A stretch of DNA of 35,862 bases from a virus. The translations under genes and the position numbers were made by a program. Shown piece by piece: positions 1 through 35,862 of this stretch. The DNA lies in the UHGV virus genome UHGV-0385955, one strand, 5' to 3'. The stretch's first letter is position 1, and the number at the start of each line of letters is the position of its first letter. The notes below the pieces were generated by a model. That model was not told the origin of the DNA, searched no databases, and was given only the letters and a program-made list of their open reading frames with translations.

Positions 1-463
1 CAGAGCGCTTATTGATCATATTTGCACGTATAGGCATAGGGTAAGCCAGAACCTTATCGAAAAATATCTGCTCGAAAATCTTGAAAGAGAGTACGAAAAG
101 TATAAGGTCCGCACCAACCAGATCAGCGAAGAGTTAAAAAAGCAAAAGAAAGCGAAAGATCCGAAAAAGCTTAGAAAAGAAATGGAACGATTAAATTTGT
201 TATTTCAAAAGGGGCGGATCTCTTTTGAATATTACGATACGGAATACAACCGGCTAGAAGAAGAATACGTGCACTCTTCCAACCCATGCCAACAAAAAGA
301 AGAAGCTCGCAATACACGATACATAGAAGAATTGCTGCAAACTGATTTTCGGCAGATGTACAACTCTCTTTTGCTCGAAAACAGGCGTTCTTTTTGGCGA
401 TCCACAATACAGGAGATTTACCTAAATGATGACAATACGATTAAAGCTGTAGATTTTTTATAA
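1..463 (+). CDS. Large serine recombinase (integrase), C-terminal part (coiled-coil region). It continues the ORF that leaves the window at 35862. Partial at the window start.
   Basis: Frame 2 is open from base 2 to TAA at 461..463, although the track only reports it from M at 182. The terminal 2 nt (aa) plus base 1 (c) give AAC, then AGA GCG CTT follows in frame. The charged, coiled-coil-like sequence (EELKKQKKAKDPKKLRKEMERLNLLFQKGRISFEYYDTEYNRLEEEY) is typical of the region after the LSR zinc ribbon. Confidence 0.75.
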   Translation, partial: RALIDHICTYRHRVSQNLIEKYLLENLEREYEKYKVRTNQISEELKKQKKAKDPKKLRKEMERLNLLFQKGRISFEYYDTEYNRLEEEYVHSSNPCQQKEEARNTRYIEELLQTDFRQMYNSLLLENRRSFWRSTIQEIYLNDDNTIKAVDFL

Positions 464-467
464 TCTG

Positions 468-517
468 TTTTGTACTAAGTGTTTAGCCCCATTTGGGGCA
501 GTATAATTAGTACAAAA
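468..517. other. 50-bp dyad-symmetric site, candidate attP for the serine integrase. The alternative is a bidirectional terminator-like hairpin.
   Basis: TTTTGTACTAA (468..478) and TTAGTACAAAA (507..517) form a perfect 11-bp inverted repeat. An inner perfect inverted repeat, GCCCCA (486..491) / TGGGGC (494..499), flanks a central TT (492..493). No U-tract follows on either strand. The site lies 5 nt after the int stop codon. Confidence 0.4.
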
Positions 518-532
518 TAAATGATACAATAT

Positions 533-712
533 TCAGGACGGCAGATCCATCCGTCCAACACTCATATACGCCGCCCGTAAAAAGGTGTGCATCATTTCGG
601 TTGTCAGAGTCATACCTTCTGGCAGCCGGAACTTGAATGTATTACCTGGTATCTCCAAAAACTCTTGGTAAAGCAAAAATGTATCGTAAGATTCGTATAT
701 TTGATATTCCAT
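533..712 (-). CDS. Small hypothetical protein, about 59 aa. The track ORF is 533..727, and the probable start is the internal ATG at 712.
   Basis: The ORF has RBS GGAGGGGATAGAT before the ATG at 712. An extended -10 (TGATATAAT) lies upstream on the minus strand, at about 735..745. Confidence 0.45.
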   Translation of the reverse strand: MEYQIYESYDTFLLYQEFLEIPGNTFKFRLPEGMTLTTEMMHTFLRAAYMSVGRMDLPS

Positions 713-775
713 ATCTATCCCCTCCATTTATTCCATTATATCATAAAAATATTTTAAAAACTTTTCATTTTCCTA

Positions 776-804
776 TTGACTTTACGCCTTATAAGACGTA
801 TAAT
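776..804 (+). promoter_or_regulatory. Sigma70-type promoter, TTGACT-N17-TATAAT
   Basis: TTGACT lies at 776..781 and TATAAT at 799..804 with a 17-nt spacer. RBS AAAGGAGA follows at 823..830, 8 nt before the ATG at 839. Confidence 0.6.
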
Positions 805-838
805 AAGGCCATAAGATAAAGCAAAGGAGATACGAAAA

Positions 839-1264
839 ATGAAAAAATACAACTTATCAAAAATTATGAAAAGAGCATGGGAACTGGTAAAGAAAACATC
901 CTTCGGAATCTCCGAAGCTTTAAAGAAAGCATGGAAAGAAGCGAAAATGGGAGGAACAAAAATGACAGGAACAGAGAAACAGATCAGTTTTGCAAACGAT
1001 CTGATCAAAAAAATGAACGAGCAGTTTGATGCACTGATCGCAGAGTGCAAGGCAAAATATCCGGAAAGCGTGAGCATGTGGGAATCTCGCAAGGAAGAAT
1101 ACAACAGAATCCTTTCCGAATCTGATGCCGGACTCGTAATTGATCTGCTGAAGTGGAACAATGAAACAGCTTACATGAAATACTACCAGAGACTTATGTT
1201 TGATCTTAAACACGAACGCAATACAATGTGTAAAAGAATTTTAAGTGAAGTTTACGGAAAATAA
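839..1264 (+). CDS. Hypothetical protein, 141 aa, lysogeny-side accessory gene
   Basis: It has a strong consensus promoter and RBS. It is lysine-rich and helical. I recognise no family. Confidence 0.7.
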   Translation: MKKYNLSKIMKRAWELVKKTSFGISEALKKAWKEAKMGGTKMTGTEKQISFANDLIKKMNEQFDALIAECKAKYPESVSMWESRKEEYNRILSESDAGLVIDLLKWNNETAYMKYYQRLMFDLKHERNTMCKRILSEVYGK

Positions 1265-1294
1265 TTACAAGAAAGACATTGTAGCAAGACGCAA

Positions 1295-1786
1295 GTGATG
1301 TATATGCTGACCTATCGGCTACGGGGAGAAATGGAGAAAATCATGGCAGAATTAAAAGAACTCAGAAAATTTATGAATATGACGCAAAAAGAATTGGCAG
1401 AAAAATCTGGAATCAACCTACGGCAGATACAAAAGTACGAGTATGGAGAGTACGATACAAGCAAAATGATGCTTAGAAATGCAATCGCACTGGCAGATGC
1501 ACTGGAATGCGATGTTAGGGAATTGTCGGAGTTGAACTTGAATATTTTTACAAACGAAGCGAAGAAAGCCATAAAAGATGGAGAAATGGACTTACATGAT
1601 CTTTTAAGGATGGACAAATACCAGAAAATCAAAAAGCTAAGCAAGATCGGAGAATTTGAAAGTACTTTTTACGAAAGCTATAAATGGATCCCGGAAACAC
1701 TGTTTGATAAATTAACACCAGATGAGCTTGCGAAGCTTGTAGATAGCTTTTATGACTGTTATAGCTCTGGTAAAAATGCAAGATAA
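1295..1786 (+). CDS. XRE-family HTH transcriptional regulator with an uncharacterised C-terminal domain. The probable start is the ATG at 1343.
   Basis: HTH_3-like motif MTQKELAEKSGINLRQIQKYE. RBS GGAGAAAA precedes the ATG at 1343. Confidence 0.75.
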   Translation: MMYMLTYRLRGEMEKIMAELKELRKFMNMTQKELAEKSGINLRQIQKYEYGEYDTSKMMLRNAIALADALECDVRELSELNLNIFTNEAKKAIKDGEMDLHDLLRMDKYQKIKKLSKIGEFESTFYESYKWIPETLFDKLTPDELAKLVDSFYDCYSSGKNAR

Positions 1787-1788
1787 AA

Positions 1789-1820
1789 GGATAAGCTTAA
1801 TGCTTATCCCTATCTTTTAG
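1789..1820 (+). terminator. Rho-independent terminator after the XRE gene
   Basis: Stem GGATAAGC (1789..1796) pairs with GCTTATCC (1802..1809) around loop TTAAT, followed by CTATCTTTTAG. Confidence 0.55.
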
Positions 1821-1835
1821 ATTTAAATATACTGT

Positions 1836-1949
1836 TAATATTTCAATCCGCGTCCGCCGGAATTGCTGGCAGAACCGCACACCAAAGCATCCATTAGGTG
1901 CGACAACTTTAATATCTCGTATTAAAGTTACTACTAATATTTCAATCCG
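1836..1949. repeat. Two copies of a 15-bp exact direct repeat, TAATATTTCAATCCG (1836..1850 and 1935..1949). Each copy is about 20 bp with flanking near-identity. They bracket perfect inverted repeats.
   Basis: Direct sequence comparison. The period is 99 bp. An inverted repeat AACTTTAATA / TATTAAAGTT lies at 1905..1929 and a hairpin CGCACC..GGTGCG at about 1876..1903. Confidence 0.5.
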
Positions 1950-2073
1950 TGAAACTGTGATTTGCCCAGTTTCCGCAATACAGAGCATCATCTGTATTGG
2001 ACATCTTTACAATACCACATTTTCCCGGATATGTAAATACATCCAGAAAATTTATCTAACAATTGTAAAGTTT

Positions 2074-2109
2074 CCCCTCAGAGAGCTAATCTCCGAGGGG
2101 ATTTTATTA
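2074..2109. terminator. Hairpin at the convergent junction. It reads as a terminator on + and lies just past the amidase stop on -.
   Basis: CCCCTC (2074..2079) and GAGGGG (2095..2100) pair, with an inner stem AGAGA / TCTCC, followed by ATTTTATTA. Confidence 0.45.
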
Positions 2110-2844
2110 GATGGATGTAGATGGTTTTCTGTTCAGCACCGCAAGTAATCTTGCGTGCCACGGCGCGATTGGACTCCATTTGTAGCACGGCATATCTTTT
2201 CCGTTGTTGTCCTTGTAAATCTGCTGAACGATTTTCAGCTCGTCCGGATGCGCCAATGTGATTACTTTATATCCATCAAAATAAAATACTGCACCTTTTC
2301 CCTCAACTGTAAATAAACATCTCATCTCTTCATTTTCTCCTTCCTGTTCAACCACGTTTTGATTTCCATCCATCAATTCCTTGATTCGTTTGATAAAATA
2401 GGCTTTTGTCTGCGCTGCACCGCCGTGAATCTCTACTGATCTGTGCGGACAAGCGGTTGCAAACACCTCCTGATGTAGCATGATCGTGCTTTCGTTTGGT
2501 ACGATTCCGTATTGCTTACACTTCTCAGCGGCCAACTGCAATGCTTTTTCCTCGTTTGCTTTAAATACATCCAGATCACCCATACTCTGGCATACCTCAA
2601 TACTCAAAAAATTGAGATTTCCGTTTAAGTCACCACAATGCCAAGCGCAGTTAGAATCATCCTCTGCCTGCAAAATCCCATCACTGCACACGTAATAATG
2701 AGCAAATCCGTTTTCCAAGTTTGCATTTTGCAAATAATTCTGGTAATACTCTGCCGTTGCATTCTGGCTGTCTGCACCATTGTGGATAAAAATACCGACA
2801 GGATTCTTCCCTCTCCTGCCGGAAATTCCTCTACAGATACTCAT
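2107..2844 (-). CDS. Endolysin, N-acetylmuramoyl-L-alanine amidase (Amidase_2/PGRP fold), with a C-terminal cell-wall-binding region
   Basis: The N-terminus IFIHNGADSQNATAEYYQNY, WHCGD, EVC and HQEV..ACPHRS match the Amidase_2 zinc-ligand pattern. It is the last gene of the lytic operon, after the holin. Confidence 0.85.
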   Translation of the reverse strand: MSICRGISGRRGKNPVGIFIHNGADSQNATAEYYQNYLQNANLENGFAHYYVCSDGILQAEDDSNCAWHCGDLNGNLNFLSIEVCQSMGDLDVFKANEEKALQLAAEKCKQYGIVPNESTIMLHQEVFATACPHRSVEIHGGAAQTKAYFIKRIKELMDGNQNVVEQEGENEEMRCLFTVEGKGAVFYFDGYKVITLAHPDELKIVQQIYKDNNGKDMPCYKWSPIAPWHARLLAVLNRKPSTSI

Positions 2845-2930
2845 TCTTTCTCTTCCTCCTGCTCTTCTGTCTCAAATACCTTTTCCAGTTCCTCTGCGGA
2901 TACCCTTCCAAATTCGTTCTGTTCGCTCAT
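2841..2930 (-). CDS. Small acidic ORF, 29 aa (MSEQNEFGRVSAEELEKVFETEEQEEEKE), overlapping the amidase start by 4 nt
   Basis: Strong RBS GGAGGTGAGACC before the ATG at 2930. The stop overlaps the amidase ATG in an ATGA arrangement. Confidence 0.3.
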   Translation of the reverse strand: MSEQNEFGRVSAEELEKVFETEEQEEEKE

Positions 2931-2954
2931 GGTCTCACCTCCTCCGTGCGTGTC

Positions 2955-2988
2955 GCACAATAAAAGAGAGCCTGTTTCCAAGCTCTCT
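2955..2988 (-). terminator. Terminator-like hairpin between the holin and endolysin genes
   Basis: Stem AGAGAGC (2965..2971) pairs with GCTCTCT (2982..2988). On the minus-strand RNA the hairpin is followed by UUUUAUUGU. Confidence 0.4.
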
Positions 2989-2996
2989 GAAATTAC

Positions 2997-3245
2997 CTAC
3001 TTATATGTAAGTGCCCTCTCTGAATCTCCTGCTCCCGGTGTTGTTGGGTCTACCACTACACCAAGGATTGCCAGTACTGCAAAGAGCGCATTGATTACGG
3101 TCAACAGCTTATCCCCAAGGTCTCCGAGATCGATCGCAAATCCAAACACTGCCGCAATAGCCTGTACCAACAGCAAGAGTGCCGGGATCAGTGCTACCCA
3201 GAATGCCTTGTTTTTGATTCTTACAATCCAATTGATTTTTTTCAT
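2997..3245 (-). CDS. Holin, phage phi-LC3 family
   Basis: The N-terminus MKKINWIVRIKNKAFWVALIPALLLLVQ matches the phi-LC3 holin family signature. It has one or two transmembrane segments and sits beside the endolysin. Confidence 0.8.
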   Translation of the reverse strand: MKKINWIVRIKNKAFWVALIPALLLLVQAIAAVFGFAIDLGDLGDKLLTVINALFAVLAILGVVVDPTTPGAGDSERALTYK

Positions 3246-3258
3246 GGTTCTACCTCCT

Positions 3259-3540
3259 TTAAAAAAGCATTGCTGCTACTGCACCGATAATAGCTCCAAT
3301 GAGAGCGGTAACAACCCCATCCCATCTCTTAGCTGGTGTCTGCTCAAGATGCGTCACCTTTGCGGTGAGTTGTACCAACGTCTGGTTCATGAAGCCGACC
3401 TCTTTGGTTAGCCCTACCATTTCTTGTGCCAGTTGATGTACCACGCTCACAACGTCCTCTGCTTCTTTCATTCGATGCTTTAATGAGCCGATTTCTTTTC
3501 CGTGCTCTGCAAGTTTCACTTCTACTTCATTTTCTGTCAT
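3259..3540 (-). CDS. XhlA-like (haemolysin XhlA family) lysis-associated membrane protein. Probable start at 3540.
   Basis: It has a coiled-coil N-terminus and a C-terminal transmembrane segment (VVTALIGAIIGAVAAMLF). RBS GGAGGGAAAAC precedes the ATG at 3540. It lies upstream of the holin. Confidence 0.6.
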   Translation of the reverse strand: MTENEVEVKLAEHGKEIGSLKHRMKEAEDVVSVVHQLAQEMVGLTKEVGFMNQTLVQLTAKVTHLEQTPAKRWDGVVTALIGAIIGAVAAMLF

Positions 3541-3612
3541 GTTTTCCCTCCGGTTTTTAAAGTATAAAAATAAGACCATTACGGTCTTGCTCTGATCTCC
3601 ATATTCGCTCCT

Positions 3613-6114
3613 TTAGTCATCCGTGATCCATGTAAATGTCTTTATGCGCTCACAGTAGTCTGTCTTGCCAGTTACAATGGATATTCCTCCGTCTTTTGTA
3701 ATGTAATACCTGCCAGTCCCGATAATTGACGTACCAACCAATTCGCTGTACGTCTCTACTATGTCTACGACTGGTCGATATCCTCCAGGGATCTTTAATT
3801 CGTCGAACGGTCCGTGCGATCCTGTGTTTGGAAATTGTATAAGTGCCGTGATTTTACATGTAACCACGCACCCTCTCCTTTTTAGCTCCGCCTGTATATA
3901 GTTGGATGGGTTTGTGCTGGCGAATGGTCCTTTTATCTTTCCGGAGTCATAATTTGTTGCTTTAGATATGTTCATTTCGTATGATCCGGAGTTTTTAACA
4001 AATATACCGTCCCGTTTAAAATTAACAAGGTTTGAAATGGTGGCTCCGTCAAAATACTGCGCAATCTGCGTTGGGAATATAGACAAGTTTGTGTGTCTGC
4101 CGCTGTCCATCCCATTCGCTACAAATACGCCCTTGCTTATCGCAGAGCTGTTTATCCCGTTTTCATCTTCGGAGTAGATCTCTCCGGTATTTACCTGGAT
4201 AAAAAAGTGTCCGTCCAGACTCTTTATAAGTCCAGCGGTTACAGTTCCGAGGTTTGCGGCAATCGCACTTAGCGTCTCTACATTCAGATTTTCTACAGAA
4301 ATGTAATAGATCGCCCATTTACTTCCATCCCATCTTTTAATCGGCTCTCCACTTGCTGTCTGCCAGAGCTGTCCAACTTTTGGATTTTCCGGGGGTGTGG
4401 GAGATATGATAATTCCACTATCCCCTGTCTCTCCGTTGTCTCCACGTACACCGATAATCACAGGTGTGGTCTTGGTTTCCGTGCTATTGGTGTACCGGAT
4501 AAGGTCGTAGCTCCATAGGTTTTTCTTGGTTTCGGTCATGTCTTGCTTCGTGTCCGTCCATCCCGGAGAGGATACCGTGATTCCCGTGCTTTTTTCGGAT
4601 GCCAGATAATACTTGGTCACACTCTCGATTCCTACACCGTCCTTTCCGTCATCCCCGTTTTTTCCAGGATCTCCCGGTGCTCCATCGTCCACCTTGGTGA
4701 TTGTTACCTCATAATATCCACGCCGGATTCCATTTTCAGTTGCCACGAAAGAGTACACCGCCTTGGTATCCACATCCTCTGCATTTACTGTCACGCTCCT
4801 ACCTACATAAAACTCTGTCCCATCTTTACTCCACCGGATTTCCAGATTTCCAGACACATCCACACCGTTGTTGTAAGCGTAGGCAGTCAGTGTAGTGCTG
4901 CCGATGCCGTTTTTAAAGATAATGCCGTTGTTTGTAGAGATGGAACAGGTGTAGACTTTATTTTTTGAAATCAAGTCCTGCATCCTTTTGATGAGATCGT
5001 CGGATATTTCGGATGTAAGCTCTTTGTAGTTTGTAAATACCGTCTTTGCAGTTTTTGGATTGGTAAGACTCCTGATCTGTTCTGATACTCTTGCCTGTAG
5101 ATAAAGGACTGGTGTCCACTCCTGATCCTGCATCCTTACCGTATCCCCGATGTTGGTGTCAAAATATCCGTCCACCTCGTAGGTTACTACTGGCTCGGAT
5201 GCGGTCTTGAGGTCAGATAATGCCATGCTGTACAGCTTGTCCTTGCTGTCTGTATCGTACTCTTTACGCATTAGGATATAAGCATCAGCCTTATTTACGA
5301 TGTTGGATGGGAACCGGTCCCTTGCCTGTGGTGCGCGGATGATCGCACCGTCTGTAAAGTACTCGATATTGCCGTTTTCATCGTATTCTTTCTTGTCAAG
5401 ACCATTGATTGTCAGACCGTCCTTTCCGGTCGGCTGGATGCAGGTGTAAAGCTTCTCGGCATCTGTGGTTTTTCGAATTCCGGTAATTCCTTTCCCGTAC
5501 CGCAGTACAATGTCATTCCGGTATTCTCCGACTCCGCTGTCTGTATCGGAGTGTTTCCGATATACATTTAGGACAATCTCTTTTAAAGAGTAGTCTCTGT
5601 TCAGTACTGTCTCAAATTCGATCTCCGCAGAAAAAACATTGGCCAGAGAAAATAATCTCTTTAACACGGTCGTTGTGCCAGTCCATTCGTTGGTAATCCG
5701 TTTGTCCGACACCTCATTGAGTCCCAATTTAAGCGTTCTCTCAGCGTCAAACACGGCAAGGTACTCTTCAAAGCTCATTGCCCTTCCGGCTTTGTATTCG
5801 CCAGCATCCTCGTTAATAAGCTCAAACGACAGTGACCATGCCGTAGCGGAAATCGTCTGCTCCGTCTGATCGGTATTTACAATATTTAAGTAGTAAGATT
5901 TACCCTTGTAAGTAAATGCCACCTTGTTTCCGACTGTAACATGTTCTGCGTCTGGATGCTTTGCATTTACCGTAAAAGTATAGGTATTCGCCGCTCCCTG
6001 CAAATACTCATGCAGATCATCATCCCAGTAGTGCATAGACTTTTTGTGTGCATTATCCATAAATGCTATAGGCGTGTTATTTGCACTTAAAATTGCAATT
6101 CTAATACTGTCCAT
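3613..6114 (-). CDS. Tail-associated lysin / receptor-binding tail tip protein (Tal). It has a prophage-tail-endopeptidase-type N-terminus and a collagen-like Gly-X-Y stretch.
   Basis: 833 aa. It follows the Dit gene directly. A GAPGDPGKNGDDGKDGVG repeat is present. Confidence 0.8.
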   Translation of the reverse strand: MDSIRIAILSANNTPIAFMDNAHKKSMHYWDDDLHEYLQGAANTYTFTVNAKHPDAEHVTVGNKVAFTYKGKSYYLNIVNTDQTEQTISATAWSLSFELINEDAGEYKAGRAMSFEEYLAVFDAERTLKLGLNEVSDKRITNEWTGTTTVLKRLFSLANVFSAEIEFETVLNRDYSLKEIVLNVYRKHSDTDSGVGEYRNDIVLRYGKGITGIRKTTDAEKLYTCIQPTGKDGLTINGLDKKEYDENGNIEYFTDGAIIRAPQARDRFPSNIVNKADAYILMRKEYDTDSKDKLYSMALSDLKTASEPVVTYEVDGYFDTNIGDTVRMQDQEWTPVLYLQARVSEQIRSLTNPKTAKTVFTNYKELTSEISDDLIKRMQDLISKNKVYTCSISTNNGIIFKNGIGSTTLTAYAYNNGVDVSGNLEIRWSKDGTEFYVGRSVTVNAEDVDTKAVYSFVATENGIRRGYYEVTITKVDDGAPGDPGKNGDDGKDGVGIESVTKYYLASEKSTGITVSSPGWTDTKQDMTETKKNLWSYDLIRYTNSTETKTTPVIIGVRGDNGETGDSGIIISPTPPENPKVGQLWQTASGEPIKRWDGSKWAIYYISVENLNVETLSAIAANLGTVTAGLIKSLDGHFFIQVNTGEIYSEDENGINSSAISKGVFVANGMDSGRHTNLSIFPTQIAQYFDGATISNLVNFKRDGIFVKNSGSYEMNISKATNYDSGKIKGPFASTNPSNYIQAELKRRGCVVTCKITALIQFPNTGSHGPFDELKIPGGYRPVVDIVETYSELVGTSIIGTGRYYITKDGGISIVTGKTDYCERIKTFTWITDD

Positions 6115-7583
6115 TACAAGTAAACCTCCCGTATTTTTGCTTTAATCTGTGGCGGCGGAGCAGAGAAAGAAGAGTAGCAGAACTGTACTTCCGTTGTTCC
6201 GGGCGGAACTTTTGGATAATTAGATCCATCAATCTCATCTCTTTTTGCCGGCATCCCGTTAACATAGACCTTTGTACTCTCTCCATTTATGGACACCACA
6301 TCTCCAGCACGATACCGGTTCGGCACATCTCGGTATTTTTCCACGTTATCCTTACGGAACCAGATACTTTTTAAATAATTGTGCGTGACGTACTGGTTCG
6401 TGAGGTTTCTGTCTCCCCACTGCCCGATCCAGATCTGGATTTTTTCGCATTCCATATCCTTAATCTCTGGTATGTTTCGCTCCATATAACTTCCATACCA
6501 GAAAATCCGCAGCTTTTCTCCCTCTTTTAAAAAGTCGTTGTGGCATCCCATTTTTAGGTTAAACGGATTGCCCTCGTAGGCTGTCGACTGGAACTCTTCC
6601 CGTCTGAGCAAGGTGTTCCCTGGGGCAAACCACTCGATACGCGCCGTATTACCTGTGGCATCACTCTTGTTAATAGACATGGAGCAGATCACTTCATTTT
6701 TCCTTGTAAGAAACGCAATAGTCTGTGCTCCCGTCTGTCCCATCAATCCAGTCTCGAACCAGTGCTGGGTGTAACAGTAAAAGTTCTTCGCTCCACGTCT
6801 GCCCTCGCTGTCCACCGGGATAGTAAGGGTTTTCATTCCACCGTTCCAGTATCCGGATGTTGCCTGTCCACCTTTTAATGCCATGACGTTATATCCGGCA
6901 ACATTCTTGACTTCGAGTGTTCCCTGTGTGGTATTTTCTGGATTCTGATAAGAGGTGCCGCGATCGTCCTGAAACAAGCTATAACCGTTAAACAGTTCTT
7001 CAGATGCTTCGTAATTCTCTCCGTCTGTCTCTTCTTGCTTGCCGAGCTGGATCACTCCATACTGACTAACCAGTCCGATAAAGCCGTTTTCGTGCTGGTG
7101 CGTGATCTCATAGTCCACATCCGCCCATTCGGTGCCGTTGTTTTTAATGGTTATGGTCTGGTAGCCGTCTTCCTGTACTCCGTCAAAGGTAAATTCTGCG
7201 GTTGAGTACGCTACCCCATCCGGAATGAGCCATGTGATCGTGCCTTTCCCAAACATTGCAACCTGTGTTATATCAAAATTACCGTCAGGGACAGCATAAA
7301 AATAGCGATCCGGATAATTCCCAAACACAAGCCTTTTCGGCTCTGTGACGTTCAGGATTTTCTGAATCGCGTCATAGCTTGCCAAGATATCGCCTTTAAT
7401 TTCAAAGGGCATTTCAAGCGTCTTTGATTTATATGTTATGTAGCCAAAATCCTCTCCTTTTGCACTTTCTGCTCCGTCAAGGAGTTCCGACTCTCTATTT
7501 ACTCCGCTAAACGGAGAGAACCCGGACAATACACTTAAGTATCGCCCGAGTTCCTGATCGTCAAATTTTACTGATAGGCTCAA
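6114..7583 (-). CDS. Distal tail protein (Dit, Sipho_tail family) with a C-terminal extension
   Basis: 489 aa. It lies between the tape measure and Tal genes, which is the canonical siphovirus order. Confidence 0.75.
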   Translation of the reverse strand: MSLSVKFDDQELGRYLSVLSGFSPFSGVNRESELLDGAESAKGEDFGYITYKSKTLEMPFEIKGDILASYDAIQKILNVTEPKRLVFGNYPDRYFYAVPDGNFDITQVAMFGKGTITWLIPDGVAYSTAEFTFDGVQEDGYQTITIKNNGTEWADVDYEITHQHENGFIGLVSQYGVIQLGKQEETDGENYEASEELFNGYSLFQDDRGTSYQNPENTTQGTLEVKNVAGYNVMALKGGQATSGYWNGGMKTLTIPVDSEGRRGAKNFYCYTQHWFETGLMGQTGAQTIAFLTRKNEVICSMSINKSDATGNTARIEWFAPGNTLLRREEFQSTAYEGNPFNLKMGCHNDFLKEGEKLRIFWYGSYMERNIPEIKDMECEKIQIWIGQWGDRNLTNQYVTHNYLKSIWFRKDNVEKYRDVPNRYRAGDVVSINGESTKVYVNGMPAKRDEIDGSNYPKVPPGTTEVQFCYSSFSAPPPQIKAKIREVYL

Positions 7584-9910
7584 TTTCTATCCCCTCCTAA
7601 CATCTTCCGAAAACTAGAATTCTTTTCTATTTGTTTTTCCATTGGTGTTGCAAGTACTCTGGATGTCTCTACAGAGTCAATTTTATTAACAATCTCTAGT
7701 GGTCTGTTGGCAAGTCTGGATAGACGGTCTACTGCATAGAGTAGCTCGTTGTTATTTTCAGACTTCCGGATTCCAACGCTTTTCTGGTAAGTTTGACTTC
7801 CAGCACTTTCCGGCACTGATAACGTTATACCGCTCACAGATGCAGACAACTGAGACACCACCTTACCGGATACTTTTTTCATCTCTTTGTACGGCATATA
7901 CTTTTCGTATCCAACACCTACGCCCATTGCAAGGTATTTCCCGACTTGGTCTCGCATAACTCTGGATGGGGAATGTATGCCGAAGAAATCTTTGATGGAC
8001 GAAACAACACTGCTTGCGAATCCTCCAATCTTGTCAATAATCCAACCAGTCATGTTGGATATTCCGTTCCACAACCCCTGCACAATATTGCTTCCGATTG
8101 ATGCCATCTTACCAGGCAGCGTAAGAATTGCAGATTCAATTCCGGACGCGATTTTTAGAGCGGCAGTTTTCACATAAGACACCATCCCGCTTATTGTACT
8201 CCCGAGATTGTGAATAGCAGACTTTCCTATATTAGCAAGCGTTGAAGGTAGATTCTGAATAGAGCCTTTAATTCCGTTTAATATATTAGTACCGGCTGTT
8301 TTAACAAACCCGACCATAGATGTAATGCCATCACCCAAGAACTTAATTATACTCTTGCCAAGGTTTAACCACTGGAACGCCATCAGCACGTCAACAATAG
8401 CTGCTATAATCTGCGGAATGTTTGCAATCAGAGTTGGTATTGCCTGAATAAGTCCGAGTGCCAACTGTCCAAGTAATTCAGCACCCTTCATTAGGATTGT
8501 TGGGAAATTATCATTAATGATGTTTGCAAATGTCGAAATAATTTCTGGAACTCGCTCAATCAAAATCGGTATTGCACTCACAATTCCTTCTACCAATTTC
8601 TGTAGCAACTCGAATCCTTTTTGAATCATTACAGGAGCTGCTTCTGCAAGTTTTTCACCGATCCCTTGAATAAAATCAAGCACTTTCGGCAACGCTTCTG
8701 GAATCGCCTGTACGAATCCATCAATCAGATTACTCAACAATTCATATCCTTGCTGTAACAAGCTTGGCCCTTGTGACGTAAGCTGCTCATATAGAGTTGT
8801 AATAAGCTGGATTGCAAGCGAACCAACAGACGGCAATATCTGCATCATTCCGTTCACTATTGCCTGTATGATCTGAATTCCAGATGACAACAGTTGCGGT
8901 ATGCTGGTGCTAATATTTTCCGCAAACGAACTTATAATCTGTGCTGATGCAGTCACAATTCCGGGCAATGCTTGTATAATTCCCGTTGTTATGTTGGAAA
9001 TGACTTGTCCACCTATCTGCATCATTTCTCCGAGTTTTCCGGAGTTAAGTGACTGCGAAAGACTTTCCATCAACAGGTTTCCGACTTCTGGGAGTTCTTT
9101 TGCAAGTCTTGGGACGATCTGCATCAAATTATTTGTTATATTTTCAGCTGCGGCCTTTACGGCATCTGCCAATTCCTGTGGGGAACTTGAACCATTCAAA
9201 AAGTTGTCAAATGCTGCTTTTGCGGATTGTACAGAGCCCTCTATGGTAGTTAATGCTTCTGCGCTCGTTGTACCTGCAATTCCCATGTTTTCTTGAATCT
9301 TGTGGATTGCCTGAATGATCTGGTCGAACGACACATTGTCGAGATTCTCTATTTTTTCGTTGAGAATGCCACTGTCGTTAATCAAGTGGATCATTTCAGC
9401 CTGCGTTCCACCATATCCAAGTTTCAGGTTATCCAACATTGTGTAGTTCTGCTTCGCAAATCCCTGATAAGCATTTTGAATATCAGTCATGTTGGAACCA
9501 AATTTATTCGCATTGTCTGACATGTCCACCATTGCCATGTCTGCTATTCTGGCGGCTTCTGCGGTATTGTTTCCGAGTCCTTGTAAAAGTGATGCAGAAA
9601 AGCTTGTTACAGTCTCCATGTACTTATTTGCGGATACACCAGCTGTCTTATACGCATTGTTTGCGTTATCGATCACTGTCTGCGCGCTATCTTTAAACAG
9701 CGTCTCAACACCGCCTATGTTCTGTTCCAAGCTTGCAACGGAATCAAGAGACATTTTAGACACTGCCCCAAATGCTGCGGCAACTCCAGCTACTGATCCG
9801 GCAATCACTTTCAATCCACCACTTGCAACACTGCCAAGTTTGGAAATTCCTGAATTGAATCTGGATTCGTTTATTTCTGTGTTAAATTTTAATGAGCCAT
9901 CATAACCCAT
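7580..9910 (-). CDS. Tail tape measure protein (TP901 family)
   Basis: 776 aa. Ala, Gly and Ser-rich helical repeats. The N-terminus resembles TIGR01760. It follows the chaperone genes. Confidence 0.9.
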   Translation of the reverse strand: MGYDGSLKFNTEINESRFNSGISKLGSVASGGLKVIAGSVAGVAAAFGAVSKMSLDSVASLEQNIGGVETLFKDSAQTVIDNANNAYKTAGVSANKYMETVTSFSASLLQGLGNNTAEAARIADMAMVDMSDNANKFGSNMTDIQNAYQGFAKQNYTMLDNLKLGYGGTQAEMIHLINDSGILNEKIENLDNVSFDQIIQAIHKIQENMGIAGTTSAEALTTIEGSVQSAKAAFDNFLNGSSSPQELADAVKAAAENITNNLMQIVPRLAKELPEVGNLLMESLSQSLNSGKLGEMMQIGGQVISNITTGIIQALPGIVTASAQIISSFAENISTSIPQLLSSGIQIIQAIVNGMMQILPSVGSLAIQLITTLYEQLTSQGPSLLQQGYELLSNLIDGFVQAIPEALPKVLDFIQGIGEKLAEAAPVMIQKGFELLQKLVEGIVSAIPILIERVPEIISTFANIINDNFPTILMKGAELLGQLALGLIQAIPTLIANIPQIIAAIVDVLMAFQWLNLGKSIIKFLGDGITSMVGFVKTAGTNILNGIKGSIQNLPSTLANIGKSAIHNLGSTISGMVSYVKTAALKIASGIESAILTLPGKMASIGSNIVQGLWNGISNMTGWIIDKIGGFASSVVSSIKDFFGIHSPSRVMRDQVGKYLAMGVGVGYEKYMPYKEMKKVSGKVVSQLSASVSGITLSVPESAGSQTYQKSVGIRKSENNNELLYAVDRLSRLANRPLEIVNKIDSVETSRVLATPMEKQIEKNSSFRKMLGGDRN

Positions 9911-9961
9911 ACTATCCCTCCTTTATGGATAGCACAGGCTCAATGGCTCAATTTAAAGTGC

Positions 9962-10117
9962 TTAAATCTTAATCTCTACTTCTTTTTTGCACGTCCGGCA
10001 CTTGATAAATGCATTGGTGCAAACGGAATTGTTGTTATAAATCAATAGCTTGCACCCGCAAAAAGGACACTTATACCACTTTCTCTCAAGTGATGGTTTT
10101 TTAATTTTACAACTCAT
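9962..10117 (-). CDS. Small zinc-ribbon protein, 51 aa, not in the ORF track
   Basis: MSCKIKKPSLERKWYKCPFCGCKLLIYNNNSVCTNAFIKCRTCKKEVEIKI. It has CPFC and CRTC motifs. RBS GTGAGGTGACAG. Confidence 0.35.
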   Translation of the reverse strand: MSCKIKKPSLERKWYKCPFCGCKLLIYNNNSVCTNAFIKCRTCKKEVEIKI

Positions 10118-10125
10118 CTGTCACC

Positions 10126-10710
10126 TCACATAAAAGCATTTCCGATATCATAATCCGTCAGGCTCTCAGATGGCAATTGAATTGATTTCTGGATCTTTTT
10201 AATTCGTTTTTTCTCTTCTTTGTCTTTAATTTCCGATAAATCAACACTGCGGTACATTATTCGCTGTTTAATCTCTGTATCGTCAGACAAACCATCAAAA
10301 AGCATCCGGAATTTCCACCAATGCATATATTTAATGTCGATTAAATCAATTCCATAATCTCTGAGAAAGCCGGATAATATATATGGATAATCAATGGAGT
10401 ACGAGAATAAATTTTTCTTCGGCTTTTCTTGCAACTTTTCTTGCGGTTCTTCACAATCACCTGTCTCCGCAACCTTTGCACAGTTTGTATCCATCGTTAT
10501 AAAGTGGGACAATGCGCTTATAGCTTCTTCATCTGCAACTACATCATCAATAAAATACTGCTGTATGATCGCGAATTTTTGGAGAGCATCAAGCTCTTGG
10601 TCTTTCAACATGTCCAAAAGCCTGATGTATTCACGGAAATCCGTAATAACCTTGATATTTTCCCCTCTTACATTTACTGTGCTCGGTAACTCTTCATAAA
10701 AAAAGTTCAT
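10126..10710 (-). CDS. Tail assembly protein (Gp15-like / gpT-like), upstream of the tape measure gene
   Basis: 194 aa. Its start overlaps the stop of the upstream chaperone gene. Position between the major tail and tape measure genes. Confidence 0.5.
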   Translation of the reverse strand: MNFFYEELPSTVNVRGENIKVITDFREYIRLLDMLKDQELDALQKFAIIQQYFIDDVVADEEAISALSHFITMDTNCAKVAETGDCEEPQEKLQEKPKKNLFSYSIDYPYILSGFLRDYGIDLIDIKYMHWWKFRMLFDGLSDDTEIKQRIMYRSVDLSEIKDKEEKKRIKKIQKSIQLPSESLTDYDIGNAFM

Positions 10711-11075
10711 TATTTCTTCGCCCGTCTCTGTGCTCTATTCGGTGTGTATTTGCTAACAACAGAGTTCCGTCTCTTATTTACGGCATTGATTTCTTTTTCA
10801 CATACAGCAATGAACGAATCATAGCACTCTTCGCAAACTCTCAAATTCATTTTCCCGTCAAAAAGTTTTTCAGAAGTACCTTCCTCGAAAATTCCGTCAA
10901 AAATATCATAAAACAACAAACAATATTCTCTGGTTATTTCCGATATCTTCCCAACCTTTTCAAGGTTCTTCTCTCTCGGCTCAATGCTTTCAAATACTTT
11001 TTCGTATCTTTCCAAAAACTCTACGTCATCCATATCTATTTCAAGTTCTACATCGTTCCATTTCCACTGGCTCAT
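10710..11075 (-). CDS. Tail assembly chaperone (gpG-like)
   Basis: 121 aa acidic protein directly after the major tail gene. Confidence 0.5.
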   Translation of the reverse strand: MSQWKWNDVELEIDMDDVEFLERYEKVFESIEPREKNLEKVGKISEITREYCLLFYDIFDGIFEEGTSEKLFDGKMNLRVCEECYDSFIAVCEKEINAVNKRRNSVVSKYTPNRAQRRAKK

Positions 11076-11130
11076 TGGCTCACTCTCCTATTCTTTCTCG
11101 TATTTTTTACCGCCTTAAAATCGGCGGCAG

Positions 11131-11655
11131 CTACTCCCCCATGTAATCTCCCTTGGCGTAAGTAACTGTCTTGGATGTAATGTCAGTTTCCGTAACGTAT
11201 CCTTCCTCAAGATCGGATACAGCTTTCAGCGATCCATTGTAAACCAATGCGTCTGTTCCATCTCCGTCCGAATCCGGGATAACTGCGTAAGTTCTCTTTG
11301 TTGCGTAACACTTGTCACCTTTCGTGTTCTTTTTGTAAAAATCCACCGTGACCACTTCCACATGTGCATCATCCGCAACTTTCTCACCGTCATGGATTTT
11401 TGCAATTCGCTCATGTACAGGATTCCCTGCATACATATCAAAAGAGTACTCTGTAGCCGGAGCATATCCAACTACATCTGATCTCTCGGTGCTTTCATCC
11501 ACGTACTGTCTGGAATACTCTTTCGGGTTTTTCCCGTTTGTCATTGCGGTAAAATTGGTCATTCTTTCAAATTTCGGAGAGCTGCCCGTTGCATCCGTGT
11601 TCATGAATGCCACACGCAAATGTCTGCCTACTAATTTTGGTGCTGTTTCTGCCAT
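11131..11655 (-). CDS. Major tail protein. Probable start MAETAPK at 11655.
   Basis: RBS AGGAGGT before the ATG at 11655. Size and position fit the family (TP901-1/phi13-type). Confidence 0.7.
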   Translation of the reverse strand: MAETAPKLVGRHLRVAFMNTDATGSSPKFERMTNFTAMTNGKNPKEYSRQYVDESTERSDVVGYAPATEYSFDMYAGNPVHERIAKIHDGEKVADDAHVEVVTVDFYKKNTKGDKCYATKRTYAVIPDSDGDGTDALVYNGSLKAVSDLEEGYVTETDITSKTVTYAKGDYMGE

Positions 11656-11657
11656 GT

Positions 11658-12077
11658 TTATACCTCCTGCGTATAAATTAAGCGGCACTCAATACGATAC
11701 TTAGCTTTTTCCTCGTTGATATCGTACAAGTAACCACTGTTTAAAGTTTCAATTGATATTGGACTTTTCTTTTCTCCGAGTTTCGGGAGGTTGTCGTTAA
11801 AACTCTGCTGTTCCAACCACTCTTCGAAGCTCTGGAAAAATCCGCTATTCTCAATGTTAATTCGTGCGTCTTGGTCATATTCCTCTTGGCTCGTAAATGC
11901 GAATTGGAACTGCTTCTTTGTCCCACCGTCCGTGTATCTCTGCATGATCGGGTCGCAAGGGAGAGGGTCAACAGAATACCCCATATCCGTTCCGATATAA
12001 TCCACATTTACACGCCCGTCACTCAAAAACGGACATGTGAGAATGTATGATCTGACGCTGTCAATGAGATTTGACAT
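11658..12077 (-). CDS. Tail completion / terminator protein (head-tail joining)
   Basis: 139 aa, immediately upstream of the major tail gene. Confidence 0.5.
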   Translation of the reverse strand: MSNLIDSVRSYILTCPFLSDGRVNVDYIGTDMGYSVDPLPCDPIMQRYTDGGTKKQFQFAFTSQEEYDQDARINIENSGFFQSFEEWLEQQSFNDNLPKLGEKKSPISIETLNSGYLYDINEEKAKYRIECRLIYTQEV

Positions 12078-12450
12078 ACTTAGCCGCTCCTTTCAGGATA
12101 GAGTCTTTGTGACGGTTTTTCATGCGCTCAAACCATCGTGATTTTTCCTTGTGCTCGTAATATTGTCTACGTGCATAAGGTGCAATCTGGTTGATCTCGC
12201 CACTTCCAATTACGGTGCCAAGGGTTGCTGACTTAACAAGTACCCTTGTCCGTCTTGGAGTCTCCGGGTTCATGCGCCGGATGCATTCGGAATCAACAAA
12301 TTCCTGCGCGCTTGCGAAACCAGATTCCATATTCGGCTTAAAGTTCGGATTCCAGTCAAGTCTTGCCGTCACTTTTCCACCTTTTGTTGCTTGCGTATAA
12401 ATTACACCTCTCGGTGTCTCAATCTGGAATTTTTTCTTTCCTTTTGCCAC
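12061..12450 (-). CDS. Head-tail joining protein (HK97 gp10-like / minor capsid)
   Basis: 129 aa. Position in the connector cluster. Confidence 0.5.
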   Translation of the reverse strand: MAKGKKKFQIETPRGVIYTQATKGGKVTARLDWNPNFKPNMESGFASAQEFVDSECIRRMNPETPRRTRVLVKSATLGTVIGSGEINQIAPYARRQYYEHKEKSRWFERMKNRHKDSILKGAAKYVKSH

Positions 12451-12785
12451 TACACTCCCACCGCCTTTATATGCGGATTGCCGCCAAAAGTATTGTAGTT
12501 TGCAGATGTAATTCTAGTCTTGTCCAGTCCGTCCAAGTCCTTAATCGTCTGCATGTCAACCTTGCAATCACCTTTTACAAGGTAATCGTCTTTCTTGATT
12601 TTCACGCTCGTATCCGGGATTCTCACCGTGTAAGCGTCTGCTTGCTTTAATCCATCAGTCGTGATCTGCGACTTTTCATTTTTGTACCACCATACCTCTG
12701 GGATATACGTTCGCTCCCACTCATCCAGTCTGGTTTCCGAGTTGTATTTCCTGCTGTACAGTGTTGCGTCTGTGTTGGTTATCAT
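12450..12785 (-). CDS. Head closure protein (SPP1 gp16-like)
   Basis: 111 aa. Position in the connector cluster. Confidence 0.5.
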   Translation of the reverse strand: MITNTDATLYSRKYNSETRLDEWERTYIPEVWWYKNEKSQITTDGLKQADAYTVRIPDTSVKIKKDDYLVKGDCKVDMQTIKDLDGLDKTRITSANYNTFGGNPHIKAVGV

Positions 12786-13162
12786 GATTCTACCCCCATA
12801 TATAAGAGACCAGTCGGCATAAGATAGAGTTCCAATGTGTCAGATATTTTTCTACTAAGCAGTTCATCTGCTGTTCCCCCGTTTCCTCCACTTTCGTAGC
12901 TGACAGAGTATCCATCTGTGTTTTCGGACGTAACCACGCGCCCAGAATGCTTGCTTCTGACCTTTTCATCATTTGCAATCAAATCACAGACGGCGCAAGT
13001 AGCAAGCTTTACTTCTTCCATCTCCATGTTGTCATCAGCGCGCCCGAAGGTAATCCTCCGGACATAAGCTGATGCTTTCATAATGGATTTCTCAAACTCT
13101 TCTTTCGCCAGATTCCCCTTGTATGTAGAGGTATAATATTCATAATCTGCGTACAGATTCAT
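12782..13162 (-). CDS. Head-tail connector protein (gp6/gp15-like). Probable start MNLYADYEYY at 13162.
   Basis: Lies 12 nt after the MCP stop. RBS GGAGTAGGGG. Confidence 0.5.
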   Translation of the reverse strand: MNLYADYEYYTSTYKGNLAKEEFEKSIMKASAYVRRITFGRADDNMEMEEVKLATCAVCDLIANDEKVRSKHSGRVVTSENTDGYSVSYESGGNGGTADELLSRKISDTLELYLMPTGLLYMGVES

Positions 13163-13173
13163 TCGATCAACCC

Positions 13174-14031
13174 CTACTCCGCAGCAGTGTGCACATAGAT
13201 GGCCACTTTTTTGTTGTCTTTCGCTTCTGCGATACCTACGGTACGATATCCGAACTTCCAAGCATCTGCATCCTGATTCACTTCCGGAGTAATGATCTTA
13301 GATACAGTGTGTTTCTGATTCTGGATCACTGCATTCTTGTCAACAATCAAGAAATCAATCTTCTTACCGCCTATTGTTGTAAAGCCGCCGGCTCCAGATG
13401 CTGTCAACGTGACTTTGTCGAAAAATCTTCCCTCAGGAACTTCAATCACTCCAGCCCAGCCTTCCAGAACTTTCTTGGATGCCGTTGTATCAAGGTCCTC
13501 AATATCCCCTTTGAGTGCAGCAGAGATATACAGATAACAGGTTTCCGGCTTTGCCTCCGCATTTTTAATAGCAGTCTTGCCTTTTCTAATTGCTGCAATT
13601 CCGGCTTTCGCATCTGCAATCGCTGCTGCCACTTTATTGGCAGATGGTGCGTATCCTGCGTAAGATGCAAGTCTCCAAGCGTCAAGCTCCGGAACAACCT
13701 GTGTTCTCAAAAATTCTCCAGAAAGACGTCCGAAGGCAACACCTGCAGACTCGATATTGTCCATAGCGTCCACAGTGAACATACGGCCTCGATCATAAGT
13801 ACATTTCTTAGTCTCGTACTCAAGTGTCACATCACCTGCAACATATCCTGTCTGCTTATTGTAATTTGCAAGACCGGACATCGTCATTTTCGGAATCAAA
13901 ATTTCATTTGCGTTCGCTCCCTCTCTCACAAGCTCATTCGGACCATCCAAAACCGCTGTCAAAGATGCCAGTTTATAAACCTCATCAAGCATAGTAGAAT
14001 ATGCTTTTCTTAATGCAATTGTATTTGCCAT
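13174..14031 (-). CDS. Major capsid protein
   Basis: 285 aa, directly after the scaffold gene. Strong RBS. Confidence 0.7.
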   Translation of the reverse strand: MANTIALRKAYSTMLDEVYKLASLTAVLDGPNELVREGANANEILIPKMTMSGLANYNKQTGYVAGDVTLEYETKKCTYDRGRMFTVDAMDNIESAGVAFGRLSGEFLRTQVVPELDAWRLASYAGYAPSANKVAAAIADAKAGIAAIRKGKTAIKNAEAKPETCYLYISAALKGDIEDLDTTASKKVLEGWAGVIEVPEGRFFDKVTLTASGAGGFTTIGGKKIDFLIVDKNAVIQNQKHTVSKIITPEVNQDADAWKFGYRTVGIAEAKDNKKVAIYVHTAAE

Positions 14032-14058
14032 ATCTTTTTACCTCTTTCTTTCTAAAAA

Positions 14059-14610
14059 TTATTTTTCTGCCGGAAGTCCCATAGCCGCTCTGATTGCTGA
14101 CAGATTATCTCCACCAACATCGGCACCGCCTCCTGTTGCTCCGACTGCATTCATGAACGGTTCATTAGAACCAAATAAATAAGCATCAGATTCCTTTACG
14201 GTTTCCAATGCTTTTTTGATGTCCTCAGACTGGTTTTTTGATTCTTTCAGGGCTTCTATGTCAAGCATAGCCATGACTGCTTTTTCATTGCGTCCACCAG
14301 CTGTCTTGATCGCTTCTTTGATCGTGTCGGAAAAGATGCGATCCGCTTCTTTGGCGGCATACTCAGTATCTTTGTCTTTTAACTGCTGATTCAGCTTATC
14401 AATCTCGCCCTGCATAGCTGTTGGGTCAACATCTTTAAATTTCTCTAAAGATTCCGTTGCAGTCTCAAGCTGACTCTTGTAATTGTCACGCTCACCCTCT
14501 GCTTTGGTTGTCTTTGCCTTTTCAGCGGCAATGTCTTTCCCGTTCTCTGCCATGATCTTATCAATAACATCCTGTTCCAATCCGAGTCCTTTTAAAAATT
14601 CTGTTTTCAT
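14059..14610 (-). CDS. Scaffolding protein (phage GP20 family)
   Basis: N-terminus MKTEFLKGLGLEQDVIDKIMAENGKDI. Charged, coiled-coil. Upstream of the MCP gene. Confidence 0.7.
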   Translation of the reverse strand: MKTEFLKGLGLEQDVIDKIMAENGKDIAAEKAKTTKAEGERDNYKSQLETATESLEKFKDVDPTAMQGEIDKLNQQLKDKDTEYAAKEADRIFSDTIKEAIKTAGGRNEKAVMAMLDIEALKESKNQSEDIKKALETVKESDAYLFGSNEPFMNAVGATGGGADVGGDNLSAIRAAMGLPAEK

Positions 14611-14758
14611 GTTTCGATCTCCTTTCGCATTAGGTTATTTTTAGGTGTGTAACCATCCACCACGAATTGACTGTTTAAGGTCTCATCTACTGACCAAAAA
14701 GGCATAAAAATAACACATATCTCTATGTGCTAATGTCTTACCTATTCAATTTTTACTC

Positions 14759-14854
14759 CTAAAGTAACGCCTGTACCTGCTCTTTCAAACTCTCCGGTAC
14801 ATCATCAATTGTCAAGTGTCCACCTTTGATTCTGTTTGCCAAAAACTGTGCCAT
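14759..14854 (-). CDS. Small ORF, 31 aa (MAQFLANRIKGGHLTIDDVPESLKEQVQALL)
   Basis: RBS GGGGGTG before the ATG. It is packed 4 nt after the upstream gene's stop. Confidence 0.25.
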   Translation of the reverse strand: MAQFLANRIKGGHLTIDDVPESLKEQVQALL

Positions 14855-14857
14855 AAT

Positions 14858-15145
14858 TTACACCCCCATTTTCATTGTTGCTAAAATTAACTCCTGCACC
14901 GCTTGGTCTGTGACTTCCTGTGCCGCCTGTGTTGCTTTCAGGTCGTTCTGTAATTTACCGTAGGCGCTCATACCATCATCCACTGCTTCGTATTCTTTGA
15001 TTACATTTTCTTCTGTCTCTGTATATCCAACAAAGACAAGGTTACTAAATCCCTCTGGTTTCTCTTCCTTGAGTGGTTTGTAGCCCTCCTTTTTGATGGA
15101 GCTGATTCTCACAGTTCCGCTTTCCGTGATTTTTGCGTAGTTCAT
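14858..15145 (-). CDS. Hypothetical protein, 95 aa, part of the island inserted in the head module
   Basis: Tightly coupled to the 511-aa ORF upstream (2-nt gap). Confidence 0.5.
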   Translation of the reverse strand: MNYAKITESGTVRISSIKKEGYKPLKEEKPEGFSNLVFVGYTETEENVIKEYEAVDDGMSAYGKLQNDLKATQAAQEVTDQAVQELILATMKMGV

Positions 15146-15147
15146 GT

Positions 15148-16683
15148 TTAAATCTCCTTTCGGTATGTTACTTTAATATCGGGGTCAAGCTCCCCTCCGT
15201 CCGCTGTGATGACTGTGGTAGGGTAGTAGGTTTTTAATGCTCGGATAGCGTTTTGTTCGGATTGTGGTAGGGGGACGAATTCGGGGTTCGTAGTTTCGTA
15301 AGCGATTTTTAACGGATTTTCTACGAGCCACGTTTTAAATTCTTGGACGGTTGTAACATTTTCGTTCGGTGCTGAAAAAAATTTAACTCCAATATTCCAA
15401 TTACAACAGATTCCGAATTCTGCTTTTGTGTACGACATTGCTATGGCTCTATATCTGTCTACATAAATATCGCCATTTCCGTTTCCATTCGGTACATCTG
15501 TAAAAACAACCGAAAAATGCTGAACTTCTCCTTGTTTCCCACCCAGGGTTATATTACTAGATTGTCCATCAAAACCGTCAATTATCTTGCTCTTATACAA
15601 CCACCCAATCTGTCCACCCTGCTCTACCAGTCTGTCCCACTTTGTGAGAGGGCGGTCGGAAGTTAGAGTGAGGGTTTGCGGTTGATGGTATTGCTCAAAT
15701 TCATTCATAGCTGTTCCATATTCCATTTGGATTTTGGAATCAATCGACGCTCTTGCATTCGATATACTAGCCCGAATGTATTTTGCGTTTGATGGAGTTT
15801 TAAATTTTCCAGTAAAATGCTGAACTATCTTCTTTCCGTTTTCGTCATATACGTTGATATTACCTTCCCATATTACTCCATTTGCAGAAATGACATAATC
15901 TGTATTTGGTTCAATTTCAACTGGTTTGTCAAAAGTATTCATTGTTACTAGATCGCTAACAACATTCATGTCGTCCGTTATGAATTTTCCCTTTAATAGT
16001 TTCCCGTTAAAAAGATTTCTTCCAGTAACCTTCACATCCACTTCATACTTCCTTGTTTCCTCATTCCACATCCCAGAGTTTTTAATTTCCTGCGGATATT
16101 CCGGACTTGGGGAGGGTTTACCGCCTGTGTAGGGTTCGTAAGGCAGAACGGTAGAGCCTTCATTTACCATGCAAACTTTTTTCAGTTCTTCCATATCGGA
16201 TTCTGTAACATTGGTCATGTCTATTTTCTTGTATGTCAATCTTATGTAAGCTGCACCTTCTGGCATTTCTGAAGACATATTTATCGGAGAATTGATTTTT
16301 GTCTTTTCTTTATCGTATGCAATTATTGTATGCGCTGAAAATTTGTTTCCGCAGCTAGTGGAATACCTTTTGCCCGGAATAACAGGGATATACCCAGTGG
16401 TAATGTATTGTTTTAGTTTGATAATATTACCAGTATCTCCTGCAAGAGTACCAACCACGAACTCACTCGGATTAGCAAGATTTTTTCCAGTAGTCTGCAC
16501 CTGCTCCGTCTTCCCACCAAGCTCCAACCTCTCAAGCGGTGCATCCAAGCTGTTCGGAAGTACCAGCATCCCTGTACCCTCTAGCTCTACCCTGTCATAA
16601 TTCGGTGGCTGCGGCGTAGAGACACCCAGAGGACAGATCATATCCACTCCTATGATTCCTGTTCCGTCTACCATTTTAAGCAT
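15148..16683 (-). CDS. Large hypothetical protein, 511 aa, inserted between the MuF-like and scaffold genes. It is beta-rich with internal TG[KR]NL-type repeats. It may be a capsid decoration / fibre or adhesin-like protein.
   Basis: No catalytic motif recognised. Repeated segments TGKNLANPSEF and TGRNLFNGKLL. A Gly/Asn-rich stretch VPNGNGNGD. The head module in A118/SPP1-like phages normally runs portal, MuF, scaffold, MCP without such a gene. Confidence 0.65.
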   Translation of the reverse strand: MLKMVDGTGIIGVDMICPLGVSTPQPPNYDRVELEGTGMLVLPNSLDAPLERLELGGKTEQVQTTGKNLANPSEFVVGTLAGDTGNIIKLKQYITTGYIPVIPGKRYSTSCGNKFSAHTIIAYDKEKTKINSPINMSSEMPEGAAYIRLTYKKIDMTNVTESDMEELKKVCMVNEGSTVLPYEPYTGGKPSPSPEYPQEIKNSGMWNEETRKYEVDVKVTGRNLFNGKLLKGKFITDDMNVVSDLVTMNTFDKPVEIEPNTDYVISANGVIWEGNINVYDENGKKIVQHFTGKFKTPSNAKYIRASISNARASIDSKIQMEYGTAMNEFEQYHQPQTLTLTSDRPLTKWDRLVEQGGQIGWLYKSKIIDGFDGQSSNITLGGKQGEVQHFSVVFTDVPNGNGNGDIYVDRYRAIAMSYTKAEFGICCNWNIGVKFFSAPNENVTTVQEFKTWLVENPLKIAYETTNPEFVPLPQSEQNAIRALKTYYPTTVITADGGELDPDIKVTYRKEI

Positions 16684-16949
16684 TGTACTTCCACTCCTTT
16701 TTCTGAGGTTGCTGTGGGGATGATCTGGACGATGTTGCTCTTTCCACCACCGTAGGAACCGTACTGCAATACCTGTGCGGTCTGTGCCGGAATCAGTACG
16801 CTTTGTTCTTTTGTTGCGTCCCTTTCCAGAGATGCGTAAATATCACCATCCGTAAAATTCTTAACCAGAAATTCGGATGATGCTGTCTCAAATTCAAAAA
16901 TCAATGTTTCTTCCGCTGTCGGCTGTCTGATTACTTTTACTTTACTCAT
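16668..16949 (-). CDS. Hypothetical protein, 93 aa
   Basis: Its start overlaps the stop of the MuF-like gene. First gene of the inserted island. Confidence 0.5.
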   Translation of the reverse strand: MSKVKVIRQPTAEETLIFEFETASSEFLVKNFTDGDIYASLERDATKEQSVLIPAQTAQVLQYGSYGGGKSNIVQIIPTATSEKGVEVQCLKW

Positions 16950-18148
16950 TTCCTAAACCTCCTAAATCGTTTTGGTACGGGTGCCACTCTGCCGCGCATA
17001 TCGTAATAGATGCGCTCTCTTTCTTGTTGTAGACCCATTTTCTTGCAAAATCTGGTGTATTCTCCCAGTTGTCCTTGATACTTTGCTTTCGCAAGCATCA
17101 CATCGTCTGGATCAGCTCCGCCCTGTTTTAGTAGCACAGCCTTTTCTCTCTGTGCCCTCATAGCGGTTTCCATTTTCCTCTGTTGCTGTCTGGCTTCGTA
17201 TAAGGTGTATTCCTTGCCGTTAAACGTCTTAGGTATACTTTCCTTTCGGTTCTGCTCTACAAGCCAAGAATCAGACCAATTCCGCTCCGAGACGCCTTTT
17301 ACAAAAGGGTAATACTCATGGTAACAGTTTGCTCCAAGTAGTCCGGTAACTGTTCCAAGACCGCATACCGTGACAAGTTCTTTCTTGCTCCATACCTTGC
17401 CTTGCCAGACAGCGTGTGATGGTCTCGCTCCGGCGTGCCACGCGACTTCGTAATGCTCTGTCCCAAGCTTATCGGCGTTCATTTCTGATATTTTCCCGGT
17501 AAGCTGTGACACACCCGTCATAACCGCTCTCCTTGCCGCCACATCTACCCTGCTATGCCACCCAGAAGTGTAGTCAATGCTTCTGAGTCCGCTGTTGGTG
17601 AGTTGCGTGACCACCTTGCGAATCATGGTGTTGTAGTCAAATGCACCGTAAACCACTCCCGTGATAGCCTTATCAAGGTATCCTTGGTAGATGTCGGATA
17701 ATGGAGTCATAACGAGCCTACCGCCGCCATAATCCACATAAAATCCCATGGACTTTGTGACGTTCCGCAGATCATCATTGCTCTGCTGGATAAAGCCATC
17801 TGCAAGCTGTTGCAACTCCTTATTATCCTCGTATGGGATATATTCTGCATTAATCTGCTCGTAGATGTCTTTATTACGGACATATTCCCAGTCGATTACC
17901 TTGTCGTACAGCTCAAACACTTCCGGATAGGACAGGTTTAGAGCAGTTTTAATCATCTTTTCGATGTCCTCAGAAGAGTACCCGATGATCTGCAACCGGT
18001 TAATCTGCCAGTCGGCTGTGCTTGTGATTTTTCCCGCTTTTTTAATCCGGCGAACAATGTCCTCGAGAATCATCTGTTCCAAATCAAGAAAATGCTTCTC
18101 GATCTGTCCGGATAGCTGCTTTTTGTAGTCTTCCCTCAATTGGTTCAC
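16946..18148 (-). CDS. Minor head protein, SPP1 gp7 / Mu F family (head morphogenesis)
   Basis: 400 aa, directly after the portal gene. Sequence features fit the Phage_Mu_F family. Confidence 0.8.
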   Translation of the reverse strand: MNQLREDYKKQLSGQIEKHFLDLEQMILEDIVRRIKKAGKITSTADWQINRLQIIGYSSEDIEKMIKTALNLSYPEVFELYDKVIDWEYVRNKDIYEQINAEYIPYEDNKELQQLADGFIQQSNDDLRNVTKSMGFYVDYGGGRLVMTPLSDIYQGYLDKAITGVVYGAFDYNTMIRKVVTQLTNSGLRSIDYTSGWHSRVDVAARRAVMTGVSQLTGKISEMNADKLGTEHYEVAWHAGARPSHAVWQGKVWSKKELVTVCGLGTVTGLLGANCYHEYYPFVKGVSERNWSDSWLVEQNRKESIPKTFNGKEYTLYEARQQQRKMETAMRAQREKAVLLKQGGADPDDVMLAKAKYQGQLGEYTRFCKKMGLQQERERIYYDMRGRVAPVPKRFRRFRK

Positions 18149-19516
18149 CTACTCCATTACTTTGATCTGCTCTGGCAACATCTTTTTCGCTGTGGCTTCG
18201 TCCTCGTTGTACCACTTCATGCGGTATTCCAAATGCGACATCACTCCCATACTCACGTCCTGTCTGTCCTGCTGACGCTCTGTTTCCTCATCGGTCAGTA
18301 TGGAATCGTTGAATTTGCAAGAGAACTCATATCCCGAATTAAGCATACTGTTGTAGAATGCAAGCCCTGCAGCAAAGTCCTCTAAGCAATCGTATAAGTT
18401 GTTCTGGATCGCCGTCACTCGGTTGTACTTGCGGTTCTTTGATGCTTTAATTTCCGTGGCTGTTTTCGCTACTTCCTGCGCATCTGACAGGTCTCCATAA
18501 GCAAGACCTACGGAAAATTCAATCTCGCGCTTGTATTCCTCCAACCCGCGCTTAAAGGCTTCGTCCCTCATTTCTGGGGAGTATTCCTTTAACAGTTCTT
18601 GGTCTTTCCCAGCATCCAGATTCATCCCCCGATACAATTTGTTTTTGAGTTTTGGCAGTCCAAGTTTTCCGGTTGCCTTGTCTTGCTTAAGTGCTCTATT
18701 ATCCACATGGATAGCACGCTCGCCCGATTCGTATTCCCAGTCAAGCCTCGCACCCTGCGTGTCCGCTTTTCGAATCAACTCCGCAGCCGACTCATACACT
18801 GATACGCCGCATGCGGAACCATCTATTTTATTTTTGATTGGATTGCGGTAATACCCAAAGTCCATTCGGTTCATGCCTGGGTATGTAATCGGTCCAGGTA
18901 GGATATTTTCCCACTCTTCCACTGCTTCTAAGCTGCACGGAAGACCGATATCATTCGCTGTCTGGGAGTGAAAACACTTGTTTTCTATAGTCAGATTCCC
19001 GTCAATGAAATAGTGCCGTTCAAGCTTTGTGAAATAATCAGCGTCCCCAACCTTTTTTACGGTCAAAAACGCAATATCATTCGGCTTTCCATCATCCCCG
19101 AAGCTAATCGGGATAATCTTGTCAGCGGAAACGAATTCAGCAGCCGCTTCTCCCAGTGGTTTCAAAACAAATGACCCAAGTGCAAGCCCTTCCTGCAGGT
19201 TTTCATTCAGGCTTGCGATATTCTTCTGATAAATCTTGTCCAGACGTTCATTTGTCACACTGGTTTCCATTTCAACCAGAGCGCAGTCCGCAAACTCTCG
19301 GCAAATTCCGTCTTCAATCCCAAGAGAAACAATGCTATCAGAGATCCAATCTGCATCACCATTTAACATCTGTCTCCATCTGTTGATTGCATCTATCATG
19401 TCGTTGGATAGTGCGATATCCTTGCCGATAATCTGTTTTAATGTTGTATACCCAAACATCCTCATGATTCCTTTCCAAAGTCTTTTAATCCCATCAAACA
19501 TTTTCCACCTCTTCAA
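18149..19516 (-). CDS. Portal protein (SPP1 gp6-like)
   Basis: 455 aa. Follows TerL with a 23-nt overlap. Confidence 0.85.
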   Translation of the reverse strand: MKRWKMFDGIKRLWKGIMRMFGYTTLKQIIGKDIALSNDMIDAINRWRQMLNGDADWISDSIVSLGIEDGICREFADCALVEMETSVTNERLDKIYQKNIASLNENLQEGLALGSFVLKPLGEAAAEFVSADKIIPISFGDDGKPNDIAFLTVKKVGDADYFTKLERHYFIDGNLTIENKCFHSQTANDIGLPCSLEAVEEWENILPGPITYPGMNRMDFGYYRNPIKNKIDGSACGVSVYESAAELIRKADTQGARLDWEYESGERAIHVDNRALKQDKATGKLGLPKLKNKLYRGMNLDAGKDQELLKEYSPEMRDEAFKRGLEEYKREIEFSVGLAYGDLSDAQEVAKTATEIKASKNRKYNRVTAIQNNLYDCLEDFAAGLAFYNSMLNSGYEFSCKFNDSILTDEETERQQDRQDVSMGVMSHLEYRMKWYNEDEATAKKMLPEQIKVME

Positions 19517-20828
19517 TTAGGTATTTCATGTCGCGTTCGATCGTGTACTCAAACGCATCCAAGCTGTCAATGTCAGTGCTGCCATCGTCCAAGCGTTCGT
19601 CTTTGTCCTTTACTTCTTTGTCCCACACTGCATCAGAAAGAGCCGTTTGCAAACTTTCGCAATCGCTCGTAATAAAAAACCGCCCAGCCCCCATGAGCTT
19701 GACGGTGCATCTGATTCTGTCATTGATCGGTCTTTTCTTCGCCGGTTTGACAGCAATCCACGGAAACTCTTTTTCCACAGCATTACGGACAGAGTTCCCG
19801 AGTACTGTCTCCGCATTGTCCCAAAATACGGATTCTACGTTGCAATATTGCACATAGTCTCCACTCTTCACGCACACAGAGTAATCATCTATCACTTCTT
19901 GTACGAACTCGCAGAACAACTTATTCAGTCGATTGCTGTCGATATCCTCTTCTTCATCCTTCGCCATGACTCTTCTGGATTTTAAAGCAATCACGTCTCT
20001 GTAATCGTCCGTATATCCTCTGGCAACGAAAGAGTGACCAGACTGATTACCTCCAAAGTCCAATCCGATCTCGATTGATGTAATATCTTCCTTTCGGAAC
20101 TGCTTATACTCTGAGTCTGGAGAGAATTCATCCACAATCTCGCATCTAAATGATTCCGGATTATCAGCAAACCGCTTATAAATTGCCCCATCTGCTCGTT
20201 TCCATAAGCCAAGGATGAGGCGGTCATAATAGATTGTACCCTCATATTCCTTGCAGAGTTGCTTAACAAATTCTGGATCCAGAAATGGATTATCGAATAT
20301 GGTGTACTTTTGGAGATAGATATCCAGCTCTACATTGTCGATGAACTCTTTGAGCCAATGCGTAGGGTGTTCCGGGTTACAAGCCCCATCGAAGCAGGAA
20401 TACGGTTTATCAAGACGGGACTTTAACATCTGGAAGACTTCTTTGTTCCATTTTGCGATCTCATCGCCATAGCAGTACTTAATGGATGCCCCCTGTATCT
20501 TTGCGACTTGACTGACCTTTTCTGCACCGAGACAATAAACATCCTCTCCGCACACCCTTGCCACATTCCGGTTGTTAATGTTCCCGATCAGATCACTGGT
20601 ATAGATCTCTCTCATCGGTTGGAGCACGTTTCGCTCAATGGATTCTTTAGAGACTCCCATTATTACATTTAAGCCGGGGAGTCCAGCTCTATCTCGGATT
20701 CTTTTTGGAACAATATAAGCAGTATCTACAAATGACTTTCCAGAACGCACCGCGCCAGATTTAATATTCCATCTGTGCGTTGCATTCATTATGTACTCAT
20801 TCTGCTTTTTGCTTAGCTGCATTGTCAT
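19494..20828 (-). CDS. Terminase large subunit (PBSX/Terminase_3 family)
   Basis: Walker A motif KSGAVRSGKS. 444 aa. Downstream of TerS. Confidence 0.9.
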   Translation of the reverse strand: MTMQLSKKQNEYIMNATHRWNIKSGAVRSGKSFVDTAYIVPKRIRDRAGLPGLNVIMGVSKESIERNVLQPMREIYTSDLIGNINNRNVARVCGEDVYCLGAEKVSQVAKIQGASIKYCYGDEIAKWNKEVFQMLKSRLDKPYSCFDGACNPEHPTHWLKEFIDNVELDIYLQKYTIFDNPFLDPEFVKQLCKEYEGTIYYDRLILGLWKRADGAIYKRFADNPESFRCEIVDEFSPDSEYKQFRKEDITSIEIGLDFGGNQSGHSFVARGYTDDYRDVIALKSRRVMAKDEEEDIDSNRLNKLFCEFVQEVIDDYSVCVKSGDYVQYCNVESVFWDNAETVLGNSVRNAVEKEFPWIAVKPAKKRPINDRIRCTVKLMGAGRFFITSDCESLQTALSDAVWDKEVKDKDERLDDGSTDIDSLDAFEYTIERDMKYLIEEVENV

Positions 20829-21264
20829 GCAATCCTTTCAAGATTTCATCCAGCTTCTCAATCGCTGTCCTATCTTCATATTCCTGCTTATCTCTCCATT
20901 TGTCCGGTTTCCGGTTCTTCAACCAGAAGATCTGGGCTGTAGTGTCCGGTGCTACTTGCTTTGTGACCTTTTTCGTAGTTTTCATCTCATCGAGTTCCGG
21001 TATGTATTCTCTGGTCGTTTCCGTGTACTCGTATCCAAGCGCACGTTTTAGCAAAGCATTCTCGACTTGACGATCAACGACCTCTTTTCCTCTTTTTAGG
21101 GTGTCCGAAATGTCCGAATACTTGTCTTTCCAGCTATTTAATGTGCTTCTGGAAATTCCGATATTATCTGCAATCTGCTCGTCCGTCAAGCCATCTCTCG
21201 CCCATCCCTCTATCTTTAGCAAGCCTTCCGGCTCTAGCCACTCTTGATATTTACCTTTTGCCAT
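20797..21264 (-). CDS. Terminase small subunit (HTH-containing). Probable start MAKGKYQEW at 21264.
   Basis: RBS AAAGGTGGTGAG precedes the ATG. HTH region GLTDEQIADNIGISRSTLNSW. It overlaps the TerL start. Confidence 0.7.
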   Translation of the reverse strand: MAKGKYQEWLEPEGLLKIEGWARDGLTDEQIADNIGISRSTLNSWKDKYSDISDTLKRGKEVVDRQVENALLKRALGYEYTETTREYIPELDEMKTTKKVTKQVAPDTTAQIFWLKNRKPDKWRDKQEYEDRTAIEKLDEILKGLHDNAAKQKAE

Positions 21265-21425
21265 CCGACTCACCACCTTTATAGCATAATAAAAGCACCC
21301 ATCTCTGGATGCTAAGAATGTAGGACTACTGCTGAAAGAATTAATAACGCCAACAAAAACCAAAATAACCAAATACACAATCAAAATTTATAAGAAAAAA
21401 GGAGGAACCTTGCAGTAGTCCACAA

Positions 21426-21498
21426 CGGGTATAGCAGGACTCGAACCTACGACACATCGGTTAACAGCCGATTGCTCTACCAACTGAGCTATACACCC
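21426..21498 (-). tRNA. tRNA-Asn (anticodon GTT)
   Basis: Hand-folded cloverleaf. Acceptor GGGTGTA / TATACCC. D-arm GCTC AGTTGGTA GAGC. Anticodon loop CTGTTAA. T-arm GTAGG TTCGAGT CCTGC. Discriminator G. No encoded CCA. Confidence 0.75.
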
Positions 21499-21731
21499 GT
21501 AGGATGCCTTTTATTGACATCCTTTACCCTATCCGCACTCGGGTACTGACACTAAATATAGATTGCTGAATCTATTTTTGTTTGTTTTGCAGATCTGCGG
21601 ATATCTGCGTTTTGTGATATCACTCCGTAGCACTTCCACGGCATTCCGGATTTTTAATATTTACCGTGATATGCTACTAAACCGTGTGCAGGGATCGAAC
21701 CTGCTTGTCCCAACTGACCACGGCATAGAAA

Positions 21732-21767
21732 CACCGCCAGACAAGAAAGGGTAAAAGTCCGGCGGTG
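21732..21767 (-). terminator. Hairpin downstream of the late-activator gene
   Basis: CACCGCCAGAC (21732..21742) pairs with GTCCGGCGGTG (21757..21767) with one G-U pair. On the minus RNA it is followed by UUUCUAU. Confidence 0.4.
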
Positions 21768-21846
21768 TTCTGAATGTTTGGAAAGATTGTTTTAGAACAA
21801 TATACAATCGTTCTAGGATAATTATAGCATAAGTAAAATATAAATG

Positions 21847-22269
21847 CTATAAATCTTTAAGCTGTGCGCTTATAATCTGCGATACTCGCGCCTGGGTATA
21901 TCCAATTTCATCTGCGACTTTTTGCTGGGTTTTCCCCTCAAGATAGTGCAACTCAAATATCTCTTTAATCTCCGGATCATCAATCCCATTTATGTAGTCT
22001 TCGACTTCTTCTTGCTCTTTCAGGATCCGCAGCCTGTCCGCTTCTTTTCGCCTAATCTGCTGTCTTACATTCTCTTCTTCGTAAGGGTCATACATTTGTA
22101 CAGATGTTCTCACTTCGGTGTACGGAAAATCTGCACTGGATCCCGTTACCTTCCCCATGACAACAGTCGATTCCCGTTCACAGAGTTCTTGTATCTGATT
22201 CTCAATCCGGATAAGTCTATCTTTGTTTGGTTTGTACTTTTTCAGTGTTCTCTTGTCCACTGGCAACAC
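21847..22269 (-). CDS. Putative late-gene transcriptional activator (ArpU/RinA-type position) with a sigma-70 region-4-like HTH
   Basis: The C-terminus LEGKTQQKVADEIGYTQARVSQI resembles sigma region 4. It is the last early gene, immediately upstream of the tRNA and TerS. Confidence 0.6.
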   Translation of the reverse strand: MLPVDKRTLKKYKPNKDRLIRIENQIQELCERESTVVMGKVTGSSADFPYTEVRTSVQMYDPYEEENVRQQIRRKEADRLRILKEQEEVEDYINGIDDPEIKEIFELHYLEGKTQQKVADEIGYTQARVSQIISAQLKDL

Positions 22270-22444
22270 TCCCTTTCGTATCTACTCCCCATTTTCTTAA
22301 GCAATCCTCTACAGAGTACGCACCTCTTTGCATCCACTTTTTGGCATTCTCTGTTGGTTCATGTTCGGCCAGATCAGCAAAATGATCATCACGGTCTTGC
22401 TTCATCTCTTTCTTTCCGCGTCTGTGCTTTAAAGTCCCTCTCAT
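22217..22444 (-). CDS. Hypothetical basic protein, 75 aa. Overlaps the start of the downstream gene by 53 nt.
   Basis: ORF only. Uncertain. Confidence 0.3.
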   Translation of the reverse strand: MRGTLKHRRGKKEMKQDRDDHFADLAEHEPTENAKKWMQRGAYSVEDCLRKWGVDTKGSVASGQENTEKVQTKQR

Positions 22445-22451
22445 ATCTGTA

Positions 22452-22643
22452 TCACCTCCATAATCTCCGCACTATCCAATCCAAAAACACCACAAAAAGC
22501 AGTATCGGGAAGCATGCCGCTACTAAATAATCCTCACACTCCAGCTCCACATCCTCTTCCAATCCTGTCTTTAGGGCAATCACTGTTCCAAGCCCCAGGA
22601 TGTAATACAGGGCTAGGAATGCGATTGTGATTAAAATGTCCAT
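22452..22643 (-). CDS. Small membrane protein, two transmembrane segments. Probable start MDILITIAF at 22643.
   Basis: Hydrophobic segments. The chosen start leaves a 1-nt gap after the upstream gene. Confidence 0.4.
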   Translation of the reverse strand: MDILITIAFLALYYILGLGTVIALKTGLEEDVELECEDYLVAACFPILLFVVFLDWIVRRLWR

Positions 22644-22644
22644 G

Positions 22645-23082
22645 TTATTCCTCCTTGTATGGTTCTGGAAATGGCTGCCATGCAACAACTTCTTTCTTAT
22701 TTGCTTCTATGAACTCATTATAAAATTCTTCGTAAATATACCATCGATCGTCTCTAACTCTGTAAAAACCACACTTAACAGCTCCATATGATGTTTGCAC
22801 ATTCAGCAATGGATAATATTTACCATCACCAGCTTCCGGCAATTTATCACTTACCGGAATCCAACCGTTTTTACTAGGGACATTTGTGTCATTAGCCAAC
22901 TCTAAATACTTCTTCATTTTATGAATTGCTTGCACTATCACGCCATCATCACAATTGCATATACCATCTTCCACGTCACAGCAAGCACCTTCGCATTGAT
23001 TAAAGCATTTTTCATTTTCTTCTATTAGTTCTTTGATCGCTACAATTTCTTTTTCTTCCAAAATCTTCTCTAATACGTTCAT
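22645..23082 (-). CDS. DUF551-domain protein
   Basis: The C-terminus WIPVSDKLPE ... WQPFPEPYKEE matches the DUF551 signature common in phage early regions. Confidence 0.65.
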   Translation of the reverse strand: MNVLEKILEEKEIVAIKELIEENEKCFNQCEGACCDVEDGICNCDDGVIVQAIHKMKKYLELANDTNVPSKNGWIPVSDKLPEAGDGKYYPLLNVQTSYGAVKCGFYRVRDDRWYIYEEFYNEFIEANKKEVVAWQPFPEPYKEE

Positions 23083-23270
23083 TCCACATTCTCCTTATCC
23101 ACATACTTCTCTACGACATCCACTGCGCAAGTCAGCCCATAAATATAGCTTTCCAATTCTTCCGCTGTTTTGCTTGTTCCGTATCTTCGCTTTTCTTCTT
23201 TCAAAGTTTCGTAGGCGTCATTTTTCATGCTTTCGATTTCTTCCACGATTTTCTCTAATACGTTCATCAC
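23079..23270 (-). CDS. Hypothetical protein, 63 aa. It shares its first 9 residues (MNVLEKI.EE) with the downstream gene.
   Basis: 17-nt identical DNA at both gene starts. Confidence 0.5.
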   Translation of the reverse strand: MMNVLEKIVEEIESMKNDAYETLKEEKRRYGTSKTAEELESYIYGLTCAVDVVEKYVDKENVE

Positions 23271-23560
23271 TCCACCTCCAACAAATCAAGCCATTCTTCC
23301 AATGTCTCTTTTGTAATTTCCAACCACGAACCATCATCTACAGCATCAAGATGAACATGATCAGAACCACCAATCATCATGTGACCACTTTCGTCTAGCT
23401 CGTAAATTTTCCCTTCTTCAATCACAATTGTATCGTTTTCGATTAAGAAACCATCATCGTCGTATTTATCTACGCAGAAAGTTTTCTTGCACTTATATCT
23501 CTTACTCATTTTCCTTTCCTCCGTTCTGTCGCATCTGTTCAATGTAAATATCTGTTGCAC
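23267..23560 (-). CDS. Hypothetical protein. Likely start MSKRYKCKK at about 23509.
   Basis: ORF only. Acidic C-terminus. Confidence 0.4.
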   Translation of the reverse strand: MQQIFTLNRCDRTEERKMSKRYKCKKTFCVDKYDDDGFLIENDTIVIEEGKIYELDESGHMMIGGSDHVHLDAVDDGSWLEITKETLEEWLDLLEVE

Positions 23561-23687
23561 ACCTTACAATTTCTGGTTTCATGCCATCGTAATCAGTGCC
23601 TTTGTAGAAATTCTTGTTACACGATCTTTTAATCATGCACAGGATATCTTCAAATGTTTGTTCTCTCATCTTTTCGCTCCACTTCAT
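23502..23687 (-). CDS. Hypothetical protein, 61 aa
   Basis: ORF in the operon packing. Confidence 0.4.
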   Translation of the reverse strand: MKWSEKMREQTFEDILCMIKRSCNKNFYKGTDYDGMKPEIVRCATDIYIEQMRQNGGKENE

Positions 23688-23838
23688 TGTTGTATTTCAG
23701 GCACTTTCCATCCTTGTACGCTACGCATTTCTCTTTAATACACGGATTCAACACTGGTCTGACAAAATCTCCATTCCCAATAAGCATTGCTTTTACCTCT
23801 TCTTTTCCCGTTAAATCAGGGCAAAATAAAATCATCAC
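23650..23838 (-). CDS. Hypothetical protein, 62 aa, Cys-containing. GTG start.
   Basis: ORF only. Confidence 0.35.
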   Translation of the reverse strand: MMILFCPDLTGKEEVKAMLIGNGDFVRPVLNPCIKEKCVAYKDGKCLKYNNEVERKDERTNI

Positions 23839-23984
23839 TCCACCTCCTCATATTCCGGACACTCCACACAATACTCATACCGGTCCATTCTTGCACACTG
23901 CTCTTTGCACACTTCGTTTTCTGGGCATTCTATGCAGCAATAATCGTGTCCGCATATACTTGTTAATTTGCATCTTCCCATCAT
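23835..23984 (-). CDS. Small Cys-rich protein, 49 aa, with four CxxC-like pairs
   Basis: MMGRCKLTSICGHDYCCIECPENEVCKEQCARMDRYEYCVECPEYEEVE. Packed between neighbouring genes. Confidence 0.3.
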   Translation of the reverse strand: MMGRCKLTSICGHDYCCIECPENEVCKEQCARMDRYEYCVECPEYEEVE

Positions 23985-23986
23985 GG

Positions 23987-24355
23987 TTATTCCTCACTCC
24001 AATCTATTTTCTGTCCGCAATTCGGGCAGTAGAAATGTTCATATCCTTTTTCGCAAATATATTCACTTTTGCACGTAGGGCATTTAAAGTTAATGTCACC
24101 AAGTATGTAGTCCATTATATTCGGCTTCTTCGCCGTATCTCGCTCTTTCAGTTCCTGCATCTGCTCCAGCAGCTTTGCGCAATTGTTATATTGGTTCAAA
24201 ATATCGCACACAAACCGTCCCATCTTGCACTCTGCGCATTTATCTTCCAGTTGCTCTCCGCTTAGCTGGTTCGGATACTTACACAGGTTGTCGCAGATAT
24301 GCTCCATCATTTCCGTTGTGATCCCGTCCATCCATGTTTCTTCTGTTTTTGGCAT
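23987..24355 (-). CDS. Cys-rich zinc-finger protein, 122 aa
   Basis: CAECK, CPTC and CPNC motifs. Directly upstream is the PAPS-reductase-family gene. Confidence 0.5.
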   Translation of the reverse strand: MPKTEETWMDGITTEMMEHICDNLCKYPNQLSGEQLEDKCAECKMGRFVCDILNQYNNCAKLLEQMQELKERDTAKKPNIMDYILGDINFKCPTCKSEYICEKGYEHFYCPNCGQKIDWSEE

Positions 24356-24358
24356 TAG

Positions 24359-25243
24359 TCATTCCTCCGCAATAAAGTCTTCCATTCTCATTTGCCCTGG
24401 TATGTTTTCGTCTTCCATCCACCAAAGAAATACCTCTTCCCCTGTCGTCCACTTACATTCTTTTCCTCTTCGTTCACGTTCTTTCAACATCCTGTCGAAA
24501 GCATTTATATACAATTGCTTATACTTTGGAAAATCTGCAAACTCTTTGTAACGCTTCTTGCCTGCCATCGGACATCCGATGCAACCAACACGATCATATC
24601 CGCACTGGTACAGCTCGCACGTCTCTATTTTCTCGGAATTTATATATCCCCAGATATCACTATGCGTCCAATCTATGATAGGATTTACAATCATTTTTTT
24701 CTGCTGCATACATAGCTCACTCATCCGTCTTCGTGCATCGTTATCCTCCATCAGCATTATCTTCGTAAATTTTTCTTTCTCTTTTTGGGTTTGTCCGAGC
24801 TTTTCAAACTCTTCCCTTTTCAATCTGGAAGTACTTTCGTCCCATCTTACTCCGGTTGCGATATACCGGTTTGCACATCCAGTTTCTTTCAGCGTAGAGC
24901 AACAGTATCTTACAATTCTTGTCGGCGGGATAAGCTTTTCTGGAATTAAGCTCCACATGCTAATCAATTTTCCTTTATAGCGTGGTTTTTCTATTTCGCA
25001 CCTAATTCCATGCAGTTCCAGTTCTCGGAATACCTTCCGGATATGCCGAACTGTCTGTGGCGCATCTGCCGTTGTATGGCTGTTATGCACTTCAAACGGG
25101 ATTCCGGATTTCTTAAAAATCTCTAACATCACATCACTATCCTTTCCTCCGCTATACGTACAAACAAGCGGTCTACCATAGTGATGTAGACTCATTTCAC
25201 TTGCCATTTTAATTCTTTCGATTGCTTTTTTCTCTTTATCCAT
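24359..25243 (-). CDS. PAPS reductase-family PP-loop ATP pyrophosphatase (DndC/CysH-like fold)
   Basis: PP-loop motif VCTYSGGKDSDVML. 294 aa with a Cys-rich C-terminal half. Confidence 0.8.
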   Translation of the reverse strand: MDKEKKAIERIKMASEMSLHHYGRPLVCTYSGGKDSDVMLEIFKKSGIPFEVHNSHTTADAPQTVRHIRKVFRELELHGIRCEIEKPRYKGKLISMWSLIPEKLIPPTRIVRYCCSTLKETGCANRYIATGVRWDESTSRLKREEFEKLGQTQKEKEKFTKIMLMEDNDARRRMSELCMQQKKMIVNPIIDWTHSDIWGYINSEKIETCELYQCGYDRVGCIGCPMAGKKRYKEFADFPKYKQLYINAFDRMLKERERRGKECKWTTGEEVFLWWMEDENIPGQMRMEDFIAEE

Positions 25244-25317
25244 TTTCTCAGAAGCCCGGTATACCCTTGCCCCGGCCGGAGGCTGGCTCCTTTCTATTTT
25301 CGCTTATTTTTTATAAC

Positions 25318-25800
25318 CTACTGCAAATACCTCCGCATTAATATCCGGTTTGGATTCGACATCGCCCTGTTGAGCCGGCAACTGGTCCTCACCCAACCCT
25401 CGTGAAACTCCATGTAATTTGCAATGTTGCCAAAGATATCCTTGACCGAAGTTTCCTGCTTCTTCGACTCAGGCAGCATATCATTGTCTTTTAAAAAGTT
25501 TTTGAACGTTTCAATACTTGCATCGATTCCGCTCTCTTCGCTTATTGCTGCATAGATGTTCTGGATCGTAAGTCCGTATTCGATCATGCACTTAATTTCT
25601 CCCTTGTACGGTTCGTATTGTTTTCTTTTATTTTCCATTTTTCTTAACCACATCCTCTTGTTTGCTATTACCCTCTTTTTCACTTCTTTTCCAGTAATAT
25701 CCTCAAGTACTCTGCAGATATGCTCATCCGTGCATCCGAGTTTTACCATCTCTTCGATCTGGAACTTGTAGGGATCCAGAAAGTGTCCTGGTCTACTCAT
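25318..25800 (-). CDS. Hypothetical protein, 160 aa
   Basis: ORF. Possible N-terminal HTH-like segment. No family assigned. Confidence 0.55.
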   Translation of the reverse strand: MSRPGHFLDPYKFQIEEMVKLGCTDEHICRVLEDITGKEVKKRVIANKRMWLRKMENKRKQYEPYKGEIKCMIEYGLTIQNIYAAISEESGIDASIETFKNFLKDNDMLPESKKQETSVKDIFGNIANYMEFHEGWVRTSCRLNRAMSNPNRILMRRYLQ

Positions 25801-25925
25801 TTCCCTCTCACCCTATTCTTTCTCTTCCGCTTTGTGCTGCCGCGCGTAAACGCATCCATATTTCCGTGTCTCAATCCGGTAGACTGTTTCCTATAGACTC
25901 TAAAACCGTATCTTTTTCTGTTCAT
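25797..25925 (-). CDS. Small, highly basic ORF, 42 aa (MNRKRYGFRVYRKQSTGLRHGNMDAFTRGSTKRKRKNRVRGK)
   Basis: RBS AGGAGGCAAAC precedes the ATG. Its stop overlaps the downstream start. Confidence 0.25.
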   Translation of the reverse strand: MNRKRYGFRVYRKQSTGLRHGNMDAFTRGSTKRKRKNRVRGK

Positions 25926-25934
25926 GTTTGCCTC

Positions 25935-26666
25935 CTAACTGAAACTTACTTCCGGCTCTTCCTCTGGACATATTTCTCCACCTGCTTCCATTTCGTTTAT
26001 GATGATTTTCGTTCCCGCTCTTTGTAATCTCAGCAACAGCATGTCAAATTCCCCAAGGTATCTCAACGACTTAATGTCTACACATCCCAAACTGTCAAGT
26101 GTATACTCTTTCTCAAAATCCCATTTCGATATCGGAATTTCCATATTCAACTCTTCATCGTGTTCGTTTTCGAAAATGATTACCGCCCTATGCAGGGAGC
26201 TCCAAGTAGATCTTTCACACTCTTCTATTAGCATCTCGCAACTGACCGATTCGTAGTGTGGTCCATCGTCAAACTCCACTTCCAGACCAGTTGTACTGAT
26301 CTTCTTTTCGCACATTGCAATCCATGCATCAAACAGATCCGTGACTTCCATTTCTTTTTCTTCCTGCTTGATTGATAATTCCTTAAAATTTTCTAGAATC
26401 TTTTTATTCTCAATGCAAGCATCGGAATTTACGATTTCTGTAAGCACCGTATCCAACTTTGGAAGGTATTCCGAAAAATCATACTTCTCTATGTACGGCA
26501 CCATGACATCGTTTATCTTTTTCTTCAGTGCCTTTTCCGCATCTCCCCATCTAAACGCTGATCCTATTGCCGATTCTATCGATTCCTTAAATTTCTTTTT
26601 GAGTATTTCCTTTACTTCTTCCTCATAGAGACACTCCTGTGCCATTTTTAATAATTCTTCTTTCAT
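25935..26666 (-). CDS. Hypothetical protein, 243 aa
   Basis: ORF. Acidic. No family assigned. Confidence 0.55.
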   Translation of the reverse strand: MKEELLKMAQECLYEEEVKEILKKKFKESIESAIGSAFRWGDAEKALKKKINDVMVPYIEKYDFSEYLPKLDTVLTEIVNSDACIENKKILENFKELSIKQEEKEMEVTDLFDAWIAMCEKKISTTGLEVEFDDGPHYESVSCEMLIEECERSTWSSLHRAVIIFENEHDEELNMEIPISKWDFEKEYTLDSLGCVDIKSLRYLGEFDMLLLRLQRAGTKIIINEMEAGGEICPEEEPEVSFS

Positions 26667-26677
26667 TTTGCTCCTCC

Positions 26678-27547
26678 TTAATTCGAATTCAACAGCTGCT
26701 CTTCCAGAGAGTCCATGTCGTATTCTCTGCGCTCAAAGTTGTTTAGATTTCTGCTTACTGGCGGTTTTGCTGGCATTTTTTCCGTCTGCTCTTGGTTAAG
26801 ATAAACATCGAAATTACTGCCGAACAGGGTTTTTGGTCTTAGATATATCCTCATATCCTTAATGCCGCGCTGTAATTCCTCTTTTGTCGGCTTTCTGCCC
26901 CACTCATGGTATTTTTTATCAATCACCGTCTTAAAGTCATCCAGAGTGTATCCTTCATTGAATCTGGCTTTTATTTCCTTCTGGTTACTCTTAACATCCC
27001 ACCTTAGTTTCTTGCCTGTCTTTTCATTCAGGTAAGTTATGATCTCTTTGTACGGGACATATATATTATTATCTTTTTCTTTATCTTCTTCTTTATCTAT
27101 ATCTGAAACAGCGACGTCAGACGTTCTTTCAGACGACTTGTCAGACGATTTTTCGATCAAAGCTCTTTGTTTGGCTCTTCTTTCCTCTTGGTACAGCCTG
27201 TCACGCTCTTTTTTCCGTTCATAAGCATCCAATGTCTGGTGCTTATTCCAGTTCGGGATCGTGATTATTCCCTCCACTATCTCAATCATTTTAAATTGCT
27301 CAAACGCATTCAAAGCCAACTTTACAGTGGATTCATTCATTCTAAAGATTGTTGCCAGCATCTTGTCTGTGTAGGGAATCTTGTCATTCATCAGGAATAC
27401 ACCACCGTTATTCTTTTTCCCGGCAAGACATAGCAACTTGAACCAGACTGTTATAATTGCATAAGCATCCGGTAAACTCTCTATCAGCAATATCTTTTCA
27501 TCATCAAAGATATCCGTTGCTATCTTGATCCACTTCACCTCTGCCAT
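26678..27547 (-). CDS. Phage replisome organizer (Phage_rep_org_N domain plus conserved C-terminus)
   Basis: The N-terminus MAEVKWIKIATDIFDDEKILLIESLPDAYAIITVWFKLLCLAGK matches the replisome organizer N-terminal domain. Confidence 0.8.
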   Translation of the reverse strand: MAEVKWIKIATDIFDDEKILLIESLPDAYAIITVWFKLLCLAGKKNNGGVFLMNDKIPYTDKMLATIFRMNESTVKLALNAFEQFKMIEIVEGIITIPNWNKHQTLDAYERKKERDRLYQEERRAKQRALIEKSSDKSSERTSDVAVSDIDKEEDKEKDNNIYVPYKEIITYLNEKTGKKLRWDVKSNQKEIKARFNEGYTLDDFKTVIDKKYHEWGRKPTKEELQRGIKDMRIYLRPKTLFGSNFDVYLNQEQTEKMPAKPPVSRNLNNFERREYDMDSLEEQLLNSN

Positions 27548-27957
27548 TACTCATCCTCCGCAATATAGACCACCACGCAAGGTGTATCCGAGTACACTTT
27601 TTCAATCTCCAGACTGGTTACCTGCTTATCATCCGTATATGCGACTCCATTCAGGCCATCCAGAATGATTTTTGCAATGTTGTCTAAGTCAGGCTTCTTA
27701 TTCGGCTTCATTTCTCCTTTTAAAGCCCTATCCTTATTCTTCTTAGACCAGCTCTCTGGAATCGGAAATTTCGCTAAAATTCGAACTCTCAGAGGGATGT
27801 CCGTGTAAAGCACGCCTATACTCTGCTTGTAAATCCTTGCAACTTCCTTTTCGTATTTTTTGCTTTCGTCTGGCGTATATGTAATGACTTTAAATCCGGC
27901 TCTGCGGAATCTCGGTCTTGCTTTTCCAACCGGTTTGCCCGGAATTGTAATTACCAT
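27547..27957 (-). CDS. RusA-family Holliday junction resolvase
   Basis: Motif GKPVGKARPRF. 136 aa. Confidence 0.8.
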   Translation of the reverse strand: MVITIPGKPVGKARPRFRRAGFKVITYTPDESKKYEKEVARIYKQSIGVLYTDIPLRVRILAKFPIPESWSKKNKDRALKGEMKPNKKPDLDNIAKIILDGLNGVAYTDDKQVTSLEIEKVYSDTPCVVVYIAEDE

Positions 27958-27972
27958 TTATTCTCCTTTCTG

Positions 27973-27991
27973 CTCCCGGAATTACCGGGAG
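27973..27991 (-). other. Perfect 7-bp stem hairpin (CTCCCGG aatta CCGGGAG) immediately upstream of the RusA RBS
   Basis: Direct inspection. No U-tract. Confidence 0.35.
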
Positions 27992-28070
27992 ACAATGAAT
28001 CTGGCTTACTTAAGGTATTTGTGACGTACTGTGCAGCAGCCATGAACGGGTTACAATTTATAGCGAAAGG

Positions 28071-28451
28071 TTACCCTTTGCTAACATAGTGAAATTCTTG
28101 TCGGAACTGCTCTTCTGTTCCGTAGTGCTGCAAATAATACTCTTTGCAGCGTTTTCTTAAGTATCGGTCAACTTTTGATGCATTCTCCCCTGCCCTTGTT
28201 CCGTTTGGATGCAGGTCTGGTCTCAATGGAGCGATAAAACCATAATCCTCCGAAAGTTCAATTTCTTTCGATGTGTGACTAAAAACATGATGCCTCTCCA
28301 CTCCGTAAACTCCGGTGTACATGCAGTGATCCATATCCTCTGTGAATATGCTCCACAGCTTCTTTGGTCTGCCGGACGTCCTCTGATGACCTTTTTTCTT
28401 TTTCTTGCGCTTCGGCTTAGGGAATGCCATGTTACTGTAATCAATGCTCAC
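28071..28451 (-). CDS. Hypothetical protein with a basic N-terminus and a C..ERHH motif. Possibly a nuclease-like protein.
   Basis: KPKRKKKKKGHQRTSGRPKK followed by CMYTGVYGVERHHVF. Lies between NinB and RusA. No family confirmed. Confidence 0.5.
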   Translation of the reverse strand: MSIDYSNMAFPKPKRKKKKKGHQRTSGRPKKLWSIFTEDMDHCMYTGVYGVERHHVFSHTSKEIELSEDYGFIAPLRPDLHPNGTRAGENASKVDRYLRKRCKEYYLQHYGTEEQFRQEFHYVSKG

Positions 28452-28990
28452 AGTTCAATCCCCCATTTTTGTCTAAGCTCTTCTTTTTCATCTGGGGTCA
28501 AAAGGTCTGCATCTGGTATTCCAACCTCTCTGCAATCTTCCAACACGCCTTTGATGAGTCTGCTCATTTCTTTTGTGTTATACTTGCTTGACCCTTTGTA
28601 GCATTGCAGAGTGTGTAATGTTTCAGCTCTCCCTTTTAGGTCTTTTACTTCCTGCGCTCCACGATCTATCACAATCCGGAACACTGACTGTGCCAGATAG
28701 ATGTCTTTTTCCCTGAGCGGTATGTACTCAAAAGCACCGTGGGATTTTAATTCATTTAGGTACGCTTGCCATCTGGTAATATCCAGCTTGTCTGCTAATT
28801 TATCCAGCAACACCCACAAATAAGAGTTTGCATCAAGGCTTCTTTTTGCTCTGTATGGCTTTATTTCAAGCGTTAATTTCTCATAATCTTTCAACTCATC
28901 ATAGGCTTGTCGGAAGTCCTCTTCGGATTCGAATAGGATGGTGTGGCAATCTATCAAACGGCCTTTTAATTTTCCTGTGAATTTCATCAA
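28448..28990 (-). CDS. NinB/Orf-family recombination mediator
   Basis: KRSLDANSYLWVLLDKLA parallels lambda Orf RSLDQNRKLWACLGDVS. Confidence 0.65.
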   Translation of the reverse strand: MMKFTGKLKGRLIDCHTILFESEEDFRQAYDELKDYEKLTLEIKPYRAKRSLDANSYLWVLLDKLADKLDITRWQAYLNELKSHGAFEYIPLREKDIYLAQSVFRIVIDRGAQEVKDLKGRAETLHTLQCYKGSSKYNTKEMSRLIKGVLEDCREVGIPDADLLTPDEKEELRQKWGIEL

Positions 28991-29607
28991 TCATCACCGT
29001 AAGTCCTTTTTATTGTGCTTAACATTGTTGCAGCTTCTGTCTCGGTAAGTGTCTGCTCAGTCCTATTGTTTTCTCTCAACCATCGTTCAAGATTGATGCC
29101 GTGAGATACGCATAGATTCTTGAGAGTCTTGATTTTCGCTTCAGACGCTCTGTTTTCCCCCGTTTCCGGTATTTGAGCATACATCTTGTTGTATTCCTCT
29201 TTAAGCCACAAATCGAACCCTAAGCCGGTATGTATTGCTACGCACTTCACAAACGCCCTGCACATGCTGTTCCAGACTCTTTGCTGACTCATAGAGTTGT
29301 CTTTTACAGGGTTTGCCCCATTCATCACAGGTGTTTGCATCTCATATACTTCATCGTCTATAACAACACGGATTCTGGTTTCATAACACCTGTTTTCGTT
29401 TCCGTTTTTGTCTTTAAACACTGCCTTTGTCATTCTTAAGCTACTTCCTGTTTCTGGATCTGGAATCGGTGTAAAATAAACATTTTCAGCGCCGTTTTTG
29501 TGCAATAAATCAATGCACATCGCCCAGTTTAAGTAATCCATGCCATCTCTTTTTTCAAGATATGGTTTCACATCTACTTTTCTCATTTCTCCATAGCTTT
29601 TAAGCAT
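28987..29607 (-). CDS. Single-strand annealing protein, Sak/Rad52-like. The track ORF extends to 29730. The internal start at 29607 is preferred (RBS GTGAGGAA).
   Basis: KVDVKPYLEKRDGMDYLNWAMCIDLL resembles the Sak/Rad52 annealing-domain signature. It lies next to NinB and RusA. Confidence 0.65.
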   Translation of the reverse strand: MLKSYGEMRKVDVKPYLEKRDGMDYLNWAMCIDLLHKNGAENVYFTPIPDPETGSSLRMTKAVFKDKNGNENRCYETRIRVVIDDEVYEMQTPVMNGANPVKDNSMSQQRVWNSMCRAFVKCVAIHTGLGFDLWLKEEYNKMYAQIPETGENRASEAKIKTLKNLCVSHGINLERWLRENNRTEQTLTETEAATMLSTIKRTYGDD

Positions 29608-29788
29608 TGCAAGATTCCTCACTTTCTTCATGTACCCAATTACCGGAGTAAAACCATTCCACCAGCATCTCTTTAAACTCTTCCCGTTCATCCGGTGTCC
29701 CGTGTAAGCATCTTTCCAGCGCATATTCAAACGCCCGATCTTCTGTTACTACCGTGTCTTTCTCCGGTCCGATACCTACATACATCAT
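29600..29788 (-). CDS. Hypothetical protein, 62 aa
   Basis: ORF only. Confidence 0.4.
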   Translation of the reverse strand: MMYVGIGPEKDTVVTEDRAFEYALERCLHGTPDEREEFKEMLVEWFYSGNWVHEESEESCNA

Positions 29789-30000
29789 TCGTCCTCCATG
29801 CCGATAATTGCTTTTACAACATTTGCATCTAAAAAATACTTATCGTCATCTGTGTTATATGTGGTAAACTCAGTGTTTCTTCTTGATTCATACTCCTTTT
29901 CAGCCATTGCGATATACCCGATCAATGCATCCGTCCTCCCATCTAATCTGCAAAGACGGGAATATTCCTGTTCGCTTACATAAATTTTATTGTTTTCCAT
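29785..30000 (-). CDS. Hypothetical protein, 71 aa
   Basis: ORF only. Confidence 0.45.
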   Translation of the reverse strand: MENNKIYVSEQEYSRLCRLDGRTDALIGYIAMAEKEYESRRNTEFTTYNTDDDKYFLDANVVKAIIGMEDE

Positions 30001-30087
30001 TGCTTATCCTCCTAAAATCTGTTACTATATTCTTGATTTTTTGTCAGAGTACCTACGGCTCCCCAGCCTTTTTGTAGGTGCTCATTT

Positions 30088-30273
30088 TTAATACCCAAAC
30101 ACCAGATACCACGCCAGCATCGCCAGTCCAAACCCGATCACGGATGCCGCGACCTTGTGCCAGTAAGGCTTGTCCTGCTCCGGCAGATCTACCGATACAG
30201 ACCGGATGTCCCAGCTATTTAAGGTGTTTGGATGCTGGGTGGTATCGCAACGGTATGTTCCTTTAATCTCCAT
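30088..30273 (-). CDS. Small protein, 61 aa, with a C-terminal transmembrane helix
   Basis: Hydrophobic VIGFGLAMLAWYLVFGY. Confidence 0.4.
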   Translation of the reverse strand: MEIKGTYRCDTTQHPNTLNSWDIRSVSVDLPEQDKPYWHKVAASVIGFGLAMLAWYLVFGY

Positions 30274-30597
30274 GCTTGTCCTCCCTTCTACCGCCTAGGC
30301 GGTTTTCTCTTCTGTCCTCTTTTCAAGTGTGTAATCAATTTTTACGTGTTCCTGTTCTTCGATAAGAGATATCAACACTTGTATGATTTTTTCCATATCT
30401 GGTTTCATGTCATCACCTATCTTCCTCATAGTTTCTTTCGGTCAGAGCTTTCCGGTTTAATTTTTCCGCAAACAGTTCAGCGTCCGGAAGATCCCTGATC
30501 TCCACCTCTTTACCGTTGATTACTACGATGTTTTTTATAGTCACTTGAACCACCTCTCTAATATGTATGACGGATGGATTGTCCGAGATATGTTGTC

Positions 30598-30756
30598 CTA
30601 TTCATTCTCCTTGTCCTCATTTTCTTCTTCCTTTTTCTGGCTTTTCTGCGATGCCATAGCCTCCGCAAAGCCTAGAAAATATCCTTTATTCATGTCGGAC
30701 ATATCCGGCAATGCCTGTGCTACTTTTCTGATAATTTCTTTCTCTTTTTCGCTCAT
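30598..30756 (-). CDS. Small hypothetical protein, 52 aa, not in the track
   Basis: Strong RBS AAGGAGGGTACAC before the ATG. MSEKEKEIIRKVAQALPDMSDMNKGYFLGFAEAMASQKSQKKEEENEDKENE. Confidence 0.4.
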   Translation of the reverse strand: MSEKEKEIIRKVAQALPDMSDMNKGYFLGFAEAMASQKSQKKEEENEDKENE

Positions 30757-30767
30757 GTGTACCCTCC

Positions 30768-31508
30768 TTATGCTGCATTTAAAAACTTGTTGATAAAATA
30801 CTGCTGACCTTTACCTGTTACTTTGGTTGTTTTGTTAATCCGAACAGAGCCATCTGGATTGACTGCTGTTGTCTCTTTCACTTCAAACAGCCCTAAATTC
30901 ATAGATTTCTGTGTGGGCGAGTTCCATTCAGTTCCTTTTCTCTTACTCAGATACCCATTTTCACGCAACCACTCAAATAAGCGCTTCTGCCCTGTTTCAA
31001 CGCCGTTCTGTTTCAAAATCTTTGCCAGATCGCCGATTAAGATGGAAGTATGACTGGTAGCAACAGCATCTGCAAATATCGCTTTCGGCTTCATTTCCTC
31101 AATCTGTGCTGTCTGCTCTTCAATGGTCTTCTGCGCTTCTAAGACCGCCAGTGCGAGGAGTTCTTTGCCCTGTGGCTGTTGCAAGTTGTACCTACCTGTC
31201 TTTCTGAGTACGGGAAGAACTTCCGCTGTTACCCAGTGTTTGAACTTTTTAGCATTCGGAAGTTTACTTGAAAGAATCAAACCGTAAAGTCCTGACTCAT
31301 TGATAAGAATTCCTTTTGTGCCATTCACGGTGAACGAATCGTTCAGCGTCCTGTCTTCTTCATCTACATGGTCACGAAGTGCTTTTTGTGGATTGCTATA
31401 TCCCAAAATTACTGCCACATCTTTCCCCACAAACCACGGTTCGTTGTCAATCGTTACTGTTCTGATTTTACCGAACTCTTCGTTATTGAAAATTTTTAAT
31501 TCGCTCAT
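30768..31508 (-). CDS. Phage antirepressor with Bro-N and KilA-C/ANT domains
   Basis: The N-terminus FNNEEFGKIRTVTIDNEPWFVGKDVAVILGY matches Bro-N. The C-terminal half is ANT/KilAC-like. Confidence 0.85.
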   Translation of the reverse strand: MSELKIFNNEEFGKIRTVTIDNEPWFVGKDVAVILGYSNPQKALRDHVDEEDRTLNDSFTVNGTKGILINESGLYGLILSSKLPNAKKFKHWVTAEVLPVLRKTGRYNLQQPQGKELLALAVLEAQKTIEEQTAQIEEMKPKAIFADAVATSHTSILIGDLAKILKQNGVETGQKRLFEWLRENGYLSKRKGTEWNSPTQKSMNLGLFEVKETTAVNPDGSVRINKTTKVTGKGQQYFINKFLNAA

Positions 31509-31520
31509 TTTTCCTCCAAT

Positions 31521-31910
31521 CTATGAAAAAATAAAATTCAACAGTTTGTCTATTCCGCTTTCTTGATTTGTTCGCCTGGTTTTTACAACTCTTTTTGCAT
31601 CGAATATTCTTTTCAATATCTGCTTTGATTCTTCGAAATCTATAGAGTACCATTCACCGTTTATGCGATTATCTTTATACATTCTTTTAAATTCGGCTTC
31701 TATCTCAAAAGGGTTCGAGCAATATCCAGTTACATAGCACTTGTCTATTACCTTTCCGCTCTGATTTTGAACTACTTTTAATCGCCTTTCAAACTCTTCC
31801 GTAACGCCAATTTTCACGGAATTATCAACGGATTTTAGCAAATATACAACTTTCGCTTTCTCCATCTCAGCCACTTCCCGGCTGTCTAATTTCTGTTGTA
31901 ACTCGTTCAA
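31521..31910 (-). CDS. T5orf172 (GIY-YIG-like) domain protein
   Basis: VVYLLKSVDNSVKIGVTEEFERRLKVV ... GEWYSIDFEE fits the T5orf172/MUG113 pattern. Confidence 0.6.
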   Translation of the reverse strand: MNELQQKLDSREVAEMEKAKVVYLLKSVDNSVKIGVTEEFERRLKVVQNQSGKVIDKCYVTGYCSNPFEIEAEFKRMYKDNRINGEWYSIDFEESKQILKRIFDAKRVVKTRRTNQESGIDKLLNFIFS

Positions 31911-32036
31911 TACCTTTTACCTCCTATTTTTATTGCCGTCGTAACCTCCGTGGCGGGATTGCTTTCTTTTCGTTTATCTCCTATACTGTAAATACAGGGC
32001 ACTGCCATGCCTGAGTATTACGAAAGGAGCGATTTT

Positions 32037-32264
32037 ATGAGACGTTGTAATTCGCCATTTAACGGCAATCGCTATGTGCTTAATAAAAACACTGGTGAAA
32101 TCCATGATTTAGACCGCGAAACCTCGTGCTGCCGCATAAATGATATAAAGTCCGAACATATCTTTAATTGCAGTTCCTATGAGGAAGCTGTTGTTTTTTC
32201 TTCCATGCTTGACATCAGAAGAAACGGATGCGCTCACTGCATGCCAGAGAAAAACAACGGATAA
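32037..32264 (+). CDS. Small Cys/His-rich protein, 75 aa, on the + strand inside the early region
   Basis: RBS GAAAGGAG precedes the ATG at 32037. Its 3' end overlaps the convergent minus-strand gene by 31 nt. Confidence 0.35.
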   Translation: MRRCNSPFNGNRYVLNKNTGEIHDLDRETSCCRINDIKSEHIFNCSSYEEAVVFSSMLDIRRNGCAHCMPEKNNG

Positions 32265-32665
32265 CCATTAAGAGCTGCTTCTTTTAAATGAGGTAGCTCT
32301 TTTTCAGGTATCTCCTCTTCAAGAAGTTCTGCAAATGCTTCAGGAGTTTTTTTGACTTCGATCAAGCCAAATACCATATTAGAAAACTCTTTCTCTCTAG
32401 TAATGGATTTCAATACATCGAATTTTTTTATCTTTCTATCCTTATTTTCTTCGTCAAGACCTATAAACTCATCGATATATTTTTCGATACGTTCAACCCC
32501 CTGAATTTCTTCGCGCAACTCTTCTGGTTGTTCAAGAATTTTTTTTGCAGTATTCCTGATTAAATTCTCCGTATTTTCCTTCTGAATTTTGATGTCATCT
32601 TCACACTTTTTGATGCGATACAGCAAGCAATCCCATGATCGTCTTGAAACCCACATCTTTCTCAC
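32234..32665 (-). CDS. Hypothetical protein, 143 aa, first gene of the minus-strand early operon
   Basis: ORF directly downstream of the minus-strand early promoter. No HTH recognised. Confidence 0.55.
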   Translation of the reverse strand: MRKMWVSRRSWDCLLYRIKKCEDDIKIQKENTENLIRNTAKKILEQPEELREEIQGVERIEKYIDEFIGLDEENKDRKIKKFDVLKSITREKEFSNMVFGLIEVKKTPEAFAELLEEEIPEKELPHLKEAALNGYPLFFSGMQ

Positions 32666-32735
32666 CTCGCTTTCTTTTTCCCCGTCATGCCGATAGGTCA
32701 GCGTTTTTTTGTTTTGGTTTGTGTTGTTGCTTTCT

Positions 32736-32749
32736 TGTTGATGAACAAA
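32736..32749. promoter_or_regulatory. Operator-like palindrome TTGTT-gatg-AACAA at the transcription start of the minus-strand early promoter
   Basis: Same half-sites as the second palindrome at 32808..32823. Confidence 0.5.
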
Positions 32750-32778
32750 TCATAACTCGTTTTATTTTGTTTGTCAAT
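32750..32778 (-). promoter_or_regulatory. Early lytic promoter, TTGACA-N17-TATGAT (minus strand)
   Basis: On the + strand TGTCAA lies at 32773..32778 and ATCATA at 32750..32755. Confidence 0.6.
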
Positions 32779-32807
32779 AAGATTTTTAAAAAAATTAAAT
32801 ATTTTTC

Positions 32808-32823
32808 TTGTTGACTAACAAGT
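32808..32823. promoter_or_regulatory. Operator-like palindrome CTTGTT-gact-AACAAG overlapping the -35 of the + strand promoter
   Basis: Perfect 6-bp inverted repeat with a 4-bp spacer. It shares the TTGTT / AACAA half-sites. Confidence 0.5.
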
Positions 32824-32840
32824 ATAATAATGATATACTG
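32812..32840 (+). promoter_or_regulatory. Repressor promoter, TTGACT-N17-TATACT with extended -10 TGaTATACT
   Basis: RBS AGGAGG lies 7 nt before the TTG start of the repressor. Confidence 0.55.
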
Positions 32841-32862
32841 ATTTCAGAAAGGAGGAAGCCTT

Positions 32863-33246
32863 TTGGAATTAAATATAGGAGAAAGAATTGAAATCTTAAG
32901 AAAAGACTTAAGTATGTCCAGGAGAGTTTTTGGAGAAAGGCTTGGCGTCAGTGAAAGCGTTATTGTTAATATAGAATACGATCGCTTGAAACGCCCAGAT
33001 CAAAAAGAATCCTTATATAAGTTGATTTGTAAAGAGTTCAATGTGAACGAAGAATGGTTAAGAACCGGAAACGGTGAAATGTTTATCCAATTAACAAGAG
33101 ACCAGTTGATTACAGACTTTGCTGCTGATCTTATAATGGAAAATGATACATTTAAAAAAAGATTAGTAGAAGCTCTTGCAAAGCTGGATGAAAGTGAATG
33201 GGATGTCCTAGAAAAGCTCGCAGAGAGCTTAATTAAAAAAGACTAG
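32863..33246 (+). CDS. CI-like prophage repressor. XRE-family HTH with a C-terminal domain. TTG start.
   Basis: HTH IGERIEILRKDLSMSRRVFGERLGVSESVIVNIE. Transcribed divergently from the lytic operon with operators between them. Confidence 0.7.
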   Translation: MELNIGERIEILRKDLSMSRRVFGERLGVSESVIVNIEYDRLKRPDQKESLYKLICKEFNVNEEWLRTGNGEMFIQLTRDQLITDFAADLIMENDTFKKRLVEALAKLDESEWDVLEKLAESLIKKD

Positions 33247-33550
33247 GGTTTCCCCTAGCCTAAAAGCTTTATGCAGAATCGGTACACAAGTTCCAACACC
33301 TCAATATTGTTGGACTTGTTGACCAATTCGATGATAAGTTTTTTGTAGTCCATTTCGCAATCCCCCTAACTGCAAAAACACATGTTCGAAATCCCTGAAC
33401 ATATAATACTATTTCAGTGGATAAAAATCAATATTTTGTTCGAACATTTGTTCTGTTATTTTTTGGTACTTATGTACCTCTCTATTAAGTTAACAATCTA
33501 AAATCGGGAAACTTACGCGAAAATGGACAATCGTCCCATATCTGGGACAC

Positions 33551-33748
33551 TTATTGATATGGAGAGTCGATAAGGTCAGAAATTCGGACTTTTAAGCCCT
33601 TGGCAAGCAATTCCAGCGTGTCGGCTGTCGGTGATATTTCACCGTTTGCAATACGGTTAATCGTTGATTTTGATATTCCGGTCGCAATGGATACTTGCCG
33701 GACTGATAGATTTTTCTTAAGCATGATCTTATCGAGTAGTATTTTCAT
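33551..33748 (-). CDS. Small XRE-family HTH regulator, about 65 aa. The track ORF is 33551..33859. Start MKILLDKIM at 33748.
   Basis: Canonical HTH_3 motif LSVRQVSIATGISKSTINRIANGE. Confidence 0.65.
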   Translation of the reverse strand: MKILLDKIMLKKNLSVRQVSIATGISKSTINRIANGEISPTADTLELLAKGLKVRISDLIDSPYQ

Positions 33749-33876
33749 AGTGGTTTTATTGTAGTATATTCCAGATCTGGAAACTACAGGTAAATAATGG
33801 TAATAATACGATATAACCGCTTCGGCGTTTATATAGAGTAAAGTGGTGTTAAGGTACATAAGAAAGTGAGGAAACT

Positions 33877-34341
33877 ATGAAAAAGAAAATTGTAGCAATG
33901 CTATTAGCGGGAATTATGGCATTATCAATTACAGCATGTGGTGGGGATGCCGAACCATCCAAAGACACCGAAACAAAGACAGAAGAAACAACAGACCAGA
34001 AAGAAGAGAAGAAAGAGCCTTTGAATTTAACTGGAACATGGAAATCAGAAGAAGTCGAAGGGTCATATCAAGAAGCTACGATTTCTGATGATGTAATAGA
34101 AATAAATTGGGTGTCTGATGGAGGAAATACAAAATCACTTTACTGGGCTGGCACTTACGTTGCGCCAACCGAGCCAACTAACGATTACGCATGGACATCG
34201 GAAAACGATAAAGAAAAAACAGGGATGGCGTTACTAGCATCAAGTGACGATACAAAAGAATTTACATACAAAGACGGTGTGATTAGTTATGAAGCGTCCG
34301 CTATGGGAACTACAAAAAAGGTCGAGTTAACCAAAAAATAA
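33877..34341 (+). CDS. Prophage lipoprotein (Ltp/Sie-like candidate)
   Basis: Signal peptide MKKKIVAMLLAGIMALSITAC with lipobox ITAC. RBS AAAGTGAGGAAACT. Lies between the repressor and the integrase. Confidence 0.8.
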   Translation: MKKKIVAMLLAGIMALSITACGGDAEPSKDTETKTEETTDQKEEKKEPLNLTGTWKSEEVEGSYQEATISDDVIEINWVSDGGNTKSLYWAGTYVAPTEPTNDYAWTSENDKEKTGMALLASSDDTKEFTYKDGVISYEASAMGTTKKVELTKK

Positions 34342-34371
34342 AGCATTGAATTAAGAAAGAAGGAACATACA

Positions 34372-34746
34372 TTGATTGATTTTCAGAACAAAAAAGTATT
34401 CAAATTAAGCAAAGGAAAAGAAAAGAACATTCCGAGAGAAGTTTTCAGCTTGCTTATAACTGATGAAGAAGTGGCCGGGTATTACTCTTCGATGAGAGAC
34501 TTCGTTGTTTTTACAAACAAAAGAATTATTGCATGCAACGTGCAAGGTATTACAGGATCTAAAAAAGATTATACATCGTTGCCATATTCAAAAATGCAAG
34601 CGTTTTCGGTTGAAACTTCTGGTACTTTCGATATGGACTCTGAACTCACTGTTTGTTTTAGTGGATTAGGAACAGTGAAATTTGATTTCACCTCGAACTC
34701 AGATGTGCAATCTATAAACAGACTTATAGCGTCACACGTTTTATAA
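34372..34746 (+). CDS. Bacterial PH-domain (bPH) protein, 124 aa. TTG start.
   Basis: VVFTNKRIIACNVQG ... LPYSKMQAFSVE resembles the bPH fold family. Confidence 0.55.
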   Translation: MIDFQNKKVFKLSKGKEKNIPREVFSLLITDEEVAGYYSSMRDFVVFTNKRIIACNVQGITGSKKDYTSLPYSKMQAFSVETSGTFDMDSELTVCFSGLGTVKFDFTSNSDVQSINRLIASHVL

Positions 34747-34927
34747 AATAAAAACCGCCCCAGTGCTACCAACACCGGGACGGCAATACATATCCGAAGA
34801 TATGCGATTGAAATCCAAGAATATTGTATCATCTTCGGAGCAGTCATGCAAGCGGAACATCAGTTCGCACGTTGGCTGTTATTTTTATACTCATTTTTAA
34901 ATACTATTTACAAGGGAGTGATGCAAA

Positions 34928-35862
34928 ATGCAAGAGAAAATACTAAGATGCGCCATCTATATCCGTGTCTCAACGTTTGAGCAAAGTGTACACGGGAAGT
35001 CACTGCAAGCACAGAAAGAATGCCTGGAGCAATACGCAACAGACAACAATATGTCTATAGTAGGTGTCTATGCGGACGAGGGAAAGACTGCCAGAAAAGA
35101 ATTGAAGAAAAGAAAAGCCATACACGCTCTTGTAGAGGACGTAAAAAGGGATAAAATTGATGTGATAATTTTCTGGAGACTCGACAGATGGTTTCGAAAT
35201 CTGTCAGATTTCTATAAGGTCCAGGATGTACTTGATGAGCATGGAGTGCGTTGGATCTCGGTTTCCGAGCCAGGAATAAACATGGAGACCAGAGACGGAC
35301 GATTGCAGTTAAATGTAGTGCTGTCGATCGGTCAAAACGAAGTAGACACCACATCCGAGCGAATTAAATTTGTGAATGAAGCATCTATAAGACAGAAAAA
35401 GCTAATATTTGGAGATGCAAATATGCCTTTTGGTTATAAAACAGGTGTTGTAGATGGAAAGAAATGCATGGTTAAAGATTCGGAAACAGAACACATGGTG
35501 GAAGATTTTTTTGAATATTTTAGAAATCATAACTCCAAGAAGGGCGCTATCCGGTACATGCAGGAAACCTATGGAATTGATTTTAGCTATGGCATGTTAC
35601 GGACGATGTTATCCAGCGAATTTTATAAAGGGACGTACAGAGGATACCCTTATTGTCCAGCATACCTGTCAGAAAAAGAATGGGATGAGATGCAAACTAT
35701 ATCGAAAAGAAATATTAAAAACACGCCGTCTGGTAGAATATACCTATTTACAGGTTTGATGCGCTGTCCTGTGTGCGGACAGAAATTAGTTGGCACCGGA
35801 TGCTCATCAATTATCAACCGTAAAACCGGAGAAAAAAGAACATACTGCTACTACCGTTGCAA
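34928..35862 (+). CDS. Large serine recombinase (integrase), N-terminal part: catalytic, recombinase and zinc-ribbon domains. It runs off the window end and continues at 1..463.
   Basis: Catalytic motif AIYIRVSTFEQ. Zinc ribbon LMRCPVCGQKL...YCYYRC. RBS AAGGGAG. No stop before the window end. Confidence 0.9.
   Translation, partial: MQEKILRCAIYIRVSTFEQSVHGKSLQAQKECLEQYATDNNMSIVGVYADEGKTARKELKKRKAIHALVEDVKRDKIDVIIFWRLDRWFRNLSDFYKVQDVLDEHGVRWISVSEPGINMETRDGRLQLNVVLSIGQNEVDTTSERIKFVNEASIRQKKLIFGDANMPFGYKTGVVDGKKCMVKDSETEHMVEDFFEYFRNHNSKKGAIRYMQETYGIDFSYGMLRTMLSSEFYKGTYRGYPYCPAYLSEKEWDEMQTISKRNIKNTPSGRIYLFTGLMRCPVCGQKLVGTGCSSIINRKTGEKRTYCYYRC

What the first reader, a model, noticed from the sequence alone, without database searches (positions are those of the whole stretch)
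468..517. 50-bp near-perfect dyad around a central TT directly after int: candidate attP
The outer 11-bp arms are perfect inverted repeats and the inner 6-bp arms are also perfect, flanking a central TT at 492..493. Serine-integrase attP sites are roughly 40 to 56 bp, imperfectly symmetric about a central dinucleotide, and usually lie next to int. As a terminator it is poor, because there is no U-tract on either strand.
Basis: partly seen in the sequence, partly recalled or inferred. Interest (0 to 1): 0.65.

Follow-up and report, generated by a model that had tools for sequence, protein, structure and literature searches.

The report
Serine-integrase attP site, confirmed
The 50-bp palindrome-like site right after the integrase gene is the spot where this gut-bacterium (Ruminococcus gnavus) phage recombines with its host chromosome, shown by dozens of integrated copies whose phage/host junctions fall at its central TT; it is a well-known kind of site, newly mapped for this phage group.

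Summary
Positions 468-517 form a dyad with perfect 11-bp outer arms and perfect 6-bp inner arms around TT 492-493. It is the best dyad in the window, and 1 of 300 randomised windows reach its score.

The window is a circular 35.9-kb temperate phage related to R. gnavus phage RG-TP1. Its 465-aa large serine integrase spans the window ends and stops 5 bp before the dyad.

The attP reading is supported by comparative mapping:
- Contigs with int next to host DNA match the window only up to 496.
- Contigs with the other prophage end, including R. gnavus ATCC 29149, match only from 491.
- One IMG/VR contig carries both junctions.
- The rebuilt empty site, GTCACAGGA-TT-TGGAGCCGACAAAAC, occurs intact in 61 gut metagenome contigs. 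Most have flanks about 99-100% identical to the junction flanks.
- A secondary-site junction breaks right after TT. In a relative, attL and attR share only TT.
- Relatives whose site reads AA from the int side sit in the same host gene in the opposite orientation (4 of 4).

The target is the VTGFGAD codons of an NMT1-family lipoprotein gene, which integration splits. This is an ordinary biological kind, a new member. No recombination assay was possible.

The parts
468..517 (.). attP: the full 50-bp imperfect dyad (P arm, TT, P' arm) of the phage attachment site
   Evidence: Sequence read; dyad score 19/24, best in the window. Intact in phage or circular forms (RG-TP1, L018, L028, L029, L032). 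Split at its centre in prophages.
468..491 (.). P arm, the int-proximal half-site; it stays joined to int and ends up in attR
   Evidence: It is identical in attR loci L013, L017, L019-L026, L118, L121 and L146, each followed by host DNA.
492..493 (.). Central TT, the inferred crossover dinucleotide
   Evidence: It is the dyad centre. The attL/attR homology overlap is 491-496. Secondary-site junction L122, with the same P arm, ends at 493. In L006, attL and attR share only TT. Relatives with AA at the centre integrate in inverted orientation.
494..517 (.). P' arm, the int-distal half-site; it ends up in attL next to the 64-aa ORF
   Evidence: An identical P' arm follows the host sequence ...GTCACAGGA-TT in L161 and L166. 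Variant P' arms occur in L027, L031, L033, L034 and 12 more IMG/VR loci.
468..478 (.). Outer left arm TTTTGTACTAA, a candidate zinc-ribbon-domain recognition motif (inferred)
   Evidence: It is a perfect inverted repeat of 507-517. Both outer arms change together in relatives: GTATTAAC/GTTAATAC in L106 and CATGTTACTAAC/GTTAGTAACATG in L139-L141.
507..517 (.). Outer right arm TTAGTACAAAA
   Evidence: Same evidence as for 468-478.
486..499 (.). Inner palindrome GCCCCA-TT-TGGGGC. It includes the 6-bp identity with attB (ATTTGG, 491-496).
   Evidence: attB reads CAGGA-TT-TGGAGC, so only ATTTGG is shared with attP.
34928..35862 (+). Large serine integrase gene, 5' part; it continues across the circular junction into 1-463
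   Evidence: Joining the window end to its start gives one 465-aa ORF. It matches Pfam Resolvase, Recombinase and Zn_ribbon_recom. It is 97% identical over 100% of its length to the 465-aa protein P0001.
1..463 (+). Large serine integrase gene, 3' part (stop codon at 461-463)
533..727 (-). Convergent 64-aa ORF of unknown function; it is the first phage gene inside attL in prophages
   Evidence: no Pfam hit. It lies next to attL in R. gnavus ATCC 29149 loci L027 and L031.

Best explanation
Positions 468-517 are the attP site of the phage's large serine integrase, whose gene ends 5 bp upstream. The inferred mechanism comes from the established model for large serine integrases. An integrase dimer binds the two nearly symmetric half-sites, with the inner GCCCCA/TGGGGC contacted by the recombinase domain and the outer TTTTGTACTAA/TTAGTACAAAA by the zinc-ribbon domain. 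This complex pairs with a dimer on the bacterial attB, GTCACAGGA-TT-TGGAGCCGACAAAAC. That attB lies in the VTGFGADKT codons of an NMT1-family lipoprotein (substrate-binding protein) gene of R. gnavus. All four strands are cut at the central TT, half-sites are exchanged by subunit rotation, and the ends are religated. The result is attL (host-TT-P') and attR (P-TT-host). The non-palindromic TT fixes the orientation of the prophage. Integration splits the host gene. Shown here: the site, its split at the centre in prophages, the empty attB, the target gene, and the link between dinucleotide and orientation. Inferred: domain-to-motif assignment, the 2-bp stagger exactly at TT, and the minimal site size.
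For: (1) The integrase has Resolvase, Recombinase and Zn-ribbon domains and is seamless across the circular junction.
(2) attR-type contigs carry a 97-100% identical int and P arm, and their homology to the window stops at 496-499. This holds for L013, L017, L019-L026 and L146.
(3) attL-type contigs match the window only from 491 onward. These include R. gnavus ATCC 29149 assemblies GCA_000169475.1 and GCA_002959615.1 (strain identity from PMC6547426 and PMC10438805), which are 99.1% identical to the window over 5.8 kb.
(4) Both junctions occur on single IMG/VR contigs: L146 with L161, and L118 with L153.
(5) The rebuilt attB occurs uninterrupted in 61 metagenome contigs. Most have 300-bp flanks about 99-100% identical to the attL left flank and the attR right flank.
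(6) Crossover bounds: the core shared by attP and attB is ATTTGG. Secondary-site junctions L122 (same P arm) and L127 diverge immediately after TT. In L006, attL (GTGGG-TT-AGGGG) and attR (TTCCA-TT-TGGGG) on one contig share only TT.
(7) Polarity: relatives whose site reads AA from the int side (attP forms L111 and L112; junctions L002, L003, L010, L114) have int abutting the 5' part of the same NMT1 gene on the opposite strand, in 4 of 4 cases. All TT-type junctions in that gene abut its 3' part on the same strand.
(8) attP forms of relatives keep a 16-20/24 dyad, with concerted changes in both outer arms.
Against: There is no biochemical or genetic test; all evidence is comparative. For this exact phage, sequence alone bounds the crossover to 491-493 (AT or TT). 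The choice of TT rests on dyad symmetry and on relatives (L006, L114). attB shows little dyad symmetry, and I could not find the about 5-bp inward shift of the outer motif that the LI-integrase model predicts for attB. The motif-to-domain assignment is therefore unverified. The dyad also folds into a very stable hairpin (-26.9 kcal/mol, z -4.9), so an additional RNA or DNA structural role is not excluded.
Confidence: 0.95

Rival explanations
1. The dyad is only a bidirectional intrinsic transcription terminator or RNA-stabilising hairpin between the convergent int gene and the 64-aa ORF, with no role in recombination.
For: It sits between convergent ORFs. It folds strongly on both strands: -26.9 and -23.2 kcal/mol, z -4.9 and -4.2, with 0 of 200 shuffles folding as well.
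Against: Neither strand has a U-tract, and the terminator scan does not call it. In every lysogen the hairpin is split in two at its centre, with host DNA joined exactly there. A pure terminator would not explain this. A secondary terminator or insulator role in the excised phage remains possible (about 0.15) but is not exclusive with attP.
Confidence: 0.02
2. The dyad is an operator for a dimeric regulator, such as a repressor or excisionase-like factor controlling int, and the true attP is elsewhere, for example upstream of int at 34750-34927.
For: Palindromes of this size can be operators. Some serine-integrase phages carry attP upstream of int (established knowledge).
Against: The homology breakpoints of all prophage junctions fall at 491-496, not upstream of int. 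In lysogens, int and its upstream region stay contiguous with the other phage genes, as in L017-L026.
Confidence: 0.01
3. The site is attP, but the staggered cut is at AT (491-492) rather than TT (492-493).
For: For this phage, the attP/attB identity (ATTTGG) and the L122 breakpoint allow either AT or TT.
Against: The dyad axis lies between 492 and 493. In L006 the base left of TT differs between attL (G) and attR (A). In the AA-type lineage the base flanking the dinucleotide also differs between attP (L111/L112) and the host junction (L114).
Confidence: 0.04

Closest known systems
phiC31 integrase attP/attB (Streptomyces phage; large serine integrase). Properties are from established knowledge and were not tested here.
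   Same: It is a roughly 40-50-bp imperfect inverted repeat next to int, with a TT central dinucleotide that sets polarity. There is very little attP/attB identity beyond the core. attB lies inside a host ORF.
   Different: The arm sequences and the host are unrelated. By sequence the integrase is only a distant relative: the PDB search found only catalytic-domain matches, such as TP901-1 integrase at E 6.5e-12. Here attP lies downstream of int, and the target is an NMT1-family lipoprotein gene.
Listeria phage A118 / LI integrase (attB in comK) and Bacillus SPbeta SprA (attB in spsM). Properties are from established knowledge.
   Same: These are Firmicutes temperate phages with a large serine integrase. 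They insert inside a protein-coding gene and split it, and int sits at the prophage end next to the att site.
   Different: Those systems are documented to restore the host gene on excision as a regulatory switch. Here restoration on excision is expected from the conservative mechanism, but no regulatory role is shown. I could not recognise the about 5-bp register shift between the attP and attB zinc-ribbon motifs described for LI integrase.
Ruminococcus phage RG-TP1 (PQ571303) and cluster D serine-integrase R. gnavus phages (PMC13435783)
   Same: The site and flanks are 97.7% identical over 221 bp. The dyad is the same with one change, TGGGGC to TGGAGC. It belongs to the same integrase family.
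   Different: PMC13435783 states that the integration sites of its R. gnavus phage library, most of which encode serine integrases, were not identified. The mapping here therefore appears not to be in the literature I could search.
phiRgPS6-type R. gnavus phages (Buttimer et al. 2023, PMC10072058)
   Same: They share the host species and related tail and lysis modules, at 85-90% nucleotide identity in 2.1-6 kb of the window.
   Different: Those phages use a tyrosine integrase with a 21-bp identical attP/attB core in an intergenic region. That is a different recombination system and a different site.

Membership tests
attP site of a large serine integrase (LSI) | The site is encoded beside a large serine recombinase gene with a resolvase catalytic domain, a recombinase domain and a zinc-ribbon domain. 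| tested here: met
   The 465-aa protein matches PF00239 at 5e-27 and PF13408 at 7e-8. PF07508 scores 20.7 bits, just below its 21.1 cut-off. The stop codon is 5 bp before the site.
attP site of a large serine integrase (LSI) | The site is a roughly 40-56-bp imperfect inverted repeat around a non-palindromic central dinucleotide. | tested here: met
   It spans 50 bp, has 19/24 complementary arm positions, and has a TT centre.
attP site of a large serine integrase (LSI) | In lysogens the site is split at its centre into hybrid attL and attR sites at the prophage ends. | tested here: met
   attR homology ends at 496 and attL homology starts at 491. Both junctions occur on one contig (L146 with L161).
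attP site of a large serine integrase (LSI) | A cognate attB exists unoccupied, shares the central dinucleotide, and has only minimal identity to attP. | tested here: met
   61 metagenome contigs carry GTCACAGGATTTGGAGCCGACAAAAC with matching flanks. Identity to attP is limited to ATTTGG.
attP site of a large serine integrase (LSI) | The central dinucleotide alone determines the polarity of integration. | tested here: met
   This is a natural experiment. AA-centred relatives lie in the same gene in inverted orientation, 4 of 4. TT-centred relatives all lie in the direct orientation. The evidence is correlative, not mutational.
attP site of a large serine integrase (LSI) | The attB half-sites carry the zinc-ribbon motif about 5 bp closer to the centre than attP does (LI-integrase structural model). 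| tested here: inconclusive
   I aligned P, P', B and B' by eye from the sequences. No clear 5-bp-shifted copy of GTACAAAA appears in attB. B' has GACAAAA about 9-10 bp closer to the centre, which may be chance.
attP site of a large serine integrase (LSI) | The integrase alone catalyses unidirectional attP x attB recombination through a 2-bp staggered double-strand break. | not testable with these tools
   This needs an in vitro or in vivo recombination assay.
Intrinsic (rho-independent) terminator | A GC-rich stem-loop is followed by a U-tract. | tested here: not met
   A stable stem is present, but neither strand has a T-run, and the scan does not report the site.

The most novel reading that the evidence does not exclude
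The site belongs to a Lachnospiraceae-wide integrase lineage. Over integrase divergence down to about 52-58% identity, and across genera labelled Dorea, Eubacterium, Muricomes and Sporofaciens, the lineage has kept one target: the GFGAD codons of an NMT1-family lipoprotein gene. Within the lineage, inversion of the core dinucleotide (TT versus AA relative to int) has repeatedly flipped prophage orientation. In addition, reversible disruption of this substrate-binding-protein gene might act as a phage-controlled host phenotype switch ('active lysogeny'). The first part is largely shown here. The switch is pure speculation.
Probability: 0.15. Interest if true: 0.5.

Novelty: new member of a known kind. 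Interest (0 to 1): 0.3.

Why it matters
It gives the attP, attB, crossover dinucleotide and target gene for the serine-integrase phages of R. gnavus. This is an IBD-associated gut commensal, and a 2026 phage-library paper states that the integration sites of its phages were not identified (PMC13435783).

It also explains why the type strain ATCC 29149 may resist lysogenisation by such phages: its attB is already occupied.

In practice, a 465-aa integrase with defined sites of about 50 bp (attP) and about 40 bp (attB) is a candidate tool for single-copy chromosomal integration in Lachnospiraceae, which are hard to engineer.

The natural TT/AA orientation flip is a textbook-clean illustration of dinucleotide-determined polarity. 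It does not change what is known about how serine integrases work.

Tried and rejected
- The exact-sequence look-up of the 64-aa ORF product found nothing. I reached prophage contigs through integrase homologues and cluster members and through the 141-aa ORF at 839-1264.
- An exact 18-nt anchor search right of the dyad missed most loci because of polymorphism. I replaced it with blastn.
- The PDB sequence search gave only catalytic-domain relatives: resolvase-family proteins, TP901-1 integrase, and one 500-aa integrase at E 1e-4. It was therefore of no use for assigning DNA-binding motifs.
- I looked for the 5-bp register shift of the outer motif between attP and attB and for dyad symmetry in attB. 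Neither was convincing, so neither is claimed.
- The terminator reading is rejected as the sole function (plus the junction data).
- attP upstream of int is rejected.
- Structure prediction, Rfam searches and covariance models were not used, because the junction mapping was decisive.

Full report
**Observation**

The sequence at 468-517 is TTTTGTACTAAGTGTTTAGCCCCA-TT-TGGGGCAGTATAATTAGTACAAAA.
- The 11-bp outer arms (468-478 and 507-517) and the 6-bp inner arms (486-491 and 494-499) are perfect inverted repeats around TT 492-493.
- In all, 19 of 24 arm positions pair, which is the top dyad score in the window.
- One of 300 Markov-randomised windows reached 19/24 anywhere, and none reproduced the 11+6 architecture.
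- The site begins 5 bp after the integrase stop codon (461-463) and lies between int and a convergent 64-aa ORF at 533-727(-).
- It folds into a strong hairpin on either strand. It has no T-run, and the terminator scan does not call it.

**Context**

- Joining the window end (from 34928) to its start (to 463) gives one uninterrupted 465-aa ORF.
- This ORF has Resolvase, Recombinase and zinc-ribbon recombinase domains.
- It is 97% identical over its full length to a 465-aa database protein. The window is therefore a circularly closed genome with a large serine integrase across the junction.
- The genome is related to temperate Ruminococcus (Mediterraneibacter) gnavus phages.
- The induced phage RG-TP1 carries the same int-proximal region at 97.7% identity, with a single change in the dyad.

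**Junction mapping (the decisive test)**

*attR side*
- Integrase relatives in 11 GTDB representative genomes showed a first pattern. After the int stop the left half-site is kept (CTTGTACTAAC, then 7 nt, then xxCCA). After the centre the sequence becomes a conserved bacterial coding sequence.
- Contigs holding near-identical integrases (the P0001 cluster) confirmed this for the window's own phage. In L013, L017 and L019-L026 the int and the P arm are identical to the window, and homology ends at 496-499. An NMT1-family gene fragment and other bacterial genes follow.

*attL side*
- Contigs found through the phage's 141-aa ORF (839-1264) gave the other end. L027 and L031 come from assemblies GCA_002959615.1 and GCA_000169475.1. 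These are R. gnavus ATCC 29149 according to PMC10438805 and PMC6547426.
- In L027, L031, L033 and L034, homology to the window starts at 491. It runs on at 99% identity over 5.8 kb in L027 and over about 2 kb to the locus end in L033. Bacterial genes and the 5' 80 codons of the same NMT1 gene lie to the left.

*Both ends together*
- IMG/VR added 14 more attL junctions. Two of them, L161 and L166, have exactly the window's P' arm.
- Two contigs carry both junctions: L146 with L161, and L118 with L153.

**Empty site**

The attB rebuilt from the host halves of attL and attR is GTCACAGGA-TT-TGGAGCCGACAAAAC. It occurs uninterrupted in 61 human-gut metagenome contigs. In most of them, the 300 bp on each side are about 99-100% identical to the attL left flank and the attR right flank. 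The site lies in codons 76-84 (VTGFGADKT) of a lipoprotein-type NMT1-family substrate-binding protein gene.

Integration splits this gene:
- attL gives 80 host codons plus a short phage-encoded tail ending in a stop.
- attR leaves a 259-aa ORF that starts at an internal ATG, without the signal peptide.
- I read the frames from the sequences. No phage-supplied start codon restores the gene.

**Crossover position**

- attP and attB share only ATTTGG (491-496).
- A junction with the same P arm at a different host site (L122) matches the window only to 493. L127, from a sister phage, likewise diverges directly after TT.
- L006 has an integrase 65% identical to the window's, and both junctions lie 5.3 kb apart on one contig. 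Its attL reads GTGGG-TT-AGGGG and its attR reads TTCCA-TT-TGGGG, so the two share only TT.
- In the AA-centred lineage, the base next to the dinucleotide also differs between attP (L111/L112) and the host junction (L114).
- Together with the dyad axis, this puts the exchange at TT 492-493. For the window phage alone, AT 491-492 is not formally excluded.

**Polarity**

Relatives whose site reads AA from the int side include attP forms L111 and L112 and junctions L002, L003, L010 and L114. In these, int abuts the 5' part of the same NMT1 gene on the opposite strand, in 4 of 4 cases. All TT-type junctions in that gene abut its 3' part on the same strand. This is what the serine-integrase rule predicts, namely that the central dinucleotide alone sets orientation.

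attP forms across the family keep 16-20 of 24 dyad positions, and the two outer arms change in concert. Examples are GTATTAAC/GTTAATAC in L106 and CATGTTACTAAC/GTTAGTAACATG in L139-L141. This fits recognition of both arms by the same protein domain.

**Mechanism**

The mechanism is inferred from the established large-serine-integrase model. Integrase dimers on attP and attB synapse, cut all four strands with a 2-nt stagger at TT, rotate subunits and religate, which gives attL and attR. The assignment of the inner arms to the recombinase domain and the outer arms to the zinc-ribbon domain is inference. I could not see the expected 5-bp register shift in attB.

**Rivals**

- A terminator-only role is contradicted by the missing U-tract and by the fact that the hairpin is split in every lysogen. 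A secondary structural role in the excised phage cannot be excluded.
- An attP upstream of int is contradicted by the breakpoints.

**Comparison and novelty**

This is a typical serine-integrase attP. It resembles phiC31 in its TT core, and A118 and SPbeta in their intragenic attB sites (from established knowledge). It differs only in sequence, host and target gene.

The R. gnavus phages described by Buttimer et al. use a tyrosine integrase and a different 21-bp att. The 2026 library paper on R. gnavus phages, most of which encode serine integrases, says that integration sites were not identified. The mapping here therefore looks new for this group, but it is a new member of a well-known kind. 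Large computational catalogues of serine-integrase att sites exist (from memory), and I could not check whether this pair is already listed there.

**Verdict**

Interest is modest and mostly practical: a defined int/attP/attB set for a hard-to-engineer gut taxon.

Noticed in passing
L006:4090-9470 (MAG labelled Muricomes sp., contig JASGKW010000009.1): A mini-element of only about 5.3 kb sits in the same NMT1 target gene, bounded by attL and attR. It carries the integrase (65% identical to the window's) plus an amino-acid permease, a non-specific endonuclease and a VCA0040-like membrane protein, and no phage structural genes. It is either a decayed prophage or a small integrative island using the same int/att system. 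Its two junctions share only TT.
   Followed up: partly
window 32727-32788 (centre about 32757): This is the second-best dyad in the window (18/24): TTGTTGATGAACAAATCATAAC..GTTTTATTTTGTTTGTCAATAA. It lies in the gap between the divergent ORFs 32234-32665(-) and 32863-33246(+). The latter is a weak HTH_19 match in the identical locus L029. It is a candidate operator of the lysis/lysogeny switch.
   Followed up: no
window 33877-34746; compare L018, L028, L014, L037: The slot between the repressor region and int holds different cargo in close relatives. Here it holds a 154-aa putative lipoprotein and a 124-aa bPH-domain protein. Elsewhere it holds a DUF4236 protein, a TM2-domain protein or an Ltp-type lipoprotein. 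This looks like a variable 'moron' locus next to int.
   Followed up: no
L122, L127, L014, L012 (downstream of int): These junctions join the same or a sister P arm to unrelated host sequence: TT-CCATGTTCGCC, TT-CCGGCAAAATGG, TT-TGGAGAAAACAGGGC. They suggest secondary or alternative attB sites for members of this integrase family. The flanks are short and their origin was not identified.
   Followed up: partly
L036:1505-1560 (ENA ERZ1310796 contig, coverage about 1.9): An odd hybrid is present: the P arm, TT, nine bases of host-type B' (TGGAGCCGA), then phage sequence from about window 524 onward (ACAATATTCTCAGG). It could be an imprecise excision product or an assembly artefact of a low-coverage contig.
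   Followed up: no
window 494-517 versus L018, L027, L103, RG-TP1 (L001): The same P arm is found combined with at least four P' arm variants: TGGGGCAG..., TGGAGCAG..., TGGAGTAG... and TGGGGATGTATACTTAGTACAAAG. The int-distal half-site and the adjacent 64-aa ORF region therefore seem to be exchanged among otherwise close phages. Position 497 (G or A) varies between the attP-type and attB-type base.
   Followed up: no
L027 and L031 (R. gnavus ATCC 29149 assemblies): The type strain already carries a prophage 99% identical to the window over 5.8 kb in this attB. This may explain the report that no phages could be isolated on ATCC 29149 (PMC13435783), through an occupied site and/or superinfection immunity.
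   Followed up: partly
L038:4652-7605 (GCA_008917125.1 contig SKEO01000206.1): Here the NMT1 fragment after attR is cut short (76 aa) and is followed by Abi_2 and SMC-like genes. This suggests a second insertion, possibly a defence island, in the same host gene downstream of the prophage.
   Followed up: no

What the first reader, a model, noticed from the sequence alone, without database searches (positions are those of the whole stretch)
34928..35862. Integrase ORF crosses the window boundary in frame, so the window is a circularly permuted, complete phage genome
The serine recombinase ORF beginning at 34928 has 311 codons plus 2 nt (aa) at the window end. Base 1 (c) completes AAC, and frame 2 then runs open to the TAA at 461..463. 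The domain order is continuous: the zinc ribbon CPVCGQK...YCYYRC at the window end is followed by coiled-coil sequence at the window start. Together they give a ~465-aa LSR, which is a normal size. With the full structural, replication and lysis gene complement present, this argues the window is a circular ~35.9-kb phage genome linearised inside int. It does not look like a prophage flanked by host DNA.
Basis: seen in the sequence. Interest (0 to 1): 0.7.

Follow-up and report, generated by a model that had tools for sequence, protein, structure and literature searches.

The report
Circular phage genome cut inside integrase
The window is one complete, circular copy of a temperate gut-bacterium (Mediterraneibacter/Ruminococcus gnavus) phage whose linear representation happens to be cut inside its serine-integrase gene. 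This is an ordinary assembly outcome, but it let me define the phage's attachment site and its bacterial target gene.

Summary
The ORF from 34928 runs off the window end, base 1 completes codon 312 (AAC), and it continues to TAA 461-463, giving 465 aa. Chance is excluded: 1 of 20,000 shuffles stays open.

The joined protein is a real large serine recombinase (LSR):
- The Pfam zinc-ribbon hit spans the junction.
- More than 100 homologs of 462-466 aa align end to end.
- The predicted fold matches Bxb1, PhiC31 and Listeria integrases.

Independent assemblies join the two ends. The exact junction 34-mer occurs in 19 public contigs, and RG-TP1 and a 100%-identical prophage show no base missing or extra.

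The window is collinear around the whole circle with Ruminococcus phage RG-TP1. It carries packaging, head, tail, lysis, replication and lysogeny modules.

It also holds an intact attP (470-515, central TT 492-493), 29 nt after the int stop. attP, an empty attB, and both hybrid junctions were all read. The target is codon 79 of an NMT1-like ABC substrate-binding lipoprotein gene of M. gnavus. No host DNA is present.

"Circularly permuted" holds only as an arbitrary cut of a circular map. This is a new member of a known kind, of low interest.

The parts
34928..35862 (+). 5' part of the large serine recombinase (integrase) gene. It holds codons 1-311 plus the first 2 nt of codon 312, covering the catalytic domain (S15), the recombinase domain and the first half of the zinc ribbon (C280, C283, C307, C311).
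1..463 (+). 3' part of the same gene. Base 1 completes N312, followed by the rest of the zinc ribbon, the coiled-coil helices (aa 328-405) and the C-terminal tail. The stop codon TAA is at 461-463.
470..515 (.). attP core. Imperfect inverted-repeat arms 470-491 and 494-515 (17/22 matching) flank the central dinucleotide TT at 492-493. The crossover is confined to 491-496 by a polymorphism at 497.
533..727 (-). Small ORF (64 aa) next to attP. It is 97% identical to RG-TP1 gp41 and matches no family. Its function is unknown; a role as a recombination directionality factor is untested speculation.
839..1786 (+). Two plus-strand cargo genes between attP and the lysis module: an unknown 141-aa protein and a 163-aa HTH_3 regulator. 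Both are absent from RG-TP1.
2107..3579 (-). Lysis module: Amidase_2 endolysin 2107-2844, holin 2997-3245, hemolysin-like protein 3259-3579.
3613..21384 (-). Virion and packaging module. Tail fiber 3613-6114, Dit 6114-7583, tape measure 7580-9910, tail and head-completion genes, major head 13174-14031, scaffold 14059-14610, minor head 16946-18148, portal 18149-19516, TerL 19494-20828, TerS 20797-21384.
   Evidence: (up to 98% aa identity to RG-TP1 proteins).
21425..21499 (-). Phage-borne tRNA-Asn (GTT).
   Evidence: The region is shared with RG-TP1.
21847..29730 (-). Early, replication and recombination region. Sigma-like regulator 21847-22269, PAPS-reductase-like 24359-25243, phrog_2600 25935-26666, DnaD-like replisome organizer 26678-27547, RusA 27547-27957, NinB 28448-28990, Sak-like annealing protein 28987-29730.
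30768..34746 (.). Lysogeny and immunity region. Ant anti-repressor 30768-31508(-), T5orf172/MUG113 31521-31910(-), HTH repressor-like 32863-33246(+), HTH 33551-33859(-), lipoprotein 33877-34341(+), bPH_1 protein 34372-34746(+).
34747..34895 (.). Conserved structured noncoding block directly upstream of int. Hairpin 1 is a minus-strand intrinsic terminator (34784-34754). Hairpin 2 (CCGAAGAT...ATCTTCGG) is invariant. Hairpin 3 is followed by a T-run on the plus strand.

Best explanation
The window is one complete unit of a circular (attP-form) genome of a temperate siphovirus of Mediterraneibacter (Ruminococcus) gnavus, related to phage RG-TP1. Its linear representation was opened at an arbitrary point that falls inside the integrase gene.

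The integrase is a 465-aa large serine recombinase. Its attP lies 29 nt downstream of its stop codon: TTGTACTAAGTGTTTAGCCCCA-TT-TGGGGCAGTATAATTAGTACAA, window 470-515.

The enzyme is inferred to work like other large serine recombinases (mechanism taken from established knowledge of the family):
- Dimers bind attP and attB.
- They synapse through the coiled-coil motifs.
- They make 2-nt staggered cuts at the central TT.
- They rotate subunits and religate.

This inserts the ~35.9-kb genome at codon 79 of an NMT1/THI5-like ABC substrate-binding lipoprotein gene. The gene is split and is restored on excision.

Shown here: the junction continuity, the domain architecture, the attP, attB, attL and attR sequences, and the target gene. 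Inferred: catalysis, directionality control by an unidentified directionality factor, and the packaging mode.
For: ORF and chance:
- The ORF is continuous across the junction and chance is excluded.

Protein evidence:
- The Zn_ribbon_recom hit at aa 273-339 spans the junction.
- More than 100 full-length homologs at 68-97% identity cover 100% of the protein.
- N312 and its flanking Cys, Asp and His residues are conserved.
- The AF2 model and Foldseek match 9dxd/9dxh, Bxb1 9iu2, 4kis and PhiC31 9rah with E 1e-14 to 1e-9.

Junction contiguity in independent sequences:
- The exact junction 34-mer occurs in 19 independent contigs.
- RG-TP1 and MT836489 each match in a single piece across the junction.
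- RG-TP1 adjacency is exact.
- L015 is 100% identical on both sides and contiguous.

Genome completeness:
- The window is collinear with RG-TP1 around the whole circle. RG-TP1's true length is 35,889 bp after removing its 141-bp assembly overlap.
- All modules are annotated.

Att sites:
- attP was read in the window, RG-TP1, L016, L020 and L026.
- attL-type junctions were read in 8 contigs and attR-type junctions in 11.
- An empty attB was read in L054 inside an intact 343-aa gene.
- The polymorphism at 497 segregates with the P' arm.
- Homologous LSRs in five other Lachnospiraceae lineages abut the same gene at the same codon, in both orientations. The central dinucleotide is TT in one orientation and AA in the other.
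Against: - No reads are available, so physical circularity of this particular molecule is inferred from sequence logic and from independent assemblies of relatives.
- The Pfam Recombinase domain is just below its gathering score (20.7 vs 21.1 bits).
- The AF2 model has moderate confidence (mean pLDDT 72.7). It was made for a 97%-identical homolog, because the joined protein could not be submitted.
- No recombination directionality factor was identified.
- The packaging type is undetermined, because TerL relatives are at most 33% identical apart from RG-TP1.
Confidence: 0.93

Rival explanations
1. The window is an integrated prophage, or a piece of one, with host DNA at one or both ends. On this view the in-frame continuation across the ends is coincidental.
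For: Close relatives do occur integrated in 91-135 kb bacterial contigs.
Against: - Integrated copies break at window 492-496, not at the window ends, and the window carries the uninterrupted attP.
- The two ends are adjacent in 19 contigs and in RG-TP1.
- Chance is about 5e-5.
- No segment of the window matches the host flanks.
Confidence: 0.01
2. The circle is an assembly or curation artefact. It could be a chimera of two related phages, a collapsed tandem prophage, or an in-silico circularised prophage. It would then not represent a real single molecule.
For: - Related phages are highly mosaic. For example, L041 is 99.6% identical over 3543-7755 but only ~79-83% identical in the lysis region.
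- Metagenome assemblers can merge strains.
Against: - Gene order is collinear with the isolated phage RG-TP1 around the entire circle, and the size is almost the same (35,862 vs 35,889 bp).
- The junction is 100% identical to an independent assembly.
- A prophage trimmed at its att sites would end at 492/493, not inside int.
- A collapsed tandem prophage would still yield the correct unit genome.
Confidence: 0.04
3. The element is an extrachromosomal phage-plasmid that does not integrate, and its recombinase serves as a multimer resolvase.
For: A circular map with a serine recombinase is formally compatible with this reading.
Against: - attL and attR hybrids of this very attP with a chromosomal gene are found in many contigs, including one 100% identical at int.
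- No partition or plasmid replication genes were detected among the annotated ORFs.
- The protein has the full integrase C-terminal domains.
Confidence: 0.02

Closest known systems
Ruminococcus phage RG-TP1 (PQ571303.1; Cluster D R. gnavus phages, PMC13435783)
   Same: - It has the same circular gene order and nearly the same size.
- The integrase is 93% identical and attP is almost the same (one A/G difference).
- Portal, TerL and minor head proteins are 96-97% identical.
- The RG-TP1 record is also an arbitrarily cut circle. It has a 141-bp overlap and a primase ORF across its ends.
   Different: - Only 59% of the window aligns by blastn, at roughly 72-98% identity.
- The replication module (25633-29757), much of the tape measure and the lysogeny genes differ.
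- The window has two extra genes (839-1786) between attP and the lysis module.
- RG-TP1's integrase is annotated 'hypothetical protein' with a longer 534-aa ORF.
Characterised large serine integrases: Listeria A118/LI (4kis), Bxb1 (9iu2), PhiC31 (9rah), TP901-1 (3bvp)
   Same: - It has the same domain order: catalytic domain, recombinase domain, zinc ribbon with an embedded coiled coil.
- attP is about 46 bp, with an imperfect inverted repeat and a non-palindromic central dinucleotide.
- attB lies inside a conserved host gene.
   Different: - Sequence identity is only 11-18% over the structural alignments. By sequence, only the catalytic domain matches PDB entries.
- Activity, site length requirements and the directionality factor are untested.
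Gene-splitting prophages using LSRs (B. subtilis SPbeta SprA/spsM; my own knowledge)
   Same: The prophage interrupts a host coding sequence, and precise excision would restore it. The intact gene exists in non-lysogens.
   Different: There is no evidence here that excision is developmentally or conditionally regulated, or that the SBP gene has a phenotype.
Cluster A R. gnavus phages phiRg507T2_3, phiRg519T2, phiRgPS_6 (PMC10072058)
   Same: They share the host species and the tail fiber, Dit and lysis genes. They also share the ~150-nt noncoding block directly upstream of int.
   Different: They use tyrosine integrases with a 21-bp intergenic attB (PMC10072058). Most other genes are unrelated at the DNA level.

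Membership tests
Large serine recombinase (phage serine integrase) | N-terminal resolvase/invertase catalytic domain with a nucleophilic serine | tested here: met
   PF00239 scores 5.1e-27 over aa 9-148. S15 in YIRVST, R13, R84 and R87 are invariant in 28 homologs. The sequence matches 3guv and TP901-1 3bvp.
Large serine recombinase (phage serine integrase) | Recombinase domain (RD, PF07508) after the long alpha-E helix | tested here: inconclusive
   The Pfam hit at aa 186-261 scores 20.7 bits, just under the 21.1 gathering score. Two homolog clusters carry a precomputed PF07508 hit. The AF2 model aligns to the 4kis RD-ZD chain at E 8e-10, but with low TM because of domain flexibility.
Large serine recombinase (phage serine integrase) | Zinc-ribbon domain with four Cys ligands | tested here: met
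   PF13408 scores 33.2 bits against a cut-off of 25.3, over aa 273-339. C283, C307 and C311 are invariant, and C280 is at least 90% conserved.
Large serine recombinase (phage serine integrase) | Coiled-coil motif embedded in the zinc-ribbon domain | tested here: met
   The AF2 model of the 97%-identical P0001 has helices 328-363 and 366-405, with pLDDT about 70-90. It gives full-length alignments to LSR-DNA complexes. This is a prediction only.
Large serine recombinase (phage serine integrase) | Short attP and attB sites with imperfect inverted repeats around a 2-bp crossover, and hybrid attL/attR products | tested here: met
   attP arms match 17/22 around TT. attP, attB, attL and attR were all read, and each hybrid is exactly P-left+B-right or B-left+P-right. 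Homologs with AA in place of TT are inserted in the opposite orientation.
Large serine recombinase (phage serine integrase) | Unidirectional integration, with excision requiring a directionality factor | not testable with these tools
   No RDF family matched. Small ORFs near attP (533-727) have no hits.
Complete circular temperate phage genome (attP form) | The two ends of the linear record are adjacent with no missing or duplicated bases | tested here: met
   L015 is 100% identical and contiguous across the junction (546/547). RG-TP1 adjacency is exact. No terminal repeat is present.
Complete circular temperate phage genome (attP form) | All essential modules are present and no host DNA is included | tested here: met
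   Packaging, head, tail, lysis, replication/recombination and lysogeny genes are all present. attP is intact and host flanks are absent.
Circularly permuted, terminally redundant virion DNA (headful packaging) | Variable ends in virion DNA reads, or a pac-type terminase clade | not testable with these tools
   TerL has only a Terminase_6N hit. Its relatives outside RG-TP1 are at most 33% identical. No reads are available.

The most novel reading that the evidence does not exclude
The most novel reading concerns the ~150-nt structured noncoding block directly upstream of int (34747-34895). It is conserved in R. gnavus phages whether they carry a serine or a tyrosine integrase, and it could be a portable int-control module.

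Its minus-strand terminator would stop late transcripts that, only in the circular attP form, run from the lysis genes across attP and antisense through int. Its plus-strand terminator-like hairpin would gate read-through from the lysogeny operon.

Int expression would then depend on genome topology (integrated versus circular), by analogy with lambda sib retroregulation. I know of no description of this for gut Lachnospiraceae phages.
Probability: 0.15. Interest if true: 0.45.

Novelty: new member of a known kind. Interest (0 to 1): 0.2.

Why it matters
For annotation, the int gene must be joined across the record ends, and the contig can be treated as a complete genome and re-oriented.

Beyond that, the att analysis fills a small gap. 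The 2026 survey of R. gnavus phages says that integration sites of the serine-integrase (Cluster D/RG-TP1) phages were not identified, so true lysogeny could not be proven (PMC13435783).

The public assemblies examined here show bona fide integration at codon 79 of an NMT1-like substrate-binding lipoprotein gene. They also give attP and attB sequences that could be tested directly as a genome-engineering tool for R. gnavus and related Lachnospiraceae.

Tried and rejected
I used the 97%-identical homolog P0001 for the structure instead.
- The PDB sequence search found only the catalytic domain. The C-terminal domains needed a fold comparison.
- Rfam found no family for the int-upstream block. 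Only sub-threshold Spot_42 and L10_leader hits appeared, which I treat as noise. RNAalifold gave three hairpins but almost no covariation (term -0.19), so a structured-RNA claim is not established.
- The TerL tblastn search did not resolve the packaging type.
- A minus-strand sRNA promoter that I saw by eye near 34883-34918 failed the scan criteria and is not conserved in Cluster A phages, so I dropped it.
- My greedy ORF picking chose some wrong-strand ORFs in the lysis region. I corrected these with Pfam and PHROG hits.

Full report
**Observation**

An ATG at 34928, preceded by a Shine-Dalgarno-like AAGGGAG and by upstream in-frame stops, opens a frame that reaches base 35862 after 311 codons plus AA. 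Base 1 (C) completes AAC, and the frame stays open to TAA at 461-463, giving 465 aa. The other two frames at the window start close at codons 5 and 14. Only 1 of 20,000 shuffles of the first 463 nt stays open in the needed frame. The window has no terminal direct repeat.

**Is the joined protein real?**

- Pfam finds Resolvase (aa 9-148, 5e-27), Recombinase (aa 186-261, 20.7 bits, just under the 21.1 cut-off) and Zn_ribbon_recom (aa 273-339, 6.7e-8). The last hit spans the junction at aa 311/312.
- A search of 5.8 billion proteins returns more than 100 homologs of 462-466 aa. They cover 100% of the query at 68-97% identity.
- In a 28-sequence alignment the junction codon N312 is at least 90% conserved. 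It lies between invariant C307/C311, encoded at the window end, and D317/C320/H324, encoded at the window start.
- The tools would not accept the joined sequence for structure prediction. I therefore modelled P0001, which is 97% identical with no gaps.
- The model has mean pLDDT 72.7. It shows the catalytic domain, a helical recombinase domain, beta-strands 288-310 for the zinc ribbon, and then two long helices (328-363 and 366-405).
- Foldseek against the PDB ranks full-length serine integrase-DNA complexes first: 9dxd/9dxh/9y66 at 1e-14 and Bxb1 9iu2 at 5e-14. These are followed by the Listeria LSR C-terminal domain-attP complex 4kis (8e-10) and PhiC31 (9rah).
- Sequence-only PDB matches cover just the catalytic domain.

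**Are the two ends contiguous in nature?**

- The closest phage record is Ruminococcus phage RG-TP1, induced from Mediterraneibacter gnavus.
- A 3.76-kb query built across the junction hits RG-TP1 and a fecal virome contig, each in one ungapped piece.
- In pairwise blastn, window 34743-35862 matches RG-TP1 26546-25433 and window 2-713 matches 25431-24723. Not one base is missing or extra.
- The exact 34-mer made of the last 17 and first 17 bases occurs in 7 IMG/VR contigs and 12 metagenome contigs.
- One of these, L015, is 100% identical to the window for about 500 nt on each side and is contiguous across the junction.
- The RG-TP1 record is itself an arbitrarily opened circle. It has a 141-bp terminal overlap and a 678-aa open reading segment, matching the DNA primase/helicase annotated at both record ends (gp1, gp61), that crosses its ends. 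Its true length is 35,889 bp against 35,862 bp here.

**Is it a complete phage with no host DNA?**

The window is collinear with RG-TP1 around the entire circle, with 59% aligned by blastn. The differences are confined to the replication module, the tape measure, some lysogeny genes and two extra genes at 839-1786.

Annotation transfer and HMM searches give the following gene set:
- Packaging and head: TerS, TerL, portal, minor head, scaffold and major head proteins.
- Tail: tail completion, major tail, tape measure, Dit and tail fiber.
- Lysis: holin and amidase endolysin.
- Replication and recombination: DnaD-like replisome organizer, RusA, NinB and a Sak-like annealing protein.
- Regulation and lysogeny: Ant, HTH regulators, a lipoprotein and a bPH_1 protein.

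**The attachment site**

Mapping the fetched contigs on the window showed that many lose homology at window ~496, 33 nt after the int stop. Several of these contigs are 91-135 kb long and therefore bacterial.

The four site sequences are as follows.

| Site | Source | Sequence |
|---|---|---|
| attP | window, RG-TP1, L016, L020, L026 | ...TTGTACTAAGTGTTTAGCCCCA TT TGG(G/A)GCAGTATAATTAGTACAA... |
| attL-type (int side) | eight integrated contigs | same left arm, then TT TGGAGCCGACAAAACGATGACTGC... |
| attR-type (far side) | eleven contigs | ...CTCGTCACAGGA TT TGG(A/G)GCAGTATAATTAGTACAA |
| attB (empty) | L054, positions 3211-3274 | GCATTGAACTGGAACTCGTCACAGGA TT TGGAGCCGACAAAACGATGACTGCTG |

- Joining the two host flanks gives a 343-aa NMT1/THI5-like substrate-binding lipoprotein (Pfam NMT1, 4e-26).
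- That protein exists intact at 100% identity (P0121). At 97% identity it is named an ABC transporter substrate-binding protein of Mediterraneibacter gnavus (P0122).
- An unoccupied site was read in L054. The TT falls in codon 79.
- The attP arms (470-491 and 494-515) match 17/22 as an inverted repeat.
- One prophage (UViG_3300045988_017801) has an int region identical to the window's. In it, the A/G difference at window 497 stays with the P' arm, which confines the crossover to 491-496.
- LSR homologs of 58-73% identity occur in Dorea, Eubacterium, Muricomes, Sporofaciens and other Lachnospiraceae. They abut the same gene at the same codon.
- In three of these homologs (L004, L005, L012) the prophage is in the opposite orientation, and the junction reads ...CCCCA AA TCC... 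instead of ...CCCCA TT TGG.... This is what the central-dinucleotide polarity rule of serine integrases predicts. That rule is established knowledge of the family and was not tested here.

**Mechanism**

Shown here: the window is the attP form, and natural attL and attR hybrids and an empty attB exist.

Inferred from the family: integrase dimers on attP and attB synapse, cut at TT with 2-nt overhangs, rotate and religate. Insertion truncates the lipoprotein gene after codon ~80 (the attR side reads ...VTGFGAV*). Excision would restore the gene and should need a directionality factor, which I could not identify.

**Literature**

Cluster A R. gnavus phages use tyrosine integrases and a 21-bp intergenic attB (PMC10072058). 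A 2026 survey places RG-TP1 with 22 serine-integrase phages in Cluster D and states that integration sites were not identified (PMC13435783). The att sites defined here appear to be new detail for this group, but they are fully conventional for the enzyme family.

**Verdict**

The only caveats are these:
- 'Circularly permuted' can be claimed only for the representation, not for virion DNA.
- The packaging type is unresolved.
- Physical circularity of this exact molecule still rests on inference, because no reads are available.

A gene crossing the ends of a circular phage contig is routine. The phage is a new member of a known group, and interest is low. The side observations are listed separately.

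Noticed in passing
window 34747-34895; also L051-L053 (2501-2656), L004, L006: A ~150-nt noncoding block sits immediately upstream of int and is 81-88% conserved. It also occurs in Cluster A phages, where the int downstream is a tyrosine recombinase and the upstream genes differ. It contains a minus-strand intrinsic terminator (34784-34754), an invariant hairpin (CCGAAGAT...ATCTTCGG), and a plus-strand hairpin followed by TTATTTTT just before the int RBS. The fold z-score is -3.2, covariation is weak, and there is no Rfam family.
   Followed up: partly
L004 11390-11450, L005 2929-2990, L012 4305-4365: LSR homologs in other Lachnospiraceae target the same codon of the same SBP gene but are inserted in the opposite orientation. 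Their junction carries AA where this phage has TT. This looks like a natural illustration of central-dinucleotide polarity.
   Followed up: partly
L022 (OGQE01003595.1) around 5431-6254: One metagenome contig has a truncated copy of this int and a different junction (GCCCCATT|CCGTTCCGACACC). Its flank shares a CCGACA motif at the same distance as in attB. It could be a secondary (pseudo-attB) integration or a rearrangement.
   Followed up: partly
L008 (Muricomes MAG) 5876-6145 and ~11412-12212: The N- and C-terminal halves of the SBP gene lie only ~5.2 kb apart around an LSR homolog. This suggests a small remnant or satellite-like element rather than a full prophage.
   Followed up: no
window 21425-21499 (-): A phage-encoded tRNA-Asn (GTT) lies between TerS and the late regulator. 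The region is shared with RG-TP1, where it is not annotated.
   Followed up: partly
window 14631-14695 (-): An Rfam GP20-b RNA motif (48.6 bits, gathering score 36.2) lies directly upstream of the scaffold protein gene.
   Followed up: no
L003 (PQ571303.1) ends; gp42 24973-26577: The RG-TP1 GenBank record has a 141-bp terminal duplication and a primase/helicase ORF split across its ends. Its serine integrase is annotated 'hypothetical protein' with a probably over-extended 534-aa start.
   Followed up: yes
window 839-1786 (+): Two plus-strand genes sit between attP and the endolysin: an unknown 141-aa protein and an HTH_3 regulator of 163 aa. They are absent from RG-TP1 and look like a moron or cargo insertion at the prophage end.
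   Followed up: partly
window 24359-25243 (-) and 31521-31910 (-): There is a PAPS-reductase-like gene (phrog_424, 3e-42) in the early region and a T5orf172/MUG113-domain gene in the lysogeny region. The roles of both are unknown.
   Followed up: no
window 33877-34746 (+): A lipoprotein (lipobox LSITAC) and a bPH_1-domain protein lie just upstream of int. The positional counterpart in phiRg507T2_3 is annotated as a superinfection exclusion protein. These are likely lysogen-expressed genes.
   Followed up: no
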